Shown here: positions 1 through 55,574 of the stretch, piece after piece | How positions within the stretch are numbered: the stretch's first letter is position 1 | How the letters are laid out: the number at the start of each line of letters is the position of its first letter | Source: Patescibacteria group bacterium | GTDB lineage: Bacteria; Patescibacteriota; Patescibacteriia; Magasanikbacterales; GWA2-37-8 | Length of the DNA: 55,574 nt | Direction of reading: 5' to 3' | Assembly (NCBI GenBank): GCA_004321885.1 | Contig: SCQK01000001.1 | Coordinates: forward strand, 1-55,574 | The notes under the pieces: model-generated | Databases searched by the model: none | Seen by the model: only the letters and a program-made list of their open reading frames with translations | Told to the model about the DNA's origin: nothing | Program-made: the position numbers and the translations under genes

Positions 1-124
1 TTCCCGACGACCAGCTGCCATTGGATAGGCCATATGGTTAAGCGATTATTACTGTTCACACAGTGAACAGGTGTAACCCTTGATACTACCATATGTTACC
101 CTATGGTGTTAACTGTACACCCTC

Positions 125-153
125 TTGACAAAATTACCAAAGTGTGCTATAAT
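125..153 (+). promoter_or_regulatory. sigma70-type promoter with perfect consensus TTGACA-N17-TATAAT
   Basis: ttgaca at 125-130, a 17-nt spacer, and tataat at 148-153 were read directly. No ORF with an RBS lies downstream before the terminator near 465. Confidence 0.6.
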
Positions 154-159
154 TACTTT

Positions 160-465
160 CGTATAAATGCCACACTCGTGGCATCGCACATTGGGTTTCT
201 ACCCACAAATCCGCACACTGCGTCTTCGGAGTAAGGTTCACCTCTGCTATCAAGCAAAGGCAAACCCAACTCCTACCAGGGCAACTCCAATAAAGCTGAA
301 GATAAGCCGCCTGCGCTTTCTACAGCTGGGGCTCTACCCATTAGCGGTTGCGGTTCTATTGCTACCATTCCGGTAGTCGTCTCCCCCGCCAGGGGGAACA
401 ACTCGGTCTGTGTAGTATTCCTAAAGGCCGAGAGCCATAAAACAACACTTAAGGGCTAATCGGCC
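160..465 (+). ncRNA. candidate ~300-nt structured non-coding RNA of unknown class
   Basis: Starts just downstream of the perfect promoter and ends at the hairpin aaaggccga...tcggcctttt followed by a T-run at ~405-465. Internal hairpins include gccac-act-gtggc, ccccc-gcca-ggggg and agctg...cagct. The only ORF (167-376) has no Shine-Dalgarno sequence. Confidence 0.3.
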
Positions 466-550
466 TTTTATAATTGCAAAAAAAATTACAAAATTTTGCT
501 TTTTTGGCTATGTTTTGATACAATACGCGCATAATTTTTAATTATTTCGT

Positions 551-2239
551 ATGGCAATCAGCTCGCAACCCCAACCAGCCCAACCCACGATCGTGGAAAA
601 GAAAAAAATCCCGGTCGTTGTTTTTATTTTAGCCGGAATCGCGCTTCTGGCCGCCAGCGCTTCGGCCGGATATTGGCTGGCCACCTTAAAAACAGCCAAC
701 AATCCGGTTATTTTCCCAAATAACACGAAAACCGAATCAAAAACAACCACAAACCAGGATGCCGACTTTGTAAAATTTTCAACTCCGAAGCAAATAGACA
801 GCTTGCGCTTATTTATTCCGCAATCGCAAAACAAAAACGAGGCCTTTTGGCATGATGAATCGCAGACCGGCTATTATGATGTTGGTCGGTTGGAATACAG
901 CAACGAAACGACTGCTCCGACCTCTACCAAACTGATAATGACCATCAGCCAGGTGGACATGGGAGAAAACCATTACTTGTTCGCTGTGGCCCCGGATAAG
1001 GCCTACTTACTGACAAAATATTCTGATTATATTGACAGCGGAGCCACAGAACAAGAACTGCAAAAGATCGGGCTGCTTACCGATAAAATAAACATTGATA
1101 CCAGTTTTACTATTCCTTCTCTTGAGTTCCCGCCCCAACTCACCGGACCGGAAAAAAACCAAAAACTCTATTTTGTGAAGAAAACCGCTTTTGACGAAAA
1201 ACCTGTGATGAGCCAACTGATGTTTGAAGATAAAAACTGGGGCAAAATATACACCAGCACAAGCACGGACGGATTTTATATTGACAACGGCGAACCTTAT
1301 GTCGGTGTCTACGCTCCCCAGCTCAACTACCTGGCCAAAAAAATAATTATGAACGACGGCACAGTGAACGAAGATGGATATACCGAAACAAATGCGATTA
1401 GTATATGCGGAACGCGCAGTTTTGCCAATGTTGTTTATGATGGAGTAAATAAACAGGACTTGGTTGGGGTGGGAAAAACACCGACAGGAGATAAAATTTA
1501 CGCTTTAACCAACAGCCAGCACCCGCTCTTAAAAGATTTTTATGACACCGCCGCCTACTTCATTCCAGGCGGTGAAACAAAGATTTCCTATGATGATTTT
1601 TTAAAGGAGAAGCCGCTGTTATTCGCTTATGACCAGTTCAACCGACTAATTGAACTCACAAAAGTCAAATTCCAACCCATGGGTGAATGCGGCAAGCCGG
1701 TAATATATTTGTACCCGGAAAAAACCACGGCTGTATCAGTGAAACTGGCGCCAAACGGCGGATTTACCTACACCGAACCGGTATACGATAATGGCTGGGA
1801 AGTAATGGCCGAGCCCAACGGCGCTTTGACTGAAATCAAAACCGGCAAGGCCTACCCATATCTATTCTGGGAAGGAAATGGCAGTTCCAAATCCAGCGAG
1901 CCGAACAAAAAGGGCTTTGTGGTGGCCAAAGAAAACGTCAAAAAATTTCTTGACGAGAAACTGGCCTTACTGGGCCTAAACGCCAAAGAAAGCGCGGATT
2001 TTGAAGAGTTCTGGTTGCCGCGCATGCAGGAAAAACCATATTATTTCGTCACTTTCTACGGCAAACAAATGATGGACGAAATCGCGCCGCTGGCAGTAAC
2101 GCCAAAGCCGGATACTATCATTAGAATTTTAATGGACTTCACTCCTCTGGCCTCACCAATGGCGGTGGAGGAACAAAAACTGAGCGCCCCCGCCCGCCAG
2201 GGCTTTACTGTCGTGGAATGGGGCGGGGTTCTTCGCTAA
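551..2239 (+). CDS. hypothetical membrane-anchored extracytoplasmic protein (562 aa)
   Basis: Has an N-terminal TM helix (IPVVVFILAGIALLAASASAGYWLATL) and its own TTGCTT-N17-TACAAT promoter at ~497-525. I recognised no domain. Confidence 0.65.
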   Translation: MAISSQPQPAQPTIVEKKKIPVVVFILAGIALLAASASAGYWLATLKTANNPVIFPNNTKTESKTTTNQDADFVKFSTPKQIDSLRLFIPQSQNKNEAFWHDESQTGYYDVGRLEYSNETTAPTSTKLIMTISQVDMGENHYLFAVAPDKAYLLTKYSDYIDSGATEQELQKIGLLTDKINIDTSFTIPSLEFPPQLTGPEKNQKLYFVKKTAFDEKPVMSQLMFEDKNWGKIYTSTSTDGFYIDNGEPYVGVYAPQLNYLAKKIIMNDGTVNEDGYTETNAISICGTRSFANVVYDGVNKQDLVGVGKTPTGDKIYALTNSQHPLLKDFYDTAAYFIPGGETKISYDDFLKEKPLLFAYDQFNRLIELTKVKFQPMGECGKPVIYLYPEKTTAVSVKLAPNGGFTYTEPVYDNGWEVMAEPNGALTEIKTGKAYPYLFWEGNGSSKSSEPNKKGFVVAKENVKKFLDEKLALLGLNAKESADFEEFWLPRMQEKPYYFVTFYGKQMMDEIAPLAVTPKPDTIIRILMDFTPLASPMAVEEQKLSAPARQGFTVVEWGGVLR

Positions 2240-2245
2240 ACAAAT

Positions 2246-4012
2246 ATGCGACAAAACATCCTGATAGCGATAATCGCGGTCGCCGCTTTTGGCGCGGGAT
2301 TGTTTGGTTTCTATTTTGGCAGTTCAAATTTACCCCCCTCTAACTCCCCCCTTATCAAGGGGGGAGAAAACGAAACGACGCGAACACATTCTTCATACAT
2401 CATGGACAAATCAGTCTATGACGGATTTTCCCAAAGCACCAGCGATTTACCCCCCACTAGCTCCCCCCTTAGTAAGGGGGGAGAAACGATTTTTGCCGGG
2501 GTCGTGCCACACCATCTGCTCGTGGGTAAATATATCTCCGGATTTTTCGCCAAACTGCAAAAACAAAAACCCGAGGTCGTCGTGCTCATCGGTCCCAACC
2601 ATCCGCAAGCCGGCAGGAGCGCCGTCGTGAGCGGACTTTACGACTGGAACACGCCCTACGGCGAATTGCCGGCCGCGGAAAAAATAATTTCCGAATTGGC
2701 GCGGCAAAATCTTATCACCATAAATGATGGACTGCTCGGCAAAGAAAACAGCATTGGCGCGCTGGCGCCTTTTATCAAACAAACTTGGGGCAAAACCAAA
2801 TTCGTGCCGCTGATAGTAAAAAACTCCGCCAAACCGGAACAACTGCGAAATCTAACTGACGCGCTCGTAAAACTTTTGCCTAAAAATTCACTGGTTTTGG
2901 CCAGTGTGGATTTTTCCCATTACCTGCCAAAAGAAGTCGCCGACTTCCATGATGAGCTATCCATCAATGTTTTGGAAACCGGCGATGAAGAGCGCGTCGC
3001 GAAAATGGAAATAGACAGCCAGCCGAGCATCCGCTTTTTGCTGGATTACACGCGAGCGATTGGAGCGCGAAAATTCAATTTGCTTTATCACACCAACAGC
3101 GCGGATATAATGCATCAGCCCGAGCTGGCTGAAACCACCAGCCATGTTTTGGGGTATTTCATTGCCGGCGAACTGAGCGCGAGCAAGTCGGTTTCTTTGC
3201 AATTCTTCGGGGATATGATGCTGGAACGCAATGTGGCGCGGGCCATGGGCACGAGCGGTTTGGACTATTTGCTCGGCGACTTGCGCGGAAAAGAAAATAG
3301 ATTTTTTGCAGGCATGGATTTGATTGTGGCCAATCTGGAAGGCCCTTTCGCGCCAGCGCGGATTCAAACAAGTAAATCAATCGCCTTTCGTTTTGACCCG
3401 GCGCTGGCCGGGCAGTTGAAGAAATATAATTTTGGCGCCTTTTCTTTGGCCAACAATCATTTGCTGGACATGGGCTGGAAAAATTTGGACTTTACCAAAA
3501 AAATTCTGGAGCAAAACGACTTGGGTTACTTCGGCGACCAGTGGCGCGAAGGACCGGAGTACACACTGTTGGAGGGGTCGGTTGCTTTCATCGGCATCAA
3601 CAACACCGACCACAACTTGGATATGAAAAAATTGAAAGAGGCCTTGGACGAAGCCCGACATAACGCGGAATATGTTATCGTGATGCCGCACTGGGGAGTG
3701 GAATACCAGCAAACTTCCAACCAAAATCAGCGCGACTTGGCGCATTGGCTGATTGACAACGGCGCCGACGCCGTGGTGGGTAGTCATCCGCACGTGACGC
3801 AAGAAATGAAAATTTACAAAGACGCTCCGATATTTTATTCGCTCGGCAATTTCATTTTTGACCAATATTTTTCCAAAGAAACGCAAGAGGGGCTAAGCGT
3901 GGGGTTGATATTGCAAGATGGGAAAGTGAAAAAAATTTACCAGTTTCCCTTTTACGGTGAAAAATCCAAAGTCCGGCTGAAAGGGTCTGTCGCTGGCGAC
4001 AGACAAAATTAA
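2246..4012 (+). CDS. fusion protein: N-terminal MEMO1/AmmeMemoRadiSam-B-like domain plus C-terminal CapA/PgsA-type (poly-gamma-glutamate synthesis) metallophosphatase domain
   Basis: An N-terminal TM anchor is followed by the MEMO-like motifs VVPHHLLVG...VVVLIGPNHP. The C-terminal half carries CapA-like motifs (ANLEGP, SLANNHLLDMG, VIVMPHWGVEY, VVGSHPHV, GNFIFDQ). Two in-frame palindromic repeat insertions are present. Confidence 0.7.
   Translation: MRQNILIAIIAVAAFGAGLFGFYFGSSNLPPSNSPLIKGGENETTRTHSSYIMDKSVYDGFSQSTSDLPPTSSPLSKGGETIFAGVVPHHLLVGKYISGFFAKLQKQKPEVVVLIGPNHPQAGRSAVVSGLYDWNTPYGELPAAEKIISELARQNLITINDGLLGKENSIGALAPFIKQTWGKTKFVPLIVKNSAKPEQLRNLTDALVKLLPKNSLVLASVDFSHYLPKEVADFHDELSINVLETGDEERVAKMEIDSQPSIRFLLDYTRAIGARKFNLLYHTNSADIMHQPELAETTSHVLGYFIAGELSASKSVSLQFFGDMMLERNVARAMGTSGLDYLLGDLRGKENRFFAGMDLIVANLEGPFAPARIQTSKSIAFRFDPALAGQLKKYNFGAFSLANNHLLDMGWKNLDFTKKILEQNDLGYFGDQWREGPEYTLLEGSVAFIGINNTDHNLDMKKLKEALDEARHNAEYVIVMPHWGVEYQQTSNQNQRDLAHWLIDNGADAVVGSHPHVTQEMKIYKDAPIFYSLGNFIFDQYFSKETQEGLSVGLILQDGKVKKIYQFPFYGEKSKVRLKGSVAGDRQN
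2333..2366. repeat. palindromic repeat family D (CCCCTCC...CCCCTTATNAAGGGG...GGAGGGG), in-frame copy
   Basis: ccccctctaactccccccttatcaaggggggag; translates to LPPSNSPLIKGGE inside the 2246-4012 ORF. Confidence 0.8.
2451..2483. repeat. palindromic repeat family D, in-frame copy
   Basis: cccccactagctccccccttagtaaggggggag; translates to LPPTSSPLSKGGE inside the same ORF. Confidence 0.8.
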
Positions 4013-4116
4013 AATAGGGCCGAGATGTCTAACAACACCCGGCCCCGTAACAAACACTGACTGCCTCCCTTCTTCGTCGCCCCGTAATGGTGGCGATTTT
4101 GTCGTTGAGCGAATGA

Positions 4117-5337
4117 CTACGGCTTCGGCGTGGACTTCTCGGCCTCCACCACCTGGCGCGCCTTCTCCTCCGCCGCTTTGCGCACCTTCTCCGCCTCCGC
4201 TCTGATCTGTTCGGCTTTCTCGTCCGGATCGGACGAGATTTTCACACCCGCCCAGCCGCCCGTCACGTCACGATTCCGCCGCTTGGGCAACGGAGGCGGC
4301 TTGCGCTTGTCCTCGGCCGGTTGTACTGGCCCTGTGGGGTCGTCCTTGGGCGCTACCTTGTCCGCCTCCGCGCAGACATTATTGATGGCCTTGTCCACCG
4401 CTGCCACCTCGTCTGCACTGTCTTTCGGCGGTAGCTCGGCTATCATGCGCAGACCGGTCGGCGTACACGCCTCATCGAACTCGGCCACTGCCTCGGGCAC
4501 TCCCTCACCTGCTTTTTCCTCACCCGCGACCATCTCGTCGGTCACCACTACCTCGCCAGGCGCAGGCTCGTTCTTGACTGACTCTGGCCCTAGCCAGCCA
4601 TATTTCACGACCACTGTGTCCCAGACCTGCATCAGCACCGTCACTTCCAGGTACTCGACAAGAACCTTGGGCTCCAGCAGGGGATGGCTCAACAGAACCT
4701 TATCATCCCAGGTCTGGCCGGCCCTTCCCAAGCGCATGGAGTGCCTCATCACCTCGGCTGTCAGAGCCGGCGGCAACTTGGCGACCTGCTCGGCGTTAAG
4801 CAAGCCGATCGCCTCAACCACCTCGCAGTGAGTATTCTTGCCGGCGCTGACATCTTCCAGCAAGTCCAACTCCAGTATGAGGTCAACCAGCTGGTAGGCG
4901 AGTCGCTTGTGCTCTTTGGTGTCCTTCTCCCGCCAACCGCTCTGGAAGAGCAACTCCTGGATGAGTCGGGCCGGCAGGTAACGAACGGCATCATCGGCCG
5001 GCATAGCCTTGACGATCTGGTCCGGGTTCGTATCCCCCACTTCCAATGCCCCCTCCAGGCCCTCGCCTGCCCACTGCCAAGACTGGCGGCAGACAGTCGC
5101 ACGTGCACCAGATACGGCGCAAGCCTTGAGAATGTCTGCCCGTCTTCCCGGCTGGTCAGCCAACCCCTCCATTATGGCCATGGGCGGAAACTTGGCCACG
5201 ATGTCGCTCGTGGTGAGCACGGTCGCTCCGGTCACGAGCGCTAGGTCCAGCGCGCTGGCCAACAGCTTCTCCGCTGGCCTCAGGTCCCGGGGTTTCTTTG
5301 TCCCAATCGGAACGCTCTCTCCGCTTTCCTTCATCAT
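4117..5337 (-). CDS. hypothetical protein (406 aa) in a GC-rich islet
   Basis: Strong RBS (AAGGAGAAA before ATG). GC content is well above the flanking DNA. The product is acidic with an A/E/K-rich C-terminal low-complexity tail. I recognised no family. Confidence 0.6.
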   Translation of the reverse strand: MMKESGESVPIGTKKPRDLRPAEKLLASALDLALVTGATVLTTSDIVAKFPPMAIMEGLADQPGRRADILKACAVSGARATVCRQSWQWAGEGLEGALEVGDTNPDQIVKAMPADDAVRYLPARLIQELLFQSGWREKDTKEHKRLAYQLVDLILELDLLEDVSAGKNTHCEVVEAIGLLNAEQVAKLPPALTAEVMRHSMRLGRAGQTWDDKVLLSHPLLEPKVLVEYLEVTVLMQVWDTVVVKYGWLGPESVKNEPAPGEVVVTDEMVAGEEKAGEGVPEAVAEFDEACTPTGLRMIAELPPKDSADEVAAVDKAINNVCAEADKVAPKDDPTGPVQPAEDKRKPPPLPKRRNRDVTGGWAGVKISSDPDEKAEQIRAEAEKVRKAAEEKARQVVEAEKSTPKP

Positions 5338-5417
5338 TTTCTCCTTCGTGTTTCTTTCATTTCTCTTGGACCCACCACGGGCCCAATCTGAACTTCATCC
5401 TGAACGCGGCAAAAAAT

Positions 5418-5663
5418 CCCCTACAGGGCCTGTCGCCGAATACGCTTTCGTGACGAAATTACAGAATTCCGAGACAAAATTGTTGAATAATTTTGCGGCT
5501 TACCTGGAAGGTAAGCCAAAAATTTGAAGCGAACTTAAAAATTTCTGCGGGCTTCGCAAGTCAAAATAAATTTTGACTTGTCTCAGCCCTTGAAATTTTG
5601 AGACAATTTTGGCCGGAATTCTGGAATTGCAGTAGAAATGGTATTCGGCGACAGGCCCCTACA
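5418..5663. repeat. hairpin-dense ~246-bp element bounded by an 18-bp perfect inverted repeat (MITE-like or structured RNA)
   Basis: Left end cccctacaGGGCCTGTCGCCGAATAC and right end GTATTCGGCGACAGGCCcctaca. Interior palindromes include caagtcaaaat-a-attttgacttg, gcttacc...ggtaagc, gtctcag...ttgagac and an imperfect cagaattccgagacaaaattg / caattttggccggaattctg pair. Confidence 0.6.
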
Positions 5664-5928
5664 ATAAAAACGAAAGGGATCCTTCCACCGCCCCGAGGCG
5701 GGGCCCCGCTGCGGCGGTGGCGCTTCGCTCAGGATGACAGTAAATAAGTCAAGGCTGCGAAAAAAATTATAAAGAACTATATAACATTACACAGGATGCT
5801 TGATTTGTCAAGCTCCGCCGCTCTATTTTTGGCTTAGGCCAGCCGCAACTCGGCTGTAACCAAATGGGGTTGACTATCCCCCGCCAAACAGGGTATAATA
5901 TATCTGTTTTTACTCTCACTTATTTCGT

Positions 5929-6321
5929 ATGGAAAAGACCAAAGCCGGTTTCGCGCCGGAATTTCTAAAAAAAATAAAACAGATGCTTTCCGATGAAAAA
6001 GCCAAGCTGGAAAGCGAGCTGGCCAAATTTGCCAAAAAAAATCCCGAGGAAGAAGGCGACTATAAAAGCTCGTTTCCGGATTACGGCGACAAAGACGACG
6101 AGAACGCGGCCGAGGTGGCCGAGTACGCCGTGAATTTATCTTTGGAAGACAACCTGGAAAAAACCCTGCGCGACGTGCGCTCGGCCCTGAAGCGCCTGGA
6201 AAAAGGCGACTATGGTTTTTGCAAATACTGCCACAAACCCATAGAAGAAAAGCGCCTGCTGGCCCGCCCCACTTCCAGTTCCTGCATGGAATGCAAAAAA
6301 ATAATCAAGCAGGAAGTTTAG
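5929..6321 (+). CDS. dksA: DksA/TraR family C4-type zinc-finger protein
   Basis: Coiled-coil N-terminal region plus a CxxC-N17-CxxC finger (CKYCHKPIEEKRLLARPTSSSCMECKK). A TATAAT element lies upstream at ~5893. Confidence 0.7.
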   Translation: MEKTKAGFAPEFLKKIKQMLSDEKAKLESELAKFAKKNPEEEGDYKSSFPDYGDKDDENAAEVAEYAVNLSLEDNLEKTLRDVRSALKRLEKGDYGFCKYCHKPIEEKRLLARPTSSSCMECKKIIKQEV

Positions 6322-6322
6322 T

Positions 6323-6829
6323 ATGTTACAAAAAATCCGCTGGAGGAGTTTGCTCACTGGCGGATTTTTTTTAATTATTGACCAATTTTTGAAATGGTTT
6401 TCTTTAGACGCGTGGACAGAAAAAAAGATTGGCTGCCTCGGTTTACCCCCACACCAAAATTTTTGGTGTGGGGGCTGGGAACCATTCGCCAATTATGGCG
6501 CGGCTTTTGGCTTGCCCGTGCCCAACCGGGTGATTGTCATTCTGACTATTCCCGCCCTGTTTCTGATTGGGTATCTATTCGCGAAACAAAGACCCCCTCT
6601 TAATCTCCCCCTTAGCAAGGGGGAGGGGATTCGTTTATTTGCGCTCGCAATTTTATTTTTCGGAGCGCTGTCAAACCTGATAGACCGGCTGGCCTATGGA
6701 TACGTGGTGGATTATCTGCGAGCGCTTACGGGAATAATAAATTTGAGCGATATTCTGATTGTATTGGGATTATTATTTTTTTTGTTTGGTAAAGGGATTC
6801 CTCTCCCGACTAAGTCGGGATCGGAATGA
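6323..6829 (+). CDS. lspA: lipoprotein signal peptidase II
   Basis: Four TM segments with the motifs NYGAAFGLP and DRLAYGYVVDYL. Contains an in-frame family-D repeat (RPPLNLPLSKGEG). Confidence 0.75.
   Translation: MLQKIRWRSLLTGGFFLIIDQFLKWFSLDAWTEKKIGCLGLPPHQNFWCGGWEPFANYGAAFGLPVPNRVIVILTIPALFLIGYLFAKQRPPLNLPLSKGEGIRLFALAILFFGALSNLIDRLAYGYVVDYLRALTGIINLSDILIVLGLLFFLFGKGIPLPTKSGSE
6593..6628. repeat. palindromic repeat family D, in-frame in lspA
   Basis: ccccctcttaatctcccccttagcaagggggagggg. Confidence 0.8.
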
Positions 6830-6832
6830 CAG
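6803..6832. repeat. palindromic repeat family B core (CCCGACTAAGTCGGG) plus the ggaatgacag motif shared with family A
   Basis: tcccgactaagtcgggatcggaatgacag at the lspA 3' end / comM start. Confidence 0.7.
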
Positions 6833-8352
6833 TATGTATGTTTTGTAAATTGAACTCGGGCTCGGTGATGGGTTTGGAATGCCAGCCCGTGGAAGTGGAG
6901 GTTGACATCAGCAAAGGTCAGACCGCCTTCGGCATCGTGGGCCTGCCCGACGCTTCCATCAACGAAGCGCGCAGCCGCATCCACTCGGCCATTAAAAATT
7001 CCGGCTATGATTATCCGTTTAATTTTCGCATCCTAATAAATCTGGCGCCGGCCAGCGCGCGCAAAGAAGGCACGTCCTATGACTTGGCCATGGCCGCGGG
7101 CATGATCGTGGCCAGCGGCGAATTGCGCGCCGATCTAAGCGACGCCATCCTGACCGGCGAACTGGCCTTAGACGGCGCCCTGCGGCACGTAAACGGCATC
7201 TTGCCGCTCTCCCTGTTCGCCAAAAACCGCGGACTGAAAAGAATCTTCCTGCCGGAAATGGACGCGCCCGAAGCCGGACTGGTGGACGGACTGGAAATAT
7301 ATCCGGTGAAAAATTTGCGCCAGTTACTGGAACACATTGAGGGCAAAACGTTTATCGCCCCTTACGCGCGTACGGAAAATCCGAACAATTATCGCGCGCC
7401 CGAATACGAACTGGACATGGCGCTCATCAAAGGCCAGGAGTTCGCCAAACGCGCGCTGGAAATCGCGGCCAGCGGGGCGCACAACATACTGATGAGCGGG
7501 CCGCCCGGCTCGGGCAAGACCCTTTTGGCGCGCACCCTGCCTTCCATTTTACCGCGCCTTACTTCCGACGAAGTATTGGAAGTGACAAAAATTTATTCCG
7601 TGGCCGGCCTGCTCCAAAGCAGTTTCATCACCGAACGTCCGTTTCGCTCGCCGCACCACACGGCCTCGGGCGTGGCCTTGGTGGGCGGCGGCCGGTATCC
7701 GCGGCCCGGCGAAATATCCCTCTCGCACCGCGGCGTGCTTTTTTTGGATGAGTTCCCCGAATTCGCTCGCTCGGTTTTGGAAAACCTGCGCCAGCCCCTG
7801 GAAGACGGAACCGTTACCGTTTCCCGCGCCGAGGGTTCGGTCGCTTTTCCGGCCCGCTTTATTCTGGTGGCCAGCCAAAATCCCTGTCCCTGCGGTTTTT
7901 ACACCGACCCGGAACGGCAATGCACCTGTGGCAGCGCGCAAATTTTGCGTTACCGAAAAAAAATCAGCGGCCCCTTGTTGGACCGCATTGATTTGCACAC
8001 CGAGGTGCCGCGAGTGAAGTTTGAAAAACTGGCCTCGGACGAACTGGCCGAGTCATCGGAAAAAATACGCCTGCGCGTGGAAGAAGCGCGCGAACGGCAG
8101 AACAAAAGATTCCGCGGCTTGCCCGTGACCGCCAATAGCGAAATGAGGGGCGGTGAAATCCGCCAGTTCTGCAAACTGGACGACCCGTCAATTGATTTGT
8201 TGCGCGCGGCCATGACCCGCATGCGCCTGTCGGCGCGCGCCTACAATCGCGTTCTCAAACTCGGCCGCACCATCGCCGACCTGGCCAAGAGTGACGACAT
8301 CAAGCTGGAACACGTGGCCGAAGCCCTGCAGTATCGAGCAAAAAGCGAATAA
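6826..8352 (+). CDS. comM: YifB/ComM family Mg-chelatase-like AAA+ ATPase
   Basis: N-terminal Lon-like domain, Walker A GPPGSGKT, sensor motifs, and a C-terminal domain conserved along its full length. Confidence 0.9.
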   Translation: MTVCMFCKLNSGSVMGLECQPVEVEVDISKGQTAFGIVGLPDASINEARSRIHSAIKNSGYDYPFNFRILINLAPASARKEGTSYDLAMAAGMIVASGELRADLSDAILTGELALDGALRHVNGILPLSLFAKNRGLKRIFLPEMDAPEAGLVDGLEIYPVKNLRQLLEHIEGKTFIAPYARTENPNNYRAPEYELDMALIKGQEFAKRALEIAASGAHNILMSGPPGSGKTLLARTLPSILPRLTSDEVLEVTKIYSVAGLLQSSFITERPFRSPHHTASGVALVGGGRYPRPGEISLSHRGVLFLDEFPEFARSVLENLRQPLEDGTVTVSRAEGSVAFPARFILVASQNPCPCGFYTDPERQCTCGSAQILRYRKKISGPLLDRIDLHTEVPRVKFEKLASDELAESSEKIRLRVEEARERQNKRFRGLPVTANSEMRGGEIRQFCKLDDPSIDLLRAAMTRMRLSARAYNRVLKLGRTIADLAKSDDIKLEHVAEALQYRAKSE

Positions 8353-8358
8353 AAAATA

Positions 8359-8420
8359 TCGCTTATCGCGTGTCGCTGATTATCTATGAATCAAACGATG
8401 CGATAAGCGATATTGGATCA
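8359..8420. terminator. bidirectional hairpin between convergent genes
   Basis: A 14-bp inverted repeat atatcgcttatcgc ... gcgataagcgatat. Confidence 0.45.
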
Positions 8421-8421
8421 A

Positions 8422-8958
8422 TTACTTGTTTTCCGCCAATTTCTTTTCTAAATAGTATACTTCCACTGCCACGCGTTTCACGCCAAACTTTCTGGCTTCA
8501 GCGCGGCTGGTGTTTAGCCAAATATCCAGGCGGCCATAGCCATAGCGCGCGTTCATGCGGTCGTGCACGGTAAAAACCTTGTCCCCGTAAAGAGACGGAA
8601 TTTTAATTTTGGTGCCAAACGGCAGCCAGTTGGCCGCGAGCATGCCGTCGTAAACCTTTTTGCCTGAAGCAGCCGTAAAAGGGTCGCTGTCGGTCTCTTC
8701 CACCGAGCTGGTATAGGCGGTGATTACGGCGCGTACTACTCTGTCGGGTTTAGGTTCTGCAACAGTCACCAAAGGCGCCGCCGGTCCAAGCTTCGCCATT
8801 ATATTTTGGCTATTGTCAGCCAACAATTCGGTATTCTTGGCAAAAATCGGCCTGACAGGGACAAATAGCGCGAAATTAGCCAAAAAAAATGCCGCGGCCG
8901 CGAGAACAGGCAGACTTTCAATACAATTTTTTCGCTTGGTTGAGCACATATTTGGCAA
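8422..8958 (-). CDS. 3D (Asp-Asp-Asp) domain protein, MltA/YuiC-like cell-wall-associated protein
   Basis: N-terminal TM segment. The C-terminal region VITAYTSSVEETDSDPFTAASG...DRMNARYGYGRLDIWL has the conserved Asp residues in the expected spacing. Confidence 0.65.
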   Translation of the reverse strand: MPNMCSTKRKNCIESLPVLAAAAFFLANFALFVPVRPIFAKNTELLADNSQNIMAKLGPAAPLVTVAEPKPDRVVRAVITAYTSSVEETDSDPFTAASGKKVYDGMLAANWLPFGTKIKIPSLYGDKVFTVHDRMNARYGYGRLDIWLNTSRAEARKFGVKRVAVEVYYLEKKLAENK

Positions 8959-9361
8959 ACAAAAAAGATACCCAATTACCTAAGGTATCTTCCTGCTTAT
9001 ATTAAAAGTATAGCACAAATTACCCTTTCCGTCAAGTAGGGCGGCTAAATTTAGGCGGCCATGCGCTCCAGTTTGCGCTCGCTCGGAGCATGGCGGGCGT
9101 GGCCGCCCTTGCTGGCTATCTGCCTTTTTTTCTCGGCGCTCATGGATGCGAATCCTCGCCTGGATACCGTGGTCATATAGTTTTTAATCCATACTTATTT
9201 AGTATGATATTATTATTATACAACAGCGCGCGGCCCTGTCAACCCCGCAATTTGAATTTTTCGTGTTCTGTTATATAATACTCACCAAATCCCAAGCCCC
9301 AATGACCAATTCCCAAAATGATTATTGGCCATTGGGATTTGGCCATTGAGATTTTTATTTT

Positions 9362-12184
9362 ATGCCTCTGCCTTTTCTTAAAAAACGCGAATACGGACGC
9401 GTGGATGAGAAGCCGCGCCGCCGGCTTTTGAATAAAAAAACCCTTAAAATTTTGATTTTGTCTGTTGTTTCGGCCGGACTCTTGGGTTTTGTGGCCCTCA
9501 CTGTCATCGCGGCTGTCATCACGCGCGATTTGCCGGACCCGGGAAAATTAAGCGAGCGTCCGGTGGCCGAAAGCACGAAAATATACGACCGCACCGGCCA
9601 GCATCTGCTCTATGAGATCTACGAGGGCCAGAAGCGCACTATGGTGGAGCTAAACCAAATCGCGGACTTTGCCAAAAAGGCCGTCATCGCCATAGAGGAC
9701 AAGCGCTTTTACGAACACAAGGGCGTACGTTGGATTAGCATTCTGCGCGCGGGCTTTAACAACCTCATCGGCCGGCGCACCGGCGGGGGCGGGGCCTCCA
9801 CCCTGACCCAGCAATTCGTAAAAAAAGTGGTGGTGGGGGACAAACGCACGATTTTTAGAAAAATAAAAGAGGCGGTGATGGCCATCCGCCTGGAAAAAAA
9901 ATACACCAAGGACCAGATTTTGAAATTATACCTGAATGAAATCCCCTACGGCTCCACCAACTATGGTATAGAAGCGGCCAGCCAATCGTATTTTCGCAAA
10001 TCAGCCAAAGACCTGGACCTGGCCGAGTCAGCTGCTCTGGCCGCGATTTTGCCCGCACCCAGCCGGTATCTAAACGACCTCAATGCCCTGCGCAGCCGGC
10101 GCGACATCGTGCTGAAACTAATGCAAGAGCAGGGGTATATAAACGAAGAGCAGATGGAAGAGGCGCAAAACAAAGCCCTGCGCCTGTACCGCAGCGCCGG
10201 CATTTTGAACGCCCCGCATTTTGTGCTGTACGTAAAACAACTTTTAGCCGATCAGTATGGCGAAAAAAAACTTGATACCGGCGGATTTAAGGTTATTACC
10301 TCGCTGGATTTTGCCAAACAAACATTGGCGGAAAAAATCATCAAAGAGCAGGGCGATAAATTCGCTTCCAGCTCCAATGCCAACAACGCGTCCTTGGTGG
10401 CCATAGACCCAAAGACCGGCCAAATCCTCGCCATGGTGGGCTCACGCGACTTCAACAACGAAGCCATAGACGGCCAGTTCAACGTGGCTGTGCTGGGCAA
10501 GCTCCAGCCCGGTTCTTCATTCAAGCCATTTGTGTATACGGCCGCTTTTGAAAAGGGTTACACGTCAGATACCGTGCTCTACGATGTATCCACCAACTTT
10601 GACAGGCGCGTCGGCGGCAAGTACCAGCCGAAAAATTACGACGGCAAAGAACGCGGACTGGTGACCATGCGCAAGGCCCTGCAAGGCTCTTTGAATATCC
10701 CGGCGGTAAAAACCCTGTATTTGGCTGGCATAAACTACACCCTTGATTTTGCCAAGCGCTTTGGCTATACGACTTTGAGCGAGAAAGCCGGATTGTCATT
10801 GGTCTTGGGCGGCTCGGAAGTAAATTTATTGGAGCACGCGAACGCCTACGCGACTTTGGCGAATAGCGGCGTGTACCACAAACCCGTCAGCGTGCTGAAA
10901 ATCACGGACCAGACCGGCGGCGCTGTGTATGAATGGCAGGCGAGCGAGGGCGACGAGGCAATCTCGCCGGAGCTGGCGGCCAAAATTTCCAACGTGCTTT
11001 CGGATAATGTCAGCCGCGCTTACATGTTTGGAACAAAAAACAACCTGGTTTTGCCCGGCCGGCCCGTGGCCGCCAAAACAGGCACCACGCAAAACAGCTG
11101 GGACGCCTGGACAATGGGCTACACGCCATCGCTCGCCGCGGGCGTCTGGGTAGGCAACACGCCCAAGCACTTGCCTATGAAAGCCGGGGGCAATACATTA
11201 GCCGGAAGCATTTGGAATAAATTTATGAGCGAGGCCTTGCAAGGCGCAGCCGTGGAATTTTTTCCATCCCCGCCGGCCAGTACCGCGACCAAACCGATTT
11301 TGCGCGGGGGTGAAAGCGGCATCACGCTCGCGATAAACAGCGCCACGGGCCGCATCGCCATTTCCACCACGCCTCCGGATTTGATTGTGAACCGCACCTA
11401 CCTGCCGCCGCATGATATTTTGCATTATGTGGTCAAAGACGACCCGAACGGCCCGGGTCCCCTAAACCCCTATGACGACCCGCAATATGAAAACTGGGAA
11501 ACGGCGCTCACTGACTGGATAGGCCGCCAGCAAAAAGCCGGACGCGAGCTGACCCTGGCCGAACCGCCCAGTGAGTATGATACTCCGGGCGACCCGGCGC
11601 TCTCGCCTGTCGTGCAAATAATTACTCCGGCCACCAGTTCCACTCTGACCTCGCGGCAAATAGACATACAGGTTAGCGCCTCGGCTCCGCGCGGGGTGAG
11701 TTTGGTGACGTATAAAATAGACGGGATAAAAATCGGCTCGGCCAGCCAACCGCCGTTTAATTATTCCTGGTACGCTAAAAATTTGGCCATGGGGCCGCAC
11801 ACCTTGGAAGTGACGGCCCAGGACGACCAGAACAACTGGACAGTAGCCGCGGCGGATTTTGATTTGCAGGCCGACTTTGATCCGCCAAGCTTTGAGTGGT
11901 TTGATGCTTCGCCTTTGGCGCTGAAAGCCGAGGACTGGCCGCGTGTCATGCTGTTGGACCCGTTCCGCTGGAATGAAACAAAAGAAATAAAAATTTACTT
12001 GGTGCCGGCAAACGGGGTGACCAAGCTGATTTACACTTTCAATCACGATGACACTCTTTTCAATGGAAAACTTTCCCTCACCTGGAAGACCTACCCGGGC
12101 GCCGGGCAGTATGATTTGAAGGGCGTGCTGACAGACAGCGCCGGCCGCGCCGCGGAGCGCGTCTTGCGCGTGGTGACGGAGTAG
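9362..12184 (+). CDS. mrcA: class A penicillin-binding protein (transglycosylase + transpeptidase) with a C-terminal Ig-like extension
   Basis: GT51 motifs (EDKRFYEHKGV, RxGGGASTLTQQ), transpeptidase motifs SSFK, SLN and KTGT, and a TM anchor. A TGnTATAAT extended -10 lies upstream at ~9273. Confidence 0.9.
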   Translation: MPLPFLKKREYGRVDEKPRRRLLNKKTLKILILSVVSAGLLGFVALTVIAAVITRDLPDPGKLSERPVAESTKIYDRTGQHLLYEIYEGQKRTMVELNQIADFAKKAVIAIEDKRFYEHKGVRWISILRAGFNNLIGRRTGGGGASTLTQQFVKKVVVGDKRTIFRKIKEAVMAIRLEKKYTKDQILKLYLNEIPYGSTNYGIEAASQSYFRKSAKDLDLAESAALAAILPAPSRYLNDLNALRSRRDIVLKLMQEQGYINEEQMEEAQNKALRLYRSAGILNAPHFVLYVKQLLADQYGEKKLDTGGFKVITSLDFAKQTLAEKIIKEQGDKFASSSNANNASLVAIDPKTGQILAMVGSRDFNNEAIDGQFNVAVLGKLQPGSSFKPFVYTAAFEKGYTSDTVLYDVSTNFDRRVGGKYQPKNYDGKERGLVTMRKALQGSLNIPAVKTLYLAGINYTLDFAKRFGYTTLSEKAGLSLVLGGSEVNLLEHANAYATLANSGVYHKPVSVLKITDQTGGAVYEWQASEGDEAISPELAAKISNVLSDNVSRAYMFGTKNNLVLPGRPVAAKTGTTQNSWDAWTMGYTPSLAAGVWVGNTPKHLPMKAGGNTLAGSIWNKFMSEALQGAAVEFFPSPPASTATKPILRGGESGITLAINSATGRIAISTTPPDLIVNRTYLPPHDILHYVVKDDPNGPGPLNPYDDPQYENWETALTDWIGRQQKAGRELTLAEPPSEYDTPGDPALSPVVQIITPATSSTLTSRQIDIQVSASAPRGVSLVTYKIDGIKIGSASQPPFNYSWYAKNLAMGPHTLEVTAQDDQNNWTVAAADFDLQADFDPPSFEWFDASPLALKAEDWPRVMLLDPFRWNETKEIKIYLVPANGVTKLIYTFNHDDTLFNGKLSLTWKTYPGAGQYDLKGVLTDSAGRAAERVLRVVTE

Positions 12185-12195
12185 CCACAAAACTA

Positions 12196-12225
12196 AAATC
12201 TCCCCGCGCGGAAAAATTTTTTACT
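12196..12225 (+). terminator. intrinsic terminator-like hairpin (ccgcgcgg) plus T-run after mrcA
   Basis: ctccccgcgcggaaaaatttttt. Confidence 0.4.
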
Positions 12226-13345
12226 GCCGTATCGGCATGACGATGTAGAGATAGCTGTCGTCGCCCTTGGGCGAGAGCACGCACGGGCTGTCGCCGTTTA
12301 TCACTTTCAGCTGGGTGGCGTCGGTTTCCATATTATTGAGCCCATCTAACACATAGCGGTGGTTGAGCAGGATGGAATTTTGCTCGCCTTTAACATCCGC
12401 GCTTAACTCGGATTTATGGTCTCCGGTCTGGGTGGAAGCCGAGGAAATAGCGACCAGCGACTGCTCGGGTTTTAGGTCAAAAGTAATGGCATTTATGCCT
12501 GTGGTGGTGAAAATTCCGGCCGCTTTTATCTCTTTGGCCAACTGGCTGGTGGAAAACTCGGCCGTGGTCTTAAACTCCCTGGGGATAATCTGTGTATAAT
12601 CCGGATATTGCCCTTCAATTAGCCGAGAAATCACCTCCACATCATTGTAGCGCAGAACGATTTGATTCTCATTTATCATCAAACGGGTGCTTTTTTCAGT
12701 CTCAAAACCCCCAATGAGGGCCAAAACCCGCGATAATTCCTGGGTGGTGCGGCCCGGCACGATAATTTTCACTTTTTCCTCGCCCTGGGCCAGCTTGATT
12801 TTTTTTTCAGCCAACCGGTAGCTGTCGGTGGCCGCCAAGGTCAGATACCCGGGCTTATCATTATTAAAATCAAACAAAATTCCGGAAAGCTCTGGCCTGA
12901 TTTCGTTTTTGCTGGCTGACTGGCTTACCTGATCCAGCCCTCTTTTTAAGATTTCCGCGTCCAGGGTAAAACCCTTGCCCTCGGTTACAGCCGGCAGTAG
13001 GGGAAATTCATCGGCCGGCGAGCCCTTGATTTTAGTGGCTGTTTTTCCGCATACCACTTCCAACTCGCTTCCGTTTAGGCTTAACTCCACTTTTTCATCA
13101 GACAATAAATTGACAAAATCATTCAAAGTGCGCGCCGGCACGGTGAAGGCCCCGGGCGCTTCTATTTTGGCCCGCAGTTGCGAAATGACGGCCACCTCTA
13201 AATTGGTGGTGAGCATTTCCACTTTCTGCTCGCTGGCCTTGATAAGCACGTTGCCTAATATGGGCAGACTGATGTTTTTTCCGGCTACGCCGCTGACAGC
13301 GGCCAGTGTGTGCGATAGATTCTCCTTGGTGCAGATAAATTTCAT
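12221..13345 (-). CDS. dnaN: DNA polymerase III beta sliding clamp
   Basis: Three-domain clamp architecture, with N-terminus MKFICTKENLSHTLAAVSGVAGKNISLPILGNVLI. Confidence 0.9.
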   Translation of the reverse strand: MKFICTKENLSHTLAAVSGVAGKNISLPILGNVLIKASEQKVEMLTTNLEVAVISQLRAKIEAPGAFTVPARTLNDFVNLLSDEKVELSLNGSELEVVCGKTATKIKGSPADEFPLLPAVTEGKGFTLDAEILKRGLDQVSQSASKNEIRPELSGILFDFNNDKPGYLTLAATDSYRLAEKKIKLAQGEEKVKIIVPGRTTQELSRVLALIGGFETEKSTRLMINENQIVLRYNDVEVISRLIEGQYPDYTQIIPREFKTTAEFSTSQLAKEIKAAGIFTTTGINAITFDLKPEQSLVAISSASTQTGDHKSELSADVKGEQNSILLNHRYVLDGLNNMETDATQLKVINGDSPCVLSPKGDDSYLYIVMPIRQ

Positions 13346-13564
13346 GACAGTTGGATTAAATATATTTATATAATAGTAATAATAATACTGTGGAAAAAGG
13401 GGATAAATGTCAAGAGTGTTTTATCTTAGCCAATTTTAAGGAATTTGTCTTGTGGATAATTTTTTACAACCTGTGCGAGAAAGTTGATAAGTTTTACCCG
13501 CTGGTTCAGACCCTGTGGACAATTATATTTTTTATCCACAACTTATCGGCCAGCCGTTCACAGG
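13346..13564. other. candidate oriC: DnaA-box cluster plus AT-rich DUE between dnaA and dnaN
   Basis: Perfect boxes TGTGGATAA (13450-13458) and TTATCCACA (13531-13539), near-boxes tgtggaaaa (13388) and tgtggacaa (13514), and the AT-rich run aatatatttatataatagtaataataata at 13353-13387. Confidence 0.6.
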
Positions 13565-14953
13565 TTACGCGCTCACGTAAAATTTCTGTTTGATAAACTC
13601 CATCTCTTGTTTTAAGCGCAAGTCGTTTTCTGTTTTTTTGCCGATTAGTTTGTCGGCGTGCATGGCTGTGGTGTGGTCGCGGCCACCCAACTCGTCGCCA
13701 ATGGCTGGGTAAGACATGTTTAGCTCACTGCGCATCAGGTGCATAATAATCTGGCGCGGCGCGGAGAAGCGCTTTTCGCGGCTCTGGCCCAGAATATCAC
13801 CCGAGGCAATGCCATAATAGGCGCAGACCGCGTCTATGATTTGTTGCGGGGTTACTGACCTCTGCATCAGCCGCGCTTCCATGCTGGCCAGCAAGTTTTT
13901 TACCGAATCCGGCGTGGGCTCGGTGTTTTTCAGTTGGTGGAAAGCCATGATTTTGTTGAGCGCTCCTTCCAGTTCGCGAATGTTTTTTTGGATAATGGTA
14001 GCCACCAGGCGCAAGATGTCTTCGGTGAGGGCGTAATTTTTCTCGGCGCACTTTTTTTGCAAAATGGCGATGCGAGTTTCCAAATCCGGCGGGGCTACAT
14101 CCACAATCATGCCCCACTCAAAGCGCGATTTCAGGCGGTCTTCCAGGGCCGGGATGGCCTTGGGTGGTCGGTCCGAGGTCATCACCACCTGCTTGTTCTG
14201 TTGGTGCAGTTCATTGAAGGTATGAAAAAAAGATTCCTGGGTTTTGTCTTTGCCGGAAATGAATTGAATGTCGTCTATGAGAAGCAGATCAATATTGCGG
14301 TAGCGGTTTTGGAAATTTTTGGCATTGCCTTCGCGCACCGAGGAGATGTAGTCGTTGGAAAATTTCTCGGCGCTGGCGTACATGACATTAAAGTGCGGCG
14401 CGTTTTTCAAAATATGATTGCCAATGGCTTGCAGGAGGTGGGTTTTGCCCAATCCCACCCCACCGTAAATAAAAAGCGGGTTATAGGATTCGCCGGGTTT
14501 GCGCACCACGGCCTGGGCCGCGGCAAAAGCCAGTTCAGTGCCGCTGCCGACCACGAAGTTGTCAAAAATATATTTGGGATTGAGGATGAATTCGCCGCCG
14601 GACTGACCCGTTGGAGGCGCCGGCGTTTCTAACGGGGTTTGGAAAGAATACTCGGCGCGCAGGGCGCCGGCTGCGGCGGCCGGCATGTTTTTGATATTGT
14701 AAATTTTGTATTCCAATTTTTTGATGGGCTTGCCCGTGATACGTTCCATTGATTGCACAATCATGTGGTGATACTTTTTTTCCAGCCAGGCTTTGTTGAA
14801 GGCGCTGGGCACGCAGAGCTCGGCCTGGTTGTCTTGGTAGTTTAGAATTCCGGTATTTTTAAACCAGGTCACGAAGTTTGGTTTAGAAATAGATAACTCT
14901 AATTCTGCCAGGACCGCTTGCCAGATGTCGGTGGTGTTCATACAAACATCCAA
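13565..14953 (-). CDS. dnaA: chromosomal replication initiator DnaA
   Basis: AAA+ Walker A GGVGLGKTHLL and a C-terminal DnaA-box-binding domain. TTG start. Confidence 0.95.
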   Translation of the reverse strand: MDVCMNTTDIWQAVLAELELSISKPNFVTWFKNTGILNYQDNQAELCVPSAFNKAWLEKKYHHMIVQSMERITGKPIKKLEYKIYNIKNMPAAAAGALRAEYSFQTPLETPAPPTGQSGGEFILNPKYIFDNFVVGSGTELAFAAAQAVVRKPGESYNPLFIYGGVGLGKTHLLQAIGNHILKNAPHFNVMYASAEKFSNDYISSVREGNAKNFQNRYRNIDLLLIDDIQFISGKDKTQESFFHTFNELHQQNKQVVMTSDRPPKAIPALEDRLKSRFEWGMIVDVAPPDLETRIAILQKKCAEKNYALTEDILRLVATIIQKNIRELEGALNKIMAFHQLKNTEPTPDSVKNLLASMEARLMQRSVTPQQIIDAVCAYYGIASGDILGQSREKRFSAPRQIIMHLMRSELNMSYPAIGDELGGRDHTTAMHADKLIGKKTENDLRLKQEMEFIKQKFYVSA

Positions 14954-14955
14954 GT

Positions 14956-14979
14956 GTCATTCCCGCGAAAGCGGGAATC
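14956..14979. repeat. palindromic repeat family A (GTCATTCCCGCGAAAGCGGGAATC)
   Basis: gtcattcccgcgaaagcgggaatc immediately upstream of dnaA. Confidence 0.8.
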
Positions 14980-15090
14980 TATTTTTGAAAGTTACCAATA
15001 CATTTTAGCACAGCGCTCCCGGTTGTCCAATACTGTCAAATCCGTTTGGGTGGATGAATTGTGGAAAAACTGTGCACAACTCTCTTCGCA

Positions 15091-15119
15091 TTGACATCCA
15101 AAAGCCGGTGTAGTATAAT
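15091..15119 (+). promoter_or_regulatory. sigma70-type promoter with perfect consensus TTGACA-N17-TATAAT, driving rpmH
   Basis: ttgaca (15091-96), 17-nt spacer, tataat (15114-19). The degenerate DnaA boxes gtggatgaa and tgtggaaaa lie just upstream. Confidence 0.6.
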
Positions 15120-15132
15120 CCTCGCATAATTC

Positions 15133-15321
15133 TTGTCAAATTTTATGTCCACCAAAAGAACCTATCAGCCAAAAAAACGCAAGCGGGCAAAATCCCATGG
15201 TTTTCGCGCGCGTATGAGCACCAGCAACGGGCGCACTGTGTTGGCGCGGCGCCGGGCAAAGGGCAGAAAGAAATTGACGGTGTCGGATGAGAGGCGCGGA
15301 AAATTACGCAGACACAAATAA
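15133..15321 (+). CDS. rpmH: 50S ribosomal protein L34
   Basis: [24 protein letters not shown]...[15 protein letters not shown]. The start may be the ATG at 15145, and there is a ~12-aa C-terminal extension. Confidence 0.85.
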
Positions 15322-15324
15322 CGT

Positions 15325-15349
15325 GAGCCCCCGTAACCGGGGGCTTTTT
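15325..15349 (+). terminator. rho-independent terminator
   Basis: gagcccccgtaaccgggggc followed by ttttt. Confidence 0.7.
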
Positions 15350-15355
15350 GTTCAC

Positions 15356-15456
15356 GTTCGCTGCCGGCGAATATGTTCTCGCTTTCCTCGCCCGCGAGGG
15401 CTCGGCCATCCCGACTGAGTCGGGATAAGGCGCTGCGAACACATTCGCCGGCAGCT
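15356..15456. repeat. composite nested palindromic element with a family-B core
   Basis: gctgccggcgaatatgttc ... cccgactgagtcggg ... gaacacattcgccggcagc, between rpmH and rnpA. Confidence 0.6.
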
Positions 15457-15510
15457 TGTTTGCTTCAACATGTACTCTGACTTCTTCGCATGGTATAATT
15501 ATCAAACATT

Positions 15511-15903
15511 ATGTTGCAACAAGAAAATCGGTTGAGGAAAAAAAGGGATTTTGATTTGGTATTAAAACATGGCCATTGGATGAGCGGCCGGATTTTGGCT
15601 CTAAAATATGTGGAGTTAGCCAAGATTCGTGATTATTTTCCCAAAAAAGAAGACCCTGATAACTTTGAAAAACAGCTAAAATTAGCCATTGTGGTGGGGG
15701 TAAAGGTGAGCAAAAGCGCGGTTAAGCGAAATCGGGCGCGCCGGCAGATGCGCGAGACAGTCCGCTTGCTTATTAAAGCCGGACGGATTAAAGTTGGGTA
15801 TTATATAATGGTAGTGGCCAAAAATGGCGTTTTGGGGGCAAATTACGCTGACATTAGCCAGGAAGTTGAATCTTTATTGCGGAAAATAAAAGTTTTGTCA
15901 TAA
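15511..15903 (+). CDS. rnpA: ribonuclease P protein component
   Basis: Basic protein with N-terminus LRKKRDFDLVLKHG, in the conserved position after rpmH. Confidence 0.85.
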   Translation: MLQQENRLRKKRDFDLVLKHGHWMSGRILALKYVELAKIRDYFPKKEDPDNFEKQLKLAIVVGVKVSKSAVKRNRARRQMRETVRLLIKAGRIKVGYYIMVVAKNGVLGANYADISQEVESLLRKIKVLS

Positions 15904-15909
15904 TGGTTA

Positions 15910-15965
15910 CCCTCCCCTATTAGGAGAGGCCTGCCTGCCGGCAGGCAGGGACAGGGGGTGGGGTA
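15910..15965. repeat. family D repeat carrying a second palindrome inserted at its centre (repeat within repeat)
   Basis: ccctcccctattaggagagg + cctgcctgccggcaggcagg + gacagggggtggggt. Compare the simple copy at 29768-29802. Confidence 0.7.
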
Positions 15966-16000
15966 TTCACGGTCATCCTAAATTTGTTTTAGGATCTCCA

Positions 16001-16273
16001 GTGGTGATTATGAAAAAAACACTAAATTTCCTCTTATCTCTGCCCCGAATCCCAATTTTATTTTTAATTAAACTGTATCAGAAAACTCTTTCGCCGGACC
16101 ACGGACTGCTCAAAGTATTTTTTCCTCACGGTTTTTGCCGTTTTCATCCCAGTTGTAGCGAGTATGGTTATCAGACAATCAAAAACCGCGGGTTAATTCG
16201 CGGTCTTCCGAAAACCATTTGGCGCGTCCTGCGCTGTAACCCTTGGGGCAAGGGTGGGGTGGACTGGCCTTAG
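16001..16273 (+). CDS. yidD: membrane protein insertion efficiency factor YidD
   Basis: HPSCSEYGYQTIKNRGLIRGLPKTIWRVLRCNPWGKGGVDWP. Confidence 0.85.
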   Translation: MVIMKKTLNFLLSLPRIPILFLIKLYQKTLSPDHGLLKVFFPHGFCRFHPSCSEYGYQTIKNRGLIRGLPKTIWRVLRCNPWGKGGVDWP

Positions 16274-16287
16274 TTGTTTGACAGAAA

Positions 16288-17349
16288 TTAATCAATACCG
16301 AGAACATCCCTTTTGAACTCATTCACACCAAATGCGCGACAAAATTTTTCTTCGGTGCCAATAAATTCTCCATGAGGTATCAGACCCTTTAACAAGGGTT
16401 TATTTTTTATTCTCTCCAACATGGCCAACGATGGCCGCCAGTCCAAACCTGCTGCTTCGGATAATTTTTTTAATTGATAACATTCCTGCCAAAGCACCAT
16501 CTTTTTCAGTCCTTCAGAATCTTTTTTTCTGATGTCGCGGTATGTTAGCTCGGCTTTTTCCGCCAACTCATCTATTAGATTAGCAATTTCATTCTCGTTC
16601 AACCACTTGCCATCGGCTTGCACGGCAAATCGCCTCAGTCCGGAGACGGGATTTCCAGATTGAACGAGAGTGTGACAGCCAACGCCGGCGATTTTCCATT
16701 CAACATTTTGGAAGATACGATATATAAATAGCTCCTTAATTGTTGATTGGTGTTTTTCGGGCCACAATTCTCGGGTTTGTAAGTTTGGGAAATGAGTTAT
16801 AAGGAGAACCTCGTTGCCTATTTTATATGGACCATAATTATCCCAGCCGTTATCAGTCGCAAGATCGTTGTATAGGCCGTGCACGAGCGAACCAGCGCTT
16901 GTTATCAAGCGGCCGCAGAGACGCGCGGATTCTTGTGAGCCGTTTTGCCAATTTATTCGAAGCAGGATTTGTGAAGTCTCTTCCTTATTATGGAAGGGCG
17001 CGCTGTTTTCCGCGAAAGGATCATTTGGGCTGCTTTCTTCAAGCATGCGCGCCAAAAAATTTGAAACAAAGTAAAAATCAGACCAATTTTTATTTGGCGT
17101 GGTGCGCCAGCTGGAAATAATTTTTAAGATTATGGCGCGCATGCTTGAAGGGGTAGGCAGAATATTGCGTACGTCATTAAATGTTTTTTTATCCGCCTCA
17201 ATTTTTTTGAGGCAATTACAAATATGTTCCACCCATAAATCATACCAAAGCGGATAGAAATGGAAAAAATCAAGCGGTTGGAACGCTTCTAAAACATTGC
17301 CCGCGAATGCTTGGTGCATTCCCTTGTTGAATTTATCAATCCAATACAT
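16288..17349 (-). CDS. hypothetical protein (353 aa), translationally coupled to the upstream swivel-domain gene
   Basis: Overlaps the upstream ORF by 14 nt. I recognised no motifs. Confidence 0.55.
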   Translation of the reverse strand: MYWIDKFNKGMHQAFAGNVLEAFQPLDFFHFYPLWYDLWVEHICNCLKKIEADKKTFNDVRNILPTPSSMRAIILKIISSWRTTPNKNWSDFYFVSNFLARMLEESSPNDPFAENSAPFHNKEETSQILLRINWQNGSQESARLCGRLITSAGSLVHGLYNDLATDNGWDNYGPYKIGNEVLLITHFPNLQTRELWPEKHQSTIKELFIYRIFQNVEWKIAGVGCHTLVQSGNPVSGLRRFAVQADGKWLNENEIANLIDELAEKAELTYRDIRKKDSEGLKKMVLWQECYQLKKLSEAAGLDWRPSLAMLERIKNKPLLKGLIPHGEFIGTEEKFCRAFGVNEFKRDVLGID

Positions 17350-17668
17350 AGACTTCTCCCTTGGTGCCGTCCACTTTTATTAGGTCCCCGTTTTTAATAA
17401 TAGCAGTGGCGTCTTTTGTGTTTACCACGCACGGGATTCCCATCTCTCGACTCAAAATTGCCGGGTGGCTGGTAATGCCGCCGATATCGGTGATGATTGC
17501 CGCGGTTTTTATCATGGCGCCAACCATGGTCGGGTCTGTTAAAACAGCGACAAGAATGTCGCCATTGGAAAAATTTTTTGTGTCGTCGCCGGAGTTTAGT
17601 ATTCTTGCCCGGCCTTGAGTGGTTCCCTGGCTGGCGGCAATTCCGGAAAGAATTTTTCTTTCGGTCAT
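17336..17668 (-). CDS. stand-alone PEP-utilising-enzyme mobile (phosphohistidine swivel) domain protein
   Basis: ILVAVLTDPTMVGAMIKTAAIITDIGGITSHPAILSREMGIPCVVN...GDLIKVDGTKGEVYVL matches the swivel-domain consensus, including the catalytic His in TSH. Confidence 0.75.
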   Translation of the reverse strand: MTERKILSGIAASQGTTQGRARILNSGDDTKNFSNGDILVAVLTDPTMVGAMIKTAAIITDIGGITSHPAILSREMGIPCVVNTKDATAIIKNGDLIKVDGTKGEVYVLD

Positions 17669-17712
17669 ATGCGGGAGTGAGTAAATTTTTTTATGCGACT
17701 ATTAAATCGGGC

Positions 17713-18996
17713 CTACTGCAGTAGGTCGTCAAGTTCGCATGCAAGCAGGGCTGATTTGTTTAATAATATCTGCTCATTTGGATTTAATTTGTCCGCTGTC
17801 ATTCTTATAACTTTGGTTGCAATTCCATTCCCGAGCATTACGTTGTTTGTTTTTTTTAGGTAATCCTCATTTTTTTTATTAAAAAGCGAGGCATACTTTT
17901 TTAATTTTTTTTGAGTCGCGGAGTTTGAACGGGCGTCATTGCCGGAGAATTCAATTTTTTTATCAATTTTTTTATCTATTTCTATTGGCAGGTCTCCTTC
18001 TCTAAATTCAATCCAGTAGTCGCTGGTGGCATAAATAATTTTAACAGCGCTACCTTCTTCCGTCGCGTATCTAAAAATAAAAGAAAAATTTTCAGTGTGA
18101 AAATCCTGGTGAATGGAAATTTTTTCCAGTTCTTTAACGGTGTGGATTTCATAATCGTCTAAAAGCTGCCGATAACTTTCACGCCAATTTTTTAGCCAGT
18201 TTTTGATATAGGTCTGATTCACGAATAATGGCGAAAGATCGTTATTGAGATTTTCATCACTCACCCTATTCATTTGTATGGTCAGTTTATCAAAAAGAGT
18301 TCGCACACCCTTCACCTCAATATTTTTCGCCGTTAGGTAATCAAAATCCGGCACGATTTTTTTGCTCATGTACCAAAGTAAATCATAAATATCCCGCCCC
18401 TTTTCTTCATAAATAGCGTCTCCTACGCCGCGCGTGCCGCGCAAAAAAATAGCGGCTAATTTGCTGGCCATCAAGGCGGACATGTTGTAAGTTAAGATGA
18501 CAAAAGAAAGCTGGCCATGGTTTATTGGGCGCCGATCAGTGACTGTCTTTGGAGCGCTAAAATGGTTGAGGTCTATTTTTACGTGCACCTGATTGGAGGG
18601 ATGGCCGAGATTGAGTTCGTTGCCGACATGAAATTTCAAAAGCAATCCGCGGCCATTGTTGATCTTAGTGGTCAGAAAATCGGAATTGGCTCCATACGTA
18701 TTTATGAAATATTTTTCAATTTCATTTTTTAATTTTTCCAAGAATTTATCCGTTACTTCGCCAATAACTTCAAAATCCAAATCCTCGGACATGCGGTCAA
18801 GTCCGTGGATTACGCGCAGAGCCGACCCGCCATACATAGTCCATTGGCTGTACTGGGCGTGGTGATAAATAAAATTGAGAACATAATACTGCAGTTCTTC
18901 TTTGAGAGAGACGCGCCGCGTCATGGCGTCTAGGCCGCCATAGGCGGCAAGGTCATCAAGCTTTTTTTTCAGAACCATTGTTATTTGTTCGCTCAT
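17713..18996 (-). CDS. abiEii: AbiEii/AbiGii-family nucleotidyltransferase toxin (type IV TA / abortive infection) with a ~130-aa C-terminal extension
   Basis: MYGGSALRVIHGLDRMSEDLDFEV is the DUF1814 NTase motif. Overlaps abiEi by 4 nt. Confidence 0.8.
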   Translation of the reverse strand: MSEQITMVLKKKLDDLAAYGGLDAMTRRVSLKEELQYYVLNFIYHHAQYSQWTMYGGSALRVIHGLDRMSEDLDFEVIGEVTDKFLEKLKNEIEKYFINTYGANSDFLTTKINNGRGLLLKFHVGNELNLGHPSNQVHVKIDLNHFSAPKTVTDRRPINHGQLSFVILTYNMSALMASKLAAIFLRGTRGVGDAIYEEKGRDIYDLLWYMSKKIVPDFDYLTAKNIEVKGVRTLFDKLTIQMNRVSDENLNNDLSPLFVNQTYIKNWLKNWRESYRQLLDDYEIHTVKELEKISIHQDFHTENFSFIFRYATEEGSAVKIIYATSDYWIEFREGDLPIEIDKKIDKKIEFSGNDARSNSATQKKLKKYASLFNKKNEDYLKKTNNVMLGNGIATKVIRMTADKLNPNEQILLNKSALLACELDDLLQ

Positions 18997-19607
18997 ACGA
19001 ATTTGCTGATTAGTGAATAAAATTTTTTCTGCTCTCCCGCCTCCATTTCATCAATATCAATTCGCAATTCCTTAGTTAACTTTTTAATCCCAGCCAATTT
19101 TTTGATGCCGCGGAACTGGCGAGTTCGGAAATACAATAAATCAAACAAGGCCTTGGCCGGAGAAGCGATAAAAAAATCAAATTTGCCTTTGAATAAAGAA
19201 AAGCCGGAAAATGATTCGTTATTTATGGACTGGTAAGCAAAATTACCGGCTTTTGATTCGTAGTCTCTCGTAACCTTGGGAGTAACCGAAGTAATGGTGT
19301 GTATCGCTTCGGTGGCCAGATTATAATACTGCAAAGCGGCCCAGGAACTTACATATGATGGGCTGCGGATAATATTTGCGAGAAAAAAAGAATACGAGAT
19401 ATCTAACCGGTTTTTTTCAAAATAATCATCCGAAACATATAGGCCCCTTTTGAGCCGCAGAATTTCCTTGTATTTCAAAAATCGGCTGATGTAGGTGTCG
19501 GTCGTGGTTTTGGCGAGCCCCATCTGGCTGGCGAGCTGGTAGATAGTATCTTTGCTGAAGTGGGGCAATGAATTTAGCTGTATTAAGAGGTTTTTCTTGC
19601 TTTTCAT
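18993..19607 (-). CDS. abiEi: AbiEi-family antitoxin / transcriptional regulator (type IV TA)
   Basis: N-terminal wHTH-like region, ~200 aa, directly upstream of and overlapping abiEii. A TTGACA-N17-TACGAT promoter lies upstream on the minus strand. Confidence 0.75.
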   Translation of the reverse strand: MKSKKNLLIQLNSLPHFSKDTIYQLASQMGLAKTTTDTYISRFLKYKEILRLKRGLYVSDDYFEKNRLDISYSFFLANIIRSPSYVSSWAALQYYNLATEAIHTITSVTPKVTRDYESKAGNFAYQSINNESFSGFSLFKGKFDFFIASPAKALFDLLYFRTRQFRGIKKLAGIKKLTKELRIDIDEMEAGEQKKFYSLISKFV

Positions 19608-19682
19608 ATATATAACAATATCGTATCATATCTGAAATATGCTGTCAAGGGCCATTAAAGAGGTATTGTTTTGGGGAGATAA

Positions 19683-20540
19683 TCATTCCACCAGCTTCAA
19701 GAGTCGTTCGTGCGAGGCGCTGTTACTGGCGATAAGCTCGGTGTCGGTGAGCTGCCAATCCTGGCCCGCGAAGTTGGTGACCCGACCGCCGGCCGAGCGC
19801 ACCAAAAGCACGCCGGGAAGCACATCCCACGGGTGGATTTCGCTCATTACACAGCCGTGGGCACGGCCGCAAGCCACATACGACATTTCTATGCCCGCCG
19901 AAGACAAGATTCTGAAGCGGGTTGTTTTTGTATTGAGCCGTTCAATAATTTTGAGGAGATGCTTTTGCGCCGCGTCCGAGTGGCCGCCGCAAAATAAAAA
20001 CATCTCTTTGTCGCCGTGGTTATTATTGCCTGCGACGTGAATTTTTTGCTTATTCAAATACGCGACGCCCTTGTCGCTCCAAAAAATTTCCTTGTCCATG
20101 GGTATGCCGATTACTCCGATGTCAATCGTGTCGCGGTCGGCGCGCGACAGGCAGGTGGCAAACAGACGAATGCCAAAGGCAAAATTGGTGGTGCCGTCCA
20201 GCGGGTCTATGAACCACATTTTTTCACCCGGGTTGTCTATGGGCCGGTCTTCCTCGCTGGTGATATCGTCGCTCGGGAAATGCTTGAGCAGTTCGGCGGT
20301 GATAAATTTGTTGGCGCTGAAATCCGCGTCAGTGACAATTTCCTCGCCTTTTTTCAGCTTCACATGGTCCAAACCGAATTTTTGGAATTTTTTGGCCAGC
20401 AGTTTATTGGTTTTTTGCACGATTTTTATGGCGATTTTGAGGTCTTTGGTCATAATTGTCATTCTGAGCACATTCGCTCCGCTCAGTGTAAACTCCGCGA
20501 AGAATCCCTGCGCTTCGCGTTTGTTTAAGGGATTCCTCAC
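19683..20540 (-). CDS. suhB: inositol monophosphatase family protein
   Basis: Contains the WFIDPLDGTTNF motif and the rest of the IMPase fold motifs. GTG start. Confidence 0.8.
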   Translation of the reverse strand: MRNPLNKREAQGFFAEFTLSGANVLRMTIMTKDLKIAIKIVQKTNKLLAKKFQKFGLDHVKLKKGEEIVTDADFSANKFITAELLKHFPSDDITSEEDRPIDNPGEKMWFIDPLDGTTNFAFGIRLFATCLSRADRDTIDIGVIGIPMDKEIFWSDKGVAYLNKQKIHVAGNNNHGDKEMFLFCGGHSDAAQKHLLKIIERLNTKTTRFRILSSAGIEMSYVACGRAHGCVMSEIHPWDVLPGVLLVRSAGGRVTNFAGQDWQLTDTELIASNSASHERLLKLVE

Positions 20541-21394
20541 CCCTTTGGGGTTCGGAATGACAGTGAGCGAAGTTTCTTCAAAGTTTTTAGATCCTCCCCT
20601 ACCTTGTCATGCTCGGTTTCCAGCACGAAGTTGATTTTTTGCAGGCGTTTGTCCGAGAGCAGGGCGCTGAAGCCGGGCAAGCCGATAAGCCCGTCGCCGA
20701 TATGCTCGTGGCGGTCGCGGCGGGAAGCGAATTCGGTCTTGGAATCATTGCAGTGCGACAGTTTTAGTTTTTCCAAGCCGATGATTTTATCAAATTTTTT
20801 CAAAGTTTCGCCTACGGCTTCGGCCGAGCGTAAATCATAGCCGCTGGCAAAAGCGTGCTGGGTGTCAAAGCACACGCCGATGCCGTATTTTTTCAGTTTG
20901 GGGTGGAAAATTATTTCCGCGATTTCTTCAAAGGTATCGCCGATTATTTCGCCGGTTCCGGCTGACATTTCTATCAGAAATTTAGCCGTGCCTTTGTATC
21001 CGTTAAGTATTTTTTCTAACCCTTCCACTAATTGCGTATAGCCCTTTTTTGCGCCCAGGTCTTTGTAGCTACCCAAATGAGTCATTAAGTACTTGGCGCC
21101 CAGTATTGACGCGCGTTCCAATTCCTGCCGCACTACGCCGACAGACGCGTGCTTGACGCGCGGATTGGCCGAGGCAAAGTTAATAAAATATGGAGTGTGA
21201 ACATAGCACTCTTTTTGTTTGGCCAGTTTGAGGTTTTTCTTGAATTCTTTCGCCACCGCCTCATCGCAGGGCGGCACCCACCCGCCCTGGGGCGAGCGCG
21301 TGAACATCTGAAAAACCTCGCAGCCCAGGCGGGCGGCGTTCGTCGGTGCATTGGGCAGACCGCCGGCAATAGATACATGAGCGCCAAAAAGCAT
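20537..21394 (-). CDS. nfo: endonuclease IV (AP endonuclease family 2)
   Basis: MLFGAHVSIAGG...CFDTQHAFASGYD...HCNDSK. The internal Met is preferred as the start, because the longer ORF running to 21439 would overlap tig. Confidence 0.85.
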   Translation of the reverse strand: MLFGAHVSIAGGLPNAPTNAARLGCEVFQMFTRSPQGGWVPPCDEAVAKEFKKNLKLAKQKECYVHTPYFINFASANPRVKHASVGVVRQELERASILGAKYLMTHLGSYKDLGAKKGYTQLVEGLEKILNGYKGTAKFLIEMSAGTGEIIGDTFEEIAEIIFHPKLKKYGIGVCFDTQHAFASGYDLRSAEAVGETLKKFDKIIGLEKLKLSHCNDSKTEFASRRDRHEHIGDGLIGLPGFSALLSDKRLQKINFVLETEHDKVGEDLKTLKKLRSLSFRTPKG

Positions 21395-21411
21395 AAAGAA
21401 GTAAATGCGCG

Positions 21412-22692
21412 CTAATTCAGGACTTTCTCTTTCAGCCATTGTACCACTTTTCTGTTCCCAATGGTAATGGCGATGGTATTTATTACTTCGGGTTTTTTCA
21501 AATTTTCTTCCACGTTCCGGTCGTCTTTGTAGCTGTTTTTTATCAGTTCAATTTCTTTCTCAATATCTTCCTTGCTGGCGCCGATGTTTTGCTCTTTGGC
21601 CACTTCCCTGGAGATCAAAGCCGCTTTCACCCGCTTGGCCGCTTGTTCGGCGAAGTCATTGTGTATTTCTTGCTCGGTTTTTTTCAGGTCAGCCAAATAT
21701 TTTTCCATAGTAATGCCCTGATGTTCCAAGGCGTGCTTAAGCTCATGAAACATTTTGTTTTTTTCCGCGTTAAGCAAGACCTCTGGGATGTCGCCGAACT
21801 CGCTCGCTTCTATCAGCTTGTCAAACATCTCAATTTCCAGCCGCTGGTCTTCTTTTTGTTCGGCTTCTTTGGCCAGATTTTCTTTCAAAATCCCTTTCAG
21901 TTTATCCAAACTTTCCTGCCCCAGGGCTTTGGCGAAGGACTCGTCAATGAGTGGGTATTGCAATTCAAAAACATCGTTGATTTTGATTTTGAAATCAATG
22001 TTTTTGCCGGCCAGATGCTTTTGGTAGTGGGCCTCGGGGAATTTAAGGGCGAATTCCTTGGTGTCGTCTTTTTTAAGACCCACCAATTGTTCGGCCAAGC
22101 CCGGAATATAGTGGGGTTCGGCCAGATAGACGGCGTGATTCTGGGCGTGTCCGCCTTCCACCGGCACTTTGTCTAAAAACATTTCCATGTTTACGACCAC
22201 CTTGTCTTCTTTGGCGGCCGCGTCGTTTTTGAGCGCCTCCTTGCCTTGCATTTTTTTCAAATTTTCCAGCACTTCGTTTACTTGCGCTTCGCTCACTTCC
22301 TTGGTTTGCTTCTTGATTTTTATTTTCTTCAAATCCCCCAGTTTGATTTTGGGAAACAGCGCCACCACGGCTTTGAAAATCAAATCATTGCCGGGCGCGA
22401 ATTTTTGCAGGGTGATTTGGGGCATGCCGATGGTTTCCAGATTTTCAGTTTTGACAGCCGCGAAGAAATTTTTTTCCACGATGCTTTGCATGGCTTCTTC
22501 CAGAATGCGAATCTCGCCCACCTGTTGTTTGACTAAATCATAGGGGGCTTTGCCAGGTCGGAAGCCGTGTATGGCCGTGCGCTCGGAAATACGAATGGCG
22601 GCGGCTTCCATGTCGGCGCGATAATCGTCGGTTGGCACGGTGATTTCAAATTCCACTTGCGCTTTTTCCAGTTGTTTGAGGGTGTGTTGCAT
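21412..22692 (-). CDS. tig: trigger factor
   Basis: N-terminal ribosome-binding region (GFRPGKAPYDLV), an FKBP-like middle domain and a C-terminal arm. Confidence 0.85.
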   Translation of the reverse strand: MQHTLKQLEKAQVEFEITVPTDDYRADMEAAAIRISERTAIHGFRPGKAPYDLVKQQVGEIRILEEAMQSIVEKNFFAAVKTENLETIGMPQITLQKFAPGNDLIFKAVVALFPKIKLGDLKKIKIKKQTKEVSEAQVNEVLENLKKMQGKEALKNDAAAKEDKVVVNMEMFLDKVPVEGGHAQNHAVYLAEPHYIPGLAEQLVGLKKDDTKEFALKFPEAHYQKHLAGKNIDFKIKINDVFELQYPLIDESFAKALGQESLDKLKGILKENLAKEAEQKEDQRLEIEMFDKLIEASEFGDIPEVLLNAEKNKMFHELKHALEHQGITMEKYLADLKKTEQEIHNDFAEQAAKRVKAALISREVAKEQNIGASKEDIEKEIELIKNSYKDDRNVEENLKKPEVINTIAITIGNRKVVQWLKEKVLN

Positions 22693-22703
22693 ATAAGCAA
22701 ATT

Positions 22704-22731
22704 GTCATTCCCGCGAAAGCGGGAATCCAGG
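22704..22731. repeat. palindromic repeat family A
   Basis: gtcattcccgcgaaagcgggaatccagg, upstream of tig. Confidence 0.8.
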
Positions 22732-22854
22732 TTTGTCTGTTCAAGTTTAGCGAAACAGCGCGGAAAAGTCAATTATAGCTTGGGGGATTGATATTTACGC
22801 GGTTTTGTGTTATTTAAGTAAAGTTCACCTTGATAACTCAACCAGGAGGGAGAG

Positions 22855-23382
22855 ATGTTTAGGATACTGTGTATTTTGGGCGACTGGGTCGACCCCGTGA
22901 ACCGGTTGAATCAAACAACCGTGTTGCGTTTGGAAGCTGGTCTTCGGGTGTGGGAAAAAGGTGGCTATGATGTTATGCTTTTGACCAGCGGGATTTCCCT
23001 CCCGCCTCACAAACAGACTATACCAATAGCTACCTTGATGAGGGAGTGGATGCTCGCGGCGGGAGTACCGGGGCATAAGATTGTGGCCGAGATTCGCTCG
23101 CGGGATACCTTTGAGAACATTGAGTTCTCGACCGCCATACTGGTGGAAAAAGGGCTGACCCCTGGCAATTCTACGCTCTGCCTCCTAAGCCACTGGCAGC
23201 ATGTTTGCCGGGCGGACATCACAGCCAAATCCTATGGGTGGCGCACCGACAATCTGCCGCTTCGCTATAGCATCGGGTGTAAGGGGTTAGTAATAGGTTC
23301 TTTTATGGTCATAGTCCATCTATTTGACCCGCGAGGCAAGGGTGTGATCCCGCGTTGGAATCGCGCTCAAAGGACTTTTTGA
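22855..23382 (+). CDS. DUF218 (YdcF/ElyC/SanA-like) domain protein
   Basis: ILGDW...LRLEAGLRVWEKGG...TSG...SRDTFENIEFS pattern, with a GGAGGGA RBS. Confidence 0.65.
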   Translation: MFRILCILGDWVDPVNRLNQTTVLRLEAGLRVWEKGGYDVMLLTSGISLPPHKQTIPIATLMREWMLAAGVPGHKIVAEIRSRDTFENIEFSTAILVEKGLTPGNSTLCLLSHWQHVCRADITAKSYGWRTDNLPLRYSIGCKGLVIGSFMVIVHLFDPRGKGVIPRWNRAQRTF

Positions 23383-23407
23383 TTGGCCCAAGAACAGGAG
23401 AGGACCA

Positions 23408-24013
23408 ATGAAGTTTGTCGCGTTGTTCGCTGTCGTCAGTGTCGCCGCCTGTGTCAGGCCTCCGACTCCAGTCGCGGCCACCACGGCCGCCGTGGCTATC
23501 GCTCCCAAGTCGGGGTGCGGCGTGGTCATGTGGAAAGTGATGCATATGACCGAAGACGGCGACGGGCGGCCGCCCCGGTACGTACAGGTGGAAGACCCAC
23601 CAGGATGTCTGCGCGACGGCCGCCCCGATGAACTTGACGAAGTTTCTATCCTCTTGTCCGTGCCTTCCAAAAAGGAGAGCCGGTTGGAGGCGCGGGCGGC
23701 CAGCTTGATTCTGATTGGACACAATTGTTTGCCGGTAAGCATCTACGACAAGCAATTTCCGGCGGACGCGGCTGTGTTGTCGCAAGAGGGCATGAGGCTA
23801 AAGTCGTTCGTTCCCAAAAGCAAGACCGCGGCCCTGCTGGTGTACTTGAATTGGGGCACGGAATTGGGGAAAAACGATGCGATGGTCAGGAGGGCCGGGA
23901 AGATTGTCACACACAGGGACTACCTACAGAACGACAAAGTGCAAATCCTCTGGTATATCCTCGGAGACAAGGATCCTTGCGTCCGGAAAAATCGCGCGCA
24001 GAGGATACAATAG
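23408..24013 (+). CDS. hypothetical lipoprotein in a GC-rich islet
   Basis: Signal peptide with lipobox MKFVALFAVVSVAAC, ~58% GC versus ~50% in the flanks, and a GGAG RBS. Confidence 0.55.
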   Translation: MKFVALFAVVSVAACVRPPTPVAATTAAVAIAPKSGCGVVMWKVMHMTEDGDGRPPRYVQVEDPPGCLRDGRPDELDEVSILLSVPSKKESRLEARAASLILIGHNCLPVSIYDKQFPADAAVLSQEGMRLKSFVPKSKTAALLVYLNWGTELGKNDAMVRRAGKIVTHRDYLQNDKVQILWYILGDKDPCVRKNRAQRIQ

Positions 24014-24109
24014 ATAATTATCACTGCGCCCCAGCCGCAGGTCAAGTCACACTCGTGACCGCTGGGTTGCTTTCTTTGCAATTCAGGGTGGATTGAAGAG
24101 AAAGACAAT

Positions 24110-26095
24110 TTACTTTATTAACAACCCCACAATCAACAGGGCCACGATGTTGGCCACTTTTATCATCGGATTGATGGCCGGGCCGGCCGTGTCTTTGTAT
24201 GGGTCGCCCACGGTATCGCCGGTAACAGCCGCCTGATGAGCGAACGAGCCCTTGCCGCCGTAGTTTCCTTTTTCAATGAATTTTTTGGCGTTGTCCCAGG
24301 CCCCGCCGCCGGTGGTCATGGAAATGGCGACGAACAAGCCGGTGATAATAGTGCCCATCAGCAGTCCGCCCAGGGCTTCTATACCCAAAAACCAACCAAC
24401 CAGCACGGGAATCAACACCGGAATGGCGGCCGGCAATATCATTTGTCCGAGCGCGCCCTTGGTCACGATGTCAGCCGCTTTACTGTAGTCGGGTTTGCCC
24501 GTGCCCTCCATAATTCCGGGGATCTCGCGAAACTGGCGGCGCACTTCTTCCACCACTTTGCCCGCCACTTTGCCGACCGATTCCATCAGCATTGAACCGA
24601 ATAAATACGGCAACAAGCCGCCGATAAACAGCCCGGTCAAAACCCACGGATTATCCAGCATGAATTTTACGCTGTCCGGAAGTTTGTGAGTGAAGTCCGC
24701 GAACAAAACCAGTGAAGCGAGCGCGGCGCTGGCAATGGCATAGCCCTTGGTGACGGCCTTGGTGGTGTTTCCCACCGCGTCCAGGGCGTCGGTTACTTCG
24801 CGCGCCTCGGCCGGCAGTCCGCTCATCTCGGCGATTCCGCCTGCGTTATCTGTAATCGGGCCATAGGCATCTATGGTCACGATAATGCCGGTAAGCGACA
24901 GCATGCTCACGGCGGCTACGGCTACGCCATACAAACCGGCCAGCCAAAAGGCGCCGAGAATTGAAGCGATGATAAGCAAAACAGGCAATGCCGTGGATTG
25001 CATTGATACGGCCAGACCGGCGATGACATTGGTGCCGTGCCCTGTTTCGCTGGCTTTGGCGATGCGTTTAACCGGGTTGTATTTTGTGGAAGTGTAATAC
25101 TCCGTAATCCAAACCATGGCCGCGGCCAGAATCAAACCGATAACTGAGGAAAGGTAAATTCTTGTCACGTCAAAATTTTCCGAACCGCCTATCAGCCAGC
25201 GCGTGATGGGGTAAAAAGCGATGAGCGATAATATGCCCGAAGCAATTAAGCCCTTGTACAGGGCGTTCATGATGTTTTGTTTTTTACCCAGACGGATGAA
25301 GAATGTGCCGATGATGGAAGCGATGATTGAAGCGCCGCCCAAAATCAAGGGATAGATAACAACCTTGTCGTTTCCGACAAATAGCAAACTGCCCAGAACC
25401 ATGGCCGCGATGACAGTAACCGCGTAGGTCTCAAACAAGTCCGCGGCCATGCCCGCGCAGTCGCCCACGTTGTCGCCCACGTTGTCAGCGATAACCGCCG
25501 GGTTGCGCGGGTCGTCTTCGGGGATGCCTTTTTCCACCTTGCCCACCAGGTCAGCGCCCACGTCAGCCGCTTTGGTAAAGATGCCGCCGCCGATACGGGC
25601 AAAAACCGAAATCAAACTGCCGCCGAAACCCAAACCAATGAGCGCGGACAAGTCATGGGTCAAAAGATAAAAACCGGAAACTCCAAGCAAGCCCAGACCC
25701 ACCACCAAGAGGCCGGTGATGGAACCACCGCGCACCGCCACGTTTAACGCTCGTTTTAATCCGGTTTTAGCCGCTTCGCTGGTCTTCAAATTAGCGCGCA
25801 CAGACACGTTCATGCCGATAATGCCGGCCGCGGCTGAAAGCACGGCGCCGACCACAAATCCGAAACCGGTAATCCAGTCCACGAATAAACCAAGTAAAAC
25901 AAAAACAACGAGCGCGACTACGGCGATAGTTTTGTATTGGCGCCCCAAATAGGCCTTGGCGCCTTCTTGGATGGCTTTAGCGACGGCTTTCATTTTTTCG
26001 TCGCCGGCCGGCTGTTTGTTTACCCAAACAATGAGTACCACCCCGTACGCTATGGCCAGCGCCGCCGGCAACAGCGCGAATAACGCGATGAGCAT
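24110..26095 (-). CDS. hppA: membrane-bound H+/Na+-translocating pyrophosphatase
   Basis: [41 protein letters not shown] and ~15 TM helices. Confidence 0.95.
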
Positions 26096-26183
26096 AGGAA
26101 TTTATCCCTCCCTATTAAAGAGGAGGACAATTAAAATTGATATTGCCAATATCTTATGCTAAAATAGCACCCGAGTCAAGCGT

Positions 26184-27494
26184 ATGCGTTACCGCTTACT
26201 TTTAAGAACTCTGCGGCTCTTAATTTATATTAAGAGGTTTTTTTGGTTTTTGGGCCGGTATTTTTTGTTTGTTTTCGGCTGGATTTTGAGGCCGCTCTGG
26301 CGTCTGTTGGGCTATCTGTTTTACAAACTGGGCTGGCTGTATAAAAAAATTGCCAGCGCCGGCAGTTTGGACAGCCAACTGTTGAAAAGGGATTATCTAC
26401 AGCTGATTGTTTTTGCCCTGCTTTTTATCGCGGCTTTGCCCCACACCAAATTTTTGGCATCTGCCGGCAGTTTACTGCCCGGGCAAAAAACCATTGCCTA
26501 TGCCATTTTCGGCCAGAATCAGGAATTCGCGGTGGAGGAAATAATAGCGCAGGAGGAATTTTATGAAACGCCGGCCTGGCGCGAAGGTTTGCTTTCGGCC
26601 GGCAGCAATTTGGGCGCCGGTGTTTGGCAAAAACAGGACTTGGCCGGGGCCGTGGCCGGCGGTACGGCTATTTCCAAGCCAATGCTTATTCCAGGAGCCG
26701 CTATTGGCGGCACGCGCGACAAGACCATAGAATACATTGTGGAGCCGGGCGATTCGCTGGGCAGTATCGCGGTTCAGTTTGACGTGGACGTGGCCACTAT
26801 TTTGTGGGAAAACAATTTGAGTGTTCGTAACTACATCAGGCCCGGGGATGTTTTGCGCATTTTGCCGGTCTCAGGTTTGACGCATATCATCAAGCGCGGG
26901 GATAATTTGAAAAAAATCACGTTGGCCTATGAGGCGAAAACGGAAGACATCGTAAAATTCAACAAGCTGAAAAGCGACGGCACGGATTTGATTATCGGCG
27001 AGAAAATCATCATACCCGGCGGGGTAAAGGCCGCGGCGCGGGCCATCGCGTCCGCGCCCAGAACCAGCCAGGTCTTCCGTCGCGTGGCCGTGCCGCCGCG
27101 CTCGCTGGGCGCGCCATCGCTTTTGGGATTTTTGTGGCCCACGGCCGCGCGCACCATTACCCAGTATTTTAGCTGGCGGCACAGCGCCTTGGATATTGCC
27201 GGCCCCATGAGCACGGCCATCTACGCTTCCAAAAGCGGCGCCGTGGAAAAATCCCAGTGCGGCTGGAACAGCGGCTATGGCTGTGTGATAATCATCAGTC
27301 ACGGCGGCGGAGTGAAAACATTGTACGGGCACAATTCGCGCCTATTGGTTTCGGCTGGCGACAGCGTGGAGCGCGGGCAAACCATCGCCCTAATGGGCAA
27401 TACGGGCCGTGTCTACGGGCGCACCGGCATTCATACGCATTTTGAGATAAATATAAACGGCCGGCGGGTGAATCCGCTGGGGTATGTTCGTTAG
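26184..27494 (+). CDS. membrane-anchored peptidase with two LysM domains and a C-terminal M23 domain
   Basis: Two LysM repeats (YIVEPGDSLGSIA..., HIIKRGDNLKKIT...) and the M23 motifs HSALDI ... GNTGRVYGRTGIHTHFE. Confidence 0.85.
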   Translation: MRYRLLLRTLRLLIYIKRFFWFLGRYFLFVFGWILRPLWRLLGYLFYKLGWLYKKIASAGSLDSQLLKRDYLQLIVFALLFIAALPHTKFLASAGSLLPGQKTIAYAIFGQNQEFAVEEIIAQEEFYETPAWREGLLSAGSNLGAGVWQKQDLAGAVAGGTAISKPMLIPGAAIGGTRDKTIEYIVEPGDSLGSIAVQFDVDVATILWENNLSVRNYIRPGDVLRILPVSGLTHIIKRGDNLKKITLAYEAKTEDIVKFNKLKSDGTDLIIGEKIIIPGGVKAAARAIASAPRTSQVFRRVAVPPRSLGAPSLLGFLWPTAARTITQYFSWRHSALDIAGPMSTAIYASKSGAVEKSQCGWNSGYGCVIIISHGGGVKTLYGHNSRLLVSAGDSVERGQTIALMGNTGRVYGRTGIHTHFEININGRRVNPLGYVR

Positions 27495-27570
27495 AAACCC
27501 TATAAGGAGGAGGACAGAGTAGGGGTATTCTTGATAATCAAATTAATAAGTGGTATCCTCTGAGGATAAC

Positions 27571-27643
27571 GGCCACGTGGTGAAGTAGTTAACACGGCAG
27601 TCTGCAAAACTGCTATGCATGGGTGCGACTCCCATCGTGGCCT
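27571..27643 (+). tRNA. tRNA-Cys (GCA)
   Basis: Hand-folded cloverleaf: 7-bp acceptor ggccacg/cgtggcc, anticodon stem gcagt/actgc, loop cTGCAaa, T-stem atggg/cccat, and U73 discriminator. The T-loop TGCGACT has G at position 55. No encoded CCA. Confidence 0.7.
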
Positions 27644-27650
27644 CGCTTTG

Positions 27651-27750
27651 GCGGAAAACAAAAAACCACCCGTAGTTTCCTCCTACCCAAATGCGCATCA
27701 TAATGCGTGCTTGGGCAGGGGCGGGTGGTTTTTCGTTTCGCCCCATTATT
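27651..27750. terminator. long GC-rich hairpin with T-runs on both strands (bidirectional terminator-like), copy 1 of a two-member repeat
   Basis: aaaaaccacccgtagtt...gggcaggggcgggtggttttt. Confidence 0.5.
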
Positions 27751-28160
27751 TTGTTTTGGTTGGGGGCGGCCCTCCTAGAACCGCCGGAAGCGTGTGGAGT
27801 AGCGTGATGTCTCATCGGTGAAGAAGTGGCGCACGCCCATTCCCAATAGGGTCATGGCCAATTGGCCACTGAGGCGCATGACATCTTGCGCCGCCCCCCT
27901 AGATAAACCCCAGAAGGTTTCCACCACTTCCCGCAGGGTGGCGATTTTCTCCATGTCTACCTCGGCGTGTTGTTGAGGGTCAAAGAACGTTTCGCCTTAC
28001 GGAGGAGAGTCCGCATCTGCCGCGATATCGCGTACATTAGCACACCCTCCCATACATGGAGTGAGATAGGCCACCTATTAACTGTCGGCCACATGGCTAT
28101 ATCCTTTCTTTCGTTGTTGGTTGTGGCTGTATCCGTAAAAGTATATCAAAGAATCGCGCA

Positions 28161-28262
28161 AAAAACAAAACCACCCGTAGTTCCCCGAACCACAAAGGGT
28201 TCAGGGGCCTCCTGCCTGAAAGGTCGTCTGCGGCGGCCGCTCGGGCAGGGGCGGGTGGTGAT
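28161..28262. repeat. copy 2 of the long hairpin element (shared ends accacccgtagtt / gggcaggggcgggtggt, different core)
   Basis: aaaaccacccgtagttcccc...ctcgggcaggggcgggtggtg. On the minus strand it is followed by a T-run, so it would act as a terminator for the small minus-strand ORF. Confidence 0.5.
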
Positions 28263-28286
28263 GTTGGGTTCACCCTTGGGAAGGAA

Positions 28287-28472
28287 CTACTTGCGGGGCG
28301 GGGAGGGGGCGGGAATCTTGCCGGAGATGTGAATCGTCGGCAAGACCATCTTGGGCCGGGGCGGCGGTTCGTCACAAGCCTTCGCCAGGACCAGGAAAAT
28401 GGTCGCGGCGAGAGTGGTCCCAAGGAGCGCGCAAAAAACGCCCATCACCTTGTCAGCTGTTTTGTCCGTCAT
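28287..28472 (-). CDS. possible small membrane protein (~61 aa)
   Basis: AGGAGG RBS 7 nt before ATG (MTDKTADKVMGVFCALLGTTLAATIFLVLAKA...). One TM helix. Followed by hairpin copy 2. Confidence 0.3.
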   Translation of the reverse strand: MTDKTADKVMGVFCALLGTTLAATIFLVLAKACDEPPPRPKMVLPTIHISGKIPAPSPPRK

Positions 28473-28592
28473 CCAAATCCTCCTGGATTGTTGATTGTTT
28501 TTTCGGGCGAACCAGATATTCATACTATGAATAGCTTTTTAGTCAAGGTTTTAGCTTGCGAAAAGCGCAATTTGCGAGTAAAATAAGGGCGT

Positions 28593-31271
28593 ATGAATCG
28601 CTTAATAATTTTAGACGGCAATGCCATAGTGCATCGCGCCTACCATGCTTTGCCTCCGCTGACCACCAAAGACGGCAAGATGGTGAATGCGGTTTATGGA
28701 TTCGCTTCCATGCTGTTAAAGGTTTGGCAGGATTTGAAACCCACGCACATCGCGGTAACTTTTGACATGGCTGGGCCCACTTTTCGGCACGTTAAATTTA
28801 AAGAATATAAAGCCACGCGCGTGAAGGCGGCTCAAGAATTGTACGACCAGATTCCCCTGACGCACGAACTGGTGTCCGCGTTCGGTCTGGCGATTTACGA
28901 AAAAAAGGGTTATGAGGCCGATGATGTCATCGGCACGCTCGTGGAAAAAACCAGAGACAGCGGTGCCGAGATTTTTATTGTTACCGGCGACAAAGACACC
29001 TTGCAACTGGTGGGCGGCAACGTGAAAGTGTACACCTTGCGCAAGGGCATGAGCGACATCGCGGTTTATGATACCGAGGAAGTGCGGCGCAAGTTTGGTT
29101 TCGGGCCGGAGCTGGTGGTGGATTACAAGGCCCTGGCCGGCGACCCTTCGGACAATATTCCCGGCGTGCCGGGCATTGGCGAAAAGACGGCGACCGAGTT
29201 GATTAAAAAGTTTGGCGGGATTAAGGAGATATATAAAAGAATAGAGAATAAAGAATTTAGAATAAAAGGTGAAATTAAAGATGGCGTGATAAAAAAGTTG
29301 GAAGCTGGCAAAGACAGCGCCCAAATGAGCAAAGAGCTGGCGACTTTGGATTGCGCCGTGCCTGGTTTGGATTTTAAGTTTGATGACTGCAAATTAAAGG
29401 AACTTGATAAAGAAAAAATTATAAAACTTTTCAGCGAATTGGAATTCGTGTCATTGCTCAAGAGAGTGCCGGAGTTCGCGCAGTCGGAAATTGTAAAATC
29501 CCAGTCGCGAAAAATAAAGGACAAAGAAGCGGATTTCAAATTCAATGAAATTAGCGATAAGACGGGATTGGGGAAGCTGAAAAAAATAATACGAGAAAAA
29601 AAGATTTTTGCCTGCCGTTATTTGTCCGGTTTGGTTTTTGTCGTCGGACACGAAGGATTTTTCGTGAAAAAAGAAATGGTTGGCGAGTGCGAGGAAATAT
29701 TTACCGACCCAGAGCTGGAATTGGTGGGGCATGATTTGAAACAGATAGTGAAGGCCATTAAAACAAACCCTCCCCTATTAGGGGAGGGACAGAGGGTGGG
29801 GTATGTCGCCAACAAACTTTTTGACGTCATGGTGGCTTCGTATCTGCTGGCCCCAGGCAGTCGGGCGCATGGCGCGGCTGACATTGTTTTTAAGGTTTTG
29901 GGCAAGCAGTTGCCGGCCGGCACTGGTCAGGAAAGCTTGTTTGGCGTGGACGCGAAGGAGGCGGCGCAAGAGTTGTATTTGCTGGCGCAAGCCGCGGACA
30001 AGCTGAAAGCCGAGTTGATGAAAATTGACGATTATGGCTTGTTTCAAAAGGTGGAAATGCCGCTGGTGTTGGTTTTGGCCGAGATGGAGCTGAACGGAAT
30101 GGCGGTTGATTTGGATATTTTGAGCGAGCTGTCTAAAAAAGTCAGCGGCGAAATTAAAAGCGTGAGCAAAAAGATTTATAAAATGGCGGGCGAGGAGTTT
30201 AACATCGCTTCGCCCCTGCAGTTGCGCGAAGTTTTGTTTGAGAAAATGAATATCCCGACCGAGGGGATAAAAAAAGGCAAGACCGGTTTGTCCACTTCGG
30301 CCGAAGAGCTGGAAAAAATGCGCGGCCTGCATCCGGTAATTGAAGAAATAGAGAATTACCGCGAGCTGGCTAAATTACAAAACACCTATATTGATGTTTT
30401 GCCGACTTTGGTGGACAAAAAAACCGGACGCATCCACACGACTTTTAATCAGACCGTGGCGGCTACCGGCCGGTTGTCCAGTTCAGACCCGAATTTGCAA
30501 AATATTCCCATCCGCACCGAGCTGGGCCAGGAAGTGCGCAAAGCGTTTGTGGCCGGAAAGGGAAATTTGCTGGTGGGCGCGGATTATTCGCAGATAGAAT
30601 TGCGCATCGTGGCGTCACTAGCCGAAGACCAAAAGATGATTGAGATTTTTGAGGCCGGCGAAGACATCCACCGGGCTACGGCCGCGGCTATAAACAACGT
30701 ACCTTTGGAAGCGGTGACCAAAGAGATGCGTCGCGCGGCAAAAGAAGTGAACTTCGGTGTGCTCTATGGCATGGGCGTGCATGGCCTCTCCTGGCGCGCG
30801 GGTATTCCTTATACCCAGGCCAAAGATTTTATTGACAAATATTTTCAGCAGTTTAGCGGAGTGAAAAAATATATTGACCGCACTTTGGAACTGGCCAGAA
30901 AAGACGGTTATTGCGAGACCCTGTTTGGCCGCCGCCGCTATATTCCCGAGCTCAATTCCGACAATCATCAGTTGCGCGCGGCCGCCGAGCGCATGGCCAT
31001 CAATCATCCGGTGCAAGGCACGGCCGCTGACCTGATCAAAATGGCGATGATTGAGGTTTCTAATGTCATTACGAGGAGCGAGGCGACGAAGCAATCCCCT
31101 TCGCCCAAACTCATCCTCCAAGTCCACGACGAATTGGTTTTGGAAGTCAAGGCCGACCAGGCCCAGGCCGTGGCCGCCGAAGTAAAAAAGGCCATGGAAA
31201 GCGTTATCAAACTCCGCGTGCCCGTGGAAGCCCACGTCAAAACCGGCCAGAGTTGGTGGGAACTAAAATGA
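28593..31271 (+). CDS. polA: DNA polymerase I
   Basis: 5'-3' exonuclease N-terminal domain (ILDGNAIVHRAYHA), a 3'-5' exo-like region, and polymerase motifs A, B and C (DYSQIELRI, RRAAKEVNFGVLYG, VHDE). Carries in-frame insertions from repeat families D and C. Confidence 0.95.
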   Translation: MNRLIILDGNAIVHRAYHALPPLTTKDGKMVNAVYGFASMLLKVWQDLKPTHIAVTFDMAGPTFRHVKFKEYKATRVKAAQELYDQIPLTHELVSAFGLAIYEKKGYEADDVIGTLVEKTRDSGAEIFIVTGDKDTLQLVGGNVKVYTLRKGMSDIAVYDTEEVRRKFGFGPELVVDYKALAGDPSDNIPGVPGIGEKTATELIKKFGGIKEIYKRIENKEFRIKGEIKDGVIKKLEAGKDSAQMSKELATLDCAVPGLDFKFDDCKLKELDKEKIIKLFSELEFVSLLKRVPEFAQSEIVKSQSRKIKDKEADFKFNEISDKTGLGKLKKIIREKKIFACRYLSGLVFVVGHEGFFVKKEMVGECEEIFTDPELELVGHDLKQIVKAIKTNPPLLGEGQRVGYVANKLFDVMVASYLLAPGSRAHGAADIVFKVLGKQLPAGTGQESLFGVDAKEAAQELYLLAQAADKLKAELMKIDDYGLFQKVEMPLVLVLAEMELNGMAVDLDILSELSKKVSGEIKSVSKKIYKMAGEEFNIASPLQLREVLFEKMNIPTEGIKKGKTGLSTSAEELEKMRGLHPVIEEIENYRELAKLQNTYIDVLPTLVDKKTGRIHTTFNQTVAATGRLSSSDPNLQNIPIRTELGQEVRKAFVAGKGNLLVGADYSQIELRIVASLAEDQKMIEIFEAGEDIHRATAAAINNVPLEAVTKEMRRAAKEVNFGVLYGMGVHGLSWRAGIPYTQAKDFIDKYFQQFSGVKKYIDRTLELARKDGYCETLFGRRRYIPELNSDNHQLRAAAERMAINHPVQGTAADLIKMAMIEVSNVITRSEATKQSPSPKLILQVHDELVLEVKADQAQAVAAEVKKAMESVIKLRVPVEAHVKTGQSWWELK
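29768..29802. repeat. family D repeat, in-frame in polA
   Basis: ccctcccctattaggggagggacagagggtggggt, translating to NPPLLGEGQRVGYV. Confidence 0.8.
31065..31104. repeat. half-copy of the family C element, in-frame in polA
   Basis: gtcattacgaggagcgaggcgacgaagcaatccccttcgc, translating to VITRSEATKQSPSPK. Confidence 0.6.
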
Positions 31272-31715
31272 CCAATCCTTCACCCTTCCCCGCGCTTTTT
31301 TAATCTCTTTGCGCATGGTCTTTTCTTCCATCCTTCTTTTTTTCGCGGCGCGCGTTGGTTTTGTTTTTCTACGCGGCTTTTTTTCGGTTAGCGCCCCTGC
31401 GACCAGCGCGCGCAACAGTTCTATGGCCAGCTCTTTGTTTTGCGACTGTGTTCTTTGGCTGTCACAGCTTAAAATAATTTCATCTTTTTTGTTTAGCCGA
31501 TTTTTCAATCTTTGCCTGATGAGCGCCTTTTGTTCTTGCGAGAAAACCAAAGACCCGCCCACTGGCCAGCGCAAATTGGCCTTGGTATTTACCTTGTTCA
31601 CGTTTTGCCCGCCCGGCCCGCCGGCGCGCGCGAACTCAAAGCTGATTTCGTTTTCGGGAATCAAGGGAATGTTATTTTTAGCATCACGCTGGGGCGCGAA
31701 AAATTTTCTGCTCAT
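31263..31715 (-). CDS. arfB: alternative ribosome-rescue factor ArfB (peptidyl-tRNA hydrolase, GGQ domain)
   Basis: ISFEFARAGGPGGQNVNKVNTKANLRW and a basic C-terminal tail. Start is taken at the MSRKFF Met, because the longer ORF would run antisense through the folD start. Confidence 0.75.
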   Translation of the reverse strand: MSRKFFAPQRDAKNNIPLIPENEISFEFARAGGPGGQNVNKVNTKANLRWPVGGSLVFSQEQKALIRQRLKNRLNKKDEIILSCDSQRTQSQNKELAIELLRALVAGALTEKKPRRKTKPTRAAKKRRMEEKTMRKEIKKARGRVKDWSF

Positions 31716-31794
31716 AGCTTTTTTAGTATAGTACAGTTTGAGGAAAGAAAAAAGGGAGGGTTGAATTAATTTTTGTTTTTGATATACTGGCGCT

Positions 31795-32709
31795 ATGGGA
31801 CAACTAATAGACGGAAAATTGATTGCCAAGCATATTGAAGCCGAGACCGCAAGGAGAGTGGCTTTGCTCAAGGAGAAAGGAGCGAAACCAAAGCTTGCGG
31901 TTTTTTTAGTCGGCGAAGACAAGCCGTCGCAAAAGTACGTCAAGAAAAAAGGCGAGGCCGCGCAGCGCGTGGGCCTGGATTTTGTTTTACATGAGTTGGC
32001 GGGCGATATTGGCATGGCCGAGTTGGTGGAAAAAATAGAAGACGCCCAGCATAATGAGGAGCTGTCGGGGATAATTATTCAGCTGCCTTTACCCGAACAT
32101 CTGTACACTTCCGAAGTGTTAAACGCCATTCATCCGGAAATTGACGTGGACTGTTTGACCGACGTGAACTTGGGCAAGTTGGTGATGAAGACCAACCACA
32201 TTGTGCCGCCAACACCGGGCGCGGTCATTACTATAATAAAGGATTTGGGCGTGGATTTGGTGGGGAAAAACGTTGTCATTATCGGCGCCGGCGCCTTGGT
32301 AGGCAAGCCGCTTTCCATAATGATGATGAATGAAAGGGCGAGCGTGACCACTTGCAACAGCGCCACGCGCGACACCAAAGAAAAATGCCTGTCCGCCGAT
32401 ATAATCGTGACCGGCGTGGGTAAAAAAGATTTATTGCGCGGTGGTATGGTGAAAGAAGGCGCCATTGTGATAGACACGGGCGTGGCTTTCGTGGATGGGA
32501 AAATGTATGGTGATGTGAACGTGGACGAGGTGATGGAGCGCGCCGCGCACGTGACGCCTACTCCCGGCGGTGTGGGCCCCTTAACCGTGGTGCGCCTTTT
32601 GTGGAATACGGTGCTGTGCGCGGAAAGAAATTTGGAACTTGGGCTGAAACCGCATTCGCGAGAAAGAATAAAATACGAAGGGCATCGGCCGGCGAAGTAT
32701 AAGCTTTAA
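31795..32709 (+). CDS. folD: bifunctional methylene-THF dehydrogenase / methenyl-THF cyclohydrolase
   Basis: IDGKLIAKHI...VGEDKPSQKYVKKK...GxGxxVGKP Rossmann motif. Confidence 0.9.
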   Translation: MGQLIDGKLIAKHIEAETARRVALLKEKGAKPKLAVFLVGEDKPSQKYVKKKGEAAQRVGLDFVLHELAGDIGMAELVEKIEDAQHNEELSGIIIQLPLPEHLYTSEVLNAIHPEIDVDCLTDVNLGKLVMKTNHIVPPTPGAVITIIKDLGVDLVGKNVVIIGAGALVGKPLSIMMMNERASVTTCNSATRDTKEKCLSADIIVTGVGKKDLLRGGMVKEGAIVIDTGVAFVDGKMYGDVNVDEVMERAAHVTPTPGGVGPLTVVRLLWNTVLCAERNLELGLKPHSRERIKYEGHRPAKYKL

Positions 32710-32712
32710 TTA

Positions 32713-32792
32713 CCCCTCCCTAACCCTCCCCTTATAAAGGGGAGGGAAACGTATTGTTCCTCCCCCTTTATAAGGGGGAGGCGAGGAGGGGG
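32713..32792. repeat. tandem pair of family D repeats in the folD-purA intergenic region
   Basis: cccctccctaaccctccccttataaaggggaggg ... cctccccctttataagggggaggcgaggagggggt. Confidence 0.8.
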
Positions 32793-32799
32793 TAAACAT

Positions 32800-34116
32800 A
32801 TGTCACAACTTACTGTCGTGGTTGGCGCCCAGTGGGGCGATGAGGGCAAGGGGAAAATAACCGACTATCTGGCCAAAGACGCCGACTTTGTGGTTCGTTT
32901 CCAAGGAGGCAACAACGCCGGACATACGTTGGTAGTTGGGGATAAAATTTACAAACTACACCTGATTCCATCGGGTGTTTTGTATCCGGGCGCGGTTTCA
33001 ATAATCGGCAACGGCGTGGTGGTGGACCCGCTCACCCTGCTAAAAGAAATCAGCGAGTTTAAAAAAGACGGCCTGGCGCTTAATCTAAAAATCAGCAACC
33101 GTTGTCATGTCATCATGCCATATCACATTGCCTTGGATGGGGCTTTGACCGGACATCAGGGCGGGCTGGCCGCCGGCAGCACCAACCGCGGCATTGCCCC
33201 GGTCTGCGCCGATAAAAGCTATCGTCACGGCATCCGGCTGGGCGATTTGCTGGAACCGGAAATGCTTCGGGAAAAATTAGCCGTGTCATACAATTTCAAC
33301 AAAGCGATTTTGGAAAAAATTTTTAACACGCCTTTCGCCCTGTCGGAAGAAGAAATTTATAATCAGTTTTTGGATTATGGCAAATTATTGGCGCAGTACA
33401 TTGACGATACTGATGTTTTGCTTTATCGCGCCTACAAAGAAGGCAAAAATATCTTGTTTGAAGGGGCGCAGGGTTTGTCCTTGGATCTGGATGTCGGCGT
33501 GTACCCGCATACCACCAGCACCAACACGTTGGCCAGCCATATCGGCGTGGGCACGGGCGTGGGATACGACGGGAATAAACGCGTAATCGGAGTGGCCAAG
33601 GCATACGTGAGCCGCGTGGGCACCAGTCCTTTTATCACCGAACTGCCCGAAGAAGAAGCCAAGGCCTTGCGCGACAAGGGCGGCGAATACGGCACGACCA
33701 CTGGCCGTCCGCGCCGCGTGGGCTGGCTGGATTTGGTGCAACTGCGGCAGGCCGTGCGCTGTAACGGGCTGACTGAATTGGCGCTCATTAAATTGGACGT
33801 GCTAGCCGATTATGAAAAAGTGTTGGTTTGCACCTCGTATGATATAGATGGAAAAGACACCAGAGAAATGCCGGCCAGTTTGTCGCAGTTGCGCCGGGCC
33901 AAACCGGTTTATCAAGAATTCACCGGTTGGCCGGTGATAGATGGAACGGCTTTGAAACAAGGCGGGTTTAAGGGGTTGCCGCTTGAGATAAAAAACTTTG
34001 TGGAGTTTATTGAGAAAGAAACAGAGTGTCCGATCAGTATGTTGTCGTTCGGACCGGAGCGGGAACAAACCATTATTCGTGTCATTGCGAGCGAAGCGAA
34101 GCAATCCCATTCGTAA
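32800..34116 (+). CDS. purA: adenylosuccinate synthetase
   Basis: QWGDEGKGKITD, GGNNAGHT and GTTGRG motifs. The C-terminal 12 aa are encoded by the family C repeat. Confidence 0.95.
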   Translation: MSQLTVVVGAQWGDEGKGKITDYLAKDADFVVRFQGGNNAGHTLVVGDKIYKLHLIPSGVLYPGAVSIIGNGVVVDPLTLLKEISEFKKDGLALNLKISNRCHVIMPYHIALDGALTGHQGGLAAGSTNRGIAPVCADKSYRHGIRLGDLLEPEMLREKLAVSYNFNKAILEKIFNTPFALSEEEIYNQFLDYGKLLAQYIDDTDVLLYRAYKEGKNILFEGAQGLSLDLDVGVYPHTTSTNTLASHIGVGTGVGYDGNKRVIGVAKAYVSRVGTSPFITELPEEEAKALRDKGGEYGTTTGRPRRVGWLDLVQLRQAVRCNGLTELALIKLDVLADYEKVLVCTSYDIDGKDTREMPASLSQLRRAKPVYQEFTGWPVIDGTALKQGGFKGLPLEIKNFVEFIEKETECPISMLSFGPEREQTIIRVIASEAKQSHS

Positions 34117-34163
34117 TTATAGGGATTGCTTCGGTCCCGACTAAGTCGGGGCCTCGCAATGAC
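34081..34163. repeat. composite nested palindromic element (family C arms gtcattgcgag...gaagcaatccc / gggattgcttcg...ctcgcaatgac enclosing a family-B core)
   Basis: Spans the purA stop and the annotated purL start. Confidence 0.8.
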
Positions 34164-36540
34164 AACATCAAATATGATAACGACTGATTTCACGAAAATG
34201 GATGAAGCGCAAATAAAGGAATTTTTGGTTGCCAACAGAATCGCGCTGACGGTGGAAGAAATTTTGAAGATCCAAAACGAAATCTTGAAACGGCCACCCA
34301 CGCTGGCCGAGTGTATTTTGTGGTCCATTCAGGGATCAGAGCACAGCTCGTACAAATCCAGTCGTCCGCACTTGAAACAATTTCACACCAGCGGTCCCAA
34401 CGTAATACTCGGCCCCAGTGAAGACGCCGGCATTGTGGAAATTTGCTGCGACAACGAGGGCCGAAAATACGGCGTAGTGATAAGCCACGAATCGCACAAT
34501 CATCCGTCGCAAGTGGTGCCCTACGAGGGCGCGGCCACGGGCGTAGGCGGCAATGTGCGCGATGTCTGCTGCATGGGCGCGAAAGTAATCGCCTGCGCCG
34601 ACCCTCTGCGCTTCGGACAAATTGACAGTAATAAATCCAAATGGGTGCACGAGGGCGTGGTCTCGGGCATTGCCGGCTATGGCAATCCAATCGGCGTGCC
34701 AAACATCGGCGGCGACTTGTATTACGACGAATCCTACAATGAAAATTGTCTGGTCAACATTGTTACTTTGGGTGTCTTGCGCGAAGACGACATCATACAC
34801 TCGCGCGCGCCGCAAAACGCCGATGGTTATGATTTGGTTTTGGTCGGCAAGCCAACTGACAACAGCGGCTTTGGTGGCGCCAGTTTTGCTTCGTTGGAAT
34901 TAAAAGAAGAAGAAAAAGAACTCAACAAGGGCGCGGTGCAGGAGCCGAACGCTTTTTTGAAGCGCCATTTGCTCAAATCCACCTACGCGCTTTTCAAAAA
35001 AATAAAAGAGGGCGGTTTGATGGATAAAGTGGGTTTCAAAGATTTGGGCGCCGGAGGAATTGCCTGCGCTTCAGTGGAATTGGCCGACGCGGCCGGCTAT
35101 GGCGCCGAAGTGGATATTGATAAAATCCCCAAGGGCATGAACGGACTTAATCCGGCCGTGATTTTGTGCTCCGAGACGCAGGAAAGATTTATGTGGGTGA
35201 GTCATCCGGACGTGACACCGGTTATTTTGGAGCATTATAATGAAATCTTTGATTTGCCCGGCATTGCCGAAGGCGCGCGAGCGGCGGTGGTGGGGAAAAT
35301 TCGCGCTGACGGGCGCTATGTGGTGACAGCCGGCGGAGAAGAAATCGTGAGCGCGCGAGCGCAAGACGTGACACGGGGATTATTGTACAATCGGCCATGG
35401 GAAAAACCCGAGAAAAAATTGAGTGAACCAAACTTGCCCGAGCCAACCGATTACAGTGAAATACTTTTAAAAATTTTGGCCCACGAAAATGTGGCCTCGC
35501 GTTTGCCGGTTTATGAACAGTACGACAAGCAAGTGCAGGGCATCACAATGATTGAATCGGGCCGGGCTGACGCGGGCGTTTTGCAGCCATTTAAGGATGA
35601 CAGTTACCCGGAGGAAATTCGGCAAACCGGCGTCGCTTTGTCAGTGGACCAAAATCCGCGCTACTCCAAGATTGATTCTTATTGGGGGGCGGTAAACGCG
35701 GTAGTGGAAAGCTGCCGCAATGTGGCGGCTGTCGGCGCTGTGCCGTGGGCGTTGACCGATTGTTTGTGCTATGGCAATCCGGAAAAGCCAACCCAGATGT
35801 ATGAATTCGTGGAAGGGGCGCGCGGGGTGGCCGAGGCGGCCAAGGGTTTGCATTTGAAGGACTTCCCGGAAAATCCGGTGCCGATTGTTTCGGGCAATGT
35901 GTCGCTTTACAACGAAAGCAAAGGCAAACCCATCGCTCCCAGCGCCATAATTTCATGCACCGGAAAATTGAGCGACGTGAAGTGCGCGATTGACATGTCG
36001 TTTAAAAAAGCCGACTCAATTATTTTTATGGTCGGCGAGCGCAAAGACGAATGCGGGGGCAGTGTTTATTATAATTTGTTTAAAGAATTGGGAGCCAATG
36101 TACCCAAGCCGGATTTGGCGGAAGCGGAAAAACAAATTTTTGCCGTGACTGACGCGATAGAGGCTGGTCTGGTTTTGGCGGCTCACGATATTTCCGACGG
36201 CGGCTTGGCCGTCTGCTTGGCCGAGATGAGTTTTGGAAATGAGATTGGTTTCGTCTGTCATTCCCGCGAAAGCGGGAATCCAGGGTCGCAACTTCGCCCC
36301 GACAAAGTTCTTTTTTCCGAAACCGGCGGTTTTGTTTTGGAAGTGTCGCCGGAAAACCGCGGCGCAGTGGAAGAAATTTTCGCCAAACGCGGAGTAAAAA
36401 TCTTTGCCATCGGAAAAACCGCCTGTCATTCCGGGCTTGACCCGGGATCCATAACAACGTTAAAGTTTGGAGATGTAATCAACGTACCTTTAAAAGAAGC
36501 AAAAAAAGCGTGGACAGAGGGTTTGTGGGGCAAGCTGTAA
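34126..36540 (+). CDS. purL: phosphoribosylformylglycinamidine synthase subunit PurL
   Basis: PurM-like duplicated domains of FGAM synthase II. The true start is probably MTTSNM at ~34159. Contains an in-frame family A repeat (VCHSRESGNPGSQ). Confidence 0.9.
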   Translation: MLRSRLSRGLAMTTSNMITTDFTKMDEAQIKEFLVANRIALTVEEILKIQNEILKRPPTLAECILWSIQGSEHSSYKSSRPHLKQFHTSGPNVILGPSEDAGIVEICCDNEGRKYGVVISHESHNHPSQVVPYEGAATGVGGNVRDVCCMGAKVIACADPLRFGQIDSNKSKWVHEGVVSGIAGYGNPIGVPNIGGDLYYDESYNENCLVNIVTLGVLREDDIIHSRAPQNADGYDLVLVGKPTDNSGFGGASFASLELKEEEKELNKGAVQEPNAFLKRHLLKSTYALFKKIKEGGLMDKVGFKDLGAGGIACASVELADAAGYGAEVDIDKIPKGMNGLNPAVILCSETQERFMWVSHPDVTPVILEHYNEIFDLPGIAEGARAAVVGKIRADGRYVVTAGGEEIVSARAQDVTRGLLYNRPWEKPEKKLSEPNLPEPTDYSEILLKILAHENVASRLPVYEQYDKQVQGITMIESGRADAGVLQPFKDDSYPEEIRQTGVALSVDQNPRYSKIDSYWGAVNAVVESCRNVAAVGAVPWALTDCLCYGNPEKPTQMYEFVEGARGVAEAAKGLHLKDFPENPVPIVSGNVSLYNESKGKPIAPSAIISCTGKLSDVKCAIDMSFKKADSIIFMVGERKDECGGSVYYNLFKELGANVPKPDLAEAEKQIFAVTDAIEAGLVLAAHDISDGGLAVCLAEMSFGNEIGFVCHSRESGNPGSQLRPDKVLFSETGGFVLEVSPENRGAVEEIFAKRGVKIFAIGKTACHSGLDPGSITTLKFGDVINVPLKEAKKAWTEGLWGKL
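36257..36284. repeat. family A repeat, in-frame in purL
   Basis: gtcattcccgcgaaagcgggaatccagg. Confidence 0.8.
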
Positions 36541-36590
36541 AAAAAGAAGCGGTCCCGCGAGCAAAGGCGCTCGCGGAACCGCCACGGCCC

Positions 36591-36827
36591 TCACTTGGAC
36601 CCCAGACCCGAGACGGACTTGTAGTTCACGCCGAGGTAGAGCGTGCGGTCCGTGCCGAGCGCATTGAACTGCTCGATCTGGGTCCGGATGCTCTGAAGCA
36701 GGGCCTCCCCGACCGTTTTCGGATCGCCTCCGTCCGGGATGCTGGACGTCTCCTTGTTGTCGTCCAGGTTCCTTGCCGCTCTACTGACGGGCGTCTCTCC
36801 ATAGTCTTCCCCATCATCAGGCCTCAT
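36591..36827 (-). CDS. small acidic hypothetical protein (78 aa) in a GC-rich islet inside the pur operon
   Basis: AAGGAGAGG RBS 5 nt before ATG. GC-rich. Flanked by the hairpin gcggtcccgcgagc/gctcgcggaaccgc at 36546-36585. Confidence 0.4.
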   Translation of the reverse strand: MRPDDGEDYGETPVSRAARNLDDNKETSSIPDGGDPKTVGEALLQSIRTQIEQFNALGTDRTLYLGVNYKSVSGLGSK

Positions 36828-36896
36828 CGCGTCCTCTCCTTGTCTTGCCCCCTTAAAATTCTAAATCGTACTCAATTCTACAAAAATTAGCCATTT

Positions 36897-38060
36897 ATGT
36901 CAAACATCTCTTATTCCGATTCCGGCGTCAATTACCAGGCGCTTGATCCGGTGAAAAAATTGGCGCAAATCGCGGCCCGGTCCACGGCTCGTCATTTGTC
37001 GTCGTCCGGTTTCACCGAATCAGAAGACACGCGCGGCGAGTCGGCTTATGTTTGGCAGCAAGGCGACCTCCTGATGGCCTCGGTCATTGAAGGCCTGGGC
37101 ACCAAAAATTTGGTGGCTGACGCCATGCGTAAAATTACCGGCAAGACCTATTACGATATTGTCAGCCACGATACTGTGGCTACGATTATAAACGATCTTG
37201 TTTCGGTGGGCGCCAAGCCGCTTGCTCTCTTCGCTTACTGGGCCGTGGGCAAAAGCGAATGGCTGGCCGACGCGGAAAGGACAAAGGATTTGGCGGACGG
37301 CTGGAAGTCGGCTTGTGATTTAGCCCAAGTTTCCTGGGGAGGCGGCGAAACCCCCGCCTACGCCGGCATCATTAATCCGGAGACCATTGATTTGGCAGGT
37401 TCGGCCGTGGGTATTATTAAAGATAAAAATAATTTGCTCACGGACAAAAAAATACAGGCCGGAGACAGGATAATTTTTTTGAAAAGCAACGGCATAAACG
37501 CCAACGGTTTGTCGCTGGCGCGCGCGATTGCAAATACCCCCTCCTCGCCTCCCCCTTATAAAGGGGGAGGAAATCGTCTCCCTCCCCTTTATAAGGGGAG
37601 GGTTGGGGAGGGGTATGGTGCCAAGCTGCCAAGTGGCGTAATGTACGGAGAAGCATTACTCACAAAAACAAACATCTACGCGAAATTGGTACAGGACTTG
37701 CAGGCGGCAGAAGTAGATATACATTATATTACAAATATCACCGGACATGGATTGCGTAAAGTTATGCGCGGTAGGCCGAATTTTACATACGTAATAGAGA
37801 AAATTTTTGAACCGCTGGAATTATTTATTTTTATGCAAGGTCAGGCCGGGCTTTCGGATTTTGAAATGTATCAGACGTTTAACATGGGGCAGGATTACGC
37901 GATTTACTTATCAGCCGCCGACGTGGCCCGCGCTTTGGAAGTGATAAAACAAAATAATTTTACAGGCATTGAGGCGGGTTTTGTGGAAGCGGGCGAAAAG
38001 CGCGTGATAATCAAACCGAAGAATTTAGAGTATAAAGGAGAGACGTTGGATTTGAGATAA
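36897..38060 (+). CDS. purM: phosphoribosylformylglycinamidine cyclo-ligase (AIR synthetase)
   Basis: SYSDSGVNYQALDP and PurM N- and C-terminal domain patterns. Contains a tandem in-frame family D insertion (SPPPYKGGGNRLPPLYKGRVGEG). Confidence 0.85.
   Translation: MSNISYSDSGVNYQALDPVKKLAQIAARSTARHLSSSGFTESEDTRGESAYVWQQGDLLMASVIEGLGTKNLVADAMRKITGKTYYDIVSHDTVATIINDLVSVGAKPLALFAYWAVGKSEWLADAERTKDLADGWKSACDLAQVSWGGGETPAYAGIINPETIDLAGSAVGIIKDKNNLLTDKKIQAGDRIIFLKSNGINANGLSLARAIANTPSSPPPYKGGGNRLPPLYKGRVGEGYGAKLPSGVMYGEALLTKTNIYAKLVQDLQAAEVDIHYITNITGHGLRKVMRGRPNFTYVIEKIFEPLELFIFMQGQAGLSDFEMYQTFNMGQDYAIYLSAADVARALEVIKQNNFTGIEAGFVEAGEKRVIIKPKNLEYKGETLDLR
37537..37614. repeat. tandem family D repeats, in-frame in purM
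   Basis: cccctcctcgcctcccccttataaagggggagg...cctcccctttataaggggagggttggggaggggt. Confidence 0.8.
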
Positions 38061-38065
38061 ACATT

Positions 38066-39412
38066 ATGAAAGTCGCCATCATACAATTCCCCGGCAGTAA
38101 CTGTGAATCGGAATCCATTTACGCGGTGCGGCGCGCCGGCATGGAGCCGGTGGAATTTTTGTGGAATCAAGAGCACGACGAGCTGAAAAATTTTGACGGC
38201 TATTTCATCGTGGGCGGATTTTCCTACGAAGACCGCTCGCGCTCGGGCATCATCGCCTCGCTTGATCCCCTGCTTACCGCCTTGAAAGCGGAAAACGAAA
38301 AAGGCAAACCGATTCTGGGCGTTTGCAATGGGGCGCAGATTTTGGTGGAGTCGGGCATTGTGCCGGGCCTAGCCGACTATGCCGTGGGCCACCACACCAA
38401 AGATTTTGGTGTGGTGGCAGGTATGGCGCTCGCTGTAAACAAACGAGTGAAAGACGGACGCGTGCTGGGCACCGGATTTTATAATTCCTGGTCCAACGTC
38501 CAACTGTCGGCCCCGAGCGAACGCTCGGCTTTCACGCGCCACATGAAGCCGGGCGAATTTATAAATATTCCCGTGGCGCACGGCGAAGGCCGCTTTACCA
38601 TGCCGGACGAACTCTTGGCCGAATTGATTGTCAAAAACCAAACAGTGTTTCGCTACTGCGATGACAGGGGAGAAATCAGTTCGGAATTTCCGGTAAATCC
38701 GAACGGCTCCATGCATAATTTAGCGGCTGTCTGCAACGCGGCCGGCAACGCCATGGCCATGATGCCCCACCCCGAACGCACGCCGAACGGCCAAGCCATT
38801 TTTACTTCCATGCGCGAGTATGTTGAAAAAGAAAAAACCATAACGATGAAAAACGTTACGGATAATTTCCGGCCAACCGTGATGGAAATATCCGAGTATA
38901 AGCCGGAACCAAATTCTACAGAATTAGTCATCGGTTTAATCATTACAGACAATGAAGCCGGCACGGTAAAAAATACTTTGCGTCGGTTGAATATTGACGC
39001 GGAAATTACGAAATACATTCACTGGGAAATTTCGGCTGACGACCCGGCGACGATTGTCGCTTCGCCGGCTTGCCGCGACGAGCTATTTAACTCCAACAAA
39101 GAAAAGATAGTGCAACTGGGCTCCACAGCCCCGGTCGCCTGCGGCGACCGTGGGACTATGGAGTCAACCAATGCGCTTCAGAATGACAATACGGCTTATC
39201 TGCTCGTGCGCTATCGCGAAGATTTCGTGGGGCAAAGCAAACAGTATGTTTTGGAAAATCGGCTGGGCGTTTCCGGGGTTAAAAAGATAACCAAAGGCAC
39301 GCTCTGGAAAATTTCCGCGCCCAGTGATAGGATTGAGGAAATCGTAAGCAAGGTTATTTCCAGCAGGATTTTATTCAATCAATTTTCACAGGGGTGTTTT
39401 AAATATATATAG
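38066..39412 (+). CDS. purQ: FGAM synthase glutaminase subunit PurQ with a ~210-aa C-terminal extension, possibly tandem PurS-like domains
   Basis: Class I glutamine amidotransferase triad: GVCNGAQIL Cys and the His in PHPER. The extension resembles two ~85-aa PurS-like modules. Confidence 0.8.
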   Translation: MKVAIIQFPGSNCESESIYAVRRAGMEPVEFLWNQEHDELKNFDGYFIVGGFSYEDRSRSGIIASLDPLLTALKAENEKGKPILGVCNGAQILVESGIVPGLADYAVGHHTKDFGVVAGMALAVNKRVKDGRVLGTGFYNSWSNVQLSAPSERSAFTRHMKPGEFINIPVAHGEGRFTMPDELLAELIVKNQTVFRYCDDRGEISSEFPVNPNGSMHNLAAVCNAAGNAMAMMPHPERTPNGQAIFTSMREYVEKEKTITMKNVTDNFRPTVMEISEYKPEPNSTELVIGLIITDNEAGTVKNTLRRLNIDAEITKYIHWEISADDPATIVASPACRDELFNSNKEKIVQLGSTAPVACGDRGTMESTNALQNDNTAYLLVRYREDFVGQSKQYVLENRLGVSGVKKITKGTLWKISAPSDRIEEIVSKVISSRILFNQFSQGCFKYI

Positions 39413-39413
39413 T

Positions 39414-40805
39414 ATGGATTACACTTCCATCATCAGACAAAATCTGAATAATTGTCTGACGCAGACGAATTTAAATATCGGCAAGAAAAAAATTGGCAAG
39501 GTGCGCGATACCTATGAACTCGCCGATAAAATGATTCTAGTCACTACTGACCGACAGAGCGCTTTTGACCGCATTTTGGCTTCCATCCCGTTTAAGGGGC
39601 AAGTGCTCAATCAAACCAGCGCCTGGTGGTTTGAAAAAACCAAACACATTATCCCCAATCATGTTTTGTCTATCCCCGACCCCAACGTGACCATGGCCAA
39701 AAAATGCCAAGTTTTTCCGATTGAGTTTGTGGTGCGCGGGTATATCACCGGCACCACCGACACTTCGGCTTGGGTAAATTATCAAAAAGGGGTGCGTAAT
39801 TTTTGCGGCAACGCTTTACCCGAGGGTCTGAAAAAAAATCAGCAGCTGGCCAAGGCGATTGTCACGCCCACCACCAAGTCCGACGCCCACGACCGTCTGA
39901 TCAGTCCCGAAGAGATTATCGCCGAAGGACTGATGTCGCGTGAAGATTGGAACTTCGCTTCAACCAAGGCCCTGGAACTTTTTGAATTCGGCCAACAAGT
40001 GGCTCGCGAGCACGGCTTGATTTTGGTTGACACCAAATACGAGATGGGTAAAGACGAAAACGGCAATATTATTTTGTTAGACGAGATCCACACGCCCGAT
40101 TCCAGTCGCTATTGGATCGCCGAAACATACGAAGACCGTTTCGCCGCCGGACAAGAACCGGAAAACATAGATAAAGAATTTTTGCGCTTGTGGTTTAAAG
40201 AACACTGCGACCCGTATGGCGACAAAGAACTGCCGCCGGCGCCCGAGGAATTGGTGGTGGAATTATCCCGCCGCTATATCATGCTTTACGAAATGATTAC
40301 TGGCGAAAAATTTGTTTTCCCGGAGGACGCCGACATCAACGAGAGAATGAAAAATAATTTGGCTGTCATCGCGAACTCTCCTCTGAGAATAAACTCCGCA
40401 AAGCAACCCCCCGCAAAAAGGGCGGTGATAATAATGGGTTCGGAAGCGGACGCGGAGTTCACGAAAAAGATTACGATAAAATTGGACGAACTGGGGGTCA
40501 GCCACGAAGAGCATGTCGCGTCGGCGCACAAACAGCCGGCAAAGGTTTTGGAAATTTTAGAGAAAAATAAAAATGAGAAAGTGGTGTACGTGACCATCGC
40601 CGGCCGTTCCAACGCGCTCTCGGGTTTTGTGGCCGCCAATTCCGACGCGCCCACCCTGGCCTGTCCACCCTTTGTCGACAAGCTGGATATGCTCGTGAAC
40701 ATTCACTCTACTTTGCAGATGCCGAGTAACGCGCCAGTTTTAACCGTGCTTGATCCAGGCAACTGCGCCTTGGCCGTTAAAAGAATTTTTGATATATGTC
40801 GCTAA
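39414..40805 (+). CDS. purC: fusion protein: SAICAR synthetase (PurC) plus C-terminal PurE (AIR carboxylase / N5-CAIR mutase) domain
   Basis: PurC N-terminal motif GKVRDTY...VTTDRQSAFD. PurE C-terminal motif AVIIMGSEADAE...VASAHKQP...VTIAGRSNALSGFVAANSDAPTLACPP. Confidence 0.85.
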   Translation: MDYTSIIRQNLNNCLTQTNLNIGKKKIGKVRDTYELADKMILVTTDRQSAFDRILASIPFKGQVLNQTSAWWFEKTKHIIPNHVLSIPDPNVTMAKKCQVFPIEFVVRGYITGTTDTSAWVNYQKGVRNFCGNALPEGLKKNQQLAKAIVTPTTKSDAHDRLISPEEIIAEGLMSREDWNFASTKALELFEFGQQVAREHGLILVDTKYEMGKDENGNIILLDEIHTPDSSRYWIAETYEDRFAAGQEPENIDKEFLRLWFKEHCDPYGDKELPPAPEELVVELSRRYIMLYEMITGEKFVFPEDADINERMKNNLAVIANSPLRINSAKQPPAKRAVIIMGSEADAEFTKKITIKLDELGVSHEEHVASAHKQPAKVLEILEKNKNEKVVYVTIAGRSNALSGFVAANSDAPTLACPPFVDKLDMLVNIHSTLQMPSNAPVLTVLDPGNCALAVKRIFDICR

Positions 40806-42130
40806 CTTCCGTTTCTCCCTTAGACGGACGCTACGAAAGCCAGACAAAAGAACTCTCCCCCTATTTTTCCGAAATGGCGCTGATGAAATATCGCGTCATG
40901 GTTGAAGTTGAGTATTTAATCGCGTTGGGGGCGGAGAAAGAAATTAAGGAAGTCATTCGCTTTTCGGAAAAAGAGCAAAAAAATTTACGCTCGCTTTATA
41001 AGCGCTTTTCTTTGGCCCACGCCGAGCGGGTGAAAGAAATTGAAAATACCACCAGTCATGATGTGAAAGCGGTTGAGTATTTTATTAAGGAGAAATTTCC
41101 CAGTGAATTTATACATTTCGCGCTGACTTCCGAGGACATCAATAATCTTGCCTATTCTTTAATGCTTAAAGACGGATTGGAAAAAGTGATTTATCGCGCC
41201 GTGGAGCAGATTTTGAAAGCGCTTAAAAACTTGGCCAAAGCCAACGCCCGCGTTCCCCTGCTGGCCTTCACCCATGGCCAGCCCGCCACCCCCACCACGC
41301 TCGGCAAGGAAATGGCGGTTTTTTACAAACGGCTTTTACGCGGCCTGAATCACCTCAAATTTATCAAACTGGACGGAAAATTAAACGGGGCCACCGGCAA
41401 TTACGCGGCCGCGGCCTTGGCCTACCCGCAAGTTGACTGGATAAAATTTTCCCAAAAATTCGTGAGCTCGCTGGGCCTGAACCCTAATTTGCTCACCACG
41501 CAGATAGAACCGCACGATTGTTCGGCCGCGGTTTACGACGCCATCGCGCGCCTGAACAATATTATAAAGGACTTGGACCAGGATATATGGCTCTACGTCA
41601 GCCGCGGCATTTTCAAATTGCGAAAAAAAGCCGGCGAGGTCGGCTCTTCCACCATGCCGCACAAAGTGAACCCGATTAATTTTGAAAACAGCGAAGGCAA
41701 TCTGGGTGTGGCTAACGCCATTTTGCGTTTCATGTCCGACAAGCTGGTGGTAAGCCGTCTGCAACGCGACCTCACCGACAGCACGGTGATTCGCAATCAA
41801 GGCGCGGCGCTGGGCTACAGTCTGCTCGCCTATAAAAATACGCTCAAAGGTTTGGAAAAATTGGAAGTGAACAAAAAACAATGCGAGAAAGAGCTGGATG
41901 AGCATTGGGAAGTACTGGCCGAGGCGGTGCAGACGGTTTTGCGCAAGGTGGGATACGAGAAGCCCTATGAAAAATTGAAAGAATTGACCCGTGGAGAAAA
42001 AGTGGATAAAAAAATAATGCGGGCTTTTATAGCGGGACTGGAAATTTCCAATGAAGAAAAAAATAAATTGATGAAATTGACACCCGCAAAGTATGTAGGG
42101 TTGTCGGAGAAATTAGTAAAGTTAATTTAG
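40796..42130 (+). CDS. purB: adenylosuccinate lyase
   Basis: SPLDGRYES... and the fumarate lyase signature GSSTMPHKVNP. Confidence 0.95.
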   Translation: MSLTSVSPLDGRYESQTKELSPYFSEMALMKYRVMVEVEYLIALGAEKEIKEVIRFSEKEQKNLRSLYKRFSLAHAERVKEIENTTSHDVKAVEYFIKEKFPSEFIHFALTSEDINNLAYSLMLKDGLEKVIYRAVEQILKALKNLAKANARVPLLAFTHGQPATPTTLGKEMAVFYKRLLRGLNHLKFIKLDGKLNGATGNYAAAALAYPQVDWIKFSQKFVSSLGLNPNLLTTQIEPHDCSAAVYDAIARLNNIIKDLDQDIWLYVSRGIFKLRKKAGEVGSSTMPHKVNPINFENSEGNLGVANAILRFMSDKLVVSRLQRDLTDSTVIRNQGAALGYSLLAYKNTLKGLEKLEVNKKQCEKELDEHWEVLAEAVQTVLRKVGYEKPYEKLKELTRGEKVDKKIMRAFIAGLEISNEEKNKLMKLTPAKYVGLSEKLVKLI

Positions 42131-42132
42131 TT

Positions 42133-42214
42133 GTCATTGCGAGGAGGCCTGCAGGCCGACGCGGCAATCCCTTACAAGTTTGGGATTGCTTCGGCCTAAA
42201 GGCCTCGCAATGAC
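42133..42214. repeat. family C composite palindromic element filling the purB-purF intergenic region
   Basis: gtcattgcgag-gaggcctgcaggcc...gcaatccc / gggattgcttcggcctaaaggcc-tcgcaatgac. Confidence 0.8.
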
Positions 42215-42222
42215 AAAATTCT

Positions 42223-45072
42223 ATGTGCGGAGTTGTAGGAATTTATTCCAAAAAACCAGTGGCGCAGGAATTGTATGATTCTTTAATCCACTTACAGCAT
42301 CGCGGGCAAGACGCGGCCGGCATTTTGACGTACCAAGAAAAATTTCATTTCAAAAGGGGGCTGGGACTGGCGCGCGATATTTTCCACACGCACGACATGG
42401 AGCGGCTCACCGGCAATATCGGCATCGCGCACACGCGCTACCCCACCACCGGCCGCATTGAAATTGAAGATGCCCAGCCGTTTTGGACCGGCGTGCCTTT
42501 TGGCATGGCCTTGGCGCATAACGGCAATCTGGTAAATTACAACGAGGTCAAGCGTAAGGTTTTTGAAGAACGTCATCGCTATGTCAACTCCACCAGCGAC
42601 GGCGAAGTAATTTTGCACGTGTTGGCCGATGAGTTGGTAAAAGGCATGGCAGAAAATCACGTTGATACTTTTTTTGACCTGCTGTGCGACGCCGTGGCCC
42701 GTCTTTTCAAAGCGACCAGCGGAGCATATTCAGTGGTCAGCATTATCGTGGGCAAGGGCATGCTGGCGTTTCGCGATCCGCATGGCATCCGTCCGCTCAC
42801 GCGTGGCGCGCGCGTCAATCCCGATGGCAGCAAGGACTATATTTTTGCTTCCGAAAACATCATGTTTTATCCGCTTGGCTTTAAGCAAGAAGAGGATGCA
42901 AAACCCGGCGAGGTGATATTTATAGACAACGACGGCAATTTACACAGCAGAGTGGTTGGACGCGAAGCCGCTTTGGGCCAGCGCGAACCCGAATTTTCTC
43001 CTTGCATTTTTGAATACATTTATTTCGCGCGCCCAGACTCTATGATGAATAACGTGAGCGTGTACCGCTCGCGTCTGCGCATGGGACAAAATTTGGCCAA
43101 GGCGTGGAAGACAAAATTTCCCAACGTAATGCCCGACGTCGTCATACCCGTGCCTTTCACTTCCAACACCGCGGCATTGGCCATGGCGCACGAACTCGGC
43201 GTGCGCTACAGCGAAGGACTTTATAAAAACGCCTTCATCGGCCGCACTTTTATCATGCCCAATCAGGAATTGAGGCGAAAGTCAGTGCGCTACAAGCTTA
43301 ATCCGCAGGAAACGGAAATTCGGGACAAAAATGTGATGCTTTTGGACGACAGCATCGTGCGCGGCACGACCAGCCGTGAAATCGTGCAAATGATGCGTGA
43401 GTTTGGAGCCAAGGAAGTATATTTTGTCACCACTTGCCCGCCGGTCAAATTTCCGTGCTTTTACGGAGTGGACATGCCTACGAAATCAGAACTTGTCGCG
43501 TCGGCCCGGACCGAAGAAGAAGTGAGATTATATATCGGCGCTGATATTTTGCTTTATCAAAACATTCCCGACTTGGTGGAAGCAGTCACGCGCGTTCAAA
43601 GCATAGAGCACCCATGTATGGCTTGCCTGAACGGGCACTACGTGACCGGCGACGTGGATGAAAAAAAATTTAAAGAAATAGAAGCGAGTAGAAATAAAGA
43701 TAAGGGGATTAAAAAATCTATGGATATACTTATTATCGGTTCAGGAGCACGCGAGCATGCGATTGCGCGCGCGGTGGTTCGCTCACCGCAAAAACCGCGG
43801 CTGTTTTGTTTTGCTTCAAGCAACAACCCGGGCATACGCGAACTATCGGTCGGTTACGCGGTGGGAAAAATTACCGACCCAACGGCGGTGATAAATTTCG
43901 CCAAAGAGAACGCGATTGATATCGCTATCGTGGGCCCCGAAGCCCCGCTGGCCTCTGGCGTGGCTGACGCCTTGTGGGCGGCAGGCGTGGCTTGTGTTGG
44001 ACCAAAGCAAAAATTGGCGCGGCTGGAAACGAGTAAGGGTTTTACGCGCGATTTACAGGCCGAATTTAAGATTCCGGGCAGTCCGAAATACAAAAAATTC
44101 AGTTCTTTGGAAGGGGCTAAAGAATTTTTATCCGAGCTCGGCGATTTGTACGTGGTAAAAGCGGACGGCCTGATGGGAGGCAAAGGAGTGAAAGTGGCCG
44201 GGGATCATTTGCATACTTATGAAGAAGCGCTGGCCTATTGTCAGGAATTATTGGATAGTTGTCATTCCCGCGAAAGCGGGAATCCAGGTGCGGCCTTTGT
44301 CATCGAAGAAAAGTTAATCGGCCAGGAATTTTCACTGATGAGTTTTTGCGACGGCGAGCATTTGGCTCACACGCCCGCGGTTCAAGATCACAAGCGGGCT
44401 TTTGACGGCGACCAGGGGCCAAACACGGGAGGCATGGGAAGTTATAGCGACGCGGATCATAAATTGCCTTTTTTGACTGATGAAGATATCTGGCAGGCGC
44501 GCGAGATAAATAAAAAAACCGCGGTGGCTTTGAAGGCGAAATTCGGGGAGGGATATGTTGGTGTTTTGTATGGAGGATTTATGGCTACGGCGGACGGAGT
44601 AAAATTGATAGAGTATAATGCCCGTTTGGCCGACCCGGAGGCGATGAACATATTGGCCGTGCTGGAATCGGATTTCGCGGCGCTGTGTCAGGCGATTGTG
44701 GGCGGAAATTTAAGACAAGAGCACGCGCTTTTCGCGAACAAGGCGACGGTTTGTAAATACGCCGTGCCCGAGGGCTACCCGGACAGTCCGGTAAAAAATC
44801 AAAAAATAGACACGAGCGGCGTAGCCGACAAAAATCAATTGTATTTGGCTTCGGTTGACGCGCGAGATGATGGGTTGTACGAACTGGGCTCGCGCGCCAT
44901 CGCGGTGGTGGGCGTGGCCGATACAATTGCCGAGGCGGAAAAAATTGCGGAAGCGGAAGTCAACAATATCAAAGGCCCGCTGTTTCACCGTCAAGACATT
45001 GGAACTCCGGAATTAATTAATAAGAGAATCCAACACATGTCATTCCTGCGAAAGCAGGAATCCAGGATATGA
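42223..45072 (+). CDS. purF: fusion protein: amidophosphoribosyltransferase (PurF) plus phosphoribosylamine-glycine ligase (PurD)
   Basis: N-terminal MCGVVGI nucleophile and PRTase domain to ~aa 480. A continuous frame then runs into the PurD ATP-grasp domain (MDILIIGSGAREHAIA...). Two in-frame family A repeats. Confidence 0.85.
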   Translation: MCGVVGIYSKKPVAQELYDSLIHLQHRGQDAAGILTYQEKFHFKRGLGLARDIFHTHDMERLTGNIGIAHTRYPTTGRIEIEDAQPFWTGVPFGMALAHNGNLVNYNEVKRKVFEERHRYVNSTSDGEVILHVLADELVKGMAENHVDTFFDLLCDAVARLFKATSGAYSVVSIIVGKGMLAFRDPHGIRPLTRGARVNPDGSKDYIFASENIMFYPLGFKQEEDAKPGEVIFIDNDGNLHSRVVGREAALGQREPEFSPCIFEYIYFARPDSMMNNVSVYRSRLRMGQNLAKAWKTKFPNVMPDVVIPVPFTSNTAALAMAHELGVRYSEGLYKNAFIGRTFIMPNQELRRKSVRYKLNPQETEIRDKNVMLLDDSIVRGTTSREIVQMMREFGAKEVYFVTTCPPVKFPCFYGVDMPTKSELVASARTEEEVRLYIGADILLYQNIPDLVEAVTRVQSIEHPCMACLNGHYVTGDVDEKKFKEIEASRNKDKGIKKSMDILIIGSGAREHAIARAVVRSPQKPRLFCFASSNNPGIRELSVGYAVGKITDPTAVINFAKENAIDIAIVGPEAPLASGVADALWAAGVACVGPKQKLARLETSKGFTRDLQAEFKIPGSPKYKKFSSLEGAKEFLSELGDLYVVKADGLMGGKGVKVAGDHLHTYEEALAYCQELLDSCHSRESGNPGAAFVIEEKLIGQEFSLMSFCDGEHLAHTPAVQDHKRAFDGDQGPNTGGMGSYSDADHKLPFLTDEDIWQAREINKKTAVALKAKFGEGYVGVLYGGFMATADGVKLIEYNARLADPEAMNILAVLESDFAALCQAIVGGNLRQEHALFANKATVCKYAVPEGYPDSPVKNQKIDTSGVADKNQLYLASVDARDDGLYELGSRAIAVVGVADTIAEAEKIAEAEVNNIKGPLFHRQDIGTPELINKRIQHMSFLRKQESRI
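44261..44288. repeat. family A repeat, in-frame in the purD portion
   Basis: gtcattcccgcgaaagcgggaatccagg, translating to SCHSRESGNPGA. Confidence 0.8.
45039..45066. repeat. family A variant (cctgcg/cagg) at the purFD 3' end / purN start
   Basis: gtcattcctgcgaaagcaggaatccagg. Confidence 0.75.
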
Positions 45073-45653
45073 TAAAACTCGCCGTCCTCGGCTCTACCCG
45101 CGGCACAGACATGCAGGCGATAGTTGACGCGATTGAGCGAAAGGAGCTGAACGCAAAAATTGAAGTAGTGGTAAGCAATAAGCTGGACGCGTATATCTTG
45201 GAACGCGCGCGCAGGCACGGTTTGGAGGCGGTTTTTGCGGACATGAGAAGAGAAAGTGGAGAAAAAAAAACGCGCGAAGAATTTGACGCCGAGGTTTTAA
45301 AAATTTTAGAGGCAAAGCAAGTTGATTTAGTTTTGCTTATTGGCTATATGCGTATTTTATCGCCTACCTTTGTGCGAAAATACAAGGGCCGAATTTTGAA
45401 CGTGCACCCTTCCTTGCTTCCGGATTTCGCCGGCGGCATGGACATGGATGTGCACGCCGAGGTAATAAAAGCGGGCGTGAAAGAAACCGGTTGCACGATT
45501 CACCTGGTGGACGAGGGCGTGGATACAGGAGAGATTATTTTGCAAAAACGCTGCGCCGTGGAGCCAACCGACACAGCCGACACGCTCAAAGCTAAAGTGC
45601 AAAAACTTGAAGGTGAAGCGTTTGTGGAGGTATTAAGAAATTGGAAATTTTAA
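45069..45653 (+). CDS. purN: phosphoribosylglycinamide formyltransferase
   Basis: ILNVHPSLLP and the rest of the formyltransferase core. Confidence 0.9.
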   Translation: MIKLAVLGSTRGTDMQAIVDAIERKELNAKIEVVVSNKLDAYILERARRHGLEAVFADMRRESGEKKTREEFDAEVLKILEAKQVDLVLLIGYMRILSPTFVRKYKGRILNVHPSLLPDFAGGMDMDVHAEVIKAGVKETGCTIHLVDEGVDTGEIILQKRCAVEPTDTADTLKAKVQKLEGEAFVEVLRNWKF

Positions 45654-45654
45654 T

Positions 45655-47235
45655 ATGCATACAGAAGTCGTTAGAATAAATCGGGCGCTGATTTCGGTGT
45701 CAAATAAAACCGGCATAGCGGAGTTTGCCCGCGAACTCCAAAAATTGGGCGTGGAAATAATTTCCACCGGCGGCACGCACAAATTGCTTTGCGAAAACAA
45801 AATACCGGCCGTGGAAATTTCCCAGTACACCGGCTTTCCGGAAATGATGGACGGCCGCGTGAAAACCCTGCACCCCTTGGTGCACGGTGGCATCTTGGGT
45901 TTGCGGGATAAACACGCCGAAGCCGCAGCCGGCCATAATATTAAATGGATTGATTTGGTGGTTTGCAATTTGTATCCTTTTTTGGAAACAATAAAAAAAC
46001 CCGGCGTAACCGAGGAGGAAGCGATTGAAAACATAGACATCGGCGGGCCCACCATGATTCGCTCGGCCGCCAAAAATATTGGCTGGACGTGCGCGGTGGT
46101 TGACCCCGAGGATTATAGTAAAATTTTGGCTGAAATAAGAGAAAAAAACGGAGTAAGTTTTGACACGCGCAAAGCACTTTCGGCGAAAGCGTACGCGCAC
46201 ACGACGCGCTATGACGCGGTGATTTCCAATTATTTCAAGCCGGAAAAATTTCCCAAAGAACTCTCGCTCGGTTTTGCTAAATATTATGATTTGCGCTACG
46301 GCGAAAATCCGCATCAGCAAGCCGCGGCCTACAAAGACGAGCTCTGCGCCACAGCGAATATTTTTTTAGCGAAAATCTTGCAGGGCAAGCAGTTATCGTA
46401 CAACAATTTCATTGACGCGGACGCGGCCCTGCAGATGGTAAAGGAATTTGAGCCGCCGGCTTGCGTGATTGTGAAGCATAACAATCCCTGCGGAGCGGCC
46501 ATTGCCGAAAACGCGGAAGCGGCTTTCGCCAAAGCGTTTGCCTGCGATTCGTTGTCGGCTTTCGGCGGGGTGGTGGCGCTTAATCGCGAGTGCGACGCGG
46601 CTCTGGCCGAGAAACTCTCCAAAATATTTTTGGAAATCGTGCTCGCGCCCAAGTTCGCGCCTGCGGCCGTGGAAATTTTATCTAAAAAACAAAATCTGCG
46701 CTTGCTGGAATTGGAAAAAATATCAGTGCCGGCCAGCCGGCTGACTTACAAGCTGATTGAGGGTGGGCTCTTGGCGCAAGACAGCAATACAAAAGAAATT
46801 ACCGAAGCGGATTTGAAAGTCGTGACCAAGCGCCGGCCCGAAACAGGCGAAATTCAAGCCATGCTCTTCGCCTGGAAAATATTGAAGCACATGAAATCAA
46901 ACGCCATTTTGATAGCCAAGGCCGACGCCACGGTGGGAATCGGCGTGGGCCAAGTGTCACGCGTGGATTCGGTGGATATTGCCATAAAAAAATCCGGTAT
47001 GGCTGGCTCCATAGTCCCCGACTTAGTCGGGGCCGTGGAGCCGTTCGCCGGCTGCGTGCTGGCCTCGGACGCCTTTTTCCCCTTCCGCGACAGCATAGAC
47101 AAAATCGCGGCCGCCGCCGGCGTCAAAGCCATTGTCCAGCCCGGGGGTTCCATCAAAGACCAGGAAGTCATCGCGGCCTGCGACGAACACGGCATCGCCA
47201 TGGTCTTTACCGGCCATCGCTGTTTCGCGCATTGA
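45655..47235 (+). CDS. purH: bifunctional AICAR transformylase / IMP cyclohydrolase
   Basis: MGS-like N-terminal region (ALISVSNKTG) and the AICARFT domain. Contains an in-frame family B repeat. Confidence 0.95.
   Translation: MHTEVVRINRALISVSNKTGIAEFARELQKLGVEIISTGGTHKLLCENKIPAVEISQYTGFPEMMDGRVKTLHPLVHGGILGLRDKHAEAAAGHNIKWIDLVVCNLYPFLETIKKPGVTEEEAIENIDIGGPTMIRSAAKNIGWTCAVVDPEDYSKILAEIREKNGVSFDTRKALSAKAYAHTTRYDAVISNYFKPEKFPKELSLGFAKYYDLRYGENPHQQAAAYKDELCATANIFLAKILQGKQLSYNNFIDADAALQMVKEFEPPACVIVKHNNPCGAAIAENAEAAFAKAFACDSLSAFGGVVALNRECDAALAEKLSKIFLEIVLAPKFAPAAVEILSKKQNLRLLELEKISVPASRLTYKLIEGGLLAQDSNTKEITEADLKVVTKRRPETGEIQAMLFAWKILKHMKSNAILIAKADATVGIGVGQVSRVDSVDIAIKKSGMAGSIVPDLVGAVEPFAGCVLASDAFFPFRDSIDKIAAAAGVKAIVQPGGSIKDQEVIAACDEHGIAMVFTGHRCFAH
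47007..47044. repeat. family B 38-bp palindrome, in-frame in purH
   Basis: ggctccatagtccccgacttagtcggggccgtggagcc, translating to GSIVPDLVGAVEP. Confidence 0.8.
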
Positions 47236-47246
47236 AGTGATTTGAG

Positions 47247-48260
47247 TTGAAGATTATGCTTATCTACATCTACGGCGAGGATACGTTTCGCAGCCGGCAG
47301 TATTTGCGCCAAATGGTGGAACAATTCAAAAAACAGCGCGACCCCCAGGGCTATAACGTGCTTTTTTTGGACGGGAAAAAAGAAGAAAGCGGTAAATTGC
47401 TGGGCGAAATGCGCGCCGCGCCTTTTTTGGCCGAAAAGCGCCTGGTGGCCATAGAAAATTTGCTGGCCAGTTCGGACAAGGAAACGTTGGCGCGGATTTT
47501 GGAAGCGATAAAAGAGCCTGCCAAAGGCGGGTCGGTCAATAATATCATTATTTTTTGGCAGGGCGAGCCGCTCTCAAAAATAAAAGAAGTGAAAGAATTG
47601 CACGCGCTTTTAGCCAAAGAAAAATACGCCCAGGAGTTCGCCCCGCTCACCGGCGCGAAATTGGAGCAGTGGGCCGGCAAGGAAATTGAAAAACGAGGCG
47701 CTAAAATAGACAGGCGCGCCCTGTTTTTTTTGTGCGACAACGCGGGCAAGGACATGTGGTATCTGAATTCATTGATGGACCAGTTGGCGGCGTATGTTAC
47801 CCCTCCCCGACCCCCCCCTTATCAAGGGGAGGGGGTGCGCGAGATCGCGCTGGCCGACGTGCAGTTGTTTTTGGAGGAAAAAATTGATGACAATGTTTTT
47901 GCCATGACCGACGCCATTGTTTCGGGCAACCGCAAGCAAGCGTTTAGACTGTTAAATGAACAGCGCCGGTTGGGCGAAGAAGAATTGCGCCTGTTTGGCC
48001 TCATTTGCTGGCAATTTCGCCTTTTGTTGCAAATGCGCGACCTCTACGAGCGTGAAGACAACCTGCCAAGCGACGTTATCGCCAAAAAATTGGGCATTCA
48101 CCCTTATGTGGCCAAAAAAAGCATGGCCATTGTGCGCCGCTATCCCCTGGTCCAGCTTAAAGCGCTTCACGCCAGGCTTTTGGACATTGACCGTAAAACA
48201 AAAACCGGATTTGGCGATACGGCCTTGCTTGTTGATTTGTTTGTGGGGCGGGGGGCTTAG
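47247..48260 (+). CDS. holA: DNA polymerase III delta subunit
   Basis: Delta-subunit pattern YGEDTF...FLAEKRLVAIENL and a C-terminal helical domain. Contains an in-frame family D repeat. Confidence 0.75.
   Translation: MKIMLIYIYGEDTFRSRQYLRQMVEQFKKQRDPQGYNVLFLDGKKEESGKLLGEMRAAPFLAEKRLVAIENLLASSDKETLARILEAIKEPAKGGSVNNIIIFWQGEPLSKIKEVKELHALLAKEKYAQEFAPLTGAKLEQWAGKEIEKRGAKIDRRALFFLCDNAGKDMWYLNSLMDQLAAYVTPPRPPPYQGEGVREIALADVQLFLEEKIDDNVFAMTDAIVSGNRKQAFRLLNEQRRLGEEELRLFGLICWQFRLLLQMRDLYEREDNLPSDVIAKKLGIHPYVAKKSMAIVRRYPLVQLKALHARLLDIDRKTKTGFGDTALLVDLFVGRGA
47800..47837. repeat. family D repeat, in-frame in holA
   Basis: cccctccccgacccccccttatcaaggggagggggtg, translating to PPRPPPYQGEGV. Confidence 0.8.
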
Positions 48261-48514
48261 GTCTTCATGGCGTGGACCTTGGCCATTAGCCGCGACAGCT
48301 TGCGGGCCGCGGTGTTTTTCTTGATGACGCCGGTTTTGGCGGCTTTGTCCAGGGCCTGTTGCGCCAGCACTGCCAATTTTTTGGCTTCATCCGCGCTTTT
48401 GGCTTTGGTGGCCTTCTTTAGGGCCTCTCTAAAGGCCTCGCGCCGGACTTTGTTTCCGGCCGCCCGCTTAATGTTTTTTCTTAAATCCTTTTTCGCGCTT
48501 TTTATATTTGGCAT
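48257..48514 (-). CDS. rpsT: 30S ribosomal protein S20
   Basis: MPNIKSAKKDLRKNIKRAAGNKVRR... basic helical protein. Confidence 0.9.
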   Translation of the reverse strand: MPNIKSAKKDLRKNIKRAAGNKVRREAFREALKKATKAKSADEAKKLAVLAQQALDKAAKTGVIKKNTAARKLSRLMAKVHAMKT

Positions 48515-48586
48515 ACGTGAGAATAACGAATTAAGAATTACGAATAACGGGTTCTATTTTACTTAATTTATCAAAAAAGTCAAGGA

Positions 48587-49693
48587 CTAGTCTTCCATCG
48601 TCGGTTTTTCTATCCGCAGGGTTTCCACTTGCCGCTCCCCATCGGTAATACGTACGATGTCCTTGTCAATTTTGCCGAATTCCTTGTACGCGCTGTTGTA
48701 GGTGTTCACGGTTGTGGCCAGATGCCCGCCCAGTTTTTTTAAATATTCATCATAAGCCAGCAGGTGTTTGCCCAAATCTTCCACCCGTTTGCGGATTTCC
48801 TTGGATGACTCTTCTATTTGCAAAGCGCGCAGGCCCTGCAAAACCGTTTGTAAATAGGCCAAAAACGAGGTGGGAGAGACAATGATGACATGCTTTTGGC
48901 GAAAAGCGTATTCTATTAAATCATGCGTGTTTGATTGAAGCGTCCCGACTTTGTTTATGAGCAGGTCGTAATAAATGCCTTCGGACGGAATAAACATAAA
49001 CGCGAAATCCATGGTTCCTTCTTTGGGCTTGATGTATTTGCTTGTTTCATCTATGCGCGTTTTCAGGTCCCGCTTGAACAGATTTTCCAGCTCTTCCCGC
49101 CGGGCCGGGTCTTTTTCCTGCACCGCGCGGTTGTAATTTTCCAAACTAAATTTGGAGTCAATCGGTATGAGCTTGTCTTTGAGTATCACGACCGCGTCCA
49201 CGATGTCTCCGTCCGCGAATTTGTGTTGCATTTCATAGGCGCCCGGGGGCAAAACATTTTTCAAAACATTTTCCAGATAGTATTCTCCCAAAATGCCGCG
49301 GTGCTTTGGGTTTTGCAAAACATCCTCCAGGTCTTGCAGTTGAACGGCAAAATTCATGATTTGCTTGTTGGTTTCGTCCAGCTTGGTCAATTTTTCCGTA
49401 ACGTCGGTGATGATTTTGACGCTCTGGCCGAATTGGGTTTGGATGGTTTTATTCAAATTGGCCTGGGTGTCGGCCATTACTTTGTGCGTGTCGGAAATTT
49501 TCTGTTCAAACAATCTGTTCAGCTCCTGTATCTGGTTTTGCAGCATTAAAAAAAGATTTTGGCTTTCACGCGCTGGTTTGCGGGTTTTTACGGCCAAAAT
49601 AATGGCCGCGGCCAAAAGCAAAGACAATAGGATAATAATGGGAATAAGCAGGGTTTGCATATTGAAACAGTGATAGCTTGTGCATTGTAGCAT
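48587..49693 (-). CDS. rmuC: RmuC-family DNA recombination protein
   Basis: N-terminal TM segment, long coiled coil, and a C-terminal RmuC-like nuclease-fold region. Confidence 0.65.
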   Translation of the reverse strand: MLQCTSYHCFNMQTLLIPIIILLSLLLAAAIILAVKTRKPARESQNLFLMLQNQIQELNRLFEQKISDTHKVMADTQANLNKTIQTQFGQSVKIITDVTEKLTKLDETNKQIMNFAVQLQDLEDVLQNPKHRGILGEYYLENVLKNVLPPGAYEMQHKFADGDIVDAVVILKDKLIPIDSKFSLENYNRAVQEKDPARREELENLFKRDLKTRIDETSKYIKPKEGTMDFAFMFIPSEGIYYDLLINKVGTLQSNTHDLIEYAFRQKHVIIVSPTSFLAYLQTVLQGLRALQIEESSKEIRKRVEDLGKHLLAYDEYLKKLGGHLATTVNTYNSAYKEFGKIDKDIVRITDGERQVETLRIEKPTMED

Positions 49694-49734
49694 GCCGCGG
49701 CTTGATTTTCAAGGAAAAAAGTGATATATTCCCT

Positions 49735-49806
49735 CCGCTTCCTCTCCCCATAGTTCAACGGATAGAATAAGACACTCCTAATGTCTAGATCCAGGTTCAA
49801 TTCCTG
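49735..49806 (+). tRNA. tRNA-Arg (CCT)
   Basis: Acceptor ctcccca/tggggag, D-arm with GG, anticodon stem agaca/tgtct with loop cTCCTaa, and T-arm ccagg-ttcaatt-cctgg. Confidence 0.75.
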
Positions 49807-49838
49807 GTGGGGAGACATGGCGGGGAAAAAGTCAACGA

Positions 49839-49911
49839 GGGCCTGTAGCTCATCTGGTAGAGCGCCGCATTCGCATTGCGGAGGTAAGGGGTTCGATTCC
49901 CCTCAGGTCCA
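49839..49911 (+). tRNA. tRNA-Ala (CGC)
   Basis: Acceptor gggcctg/caggtcc with G3:U70, D-arm gctc/gagc, anticodon stem ccgca/tgcgg with loop tTCGCat, T-arm agggg-ttcgatt-cccct, and A73. Confidence 0.85.
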
Positions 49912-49918
49912 CAAATTT

Positions 49919-49946
49919 CTGTTTGTATAGAGTTGTATATACAAAT
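49919..49946. repeat. 28-bp hairpin-forming direct repeat, copy 1
   Basis: ctgtttgtatagagttgtatatacaaat (stem tttgtata/tatacaaa). Confidence 0.7.
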
Positions 49947-50010
49947 AGAAATCGTAGAATGCCATTTTATAACTAATATTAGCATAGAAACGCCATTTTT
50001 GCATTTCTTG

Positions 50011-50038
50011 CTGTTTGTATAGAGTTGTATATACAAAT
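50011..50038. repeat. 28-bp hairpin-forming direct repeat, copy 2 (64-bp spacer)
   Basis: Identical 28-mer. Confidence 0.7.
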
Positions 50039-50096
50039 TTTTCCATTTTTTAGCTGGTTTTGGGGTATGTGGCGACACAATGGTATCTGACATTCA

Positions 50097-50134
50097 GGCT
50101 CTACAGCCCCGACTAAGTCGGGGACTATGGAGCC
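50097..50134. repeat. family B 38-bp palindrome
   Basis: ggctctacagccccgactaagtcggggactatggagcc. Confidence 0.8.
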
Positions 50135-50168
50135 GGCGATGACAGCGATGGTCAGAAAGATAGTAGCC

Positions 50169-50230
50169 TGTGGATAATTGTGGATAAGTCTGTGCATAAG
50201 TGGTGAATTTGTGGGGATATGTGGTTAACG
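50169..50230. promoter_or_regulatory. DnaA-box cluster distant from dnaA
   Basis: Two perfect TGTGGATAA boxes (50169-77 and 50179-87) plus tgtgcataa and tgtggggat, bracketed by two family B copies. An AT-rich stretch follows at ~50440-50590. Confidence 0.5.
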
Positions 50231-50250
50231 GGTTACATTATAGGCATTTA

Positions 50251-50288
50251 GGCTCTACAGCCCCGACTAAGTCGGGGACTATGGAGCC
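50251..50288. repeat. family B 38-bp palindrome
   Basis: ggctctacagccccgactaagtcggggactatggagcc. Confidence 0.8.
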
Positions 50289-50593
50289 AGCCGAGAAGTG
50301 AGCGGGAGAGCGGGAGCGAGGCTTCATGCCCGAGAGCCGGCACGTTGGGCTGGTCGAGGAAAGCGAGAACACATTCAAACCGCTTGGATCGCGCGAGCTT
50401 CAAAGTTTTTTGCGGGAGACTGCTATTCAAATTTTTTTCATTATTTTTTTTCAATTATTTATTGTCGTTTCTTTCGGAACTCCAGAAAATATTTTTATCC
50501 GCTACATCATGTAGTAAAAAAATAAAAATAAAAAATTATTGTCTTTGCTTGTAAAATATGTTATACTGATTTTAGAAAATTTATTTTTTAATT

Positions 50594-50631
50594 CTGGATT
50601 CCCGGTCGCCTGTGGCGACAGGGAATGACAG
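50594..50631. repeat. family A-related palindrome variant
   Basis: ctggattcccggtcgcctgtggcgacagggaatgacag. A TGtTATACT extended -10 lies just upstream at ~50557. Confidence 0.6.
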
Positions 50632-50649
50632 ATTAGATAAAAATATTAT

Positions 50650-52920
50650 ATGACTAACGCTCGCGTCATAAAGTTTTTAGACATTTTTTCTTACGTTTTG
50701 ATTTTGCTTTCGGTATTCATCGTACCGCTCTTCATAGACAAAAGCCTGCTTAATTTTTATATCATACCAAAACAGTATGTGTTTGCCGGCTTTATCCTGT
50801 TGAATATTCTCGTCTTCGCCATCAAGATGGTTTTATCCAAAAAAATAAAATTTCAGCAATCCGTATTTGACGCGCCGCTTTTAGTTTTTTTGCTCTTGGT
50901 TTTGGCTTCGTCTCTTTTTTCCGTGAATAGCTATGTCAGTTTTTTGGGGCGCGGCGAATTCTTTCTGCTCAATTTTGTCTTTCTTTTATTTTCGGTTTTC
51001 TTCTATTTTATTTTCGTCAATCATGTCAATTCGGCCAGGCGCTGGAGCGCTGTCCTGGAACTTTTTTTGCTGGTTTCCGGCCTGGTGTCGCTCTTTTTTA
51101 TCGTTAAGACGGTGTTTAAATTTTCTCTGCCATACATCGGCGCGATGACTAATCTGCTGGACCCGACCAGCAGCCAGTTCGGCGTACTCATGATTGCCGC
51201 GGCCGTGCTCTCGGCCGGCCTCTTGATGAAAAAAAATATCGGCGTGGGGCGCGCCATTGCCTATTTTTTTACGCTAATATTAGCCATAATTCCATTGCTG
51301 ATAATGGGCTTTTCATTCCTATGGTGGCTCTTGCTGATTGGCTTGGTATTGCTTCTCCTCCTGGGGGTGAGCTTTATGCATAACACACGTATCGGATGGT
51401 TGTCAGTGATTTTTGCCCTACTGGTGGTATCCTGCGTGTTCGTGATTTTTGGCAGTCCCAAATCATTGCAGACCGCTTTGCCGGCCGAGGTGTCGCTGGG
51501 GCTGTCGCCTTCATGGCGCGTCGCGCGCGGCGCGGTCTTGTCCGGCGCCAAAACCTTTTTGCTCGGCAGCGGGCCCGGCACTTTCGCGGCTGATTTTTCC
51601 AGATTTCGCGACCAGTCTTTCAATTACGACCAGTTGGCCTGGTCTTTGCGCTTCAATCAGCCGTTTGACACCCTGCTTGCATTTTTGGCCGAGGGCGGCG
51701 TGTTGGTGTCGCTGACGTTTCTGCTGATTTCCCTGCTGGTGCTGGGGCATATTTTTTCCACCTGGCACAAATCGCGCGGGCCAACGCCGCAAAGTTTTCA
51801 CGCCAGCCTTTCCATCAGCCGCGCTGATTTGCGCCTGGATGTTTTTTTGGCGGCCGTGGTTTGGCTCATCTTGTGGTCGGGCATGACTGTTGCTTTTTAC
51901 AACCCGGCGCTTTGGTTTTTTTGGTGGCTCTTTTTGGCTCTTATCGTGAGCGGCATGTCTTTGCTCGGCCATGAAGTGCTTAAAGAAAAAGTTTGGACAT
52001 TGGAAGATACGCCCCAATATCATTTGGCGATTTCGTTCAGCCTCATCGCCGTGATGGCCGCGGTTATCCTGGTGGGCGTTTTGGGTAGTAGATTTTATCT
52101 GGCCGAAAAAGCCTATACCCAGTCTTTGCGCGCCAGCGATGTGCGTCAGGCCCAGGAAAAAATTGCTGCAGCCATTGCTTTGCGCGATGGCAATGACCAG
52201 TATCACGCCACGCTCGCCAATGCCTACCTCACCGAGGCCGCTACCCTAAGTAAAAAGCCGAATCCGGATTTGCGCCAGATTGCCGACCTCATGGCAAAAG
52301 CCGTCAATGCGGCCAAAAAAGCCACCGAATTGTCACCCAACGACGTAGTCTTGCAGGAGACCCTGGCCACCATGTATGAAAACGCGGCCATGCTTGTGCC
52401 CGAAGCCAGCCAGTGGGCCGTGAAATCTTGGGGCGCGGCCATTGAGCTGGAGCCGACCAACGCCTTTTTGCGCTACCGGCTGGCCAACAATTATTTTCTG
52501 TCTAAAAATATCAGCAAGGCCATTGAAGCCTATAAGCAAGCCGTTGACCTGAAAAGGGATTTCGCCGTTGCTCACGGCGGACTGGCGCTGGCGTACGAAG
52601 CCGACAAGCAATATGACAGCGCCATTGAATCATACCGAAACGCTCTTAGTTTGAATCCGGCGAACAGCGAGTTGATATTTAATTTGGGCCGACTGCTTTA
52701 CAATCGCAACAAGGGAGCGGACCGGGCGGCTGCCGAAAAATTGTGGCTGGAAGCGGTGCGCTTGCAGCCGAATTATTCCAACGCCCTGTATAGCCTGGGG
52801 CTTTATTATGAAAATCTCGGCAACAAAACCGCGGCCTTGCAATACTATTACAAGGTCAAGGATTTGAATCCGGATAACAAGGATATCACGGCTAAAATTA
52901 AAAGTTTGGTTGGCAGATAA
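50650..52920 (+). CDS. polytopic membrane protein, O-antigen ligase/polymerase-like with C-terminal TPR repeats
   Basis: More than 10 TM helices, the LLGSGPGTF motif after a large loop, and ~6 TPR-like repeats at the C-terminus. Confidence 0.55.
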   Translation: MTNARVIKFLDIFSYVLILLSVFIVPLFIDKSLLNFYIIPKQYVFAGFILLNILVFAIKMVLSKKIKFQQSVFDAPLLVFLLLVLASSLFSVNSYVSFLGRGEFFLLNFVFLLFSVFFYFIFVNHVNSARRWSAVLELFLLVSGLVSLFFIVKTVFKFSLPYIGAMTNLLDPTSSQFGVLMIAAAVLSAGLLMKKNIGVGRAIAYFFTLILAIIPLLIMGFSFLWWLLLIGLVLLLLLGVSFMHNTRIGWLSVIFALLVVSCVFVIFGSPKSLQTALPAEVSLGLSPSWRVARGAVLSGAKTFLLGSGPGTFAADFSRFRDQSFNYDQLAWSLRFNQPFDTLLAFLAEGGVLVSLTFLLISLLVLGHIFSTWHKSRGPTPQSFHASLSISRADLRLDVFLAAVVWLILWSGMTVAFYNPALWFFWWLFLALIVSGMSLLGHEVLKEKVWTLEDTPQYHLAISFSLIAVMAAVILVGVLGSRFYLAEKAYTQSLRASDVRQAQEKIAAAIALRDGNDQYHATLANAYLTEAATLSKKPNPDLRQIADLMAKAVNAAKKATELSPNDVVLQETLATMYENAAMLVPEASQWAVKSWGAAIELEPTNAFLRYRLANNYFLSKNISKAIEAYKQAVDLKRDFAVAHGGLALAYEADKQYDSAIESYRNALSLNPANSELIFNLGRLLYNRNKGADRAAAEKLWLEAVRLQPNYSNALYSLGLYYENLGNKTAALQYYYKVKDLNPDNKDITAKIKSLVGR

Positions 52921-52977
52921 TTGGAAATGCTTTACTTCGTTCAGAAAAAGGGTCATTGGGATTTGGAAATTTAAGGG

Positions 52978-53604
52978 ATGGATATGAAACATTTTTTTGT
53001 TTTGTTGATAATATTGTGTTTAATTTTTCCCTTTCGTGTTTTAGCCCTGATGTCTTCCACCAATTACACTATCTTCGCCGACAGTTTTGATTCCGGGGGC
53101 GGTTACAGCGTCAGCGGCACCTATGCCCTGGAAGATACGTTTGGCGAAATTCCTGGCATCATATCTTCCAGCACCTACACCATCCGCGGCGGGTATCAGG
53201 CCATGGATTGGGATTATATCGGCCTTTCGTTTTCATCCAGCTCGCTCAATTTGGGCGTGGCCAGCACCACGGCCGTAAAATCGGCCTCCACCACGGTCAC
53301 TGTTACCACGGACCATCCGGACGGCTATGACCTCACTGTTTCAGCCGAGTCCGGCACGAGTTTGACCGATGTCAGCGACGGAGCCGTAACCATCGGCGTG
53401 GAAGAATACGGCGTGGCGGTCAGCGGCAGTAACGCTTCTTTTGCCAATGACCGCGGTATCGCGGCCGGTTTGAATCTGGCTTCAACCACTCAATCCGTAA
53501 CCGGAGTAACCACCACTCTTACTTTCAAAGCGGCCATCAGCGGGAGCACTGCTTTTGCCGTCTACACGCACACTATTACCATCATTGCGGCGAATAAATT
53601 GTGA
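52978..53604 (+). CDS. hypothetical secreted protein (208 aa)
   Basis: Signal peptide MKHFFVLLIILCLIFPFRVLA, and a Ser/Thr/Gly-rich beta-type composition. Confidence 0.5.
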   Translation: MDMKHFFVLLIILCLIFPFRVLALMSSTNYTIFADSFDSGGGYSVSGTYALEDTFGEIPGIISSSTYTIRGGYQAMDWDYIGLSFSSSSLNLGVASTTAVKSASTTVTVTTDHPDGYDLTVSAESGTSLTDVSDGAVTIGVEEYGVAVSGSNASFANDRGIAAGLNLASTTQSVTGVTTTLTFKAAISGSTAFAVYTHTITIIAANKL

Positions 53605-54580
53605 TATGTTTTTTTTGTCATTGCGAGTCACGAAGTGGAGAAGCAATCCCTCGCATTGGGCAGGGGATTGCTTCGTCGCTCTGCTCCTCGCAATGACACT
53701 GCTTCCTTCCCCCGTCAGTGCGGTTAGCATCTCTCCATCCAAAGCGTTTGTTACCATAGACCCGGGCGCTAGCCAGACAATGATTTTGAAAATTAAAAAC
53801 GATGGGCCGCGAGACGCGCGCTATAAACTTTTGGTTTTGGGAGCCAAGCAAAATGAAAACGGGGATTTATTTTACGGCGCGAATTTTTGGCCGGCCGAAA
53901 CCTGGGTTCAGCCTGAAAGCAATGTGGTGGAAGTAGGGGCCGGCCAAGAGCGTAAAGTAATTTTTGAAATCAACGCGCCGCGTGATGCCGCGCCCGGTTC
54001 CAATTATCTTTCATTGCAGGTTGAGCCGAGCTCGTCGGCAGGCGCTGGCGGGGTGCAGTTGCAGGCCCGCGTAGCCTCGCTTTTAATTTTGCAGGTGGCG
54101 GGAAGCGTGCGCGAGGAATTGGAAATTTTACAATGGTCTCCGCGAGCCTACTCTTGGCGCAAAGCAGTCTGGCCTTTTGAGCTTATCGCGCAAAACAACG
54201 GCCCTGTTGAGGTGGAAACTGCAGCGCGAGTAGTCGTGAAAAATTGGTTGGGCCGGGAAAAAATTATAAAAGAAATTGAACTGGGAAAAATTTTAGCCGG
54301 CGCCATACGGGTTTCGCATCAGGAAGTTAAACCACACGGGGTCGTTTATTGCAAAGGTCTTTGTCCGACAATATATACGCCCGATTCAAAAATTTGGCTG
54401 CCGGGCAGATACACGGTAAAAACAGAAATCAAATACGGGCTGACCAAGCAAACCGCGCGCGCCGAGGCACAAGTCTGGTTTTGGCCTTTATGGAGCCTTT
54501 TAGCTGGCCTACTACTTATTGTAGTAGGTAGTCTCGCTGGCTCCATAGCGCTTCGTAAAGCTCGCTCGCTGGCTCCATAG
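53555..54580 (+). CDS. hypothetical cell-surface protein with a C-terminal TM anchor (true start probably ~53693, after the repeat)
   Basis: C-terminal anchor FWPLWSLLAGLLLIVVGSLAGSIAL. The stop codon is supplied by a family B repeat. Confidence 0.55.
   Translation: MPSTRTLLPSLRRINCDMFFLSLRVTKWRSNPSHWAGDCFVALLLAMTLLPSPVSAVSISPSKAFVTIDPGASQTMILKIKNDGPRDARYKLLVLGAKQNENGDLFYGANFWPAETWVQPESNVVEVGAGQERKVIFEINAPRDAAPGSNYLSLQVEPSSSAGAGGVQLQARVASLLILQVAGSVREELEILQWSPRAYSWRKAVWPFELIAQNNGPVEVETAARVVVKNWLGREKIIKEIELGKILAGAIRVSHQEVKPHGVVYCKGLCPTIYTPDSKIWLPGRYTVKTEIKYGLTKQTARAEAQVWFWPLWSLLAGLLLIVVGSLAGSIALRKARSLAP
53617..53697. repeat. family C composite palindromic element
   Basis: gtcattgcgag...gaagcaatccc / ggggattgcttcg...ctcgcaatgac. 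Confidence 0.8.
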
Positions 54581-54608
54581 TCCCCGACTAAGTCGGGGCT
54601 GTGGAGCC
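54571..54608. repeat. family B 38-bp palindrome overlapping the stop codon
   Basis: ggctccatagtccccgactaagtcggggctgtggagcc, where the tag within ggctccatag is the stop. A 16-bp direct duplication ctcgctggctccatag lies just upstream. Confidence 0.8.
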
Positions 54609-54753
54609 AACGCGTGACAAGAAGCCGTCCCTAACCGGGCGGTTTTCTTGTGTCCAAAAATATTTTTGACCACAAGCAAAGTTATCCACAGTTTGCGGGG
54701 TAAAGAATCATTCCGTGGAAGCCTATAAAATGCTATAATAGAGTACAAATCTA

Positions 54754-55574
54754 TGGACGGAGAAAGCAGGCGAGAAAAGAAACTGAAAAGAACCTGTAAG
54801 TTTTTGGTATTTACAGGGTTTTTAGCTTTCTCATTTTTTGTTTTCTCGTTTGTAAAAAATTCGCGCGCCGCTTCGCCGCCGAATATCATCACCTATCAGG
54901 GCAAACTACTGCAGTCAAATTATCTGGCCACCACCACGCAGAACATGTATTTTATTTTGTACGACGCGGCTTCGGGCGGTAATGCGCTGTACTCGGCTTC
55001 GGGCACTGTTGGCTCGCCCAATTTTGTCGCGCTCTTGCCGGTGAAGGGGCTATTCACAGTGAACTTGGGCGGTTCGGGTACAAACAATTTGGACCCGGAG
55101 CTTTTCAAAAATTACGGCACGGTTTATCTGGAAGTGCGGGTCGGAGCTGATACCTTGTCGCCGAGAAAACAAATCACGGCCGCGCCTTATGCCTTTAACG
55201 CCAAGTACCTTGATGGTGTGGGTACTAATACTGTTTCTTCCACGGTTTATATCCCGGTCTCGGACGGCTCGGGCAATTTTGCTTTCAGAAGCACCACCAT
55301 CACCACTTCAACAATCGCCAATTTTATTTCTTCCAATGTCAGCATCACAGGCGGCAGTATCGCCGGCATTACTGACCTGGCGTTGGCTGACGGCGGCACG
55401 AACGCTTCACTCACCGCGGTTGCCGGGGGTGTAGTGTATTCCACGGCCTCGGCCCTGGCCATCAGTTCCACCGGCACAGCCGGCTGGCTTTTGCTCTCCG
55501 GCGGCACCGGCGCTCCCACCTGGGTCAACAGCACCACTATCATGGCTGGCGGTGGCTGGACAGACGATGGCACC
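54754..55574 (+). CDS. partial large surface protein with an N-terminal TM anchor (3' end outside the window)
   Basis: ATG at 54754 after a TGcTATAAT element. ...IITYQGKLLQSNY...NMYFILYDAASGGNALYSASG... resembles the conserved N-terminal module of tail-fibre-domain-like surface proteins of small-genome bacteria. Confidence 0.6.

Follow-up and report, generated by a model that had tools for sequence, protein, structure and literature searches.

Introduction

The closest described relatives of the repeats considered here are the CGTC-tagged REPs, which have been divided into the families CGTC-1 to CGTC-4 (Di Nocera, De Gregorio & Rocco 2013, BMC Genomics 14:522; PMC3733652). These units carry the tag CGTC, often TGTC (or CCTC), a stem starting with A-T and T-A pairs, and a tail near CCA; they occur mainly as inverted dimers, often heterodimers, between co-directional genes and close to where an ORF ends at its 3' side, are found in frame within genes, notably replication and repair genes including that of DNA polymerase I, and have no dedicated transposase. 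The paper equates CGTC-1 of R. conorii with RPE-6, its CGTC-4 with RPE-4, and CGTC-1 of Neisseria with dRS3.

Here, we analyse a stretch of 55,574 nt from a Patescibacteria group bacterium of the Magasanikbacterales (assembly GCA_004321885.1, contig SCQK01000001.1, positions 1 to 55,574, forward strand), referred to as the window. A first-pass annotation of this DNA had pointed to nested palindromes, termed family C, at gene junctions of a purine operon, with a half-copy inside polA, and had proposed that they could act as RNA hairpins modulating mRNA stability or translational coupling. According to our analysis, family C most probably (at a rough probability of 0.8) represents inverted dimers, and one singleton, of a small non-autonomous CGTC/TGTC-tagged repeat of the REP class.

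Results

Three composite palindromes of about 82 bp were found in the window, and a fourth, single unit resides in polA (Table 1). The sequences of all four elements were confirmed at the sites annotated before and are far above chance: at one mismatch or less, GTCATTGCGAG occurs 8 times in the window as compared to 0.97 expected, a number reached in 0 of 100 shuffles, and GAAGCAATCCC occurs 7 times at 1.42 expected. The earlier gene identities of the purine operon and polA similarly agree with Pfam, which identified the neighbouring genes as PolA, FolD, PurA, PurL, PurB and a PurF-PurD fusion. As nearest relatives we used three Ca. Magasanikbacteria loci (L242-L244), in which PurA is 65-70% identical and the gene order is kept. 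The genes purF and purD, fused in a 949-aa ORF of the window, and purC and purE, fused in one of 463 aa, are separate genes in all three.

Copy 2 begins 2 nt after the purB stop codon and ends 8 nt before the purF start codon, and the apical loop of copy 1 contains the purA stop codon. In silico folding of the three full elements as RNA yielded long hairpins on either strand, with energies of -48 to -56 kcal/mol and z scores of -7.3 to -8.9, which bears out the proposed hairpin-forming potential at the operon junctions; folded as DNA, the same elements reach -33 to -34 kcal/mol (z about -9). No two copies in the window share an identical variable part, and the exact left-arm variant of copy 2 had no match in the metagenome collection, thus giving no sign of recent copying. 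A blastn search of plasmids with copy 2 returned no match at E <= 1e-3. A short-read Logan contig from SRR8426592 (L241, 2220 bp), which encodes an identical PurB, terminates within copy 2; this assembly break is probably due to the hairpin or to the repeat.

Table 1. Coordinates of the repeat units and of selected genes in the window; the strand given for repeats is that of the tag.
Feature	Position	Strand	Sequence or context
Copy 1, inverted dimer	34081-34163		purA-purL junction
Copy 1, left unit	34080-34107	+	codes PurA tail VIASEAKQSHS
Copy 1, right unit	34123-34164	-	B-core mini-hairpin at 34136-34150
purA stop codon	34114-34116		TAA
Copy 2, inverted dimer	42133-42214		occupies whole purB-purF intergenic space
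Copy 2, units	42132-42170, 42183-42215	+, -	own tip hairpin each: GGCCTGCAGGCC, GCCTAAAGGC
purB stop codon	42128-42130		
purF start codon	42223		ATG
Copy 3, inverted dimer, 81 nt	53617-53697		27 in-frame codons (SLRVTKWRSNPSHWAGDCFVALLLAMT) in signal-peptide region, CDS 53606-54580
polA single unit, ATT(A)C-type	31065-31097	+	in frame, VITRSEATKQSP, residues 825-836
Canonical CGTC-1 unit TGTCATTCCCGCGAAAGCGGGAATCC	36256-36281	+	in frame in purL (CHSRESGNP)
CGTC-3/4-like unit TGTCATTCCGGGCTTGACCCGGGATCC	36424-36450	+	in frame near PurL C-terminus (CHSGLDPGS); absent in relatives
Canonical CGTC-1 unit	44260-44285	+	in frame, PurD part of PurF-PurD
CGTC-1 unit TGTCATTCCTGCGAAAGCAGGAATCC	45038-45063	+	makes PurF-PurD C-terminus SFLRKQESRI and stop; just before ATGA overlap with purN (45069)
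Canonical CGTC-1 unit	22703-22728	+	intergenic, adjoins trigger factor gene
Canonical CGTC-1 unit	14955-14979	+	abuts dnaA ORF start, near GC-skew minimum
ATTCC-type unit	6795-6831	-	B-core mini-hairpin at tip: TGTCATTCC-GA-TCCCGACTTAGTCGGGA-GA-GGAATCC
Inverted dimer, ATTCT/ATTCC-type	20457-20562		units 20457-20507 (+) and 20530-20562 (-)
ATTCCC-type unit, inserted tip hairpin	50596-50630	-	upstream of TPR protein gene (50650)
B cores	6805, 15410, 34136, 47017, 50108, 50262, 54583		
CCCCTCC/GGAGGGG-rich palindromes	32710-32795, 37534-37616, 2344-2483		
Third repeat type	9285-9342, 52950-52975		
purF-purD ORF	42223-45072		
purC-purE ORF	39414-40805		
dnaN, dnaA, rnpA	12221-15520		
AbiEii-type toxin gene	17713-18996	-	

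The purine-rich strand of the unit, TGTCATTGCGAGCGNAGCGAAGCAATCC, for which a hairpin is predicted, follows the order (C/T)GTC - ATTGC - GAG - variable tip - CGAA - GCAAT - CC(A/C). The (C/T)GTC tag is unpaired, ATTGC and GCAAT pair as a basal stem of 5 bp, and GAG and CGAA form a conserved internal loop of purines; the tip is a mini-hairpin, in most cases GCGNAGC and in some a longer one such as the B core, and CC(A/C) makes up the tail. Two such units, with the tags pointing outward, the tails inward and a short variable spacer between them, make up the nested palindrome of about 82 bp, whose four-way layout combines an outer and an inner stem, the latter bearing a variable apical loop, with two tip hairpins. 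When public collections were scanned for one arm (GATTGCTTCG-N(4-30)-CTCGCAATGAC), arms were found singly, in tandem arrays and, most commonly, as inverted pairs; 82 of 102 adjacent unit pairs are inverted with their GTC ends outward, and the modal length of inverted pairs from other genomes (n = 137) is again 82 bp. As single units and tandem arrays are common, the half, and not the 82-bp whole, is the basic unit. The tandem arrays have a period of 33 bp in a viral contig and of about 50 bp in Chloroflexus (L046 2695-2818; L127 1372-1506; L015), and one phage contig carries six single units, all in the same direction.

Position -1 of the tag is a T (TGTC) in all units of the three dimers and likewise in the other tagged units of Table 1; among the 137 dimers from elsewhere it is a C in 87 and a T in 43, mirrored by G or A at position +1. 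The tail reads CCC in the window; elsewhere, GCAATC followed by CAG forms the commonest class (51/137). The five-nucleotide tip reads CGNAG in 130/164 units, where N can be any of the four bases, resulting in a GCGNAGC mini-hairpin. Of the longer tips, 39% contain a stem of 4 bp or more, as compared to 10% of shuffles. The tips in the window are GCGAAGC, GGCCTGCAGGCC, GCCTAAAGGC and the B core CCCGACTAAGTCGGG. Within a pair, the arms mostly carry unlike tips, the arm classes (11,5) and (5,11) together exceeding (5,5). Across phyla, about 42 nt of sequence are conserved.

Taken by itself, the canonical 26-nt unit folds weakly in a nearest-neighbour model (-2.7 kcal/mol, z -0.5). Additional stability would come from the GNA loop and from tandem G·A pairs, which such a model leaves unscored; in view of the weak fold, the unit hairpin is argued here from the pattern of variation and from this non-canonical G·A pairing. 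Sister types retain the frame of the unit, and their basal stems covary: ATTCT/AGAAT was found both in the window, next to ATTCC/GGAAT, and in L242, next to ATCCT/AGGAT, while ATCGC/GCGAT and ATTAC/GTAAT were found elsewhere. The GAG/CGA(A) loop is common to family C and the ATTCT and ATCCT types of L242, and the ATTCC variants of the window carry a GA...GA loop. Family C shares its tag, a stem that opens with AT, and its CC tail with the canonical CGTC-1 units (TGTCATTCCCGCGAAAGCGGGAATCC), which have an 8-bp stem and a GAAA loop.

Several of these canonical units reside in the window, some of them in frame (Table 1), together with variants at 6795, 20457/20530 and 50596 whose tips carry insertions. 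The CGTC-1 units of the window code for SFLRKQES, CHSRESGNP and VIPAKAGI, peptides that PMC3733652 lists for R. conorii CGTC-1. At the site of the canonical unit in purL, a relic (CHSRENGN) is present in L242 and the site is empty in L243; the unit in the PurD part represents a clean 9-aa insertion with regard to L243 and L244.

The B core, a 15-nt hairpin CCCGACT(A/T/G)AGTCGGG, is present seven times in the window; no fewer than three different palindrome families, among them GGCTCCATAG...CTATGGAGCC, carry it at their tips. In copy 1 it is nested, as annotated before, and belongs to the right arm. A unit combining ATTGC with the B core was identified at five unrelated metagenome loci (L245-L249), each time with a different partner arm. 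In its behaviour, the B core is either a tip variant that recurs or a very small module nested in other repeats. Two further repeat types were observed in the window: a CCCCTCC/GGAGGGG-rich palindrome family around TTATAAAGG, with one copy at the folD-purA junction and a second within the region of a purM-like ORF, and a type built on CCAAATCCCAA..CCAATGACC / GGTCATTGGGATTTGG, one strand of which starts with GTCATTGG.

A comparison with the relatives reveals that the spacers at purA-purL and purB-purF measure 9 nt in L243 and L244 and are empty. In L242, a different small palindrome is located at purA-purL, and two direct REP units, one of them of the ATTGC type, are located at purB-purF. The empty spacers at the same junctions identify the elements as insertions; that family C is mobile would follow from this presence and absence across species at 65-70% protein identity. 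In accordance with an insertion, PurA of the window runs on past the end of its homologues (n = 120, 96-99% query coverage), for which 59 C-termini were examined and mostly end in ...QTIIR or K. The additional residues, VIASEAKQSHS, are read from the left arm of copy 1 and are missing in the orthologues. Thus, the first-pass annotation was right in that copy 1 supplies the end of PurA including the stop codon, the tail being 11 and not 12 residues long. The overlap of copy 1 with the start of purL, which had also been suggested, would require initiation at the ATG at 34159. The NCBI call (788 aa) and the alignment of MITTDFT with MFTTETI / MFTKDTI of the relatives both place the start at 34174, and purL therefore most likely begins there, 10 nt after copy 1.

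The elements occupy sites that tolerate an insertion: stop codons or the positions directly behind them, the space separating co-directional genes, loops at protein surfaces, and a signal peptide. Such tolerance offers the best explanation of why they are placed at junctions. In a rough census of the 137 dimers, 35% are located within 60 nt after a long open frame, and in a further 18% a long frame ends inside the element, a pattern which agrees with the REP positions given in PMC3733652. We also considered the ATG within the terminal CGCAATGAC as a general start, in the manner of an SD-hairpin-ATG module; this was rejected, with long frames in 62 of 419 cases as opposed to 57 of 419 for the control frame.

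In PolA, the unit resides in a variable loop between QGTAAD and LQVHDE (motif C). Its position in frame had been recognised before. It is, however, a complete single unit, and not a half-copy adding about 13 residues: some 11-12 codons derive from the unit, and the loop is longer by about 5 aa, the segment from QGTAAD to QVHDE comprising 40 aa as compared to 35 aa in the modal homologue, with 7 extra residues relative to Taq. Two other PolA homologues (P0125 and P0137) have REP-like inserts of 25-30 aa in the same pre-motif C loop, with the sequences CHSDRPSQGVEES...GYARDDS and VIPDRDPGSS.... Copy 3, which had been placed upstream of an ORF at 53555, lies instead within the gene of an annotated surface protein (TAN34267.1). 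Homologues of this protein have signal peptides of 20-26 aa, which end in A-x-A before F-S-I-S-P. The signal region with copy 3 reads MFF[LSLRVTKWRSNPSHWAGDCFVALLLAMT]LLPSPVSA, followed across the boundary by VSISPSK; the charged residues of the predicted signal peptide, and the larger part of its hydrophobic core, thus come from copy 3.

Copies are found elsewhere in very large numbers. Exact matches to a 21-base unit number at least 120 in a collection of species-representative genomes and at least 120 in a collection of viral contigs, and span many phyla. Among the matches listed are Proteobacteria (Bradyrhizobium, Sphingomonas, Rhodospirillales, Rickettsiales, Gamma- and Deltaproteobacteria, Helicobacter rodentium), Chloroflexi, Cyanobacteria (Nostoc, Microcoleus), Bacteroidota (Pedobacter, Chryseobacterium), Planctomycetota, Zixibacteria, Latescibacterota, Firmicutes (Sporomusa), Melainabacteria and Patescibacteria. 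In a set of related phage contigs (L003, L036, L050, L061, L085, L101 and L119), units reside between the portal, scaffold and major capsid genes, the same junction habit as in the pur operon.

Neither copy 1 nor copy 2 constitutes a terminator-like site, as there is no U-tract and the 3' flanks are A-rich; without a U-tract, transcripts would read through the elements. At the gathering score, Rfam identified only tRNAs in the window and no family for the elements, which at relaxed thresholds match miRNA-precursor models only, far below gathering. The elements of the pur operon would accordingly be co-transcribed as strong hairpins, which may protect the upstream mRNA and loosen the coupling of purA-purL and purB-purF as a by-product rather than a selected function. 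It is plausible that, as a side effect, the elements might influence the stability of the mRNA or translational coupling.

It might alternatively be argued that the hairpins have been selected in the purine operon at the RNA level, where they would stabilise the upstream cistrons, serve processing by RNase III or otherwise, or tune the translational coupling of purA to purL and of purB to purF. The RNA folds (-50 to -56 kcal/mol, z about -8), the expected read-through, the exact placement of copy 2 between the purB stop and the purF ATG, and the REP units at purB-purF in L242 are in line with this, and REPs and MITEs are able to stabilise mRNA according to PMC3733652. However, the same unit recurs in other phyla and other, unrelated contexts, as well as within phage structural modules and coding sequences, which in the window are those of PolA, PurL, PurD and a signal peptide, and the junctions are empty in the other relatives. 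In addition, both strands fold equally well, as is expected of a DNA palindrome and not of a strand-specific RNA, and the conserved parts are invariant rather than covarying, suggesting that a protein recognises the sequence and that RNA structure alone is not what is maintained. We therefore regard selection as RNA hairpins as unlikely. Of the regulatory interpretation given earlier, the hairpin potential and the read-through hold; there is no indication of an operon-specific regulatory device, given the breadth of the unit, the empty junctions of the relatives and the match of the family to a described class of selfish REPs (PMC3733652).

No target-site duplications were detected at the 137 dimers, direct flank identity being at expectation for k = 1-6, which speaks against a MITE of the DDE type. 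ORF clustering of 240 loci revealed no recurrent transposase beside the elements, and the ORF clusters nearest to them were exclusively phage portal, scaffold and capsid genes. Pfam detected no transposase or integrase domain in 39 ORFs of the window, tblastn with the Y1_Tnp protein of L243 as a query yielded no Y1 transposase homologue in the window or in about 2 Mb of collected loci, and a motif regex identified no RAYT in the collected loci. The Y1_Tnp gene of L243 (5403-6254, minus strand, 283 aa) is itself flanked by inverted repeats, TGTAATACAAGACCTGACCCC, which are unrelated to CGTC units; it represents a TIR-associated tyrosine transposase arrangement, with 0 CGTC units in the surrounding 21 kb.

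The outer arms, which form perfect inverted repeats of 11-12 bp (TGTCATTGCGAG), the modal length and the numerous dispersed copies would be compatible with a classical MITE, that is, a deletion derivative of an IS that is driven by a DDE transposase through these terminal repeats. This origin is nevertheless highly improbable, as target-site duplications are missing, single units and tandem arrays are common with the half as the unit, and no transposase recurrently adjoins the elements in the loci collected. Binding of REPs by IHF, Pol I and gyrase has been reported (PMC6006769). We attach equally little credence to a function as cruciform-prone sites by which the host would organise its chromosome through gyrase, nucleoid proteins or DNA polymerase I, following the E. 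coli BIME model: the conservation across phyla and the four ATTGC/GCAAT cores of each element would suit such a function, but the elements are found in phage contigs and within ORFs, and orthologous sites of relatives are devoid of them. Patescibacteria have small genomes with few chromosome-organising factors, and we know of no protein that binds the elements.

Discussion

Family C belongs to the described class of selfish REP repeats, and its host phylum and the phage contigs constitute an extension of that class. With regard to how such units move, we infer that they spread as single-stranded DNA hairpins which a trans-acting enzyme cuts and rejoins beside the tag, in analogy to the chemistry of REP/RAYT and IS200/IS605. 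The presence of dnaN, dnaA and rnpA and a cumulative GC-skew minimum at about 10-14 kb indicate that the replication origin is probably located within the window. Near this region resides a gene for an AbiEii-type nucleotidyltransferase toxin (type IV toxin-antitoxin / abortive infection). To the right of the skew minimum, the tag strand is on the plus strand, the lagging-strand template, in most single units, the unit at 50596 being an exception; this bias fits a single-strand mechanism, within a sample that is small and confounded by coding constraints.

More tentatively, it might be speculated that the YGTC-tagged REPs form one transposase-less mobile system, which phages carry across phyla and which a conserved host or phage enzyme acting on single-stranded DNA moves. 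Where Patescibacteria genomes are reduced, proteins would routinely take up its copies, as they do in Rickettsia, and at least one of these, copy 3, would now supply the charged and hydrophobic core of a working signal peptide. We consider this broader view to be doubtful at present.

The assignment explains what appeared as odd palindromes as members of one described class of selfish repeats, the range of which now takes in phage contigs and a Patescibacteria genome. It also illustrates how a selfish repeat remodels the ends and loops of proteins, here the PurA tail, PurL, PurD, the PolA loop and a signal peptide, which echoes the situation in Rickettsia. For annotation it is of value to recognise these units, as they create spurious ORFs and peptides and shift predicted starts and stops. 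The interest of the present case lies in the Patescibacteria host, the dense in-frame copies in housekeeping proteins and the breadth across phyla and phages with no mobilising enzyme known, and the question of how CGTC-type REPs move without a dedicated transposase is thereby sharpened. Literature searches with the DNA strings of the elements and the peptides encoded by them returned nothing relevant, nor did those on palindromic repeats in CPR, and RepRanger 2025 held nothing specific.

Like the CGTC REPs of PMC3733652, family C has the CGTC/TGTC tag, a stem that opens with AT and a CCA-like tail. It likewise forms inverted, often heterologous dimers with variable spacers, an arrangement also seen for the CGTC-1 dimers of R. 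conorii. The location near 3' ends between co-directional genes, and the in-frame copies including that in DNA polymerase I are further common features, and canonical CGTC-1 units are present beside family C in the same window. The published families have no dedicated transposase; for family C, none was found in the window and about 2 Mb of collected loci. In contrast, the stem of the published units is contiguous over 8-9 bp and closed by a loop of 4-5 nt, where family C has a 5-bp stem, a GAG/CGAA loop and a tip hairpin of 2-6 bp. The five phyla listed in that paper include neither Patescibacteria (CPR) nor phages, both of which are represented here, and the peptides of the ATTGC type, VIASEAKQS and DCFVALLLAMT, are absent from its list of intragenic REPs, with no matching sequence or peptide in its supplements.

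REPINs and BIMEs, which in E. coli and Pseudomonas are associated with RAYTs, resemble family C in that an inverted pair of REPs forms a long hairpin, that each unit is an imperfect palindrome with a 5' tag, and that they are intergenic and multi-copy, and the same single-stranded DNA mechanism is proposed for them. Their tag, however, is GTAG (GT[AG]G) and not YGTC, and no RAYT gene was found in the window and the collected loci. Moreover, REPIN-RAYT pairs are lineage-specific, whereas exact matches to the unit of family C span many phyla and phage contigs. Elhai et al. are said to have reported in 2008 that small dispersed repeats of cyanobacteria are nested in other repeats; the occurrence of the B core CCCGACTAAGTCGGG at the tips of several palindrome families may be comparable. 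RPE-4 and RPE-6 of Rickettsia, finally, belong to a different phylum, yet they are likewise short palindromes that have inserted, in frame, into the housekeeping proteins of an organism whose genome is reduced. For RPE-6/CGTC-1 the likeness extends to the encoded sequence itself, as the peptides SFLRKQES and CHSRESGNP, according to PMC3733652, are common to R. conorii and the units of the window.

What the first reader, a model, noticed from the sequence alone, without database searches (positions are those of the whole stretch)
42223..45072. purF and purD appear fused into one 949-aa protein
The PurF amidotransferase/PRTase domain and the PurD ATP-grasp domain share one uninterrupted frame. 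PurF ends at ...KDKGIKKS and continues MDILIIGSGAREH with no stop in between. The two enzymes catalyse consecutive steps (PRPP to PRA to GAR), and PRA is unstable, so a fusion would allow channelling. I do not recall this fusion as a common bacterial arrangement.
Basis: partly seen in the sequence, partly recalled or inferred. Interest (0 to 1): 0.6.

Follow-up and report, generated by a model that had tools for sequence, protein, structure and literature searches.

The report
Natural PurF–PurD fusion enzyme gene
The first two enzymes of purine synthesis are encoded here as one 949-residue protein, a rare arrangement that has arisen several times in uncultured microbes and would keep a very short-lived intermediate (phosphoribosylamine) close to the enzyme that uses it.

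Summary
Window 42223-45072 (+) is one uninterrupted 949-codon ORF. It holds a complete PurF (aa 2-473 plus its natural C-terminal tail to about aa 494-496) and a complete PurD (aa 500-930). It sits in a purA-purL-purM-purQ-purCE-purB-purFD-purN-purH operon.

The architecture is real but rare. 37 other single-ORF PurF-PurD proteins exist in public data, from independent assemblies, with spacers of 8-76 aa. One is 1101 aa and also carries PurN. They occupy only about 4-5 clusters among 5494 strong hits in the 50%-identity representative library.

Two fused clades keep the fusion over deep divergence, so it is functional there. These are a Woesearchaeota-labelled clade and a bacterial clade.

This instance is a singleton. 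Its nearest relatives (59-69% identity, 24 metagenome loci plus L008 and L088) all have separate purF and purD, mostly with an ATGA stop/start overlap. The window's version has almost no linker and still has PurD's Met.

Best reading: a genuine, lineage-specific fusion made by a small frameshift at a translationally coupled junction, giving 1:1 tethering that limits phosphoribosylamine loss. Channelling is inferred, not shown.

One missing base at 43702-43709 would restore a stop, so read-level confirmation is still needed. I found no paper describing this fusion.

The parts
42223..45072 (+). purFD: single 949-codon ORF encoding PurF fused to PurD. The stop is TGA at 45070-45072.
42226..43641 (+). 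PurF catalytic part (aa 2-473): Ntn glutaminase domain starting at Cys2 (M-C-G-V-V-G, no propeptide) plus PRTase domain with DDSIVRGTT. It is the long E. coli-type chain but has four Cys at the positions I recall as the B. subtilis 4Fe-4S ligands (SPCIFEY, FPCFYGVD, CMAC).
   Evidence: The residue-by-residue alignment is to the top two solved chains, 8w7d and 6czf. 1ecb (E. coli PurF) is table-only, with the same span.
43642..43719 (+). PurF C-terminal tail, which acts as the only linker (aa 474-499, VTGDVDEKKFKEIEASRNKDKGIKKS). It is homologous to the natural tail of unfused PurF up to about aa 494. Only GIKKS is extra. AF2 pLDDT is below 50 at aa 495-498.
43661..43668 (+). A8 homopolymer inside the tail. 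The frame on both sides is supported by homology (EKKFKEIE aligns with tails of relatives).
43702..43712 (+). AAGGGGA (SD-like, 11 nt before the internal ATG) followed by an out-of-frame TAA at 43710-43712. One extra base within 43702-43709 would end PurF at this TAA, 7 nt before the purD ATG. This is the only place where a single-base error could create a false fusion with a natural-looking layout.
43720..45012 (+). PurD part (aa 500-930): GARS_N, GARS_A (ATP-grasp) and GARS_C domains. It begins with the retained Met of the former purD start codon.
44261..44288 (+). 28-nt hairpin repeat (GTCATTCCCGCGAAAGCGGGAATCCAGG) inserted in frame in the PurD half. It adds 9 residues (within SCHSRESGNPG) that are absent from all 37 fused homologues. 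AF2 predicts a disordered loop there (aa 681-688, pLDDT below 50).
45039..45066 (+). Second copy of the hairpin repeat, with two compensatory stem changes. With the flanking bases it encodes most of the last 11 codons (MSFLRKQESRI) and abuts the purN start.
45069..45072 (+). ATGA overlap of the purFD stop with the purN start (translational coupling to the next gene).
32800..47235 (+). Surrounding purine operon: purA 32800-34116, purL 34126-36540, purM 36897-38060, purQ with C-terminal extension 38066-39412, purC-purE fusion 39414-40805, purB 40796-42130, purFD, purN 45069-45653, purH 45655-47235.

Best explanation
The ORF is a genuine bifunctional enzyme: glutamine-PRPP amidotransferase (PurF) joined to GAR synthetase (PurD).

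How it formed. In the nearest relatives purF and purD are adjacent and translationally coupled, usually through an ATGA overlap of stop and start. A small indel, net +1 nt, in the last few codons of purF put PurF in frame with the purD ATG and removed the stop. The result has no added linker: the natural PurF C-terminal tail plus about 5 residues runs straight into PurD's Met.

Why PurF comes first. Its catalytic nucleophile is the free N-terminal Cys, so it must be at the N-terminus. Every fused homologue has this order.

What the fusion does. It fixes a 1:1 ratio of the two enzymes. It also tethers the PRA-producing PRTase site near the PRA-consuming ATP-grasp site. Less of the labile PRA (half-life 5 s at 37 C) is then lost to hydrolysis. 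This works through proximity or a transient docked state, not a rigid sealed tunnel.

Shown: one uninterrupted ORF; both halves complete, with conserved catalytic motifs; operon context; recurrence and long-term retention of the same architecture in other lineages; the unfused, overlapping state in the nearest relatives.

Inferred: the indel mechanism, that the fused polypeptide is the active form, and that it improves PRA transfer.
For: ORF and domains:
- One ORF with full-length equivalog matches for both enzymes.
- Catalytic motifs are invariant across 38 fused proteins: C2, R72-Y73, N100-G101, D126, DDSIVRG (375-381), and the PurD GGMG, E-N-R-D and K columns.

The architecture exists elsewhere:
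- 37 other fused proteins of 870-1101 aa, at 36-60% BLASTP identity or 37-62% in the alignment. They come from NCBI, JGI, ENA and Logan assemblies.
- Their spacers are unrelated in sequence and 8-76 aa long.
- Six were verified as single open frames on their contigs.

The fusion is retained over time:
- Clade C: 21 clusters, pairwise identity down to 47%, spacer 24-36 aa (28 aa in 12 of the 18 measured, with one 76-aa outlier).
- Clade A1: 7 clusters at 59-84% identity.

Pathway context:
- The fused genes sit in purine operons.

Origin of this copy:
- The nearest relatives are unfused, and 15 loci have a stop/start overlap (14 ATGA, 1 TGATG). The PurF tails align with the window's up to ...RNKDK.

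Assembly quality:
- More than 20 other genes in the window match full-length family models, so this is not an indel-ridden assembly.
- Gene order around the junction is the same in relative L008.

Structure prediction:
- AF2 folds both halves confidently (mean pLDDT 89.1) with a flexible junction.

Chemistry and the long-standing channelling proposal:
- PMC2978367 and PMC10912719.
Against: - All 24 metagenome relatives plus L008 and L088 (48-69% identity) are unfused. The window's fusion is therefore a singleton with no second, independent sequence confirming this particular junction.
- One extra base in 43702-43709 would give a normal PurF stop (TAA at 43710) 7 nt before the purD ATG. An assembly error cannot be excluded from the sequence alone.
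- The retained Met and an SD-like AAGGGGA upstream leave room for separate PurD synthesis.
- AF2 pTM is only 0.59, so no confident PurF-PurD interface or tunnel is predicted.
- No biochemical data exist for any fused member.
- For another labile intermediate (ProB/ProA), assumed channelling was recently refuted (PMC11573504; title and abstract as listed).
Confidence: 0.6

Rival explanations
1. The fusion is real in the DNA but is a recent, effectively neutral accident. A frameshift at an overlapping stop/start junction joined two genes that were already co-translated. The cell tolerates the fused product, or still makes free PurD from the internal AUG. There is no selected channelling benefit in this lineage.
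For: - This is a singleton among unfused close relatives.
- It has an almost zero-length linker, a retained Met500, and an SD-like AAGGGGA 11 nt upstream. That spacing resembles the GGGAGGG of the H+-PPase gene in the same window.
- The fused/unfused state flips at least 4 times within the bacterial clade. Unfused L088 is nested in a 100%-supported fused clade. The state is therefore evolutionarily labile.
- AF2 predicts no defined interface.
Against: - Other clades keep the fusion across divergence down to 47% identity, which argues that the architecture is at least not harmful and probably useful.
- The same architecture arose repeatedly in different PurF/PurD lineages.
- Both halves of the window protein are intact.
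Confidence: 0.25
2. This is a sequencing or assembly artefact. The true sequence has one more base in the AAGGGGAT stretch (43702-43709). PurF would then end ...NKDKGD at the TAA at 43710, and purD would start 7 nt later as a separate gene.
For: - The indel scan shows that a single inserted base there gives a stop 10 nt before the ATG.
- The resulting PurF tail length would match the unfused relatives.
- All close relatives are unfused.
Against: - The run is only G4, which is not a typical error site for short-read assemblies.
- More than 20 genes in the 55-kb window are full length against family models, with no sign of frameshifts.
- The relatives' usual layout is an ATGA overlap, whereas the window has ATGG. 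The window therefore differs from that layout by more than one base.
- 37 independent fused homologues show that such fusions do occur.
Confidence: 0.08
3. Recoding produces several products. A -1 ribosomal or transcriptional slip on A AAA AAA T (43662-43669) would terminate at the TAA at 43671 and give a free PurF lacking the tail. Read-through would give the PurF-PurD fusion, as with dnaX tau/gamma.
For: A slippery heptamer lies in the right register, and a stop follows two codons later in the -1 frame.
Against: - I did not look for a stimulatory element.
- A-rich runs are common in this tail in relatives.
- The motif is not conserved at this position in the fused homologues.
Confidence: 0.03

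Closest known systems
E. coli PurF (GPATase) and PurD (GAR synthetase) as separate enzymes with proposed transient PRA channelling (Rudolph & Stubbe 1995; docking model of Wang et al. 1998, as summarised in PMC10912719)
   Same: Same two reactions and the same labile intermediate. The window's PurF half aligns end to end with the E. coli-type PurF structures: residue-by-residue with 8w7d and 6czf (aa 1-494), and the same span for 1ecb in the table. The PurD half aligns from residue 1 of solved PurDs.
   Different: Here the two are covalently joined in one polypeptide. In E. coli no stable complex could be detected. The window's PurF also keeps four Cys at the positions I recall as the Fe-S ligands, which the E. 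coli-type structures lack at three positions (FPNVYG, ECSVFNG).
Uncharacterised PurF-PurD fusion proteins in metagenomic data, e.g. P0028, P0035 and P0121 (labelled Candidatus Woesearchaeota archaeon), P0017 (Candidatus Diapherotrites archaeon), and the bacterial clade P0002-P0007/P0009
   Same: Identical domain order and content. They mostly sit in purine operons.
   Different: They are only 36-62% identical to the window protein. The window protein does not group with any of them to the exclusion of unfused genes. Their spacers are longer or lack the Met. The databases name them as plain PurF or PurD.
Eukaryotic multifunctional purine enzymes: GART (PurD-PurM-PurN) and PAICS (PurC-PurE)
   Same: Fusion of purine-pathway enzymes. 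PAICS joins consecutive steps with proposed channelling (PMC8988938, PMC2978367). The same window also has a PurC-PurE fusion.
   Different: GART joins non-consecutive steps and never includes PurF. In eukaryotes PPAT remains a separate protein.
Fusions of enzymes around other labile intermediates, e.g. the glutamate 5-kinase / GP reductase pair
   Same: The logic of tethering two enzymes around an unstable intermediate.
   Different: For bacterial ProB/ProA, direct channelling was recently tested and rejected (PMC11573504; title and abstract as listed). This warns that fusion or instability alone does not prove channelling.

Membership tests
PurF, amidophosphoribosyltransferase (TIGR01134) | Full-length match above the curated cutoff | tested here: met
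   461 bits against a cutoff of 350; aa 2-473 over model positions 1-431/432
PurF, amidophosphoribosyltransferase (TIGR01134) | N-terminal nucleophile Cys directly after the initiator Met (Ntn amidotransferase), plus the glutaminase residues R-Y, N-G and D | tested here: met
   The protein starts MCGVVGI. C2, R72, Y73, N100, G101 and D126 are invariant in 38 fused proteins and align with the E. coli-type PurF structures.
PurF, amidophosphoribosyltransferase (TIGR01134) | PRPP-binding PRTase motif (acidic pair followed by S-I-V-R-G-T-T) | tested here: met
   LLDDSIVRGTTS at aa 373-384. D375 to R380 are invariant, and G381 and T383 nearly so.
PurF, amidophosphoribosyltransferase (TIGR01134) | Catalytic activity (Gln + PRPP to PRA) | not testable with these tools
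   Needs an enzyme assay or complementation of a purF mutant.
PurD, phosphoribosylamine-glycine ligase (TIGR00877) | Full-length match above the curated cutoff, with N, ATP-grasp (A) and C domains | tested here: met
   425 bits against a cutoff of 288; aa 500-930 over model positions 1-423/425. GARS_N 500-602, GARS_A 603-807 and GARS_C 842-928 are all above Pfam cutoffs.
PurD, phosphoribosylamine-glycine ligase (TIGR00877) | Conserved ATP-grasp and substrate residues | tested here: met
   The columns R510-E511-H512, K646, K654, E695, Q721-D722-K724, N734-T-G-G-M-G739 and E797-N799-R801-D804 are invariant across 38 proteins. The 9-aa repeat insertion lies in a loop predicted to be disordered.
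PurD, phosphoribosylamine-glycine ligase (TIGR00877) | Catalytic activity (PRA + Gly + ATP to GAR) | not testable with these tools
   Needs an enzyme assay.
PurF-PurD fused architecture (informal group of 38 database proteins) | Both complete enzymes in one ORF, PurF N-terminal | tested here: met
PurF-PurD fused architecture (informal group of 38 database proteins) | Common descent of the fusion (fused proteins form one clade) | tested here: not met
   Fused and unfused genes are interleaved, with at least 4 state changes in the bacterial clade. P0016, P0017 and clade C group with different unfused PurFs and PurDs. The window shares its Cys motifs with unfused L091, L092 and L100, not with fused clade A1. 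The support for the window's exact sister group is weak (54%).
Substrate-channelling bifunctional enzyme | A defined interdomain interface or tunnel linking the two active sites | tested here: inconclusive
   The AF2 model has pLDDT 89.1 but pTM 0.59 and a junction with pLDDT below 50, so the relative orientation is not predicted with confidence.
Substrate-channelling bifunctional enzyme | Kinetic evidence of direct PRA transfer | not testable with these tools
   Needs transient-time, trapping or competition experiments.

The most novel reading that the evidence does not exclude
PurF-PurD fusion has been invented repeatedly in small-genome uncultured bacteria and DPANN-labelled archaea. There are at least five separate fused lineages in the NJ trees: the window, clade A1, P0010-13, P0008/14 and archaeal clade C, plus P0016 and P0017. 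Tethering would give a real advantage in handing over phosphoribosylamine. These natural fusions would then be the stable form of the PurF:PurD channelling complex that has escaped detection since 1995. They would let the transfer path be seen directly by crystallography or cryo-EM and measured kinetically.
Probability: 0.4. Interest if true: 0.65.

Novelty: new variant of a known kind. Interest (0 to 1): 0.5.

Why it matters
Phosphoribosylamine is one of the most labile intermediates of central metabolism. How it gets from PurF to PurD has been argued about for 30 years: kinetic evidence supports channelling, yet no stable complex has been detected (PMC10912719, PMC2978367).

A natural covalent PurF-PurD enzyme is 'Rosetta-stone' evidence that the two proteins work together. 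This holds especially for one that evolved several times and is retained across deep divergence. It also offers a tractable protein for capturing the transfer geometry.

The window and its relatives show an unusual density of purine-enzyme fusions. These include PurC-PurE, PurD-PurN, PurD-PurN-PurH, PurA-PurM, PurN-PurH, PurF-PurM, PurF-PurC and PurF-PurD-PurN. That makes these lineages a natural experiment in pathway compaction.

For annotation, such proteins are currently named as plain PurF or plain PurD, so pathway reconstructions for these organisms can wrongly score one step as missing.

Tried and rejected
- GTDB species-genome scan. Five loci seemed to cover both halves (L008, L009, L010, L023, L028). 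Frame analysis showed all are adjacent separate genes whose tblastn pieces had been joined. I had first noted four of them as fused and corrected this in the notebook.
- Alternative genetic code (UGA = Gly, as in Gracilibacteria) as the cause of apparent fusions. Rejected for the window, where long genes are intact under table 11, and for L001, which has the same open frame under both tables.
- Frameshift at the A8 run. Rejected, because residues after it align with the tails of relatives and with E. coli-type PurF structures.
- Single-base indel scan of the junction. Only an insertion at 43702-43709 gives a natural-looking unfused layout. One-base deletions in the last ~40 nt run on to a stop 169 nt inside purD.
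- Looking up the window protein's contig record: not on record.
- Cluster look-up for organism names: almost no names returned.
- Rfam scan for a riboswitch or leader in the operon: only three tRNAs elsewhere in the window.
- AF2 for an interdomain interface: both halves are confident, but the orientation is not.
- Literature: no paper names a PurF-PurD fusion. This covers only the open-access library held here.
- I ran no further search on confirming the 'Patescibacteria' label. The only hint in the window is a weak hit to a CPR-type pilus protein. The syntenic relative L008 is labelled Neomarinimicrobiota, so the taxonomy is uncertain.
Full report
**1. Observation**

- The ORF list shows a single ATG-initiated ORF at 42223..45072 on the + strand, 949 aa.
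- The DNA at the junction reads AAG GGG ATT AAA AAA TCT ATG GAT ATA CTT, which is KGIKKS-MDIL, with no stop.
- NCBIfam places a complete PurF at aa 2-473 (TIGR01134, 461 bits, model 1-431/432). It places a complete PurD at aa 500-930 (TIGR00877, 425 bits, model 1-423/425).
- Pfam agrees.
- Against solved structures, the PurF half aligns with E. coli-type PurF up to aa 494-496. PurD structures align from aa 500 = their residue 1.
- There is therefore no added linker. The 26-residue stretch between the PurF C-x-x-C-x-x-G-x-Y motif and PurD's Met is the ordinary C-terminal tail of long-type PurF plus about five residues (GIKKS).
- The frame across the A8 run (43661-43668) is confirmed by homology on both sides.

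**2. Context**

- The gene lies in a compact purine operon: purA, purL, purM, purQ (with a ~200-aa extension), a purC-purE fusion, purB, purFD, purN (ATGA overlap with the purFD stop), purH, then holA.
- The same 949-aa protein is in NCBI as 'amidophosphoribosyltransferase [Patescibacteria group bacterium]' on a contig of the window's length.
- More than twenty other genes in the window match full-length family models. The assembly is therefore not riddled with indels.
- Relative L008 has the same gene order through the junction, which argues against a chimeric join.

**3. Is the architecture real elsewhere?**

- Yes. The 5.8-billion-protein search returned 37 further proteins of 870-1101 aa that cover 98-100% of the query at 36-60% identity. 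They come from NCBI, JGI, ENA and Logan assemblies.
- Their spacers are unrelated in sequence and range from 8 to 76 aa. They cannot all be errors.
- Six of them were confirmed as single open frames on their contigs.
- Source labels include Candidatus Woesearchaeota and Candidatus Diapherotrites archaeon.
- One protein, P0003, is a PurF-PurD-PurN triple fusion.
- The architecture is nevertheless rare. In the exhaustive search of 1.84 billion 50%-identity representatives, only P0012, P0016 and P0022 plus two fragments carry both halves, among 5494 hits at E<=1e-30.
- The scan of GTDB species genomes gave no true fusion. The five apparent ones are adjacent genes.

**4. Retention**

- The archaeal-labelled clade C has 21 clusters with pairwise identity down to 47%. 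Its spacer is 24-36 aa, and 28 aa in 12 of the 18 members measured.
- The bacterial clade A1 has 7 clusters at 59-84% identity.
- Both clades keep the fusion.
- The catalytic columns of both enzymes are invariant across all 38 proteins.
- This is the signature of a working bifunctional enzyme in those clades.

**5. Where the window's copy comes from**

- A metagenome scan found 24 relatives at 48-69% identity. In every one that holds both genes, purF and purD are separate.
- The usual junction is an ATGA overlap, in which the purF TGA shares two bases with the purD ATG. This or a TGATG overlap is seen in 15 loci. Others have spacers of about 30-360 nt.
- In NJ trees of the concatenated halves, the window protein falls in a 93%-supported clade of 8 fused and 11 unfused genes. 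It is sister to nine unfused loci, but that node has only 54% support.
- An independent character agrees with this placement.
  - The window shares PPVKFPCFYGVD and CMACLNG (Cys retained) with unfused L091, L092 and L100.
  - Fused clade A1 and unfused L098 share the Cys-less PDFYGID / SMPYLDGWY.
- Fitch parsimony needs at least four fused/unfused changes within the bacterial clade. Unfused L088 is nested in a 100%-supported fused clade.
- Across the wider trees, P0016, P0017 and clade C sit next to different unfused enzymes.
- The fusion has therefore arisen, and probably also reverted, several times. The window's copy is its own event.
- The PurF tail aligns with the relatives' tails up to ...RNKDK. 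After that point the window has 15 nt before the ATG where ATGA-type relatives such as L094 have 8 nt. That is a net +1 frame change, which removes the stop.
- The retained Met500 fits a young fusion.

**6. Could it be an artefact?**

- The indel scan shows one scenario that would look natural. An extra base within 43702-43709 (AAGGGGAT) would end PurF at the TAA at 43710, 7 nt before the purD ATG.
- I cannot exclude this without reads.
- Three points argue against it.
  - The run is only four G.
  - The rest of the contig shows no frameshifts.
  - The window lacks the ATGA of its relatives (it has ATGG), so it differs from their layout by more than one base.
- I put this at about 8%.

**7. 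Mechanism**

- Established facts:
  - PRA hydrolyses with a half-life of 5 s at 37 C.
  - Direct PurF-to-PurD transfer was proposed from kinetics.
  - A docking model exists, but no stable complex was ever found (PMC2978367; PMC10912719; PMC11838385).
- PurF needs a free N-terminal Cys. This explains why PurF is N-terminal in every fusion, including the PurF-PurM and PurF-PurC fusions seen among relatives.
- AF2 folds both halves well (pLDDT 89.1). It gives pTM 0.59 and a low-confidence junction (aa 495-498), so it predicts a tether rather than a fixed interface.
- My best explanation is enforced 1:1 stoichiometry and proximity, with a transient docked state for PRA hand-over.
- The neutral-accident reading (25%) remains live for this particular copy. 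The copy is young, and an internal start may still give free PurD: the SD-like AAGGGGA is spaced as in the H+-PPase gene.
- The ProB/ProA case (PMC11573504) is a reminder that instability of an intermediate does not prove channelling.

**8. Novelty**

- Both enzymes are textbook. The fused architecture is present but unrecognised in databases, where it is named as plain PurF or PurD.
- It is absent from the literature I could search, including a 2011 survey of archaeal purine genes and a 2024 review of purine-pathway regulation.
- I rate it a new variant of a known kind, of moderate interest. It is not a new chemistry, but it is a natural reagent for a long-standing question.

Noticed in passing
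window 14956-14983, 22704-22731, 36257-36284, 44261-44288, 45039-45066 (all + strand): A 28-nt hairpin repeat, GTCATTCCCGCGAAAGCGGGAATCCAGG, occurs five times where none is expected by chance. Three copies are identical. Two copies are intergenic. One is in frame inside purL and one in frame inside the PurD half, and both of these translate to CHSRESGNPG. The fifth copy encodes most of the last 11 codons of purFD and carries two changes that are compensatory in the stem. This resembles Rickettsia-type palindromic elements that insert into coding genes. The hairpin core was not found in six related loci searched with a pattern (L001, L002, L003, L008, L028, L088).
   Followed up: partly
window 39414-40805 (+): A PurC-PurE fusion of 463 aa (SAICAR synthetase aa 27-270 plus AIR carboxylase/mutase aa 338-459). 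This is the domain pair and order of eukaryotic PAICS. The same fusion is seen in L001 (493 aa) and L006 (499 aa).
   Followed up: partly
window 38066-39412 (+): PurQ (aa 1-241) carries a ~200-aa C-terminal extension. Its only hit is a sub-threshold match to PurS (E = 0.002, 18.6 bits against a cutoff of 22.2). It may be a PurQ-PurS fusion.
   Followed up: partly
L001 4778-7129 and 12825-14963; L002 4109-6385; L098 4497-7928; L003 1828-5133; proteins P0124-P0129, P0153, P0169, P0237: Relatives show an unusual density of other purine-enzyme fusions: PurA-PurM (783 aa), PurN-PurH (712 and 758 aa), PurD-PurN-PurH (1144 aa, in one of the two closest relatives), PurF-PurD-PurN (1101 aa), PurD-PurN, PurD-PurN-PurM (1027 aa, a different order from GART), PurC-PurD, PurD-PurM, PurF-PurM and PurF-PurC.
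   Followed up: partly
window 42223-43719 (PurF half; Cys at aa 261, 412, 464, 467): This is a long, E. coli-type PurF chain without a propeptide. It keeps four Cys at the positions I recall as the B. subtilis 4Fe-4S ligands. The E. coli-type structures have N, E and V at three of those positions (FPNVYG, ECSVFNG). Within the same clade, the fused group P0002-7/9, P0015 and unfused L098 have lost them (PDFYG or PDLYG; SMPYLDGWY, SMPCLDGWY or HVAYFNGDY). That looks like a recent loss of the cluster.
   Followed up: partly
window 43662-43673 (+): A AAA AAA T lies in the zero-frame register of a -1 slippery heptamer. The -1 frame hits TAA two codons later (43671-43673). A slip would release a PurF-only product ending ...VDEKKI. 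This is speculative, and I did not look for a stimulatory element.
   Followed up: no
window 12221-14953 (-): dnaA (13565-14953) and dnaN (12221-13345) are adjacent, so the contig probably spans the chromosomal replication origin region. One hairpin repeat copy sits immediately upstream of dnaA.
   Followed up: no
window 52978-53604 (+); L008: The only CPR-specific hint in the window is a weak, far-sub-threshold hit to the CPR-type pilus protein PamT (45 bits against a cutoff of 240). L008 is syntenic with the window and among its close relatives, yet it is labelled Neomarinimicrobiota. The 'Patescibacteria' label of the source MAG may therefore not be secure. A complete de novo purine operon would be unusual for a typical CPR genome.
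   Followed up: no

Follow-up and report, generated by a model that had tools for sequence, protein, structure and literature searches.

The intergenic region between rmuC and the gene for a 756-aa membrane protein, directly downstream of two tRNA genes, harbors the densest cluster of DnaA boxes in the window, by which we mean the whole stretch of 55,574 nucleotides of Patescibacteria DNA that was analyzed (Table 1). In agreement with the initial annotation, two perfect boxes (a and b), separated by 1 bp, are accompanied by two boxes with one mismatch each (c and d), and the cluster, denoted here the 50-kb cluster, lies about 35-36 kb from dnaA. The plus strand at 50169-50228 reads TGTGGATAA-t-TGTGGATAA-gtc-TGTGCATAA-g-tggtgaatt-tgtggggata-TGTGGTTAA; all 4 boxes share one orientation (head-to-tail), and 3 match the relaxed consensus TTATNCACA perfectly. 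The cluster is real and far above chance: 5 perfect boxes were observed in the window against 0.42 expected, a number that none of 100 shuffles produced, and the cluster scores 6 within 120 bp, compared with a maximum of 3 in 500 first-order Markov simulations. The DnaA protein encoded in the window carries the canonical domain IV motifs (GGRDHTTAMHA) and therefore should recognize TTATCCACA, so that binding to these boxes is predicted. The fifth perfect box of the window precedes a TATAAT-like element and the next ORF by ~50 bp, at a distance of 75 bp from a copy of the repeat described below; it may mark a DnaA-regulated promoter or may have arisen by chance.

Table 1. Coordinates of the features of the window that are discussed in the text
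Feature	Position	Strand	Remarks
dksA-like ORF	5929..6321		second neighbourhood of the module
dnaN	12221..13345		
Inferred oriC unwinding unit, dnaA-dnaN spacer	13337..13406	-	tandem boxes 13398-13406 and 13389-13397; six DnaA-trios 13371-13388; AT-rich DNA
dnaA	13565..14953		
Two head-to-tail boxes upstream of dnaA	15060..15079		TGTGGAAAA-ac-TGTGCACAA
AbiEii-type nucleotidyltransferase toxin gene	17713..18996		3 kb from origin
204-aa ORF	18993..19607		overlaps the toxin gene
De novo purine cluster	31795..47235		folD, purA, purL, purM-like, purQ, purC/E, purB, purF-purD fusion, purN, purH
rmuC	48587..49693	-	divergent from tRNA operon; anchor for finding relatives
tRNA-Arg(CCT) + tRNA-Ala(CGC) operon	49744..49912	+	immediately upstream of 50-kb locus; synteny kept in relatives
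PAL variant copy 1 TTTGTATAGAGTTGTATATACAAA	49922..49945		10 nt after tRNA-Ala; 31-nt direct repeat
ACTAATATTAGC palindrome	49972..49983		between both PAL copies; resembles GGCTAAnATTAGCC of relatives (read from sequence)
PAL variant copy 2 TTTGTATAGAGTTGTATATACAAA	50014..50037		followed by T-rich run
Palindromic repeat (REP-like), left bracket of boxes	50091..50137	+	
DnaA box a	50169..50177	-	perfect: TTATCCACA on minus, TGTGGATAA on plus
DnaA box b	50179..50187	-	perfect; equivalent of conserved module box 1 in relatives
DnaA box c TGTGCATAA	50191..50199	-	one mismatch; fits TTATNCACA; starts 12 bp after box b, like box 2 in relatives
DnaA box d TGTGGTTAA	50220..50228	-	one mismatch
Palindromic repeat (REP-like), right bracket of boxes	50245..50291	+	
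Most AT-rich 150 bp of window	50444..50593		80.7% A+T
Promoter-like site TTGTCT-17-TATACT	50539..50567		in AT-rich tract
Gene for 756-aa membrane protein with C-terminal TPR repeats	50650..52920	+	downstream of 50-kb cluster
Fifth perfect DnaA box (TTATCCACA)	54682..54690	+	

The boxes are bracketed by two 47-nt palindromic repeats that are identical in 45 of the 47 positions, including the entire 38-nt cores, as originally described. The core of the family, CCGACTNAGTCGG, is present in 7 copies in the window (at 6806, 15411, 34137, 47018, 50109, 50263 and 54584) against 0.05 expected, and the repeat folds into a hairpin of -13.3 kcal/mol (z = -4.5). The bracketing copies are short, GC-rich, imperfect palindromes of a family with many dispersed copies, mostly at gene ends, that is, they are REP-like, and at this locus they are incidental insertions of that family. 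Several REP-like copies overlap the 3' ends or starts of ORFs; one (47005-47042) lies within the C-terminal extension of the purH ORF and another (54571-54608) spans the stop of a 341-aa ORF. The AT-rich stretch of ~150 bp that follows the boxes, which the initial annotation had also pointed out, is the maximum of the window; with the promoter-like site that it includes, it forms part of the promoter region of the downstream 756-aa gene. The label "O-antigen-ligase-like" for this gene found no support in Pfam, where C-terminal TPR repeats were the sole match, with none for residues 1-600. Rfam searches of the window, the 50-kb region and eight related loci returned tRNAs only, and the IHF consensus WATCAANNNNTTR was not found in 49.9-50.7 kb.

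We conclude that the origin of replication is located at dnaA-dnaN and that the 50-kb cluster is no origin. On the minus strand, the dnaA-dnaN spacer reads TTATCCCCT-TTTTCCACA, directly followed by GTA TTA TTA TTA CTA TTA, so that the six trios on the opposite strand are 3'-CAT AAT AAT AAT GAT AAT-5'; the DNA beyond the trios is 78-86% A+T. This arrangement fits the published definition of the basal unwinding system, namely, a box and, within 0-16 bp on the 3' side of TTATCCACA, three or more NAN trios (preferably 3'-GAT-5') that adjoin AT-rich DNA (PMC8287927). The same layout is found in the dnaA-dnaN spacer of the related locus L116 (3218-3290; TTATCCCCA, ctgtccaca, gc, ATTATTATTACTATTATTA, then AT-rich DNA), where the unwinding unit is nearly base-for-base like that of the window, at 67% identity between the DnaA proteins. 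Two more boxes are present upstream of dnaA (Table 1). The cumulative GC skew reaches its minimum at ~12-13 kb, and the step in the 5-kb flanking skew is +0.08 at 13.45 kb versus -0.06 at 50.2 kb, which places the origin at dnaA, an outcome that the initial annotation had envisaged. At four-fold degenerate sites, GC skew tracks the coding strand and does not reveal the direction of replication; what the skew shows is therefore drawn from total composition and from a left arm of only 12 kb.

Two groups of genes lie between this origin and the 50-kb cluster. The AbiEii-type toxin gene and the overlapping 204-aa ORF probably comprise a type IV toxin-antitoxin pair. The other group is a full de novo purine cluster, which is unusual for Patescibacteria; given that polA is directly followed by holA in four related loci (L082, L139, L150, L159), it looks like an insertion of ~16 kb.

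With RmuC as the anchor, 80 loci were gathered from species-representative genomes. The closest RmuC relatives, 65-79% identical, belong to Candidatus Magasanikbacteria and other Patescibacteria, and the order rmuC, tRNA-Arg(CCT), tRNA-Ala(CGC) is kept in the relatives. Boxes in the same orientation are found 60-210 bp past the last tRNA in six loci (L002, L003, L007, L008, L011, L050), and are displaced in L001; as estimated from length and composition, the chance of one perfect box in one orientation within 300 bp is ~0.001-0.003. L156 and L191 (GGTGGATAAcTGTGGATAAaatTGTGTATAA) share the spacing of the window, with 1 nt between the first two boxes and 3 nt before the third, and in the relatives with the rmuC neighbourhood, box 1 starts 10-12 nt past the T-tract of the tRNA-Ala terminator (TTTTTGTTTATAAAA-TGTGGATAA). 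Judging from these sequence comparisons, the 50-kb cluster is conserved in related uncultured bacteria. The initial annotation had left room for the boxes not being conserved in related genomes; they are present at the homologous position in Magasanikbacteria, so that, of its two proposals, the titration or regulatory site survives and is strengthened, whereas the second origin is contradicted by the skew and by the unwinding unit in the dnaA-dnaN spacer.

In the relatives, the boxes are located at a fixed distance from a 24-bp palindrome, PAL, with the sequence TTTGTATA-S-ACTAGT-S-TATACAAA. An exact-pattern search of metagenomes retrieved PAL in at least 120 contigs; the 120 PAL loci listed come from 120 different contigs, one locus each, and the contigs of at least 100 kb (at least 11, 2.87 Mb in total) likewise contain one PAL locus each among the matches listed. 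We scored linkage in these 120 loci as the presence of TTATNCACA boxes within 150 bp of PAL. Among the matches listed, boxes accompany PAL in 19 of the 22 loci in the neighbourhood of rmuC and a TPR-protein gene, in 19/20 in a second neighbourhood with dksA-like, lspA and comM-like genes, in 18/26 on other or short contigs, and in 6/52 where PAL lies between genes for an HTH_17-like protein and an ECF sigma factor. Over the first 80 metagenome loci, boxes occur at 3.0 per kb in the vicinity of PAL versus 0.11 per kb elsewhere in the loci, and their offsets from PAL show sharp peaks at -25, -37 and -57 on one side and +40 and +28 on the other.

The resulting box-PAL module consists of two or three head-to-tail boxes, with starts 12 and then ~20 bp apart, in one of two geometries. 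In geometry A, box 1 comes 1 nt after PAL, box 2 a further 3 nt on and box 3 another 11 nt on, and the AT-rich DNA beyond them (~50-60 bp) usually leads to a second PAL; in geometry B, box 1, 3 nt, box 2 and ~19 nt precede PAL, such that box 1 starts 40±2 bp ahead of it. Five loci (L085, L111, L132, L135, L173) have an inverted box pair, TGTGGATAA-N19-TTATCCACA, by PAL, a GGCTAAnATTAGCC element is found between PAL pairs in relatives, and L150 contains four tandem PAL copies with a spacing of 78 bp. In the second neighbourhood, the module comes after the terminator of the upstream gene (fusA in L128 and L091), and a consensus TTGACA-17-TATAAT promoter lies 3-77 bp past the second PAL. The genes downstream of the module differ (a TPR-protein gene, a TrmB-like regulator, a LAGLIDADG endonuclease, dksA-lspA), and its structure is kept in no fewer than two gene neighbourhoods that are unrelated to each other. 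The second of these is present in the window, too, with the dksA-like ORF, lspA, a comM-like gene and the consensus promoter, and neither PAL nor boxes were found there; in L116, the module sits at the second neighbourhood, ~6 kb from dnaA. Thus, the module keeps its structure while its genomic address and downstream genes change, and this combination, along with the second neighbourhood of the window being free of the module, argues for a function independent of the neighbours.

In nine loci (L116, L128, L129, L134, L141, L148, L106, L084, L154), a conserved stretch of ~400 nt with no obvious ORF separates the promoter past the second PAL from the dksA-like gene. Its copies share the motifs AACTGCTAAA, GTGGCRAATCC and GGTAACCYCAATCTT, it matched no Rfam family and no tmRNA as predicted by ARAGORN, and it is absent from the window. 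This stretch may be a new leader or non-coding RNA.

Within PAL, C and G vary independently at positions 9 and 16, with many CC and GG combinations, and the variant centres in the window, L082 and L159 are non-palindromic, whereas the arms are invariant. This is what a protein-binding site in double-stranded DNA would look like, the binder of PAL presumably being a dimeric protein. The same pattern, with no compensatory changes in the arms, rules out a hairpin of RNA or DNA. We also rejected the idea that PAL is a mobile, phage or plasmid element, given that no match was found in viral contigs, plasmids or phages and that each contig listed has a single locus. The PAL sequence was not found in the searchable literature. 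In the more distant relatives L082 (10350-11180, 12560-12830) and L159 (5300-5560, 8250-8440), the RmuC proteins of which are 36-37% identical, several PAL-like variants, TTGTATACACAAGTGTATACAA, are found in alternation with perfect boxes to the left and right of rmuC; the pairing is therefore old, and one locus can have several copies of it.

Two kinds of genes occur close to PAL in particular sets of loci. Where PAL has the small HTH_17-like gene on one side and, on the other, an operon that encodes an ECF sigma factor together with a putative anti-sigma factor (e.g. L113 6139-7566, L123, L137, L145), it is often paired, with the two copies 81-125 bp apart, and the small HTH_17-like protein is a candidate PAL-binding factor; no homologue of the candidate regulators associated with PAL, namely, the HTH_17-like protein, the ECF sigma factor and the TrmB-like protein, is encoded in the window. 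In seven loci (L081, L094, L121, L124, L150, L157, L029), a free-standing ORF for a LAGLIDADG endonuclease is located 60-170 bp from PAL; this endonuclease may be homing into a highly conserved intergenic sequence.

The copy of the module in the window departs from those in the relatives. Only two PAL variants are present in 55 kb, both at this locus, against 0.01 expected (Table 1), and the box array lies 130 bp beyond them, between the repeat copies. The position occupied by PAL in the relatives corresponds to 50220-50243, where TGTGGTTAACGGGTTACATTATAG follows GGGGATA and 10 of the 24 bases match PAL (comparison with L156, by eye). The window copy has an extra perfect box, a decayed abutting PAL, two variant PALs upstream, and REP-like repeats inserted on both sides. 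With the abutting PAL degenerate and the module split by repeats, this copy might be partly decayed.

We propose, with a probability of roughly 45%, that the 50-kb cluster is a conserved DnaA-regulatory locus outside oriC and the local copy of the box-PAL module of Patescibacteria. The sequence analysis shows the layout of the locus, its conservation, the strict spacing of boxes and PAL, a single PAL locus on each contig listed, the position directly past a strong transcription unit and the lack of origin features; DnaA binding to the module, its regulatory role and the direction of that role are what we infer from sequence. Under this proposal, a short DnaA oligomer would assemble on the phased boxes, with or beside the PAL-binding factor, and the complex would modulate the DnaA pool or its nucleotide state, in a manner comparable to datA with IHF, DARS2 with IHF and Fis, or the clusters of Bacillus subtilis; read-through from the strongly expressed upstream transcription unit may tune the complex. 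With 3-6 boxes, there is little capacity for simple titration. A more specific version, which is possible but which we offer only tentatively, is that the module is a datA/DARS-like replication-control locus of Patescibacteria, present once per chromosome, served by a new accessory protein and connected to a highly expressed operon for tRNAs or translation factors through the terminator of that operon. In that case, a DnaA-control site acting in cis would link initiation to growth-rate-dependent transcription in these bacteria with their reduced genomes and dependence on a host. We found no paper on the control of replication initiation in Patescibacteria (candidate phyla radiation), and in the literature searched, no paper combines "DnaA box" with Patescibacteria; the composite of phased boxes and a second site offers a testable handle on DnaA regulation in reduced-genome bacteria.

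The main rival to a DnaA-regulatory locus is promoter control, whereby DnaA, as a transcription factor, and a PAL-binding regulator would act on a nearby promoter, the candidate targets being the membrane/TPR gene, read-through from the tRNA operon or an unannotated transcript. DnaA is already known as a transcription factor, and a TGTGAATAA box overlaps the promoter spacer of the TPR-protein gene in L003 and L050. The closeness of the consensus promoter to the second PAL in the dksA-lspA neighbourhood points the same way, as does the location of PAL in divergent promoter regions in 52 loci among the matches listed. Because PAL is mostly box-free between the HTH and ECF genes (46 of the 52 loci listed), its binder looks like an ordinary transcription factor, and hence the module could be a promoter-control element. 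We nevertheless consider promoter control rather unlikely: the nearest predicted promoter in the window is 310 bp downstream, past a GC-rich repeat, the genes downstream of the module are variable, and the dksA-lspA promoter of the window apparently works without the module. Still less probable is a hub for segregation or chromosome organization near the origin, with boxes, PAL and parS marking a centromere-like region. Relatives do have 3-8 perfect parS palindromes, TGTTTCACGTGAAACA, confined to the same intergenic region (L007 4586-5170, L008 4761-5327, L003 5130-5414; 36-117 bp spacing), the tandem PALs of L150 resemble a centromere, and the DnaA-box clusters of B. subtilis interact genetically with Spo0J/Soj (PMC3245932). 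However, a search of the window that allowed up to 3 mismatches gave no parS-like site, and in the second neighbourhood parS is missing from the surroundings of most box-PAL modules.

The two remaining explanations concern the window itself. That its copy is a decaying relic without current function in this genome would be in line with the loss of the abutting PAL and with the REP-like insertions that split the module, but is improbable, considering that three boxes fit TTATNCACA perfectly with the spacing seen in L156 and L191 and that two adjacent perfect 9-mers would not survive decay. A second or detached origin element, with DnaA opening the AT-rich tract, could be suspected because box density and, over 150 bp, A+T content both reach their maximum for the window in this region, and its distance from dnaA is no bar, as origins can be far from dnaA, for example in E. 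coli. The boxes at 50169 and 50179 also agree with the box component of the basal unwinding system (1-2 boxes with at most 2 mismatches). However, both in the window and in L116, it is the dnaA-dnaN spacer that has the complete, conserved unit of boxes, trios and AT-rich DNA. On their unwinding side, the 50-kb boxes have only three NAN trios, the permissive minimum (two of them 3'-GAT-5'), compared with six at dnaA-dnaN, and no AT-rich DNA was found beside these trios, the next 40 nt being REP-like repeat with 40% A+T versus 78% at 13389. Relative to the boxes, the AT-rich tract falls on the wrong side and 195 bp off, past GC-rich DNA, the genes on either side of the cluster run in one direction, and there is no minus-to-plus switch in skew at 50.2 kb, nor on average at 21 PAL loci, where the 5-kb flanking skew is noisy (mean -0.02; 8 of 21 positive). 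An origin element at this site is therefore highly improbable, and predictors that score DnaA-box density and AT-richness would probably mis-call the 50-kb locus as oriC.

For a DnaA-regulatory locus outside oriC, the closest parallel would be datA of E. coli, which is located just downstream of the glyVXY tRNA operon, requires an accessory DNA-binding protein and is regulated by transcriptional read-through (PMC10950094). As with datA, the 50-kb locus is an intergenic DnaA-box cluster outside oriC, directly past a tRNA operon terminator, and PAL would be the site of an accessory protein; datA is present once per chromosome and PAL once per contig among those listed. It differs from datA in having the 24-bp palindrome PAL instead of an IHF consensus, in the tight head-to-tail array of boxes and in the absence of sequence homology. 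The tandem high-affinity boxes are shared with the basal unwinding system of oriC, but on the trio side the cluster has neither a run of good trios nor AT-rich DNA. The E. coli sites DARS1 and DARS2 have a three-box core as well, with accessory-protein sites in DARS2. One box of the DARS core is in the opposite orientation, whereas all 4 boxes in the window and those in most relatives point one way. Given the lack of an IHF consensus and this difference from the DARS core, we do not claim membership in the datA or DARS family. The origin-proximal DnaA-box clusters of B. subtilis, which restrain initiation (PMC3245932), are similarly intergenic and near the origin while outside oriC (~36 kb away here and ~6 kb in L116), and their genetic interaction with ParB/ParA has a possible counterpart in the parS arrays by the module in relatives. 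They differ in number, with 3-6 boxes at apparently one locus per genome here against six clusters there, and in that the boxes described here are in strict register with a putative second protein-binding site. Such a phased partner site beside DnaA boxes outside oriC is widespread in Patescibacteria and apparently undescribed, and the box-PAL module thereby points to a new DNA-binding factor.

Follow-up and report, generated by a model that had tools for sequence, protein, structure and literature searches.

REP-like repeats lying in frame within housekeeping genes are known as a textbook curiosity of Rickettsia. RPE-1 of that genus measures ∼100 to 150 bp, longer than the element described here, and Correia elements are MITEs of 100 to 150 bp with TA duplications. 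RPEs are palindromes inserted without breaking the reading frame, and the genes that carry them remain intact and presumably functional (Ogata et al. 2000, as summarized in PMC3733652), and RPE-1 insertions exceed RPE-4 and RPE-6 in length in that summary. Intragenic REPs and RPEs are documented, and the CGTC-1 REP is the same repeat as dRS3 of Neisseria and RPE-6 of Rickettsia; CGTC REPs as a group have an 8- to 9-bp stem starting from AT, a 4- to 5-nt loop, a CCA tail and a CGTC/TGTC tag, no dedicated transposase is known for them, and REPs are known IS targets (PMC3733652). MITEs are 70 to 300 bp long (PMC3733652), and QMITE2 of Coxiella contains a REP module within a larger element (PMC5896051). 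Literature on repeat-encoded peptides and on CPR bacteria with REPs yielded nothing relevant, and no report of an in-frame REP-like insertion in housekeeping genes of Patescibacteria was found in the literature. The most plausible view of the repeat analyzed here (Family B) is that of a new REP/RPE-like family of palindromic repeats restricted to one lineage, with a tag that differs from those of the two described REP superfamilies.

The window, that is, the whole stretch of DNA analyzed, is an entire NCBI contig of 55,574 bp (GC content, 0.50) from a MAG of a “Patescibacteria group bacterium”. It carries dnaN (12221 to 13345, minus strand) and dnaA (13565 to 14953, minus strand) with rpmH and rnpA upstream of dnaA, as well as a long purine-biosynthesis series, polA, holA, rmuC and two tRNAs; a search of the whole window against Rfam 15 (gathering score) returned three tRNAs only and no match to Family B. 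A degenerate 38-mer matched four sites in the window, against 0.00 expected from dinucleotide shuffles, and the palindrome family that the original prediction had placed at four sites is thereby borne out. The four 38-nt palindromes, identical at ≥35/38 positions, lie on the plus strand in purH (47005 to 47042; 47002 to 47042 with the tag GCT), on the minus strand at the intergenic sites ig1 (50097 to 50134; element 50097 to 50137) and ig2 (50251 to 50288; element 50251 to 50291), and on the plus strand at the 3′ end of EPN28_00245 (54571 to 54608; element 54568 to 54608). The coordinates first proposed were exact for all copies but that in purH, which had been set 2 nt off, at 47007 to 47044. 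In canonical orientation, ig1 reads ATCGCC + palindrome + TGAATGT, and ig2 is a direct repeat of ig1 (96% identity over 47 nt, with starts 154 nt apart). At ig1 only, TGTCAT starts 10 nt upstream of the stem.

All four copies fold into a two-tier hairpin (z −3.7 to −7.7), with the copy at 54571 to 54608 reaching −21.4 kcal/mol (z −7.7). An unpaired 5′ tag, (T)CGCY, is followed by a 10-bp outer stem (GGCTCCATAG/CTRTGGAGCC) that includes a single T·G pair, a one-base bulge, an inner stem of 7 bp (CCCCGAC/GTCGGGG) and the loop TWA; the tails are TAA, TGA, AAC or GTT (TRA in part). The T·G pair is always on the strand beginning GGCTCCATAG, while the opposite strand has an A·C mismatch there. When the four copies were aligned with a fifth from another contig (SCQE01000103.1, here L001), a ∼41-nt block was invariant and the left tag (T)CGCY was present in 5/5; owing to this block and its conserved tag, the element has consistent boundaries, a point on which the original prediction had been staked. 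The right flank TRAATGT is common to the three intergenic copies (ig1, ig2 and that of L001).

Target-site duplications, which the original prediction had proposed to look for at each copy, flank none of the five: no abutting direct repeats of ≥5 nt were found at any of them, the 5-mers common to the flanks of ig1 being internal. Just upstream of the copy at 54571, a “target-like duplication” of 16 bp had been reported. The 16-mer CTCGCTGGCTCCATAG is indeed repeated, at 54534 to 54549 and 54562 to 54577, but it does not flank the element and is no target-site duplication, because its downstream occurrence is the element's own tag plus left arm (common to L001 through TCGCT plus the left arm, TATCGCTGGCTCCATAG) and its upstream occurrence is the tag plus 3′ arm that closes an adjoining composite hairpin (54488 to 54548). 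In the latter, swapped Family B arms, TATGGAGCC (54489 to 54497) and GGCTCCATA (54539 to 54547), pair around the palindrome CCTACTACTTATTGTAGTAGG (54508 to 54528), which also occurs in L001 at 7257 to 7279. A target-site duplication at this copy is ruled out by that pairing together with the lack of flanking repeats at the five copies. A classical MITE with terminal inverted repeats, a DDE transposase and target-site duplications, implicit in the original prediction, could appeal to the inverted arms and to the 16-nt direct repeat near one copy. We reject this model as highly improbable, since 0/5 copies have flanking duplications, the repeat belongs to the adjoining hairpin and includes the element's own arm, the length of 38 to 43 nt is far under the 70 to 300 bp of MITEs (PMC3733652), and the arms are continuous with the hairpin instead of forming termini around an internal region.

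The TAG at 54578 to 54580, inside the left arm of this copy, is the in-frame stop of the ORF 53555/53606 to 54580 (EPN28_00245 from 53606). The original prediction that the element had donated the stop holds insofar as the codon lies within the arm, but the ancestral stop is unrecoverable with homologues only 26 to 28% identical. The ORF shows weak, below-threshold similarity to WxL-interacting surface proteins, and its distant homologues (26 to 28% identical) carry a membrane anchor at the C terminus with a basic tail behind it; because of these two features, “surface protein” is a reasonable putative label. The composite hairpin codes for LWSLLAGLLLIVVGSLAGSIA, the membrane anchor at the C terminus. 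Three stem-loops follow one another at the end of the ORF, the last of them a terminator-like hairpin that has a U tract (54618 to 54650, plus strand), and this 173-nt region folds at −94.5 kcal/mol (z −10.1).

In purH (45655 to 47235; protein TAN34261.1), the element is read in frame (AGSIVPDLVGAVEP), as had been predicted, and corresponds to MAGSIVPDLVGAV at residues 449 to 461. In the orthologue alignment that had been suggested as a check, these 13 residues are opposite a gap in all 59 closest PurH homologues (identity ≤64%), and most homologues have 510 to 513 aa versus 526 here. Among the solved PurH structures aligned, 4ehi and 3zzm are shorter in this loop and 9ou7 is at least equally long there. 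An AlphaFold model of PurH (61 sequences; mean pLDDT of 90.6) has the insert within its lowest-confidence stretch (block 451 to 460; pLDDT of 57), predicted to be a coil between helix 436 to 446 and strand 468 to 471. In other CPR PurH proteins this loop is occupied by unrelated inserts (P0043, L122 4543 to 4572; P0053, L123 4259 to 4333), and the DNA of these forms hairpins. As the residues are absent from the 59 homologues and unrelated hairpin inserts occur in other CPR PurH, the segment is, by sequence comparison, a derived and lineage-specific insertion, not an ancestral one, and the loop is a permissive site repeatedly struck by different palindromes. The insertions are undatable and not base-exact because the nearest homologues are ≤64% identical. 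For the segment to be ancestral coding sequence, its likeness to the other copies would have to be convergent or due to chance; the intact reading frame, and nothing else, speaks for this, and we give it practically no chance. The gap in 59 homologues, the shorter loops of 4ehi and 3zzm, and the near identity of the purH copy to other copies (36/38 positions shared with that at the end of EPN28_00245, 95% complementarity to ig2 across 42 nt) led to its rejection. The canonical element is open in four of its six frames and has a stop in the other two; purH reads one of the four, and EPN28_00245 one of the two.

At least five hairpin families, Family B among them, occur in the contig. No fewer than 36 palindromic repeat units were counted in the window (1,423 bp, or ∼2.6% of the contig; about one per 1.5 kb), with 19 in frame wholly within ORFs, 6 spanning gene ends and 11 intergenic, counts that use ORF-based gene starts, such that some “N-terminal” cases may precede the true start. 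Most genes of purine biosynthesis are hit, purL, purM, purQ, purF-purD and purH within and purA at its 3′ end, and polA, holA and lspA are hit too. The commonest units have the form TGTC-ATTCCCGC-GAAA-GCGGGAAT-CCA (also TGTCATTCCCGC-GAAA-GCGGGAAT-CCA); TGTCATTCCCGCGAAAGCGGGAATCCA repeats match the CGTC-1 REP definition (TGTC tag, 8-bp stem from AT, 4-nt loop and CCA tail), and the commonest units, as opposed to Family B, fit CGTC-1 exactly (PMC3733652).

Shorter Family B cores had been predicted in other palindromes near 6803, 15408 and 34135, and they are present there. The 17-nt core CCCCGACTWAGTCGGGG or a near-variant occurs at 6804 to 6820 and at 34135 to 34151, and the loop variant ATCCCGACTGAGTCGGGAT (15408 to 15426) forms the tip of a long hairpin between rpmH and rnpA (15360 to 15456; z −5.5). 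The first of these cores is within a CGTC-type scaffold, TGTCATTCC...GGAATCC (6793 to 6831, minus strand; apical module TCCCGACTAAGTCGGGA), that spans the stop of an lspA-like gene and the start of the next ORF. The second is within another CGTC-type scaffold, TGTCATTGCGAG...GAAGCAATCCC (34125 to 34164, minus strand), which lies between purA and purL, bears the Family B apical module and forms a head-to-head dimer with 34080 to 34116. The module CCCGACTWAGTCGGG is found on Family B and on both of these scaffolds, and a further one, GTCGCCNNNGGCGAC, is found on a CGTC-1 scaffold (50594 to 50630) and on a Family B scaffold in purQ (39119 to 39166, minus strand). The purQ copy combines Family B arms with a different apex, GGTCGCCTGCGGCGACC, in frame in the ORF 38066 to 39412 (GSTAPVACGDRGTMES); both this copy and the palindrome at 38388 to 38418 are insertions that none of 39 homologues has, and the same linker in other CPR PurQ proteins holds other repeat-derived peptides. 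The hairpin families of this contig exchange apical modules, and this interchange, together with the density of in-frame palindromes, is the most interesting result, more so than Family B.

DnaA boxes of the type TTATCCACA, perfect or with one mismatch, form two clusters, at 13389 to 13540 (dnaN-dnaA) and at 50169 to 50228. The latter (minus strand; TTATCCACA twice, TTATGCACA and TTAACCACA) lies between ig1 and ig2 without being part of the element, consists of two perfect and two one-mismatch boxes on a single strand, and is 36.7 kb from the oriC-like cluster at dnaA-dnaN. Cumulative GC skew has its minimum at ∼12 kb. Given this minimum and the dnaA-dnaN box cluster, the replication origin is near 12 to 14 kb, at dnaA-dnaN, and the cluster at 50 kb is secondary; a second origin at 50 kb was rejected on the position of the skew minimum. 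A further perfect box occurs at 54682, 74 nt from the fourth Family B copy, and 3/3 perfect boxes outside the oriC-like cluster are within 75 nt of a copy, a proximity that could hint at function. No DnaA box was found near the copy in L001. The original prediction that two copies flank a DnaA-box cluster is therefore right as to the arrangement, but a functional link finds no support, and the bracketing is no evidence for one because only two independent loci are involved, both in scarce intergenic space.

These surroundings bear on whether the hairpin is a recruited cis-acting element, be it a stabilizer of mRNA 3′ ends, a modulator of termination or a boundary around DnaA sites. At 54571 and in L001, a sense hairpin sits at, or 7 nt past, the stop codon and before the terminator, and the T·G pair, always on the GGCTCCATAG strand, would favor an RNA hairpin there; two copies also flank four DnaA boxes, with a third near another perfect box. 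Work by Liang, Rudd and Deutscher from 2015 is said to show that E. coli REPs ≤∼15 nt from a stop codon lower translation, which would count in the same direction. Nevertheless, we consider a cis-acting role for the family unlikely: it would be senseless for the purH and purQ copies, which are within coding sequence; ig1, ig2 and the purQ variant are oriented opposite to the surrounding genes; the T·G pair is equally explained by descent from a single master copy; and the case for an association with DnaA boxes, made post hoc, is weak, with only two independent loci and no box near the L001 copy. It is possible that some copies, not the intragenic ones, were recruited as 3′ stem-loops or DNA structural boundaries. 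Intrinsic termination by the element itself was rejected, as none of the copies has a T run behind it on either strand and a terminator scan listed none of the four; the real terminator-like hairpin is the separate one at 54618 to 54650. Integron attC sites (no GTTRRRY), dif/Xer sites (defining motif missing) and DNA-uptake sequences (solo arms rare) were likewise considered and rejected.

To establish how far the family extends outside the window, the full element was searched for as an arm-and-core pattern, which gave one match in 185,579 species-representative genomes (GTDB), that in L001, binned as Nitrospirae, and 0 matches in JGI metagenomes, for a total of five full copies (four in the window and one in L001). 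L001 is equal to the window in GC content, has three repeat families in common with it and comes from the same submission batch (by protein accession). It probably represents the same or a sister CPR population and is possibly mis-binned, and because of the shared batch it is not an independent lineage. A 73-nt stretch of L001 (4580 to 4652) is 86% identical to ig1. The L001 element is in sense orientation, starts 7 nt past a stop codon and precedes a short variant whose arms are the same, and positions 4586 to 4668 form a mosaic cluster of partial and swapped arms. With five full copies only, and L001 perhaps from the same population, there are no pairs of empty and filled sites from close relatives. 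The 17-nt core alone had at least 120 matches in metagenomes, mostly in terminator-like hairpins and a handful in TGTCATT-type scaffolds; this frequency is of the same order as the chance expectation for a 17-mer in that collection by our own rough estimate, and core-only matches are therefore no evidence of spread. An arm scan of IMG/VR found one hairpin that shares the arms and is flanked by CATTTA (L124, 806 to 835), an arm match at about chance level by rough estimate. When the peptide encoded by the element was compared with 1.84 billion representatives by phmmer, only an unrelated tandem-repeat protein was returned.

We favor, with a probability of roughly 0.7, the reading of Family B as a small, non-autonomous repeat of REP/RPE type, secondarily inserted and persisting where it is harmless. 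Copies would have reached their present sites secondarily, leaving no target-site duplication, and would have been kept in intergenic spacers, in last codons or 3′ UTRs, and in permissive protein loops, where survival would demand an insert length that is a multiple of three and a stop-free frame (4/6). In purH, the copy adds 13 residues to a variable surface coil, and such inserts would be selectively neutral at the protein level; at EPN28_00245, an arm of the element supplies the stop that is used, and the element forms with its neighbors three stem-loops before the terminator, with a possible stabilizing effect on the mRNA 3′ end. The placement of copies matches the pattern that selection would leave after random insertion. 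Spread may have proceeded by hairpin-dependent single-strand transposition with a Y1/RAYT-like enzyme in trans or, alternatively, by recombination or template switching between hairpins. Mobilization is not demonstrated because no gene for a transposase, be it RAYT or another, is present in the window (0 matches to transposase families in Pfam among 10 window ORFs scanned, and none alike by eye among the other translated ORFs). Alternatively, the repeats might not move by themselves at all but be preferred targets of recombination or integration, in the way that dRS3 of Neisseria is a target for filamentous phage, and be multiplied through gene conversion and duplication in their neighborhood. 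The mosaic clusters, in which arms are partial or swapped (54488 to 54608; L001 4586 to 4668), the replacement and not addition of apical modules within conserved scaffolds, and the status of CGTC REPs as repeats without a known dedicated transposase and of REPs as IS targets (PMC3733652) are consistent with this; yet the purH and purQ insertions, unique and distant from any other copy, require a dispersal step, and no IS, phage integrase or prophage was seen beside any copy in the window. We therefore regard passive multiplication as very unlikely, and retain secondary insertion of a non-autonomous repeat as the preferred reading.

Family B adds one family more to an already-known type of selfish or neutral DNA, here unusually dense and in a new lineage, and no new mechanism is demonstrated. 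A bolder and rather doubtful proposal is that CPR genomes harbor a modular hairpin system, in which scaffolds (TGTCATTCC..., TGTCATTGCGAG... and GGCTCCATAG...) swap apical mini-hairpins (CCCGACTWAGTCGGG, GTCGCCNNNGGCGAC and GGCCTNNAGGCC) and elements build gene ends and are a source of protein novelty. If it were true, module swapping would point to a loop-directed mechanism of replacement or insertion, none such having been described for REPs; elements would supply start codons (through an AATGACA tag), stop codons, overlapping stop/start junctions and a C-terminal membrane anchor; and palindromic elements would contribute significantly to the novelty of protein sequences in reduced genomes. 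Should the pattern be general, it would account for many “CPR-specific insertions” and odd N and C termini in CPR annotations, caution annotators about repeat-derived start and stop codons, and offer the repeats as a marker system for tracking strains.

Compared with known systems, Family B has the properties of REPs in the broad sense (an imperfect palindrome of 20 to 40 nt, repeated, dispersed and folding into a stable hairpin, with 4 copies per 55.6 kb plus that of L001). Like the REP superfamilies described by Di Nocera et al. (2013; PMC3733652), it has a short unpaired tag at one end, conserved stems with variable and sometimes self-complementary loops, an occurrence as singletons, dimers and mosaics with several families per genome, and locations mostly downstream of ORFs and sometimes within genes. 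It differs from them (PMC3733652) in its tag, which is (T)CGCY as opposed to GTAG or CGTC, and in its host, a CPR bacterium from a group outside that survey. GTAG-tagged REPs carry an unpaired GTAG, GYAG or GTRG 5′ of the stem-loop, 0 or 2 nt before it; in Family B the flank is (T)CGCY, and GTAG/GTGG occurs only within the 3′ arm, on the wrong side, 2 nt past the inner stem-loop (CTAC-AG-stem), as a mirror image of the definition. Nor is it a CGTC REP, having no TGTC at the stem, no CCA tail, and a two-tier stem of 10 + 7 bp with a 3-nt loop versus 8 to 9 bp and 4 to 5 nt (PMC3733652). The Coxiella elements QMITE1 and QMITE2 (Wachter et al. 2018; PMC5896051) are similarly small and non-autonomous and overlap ORFs and 3′ UTRs in a genome with many selfish elements, but they are 150 to 400 bp long with direct repeats of 2 to 11 nt, whereas Family B is ∼41 nt long and has none. 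It also has neither the size nor the duplications of Correia elements. The dRS3/NIME system of Neisseria resembles the window in that dRS3 is a CGTC-1 REP, the type of the commonest family here, and in its clustered mosaics around variable segments, though dRS3 is best known as an integration target and Family B shows no such feature. In behavior, Family B is like RPEs, in that the purH and purQ copies are in frame in intact genes and missing from orthologues, a likeness that concerns behavior only. RPE-4 and RPE-6 are of the CGTC type in the summary of RPEs cited above. Several families here, unlike RPEs, have apical modules in common. As in the RPEs of that summary (Ogata et al. 2000, via PMC3733652), the host has a reduced genome, and short peptides are added to its housekeeping proteins at permissive sites.

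Small palindromic repeats were present at a very high load, with at least 36 elements between positions 2328 and 54608 of the window (approximately one per 1.5 kb). Of these, 19 lay in frame within ORFs, including purL, purM, purQ, purF-purD, purH, polA, holA and lspA, and the peptides that they encode recurred (e.g., CHSRESGNPG, PPLxKGE and ITRSEATKQSP). One further palindrome family, CCACACCAAA..TTTGGTGTGG, was found in frame in both an lspA-like ORF (6446-6474) and purQ (38388-38418); the purQ copy reads GHHTKDFGVVA, an 11-residue insertion that was unique in comparison with 39 homologues.

Gene punctuation is supplied by the AATGACA tag of the CGTC-type REPs, the type to which the commonest palindromic repeat family in the window belongs. 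At 6793-6831, the tag ends the lspA-like ORF with a TGA that overlaps the ATG of the following ORF (6826); at 34125-34164, it provides the ATG of purL (34159). At 45038-45072, a REP contributes the final 11 codons of purF-purD (MSFLRKQESRI) and stops directly 5′ of the ATGA stop/start overlap between purF-purD and purN. Two purine gene fusions were observed in the window, purF-purD (949 aa; 42223-45072) and purC-purE (463 aa; 39414-40805). An AbiEii toxin (Pfam E value, 3e-21) was paired with an AbiEi-like antitoxin (a weak, below-threshold match) on the minus strand at 17713-19607, and the 353-aa ORF beside this pair had no Pfam match.

A long hairpin of 97 nt (15360-15456) separates rpmH and rnpA, its tip being a loop variant of the core of Family B, the 38-nt two-tier hairpin repeat. 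One 25-nt segment of its arm recurs in inverted orientation (92% complementary) at 50352-50376, right beside the intergenic Family B copy ig2 (50251-50291). Same-strand DnaA boxes form a secondary cluster at 50169-50228, at a distance of 36.7 kb from the box cluster between dnaN and dnaA (13389-13540). It is preceded by tRNA-Arg and tRNA-Ala, and after it come an AT-rich stretch and the gene of a TPR membrane protein. Directly 3′ of tRNA-Ala is a 31-nt direct repeat (49916-49946 and 50008-50038; 97% identical, 92 nt apart), both copies of which contain the palindrome TTTGTATA..TATACAAA. A lone perfect DnaA box (54682-54690) lies upstream of the promoter-like region of the last gene.

Outside the window, L001 (SCQE01000103.1), the only other contig in which a full Family B copy was found (among 185,579 species-representative genomes), is binned as Nitrospirae; because it has three repeat families, GC content and submission batch in common with the window, it is probably a CPR contig of the same or a sister population. 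L001 has repeat sites in common with the window at 4586-4668 and 7257-7279, together with a short variant that bears the arms of Family B, CTGGCTCCACACGCAGTATGGAGCCAG. A viral contig (IMGVR_UViG_3300032893_000149) contains the hairpin GGCTCCATAG-ATCGGTAAAC-CTGTGGAGCC at 806-835; its arms are identical to those of Family B, and it shares with ig2 a CATTTA directly in front of the hairpin. A rough estimate puts the arm match on its own near chance level; the shared CATTTA flank is suggestive. The closest PurH homologues, P0043 (L122, 3001-4773) and P0053 (L123, 2924-4513), are encoded on metagenomic contigs, are 529 to 590 aa long and apparently derive from CPR. Several repeat-like peptides occur in these two proteins (e.g., SLRGSLATTEAIS, VILSETKNL and SPPAKGETPG), and hairpin-forming DNA encodes at least their loop inserts.
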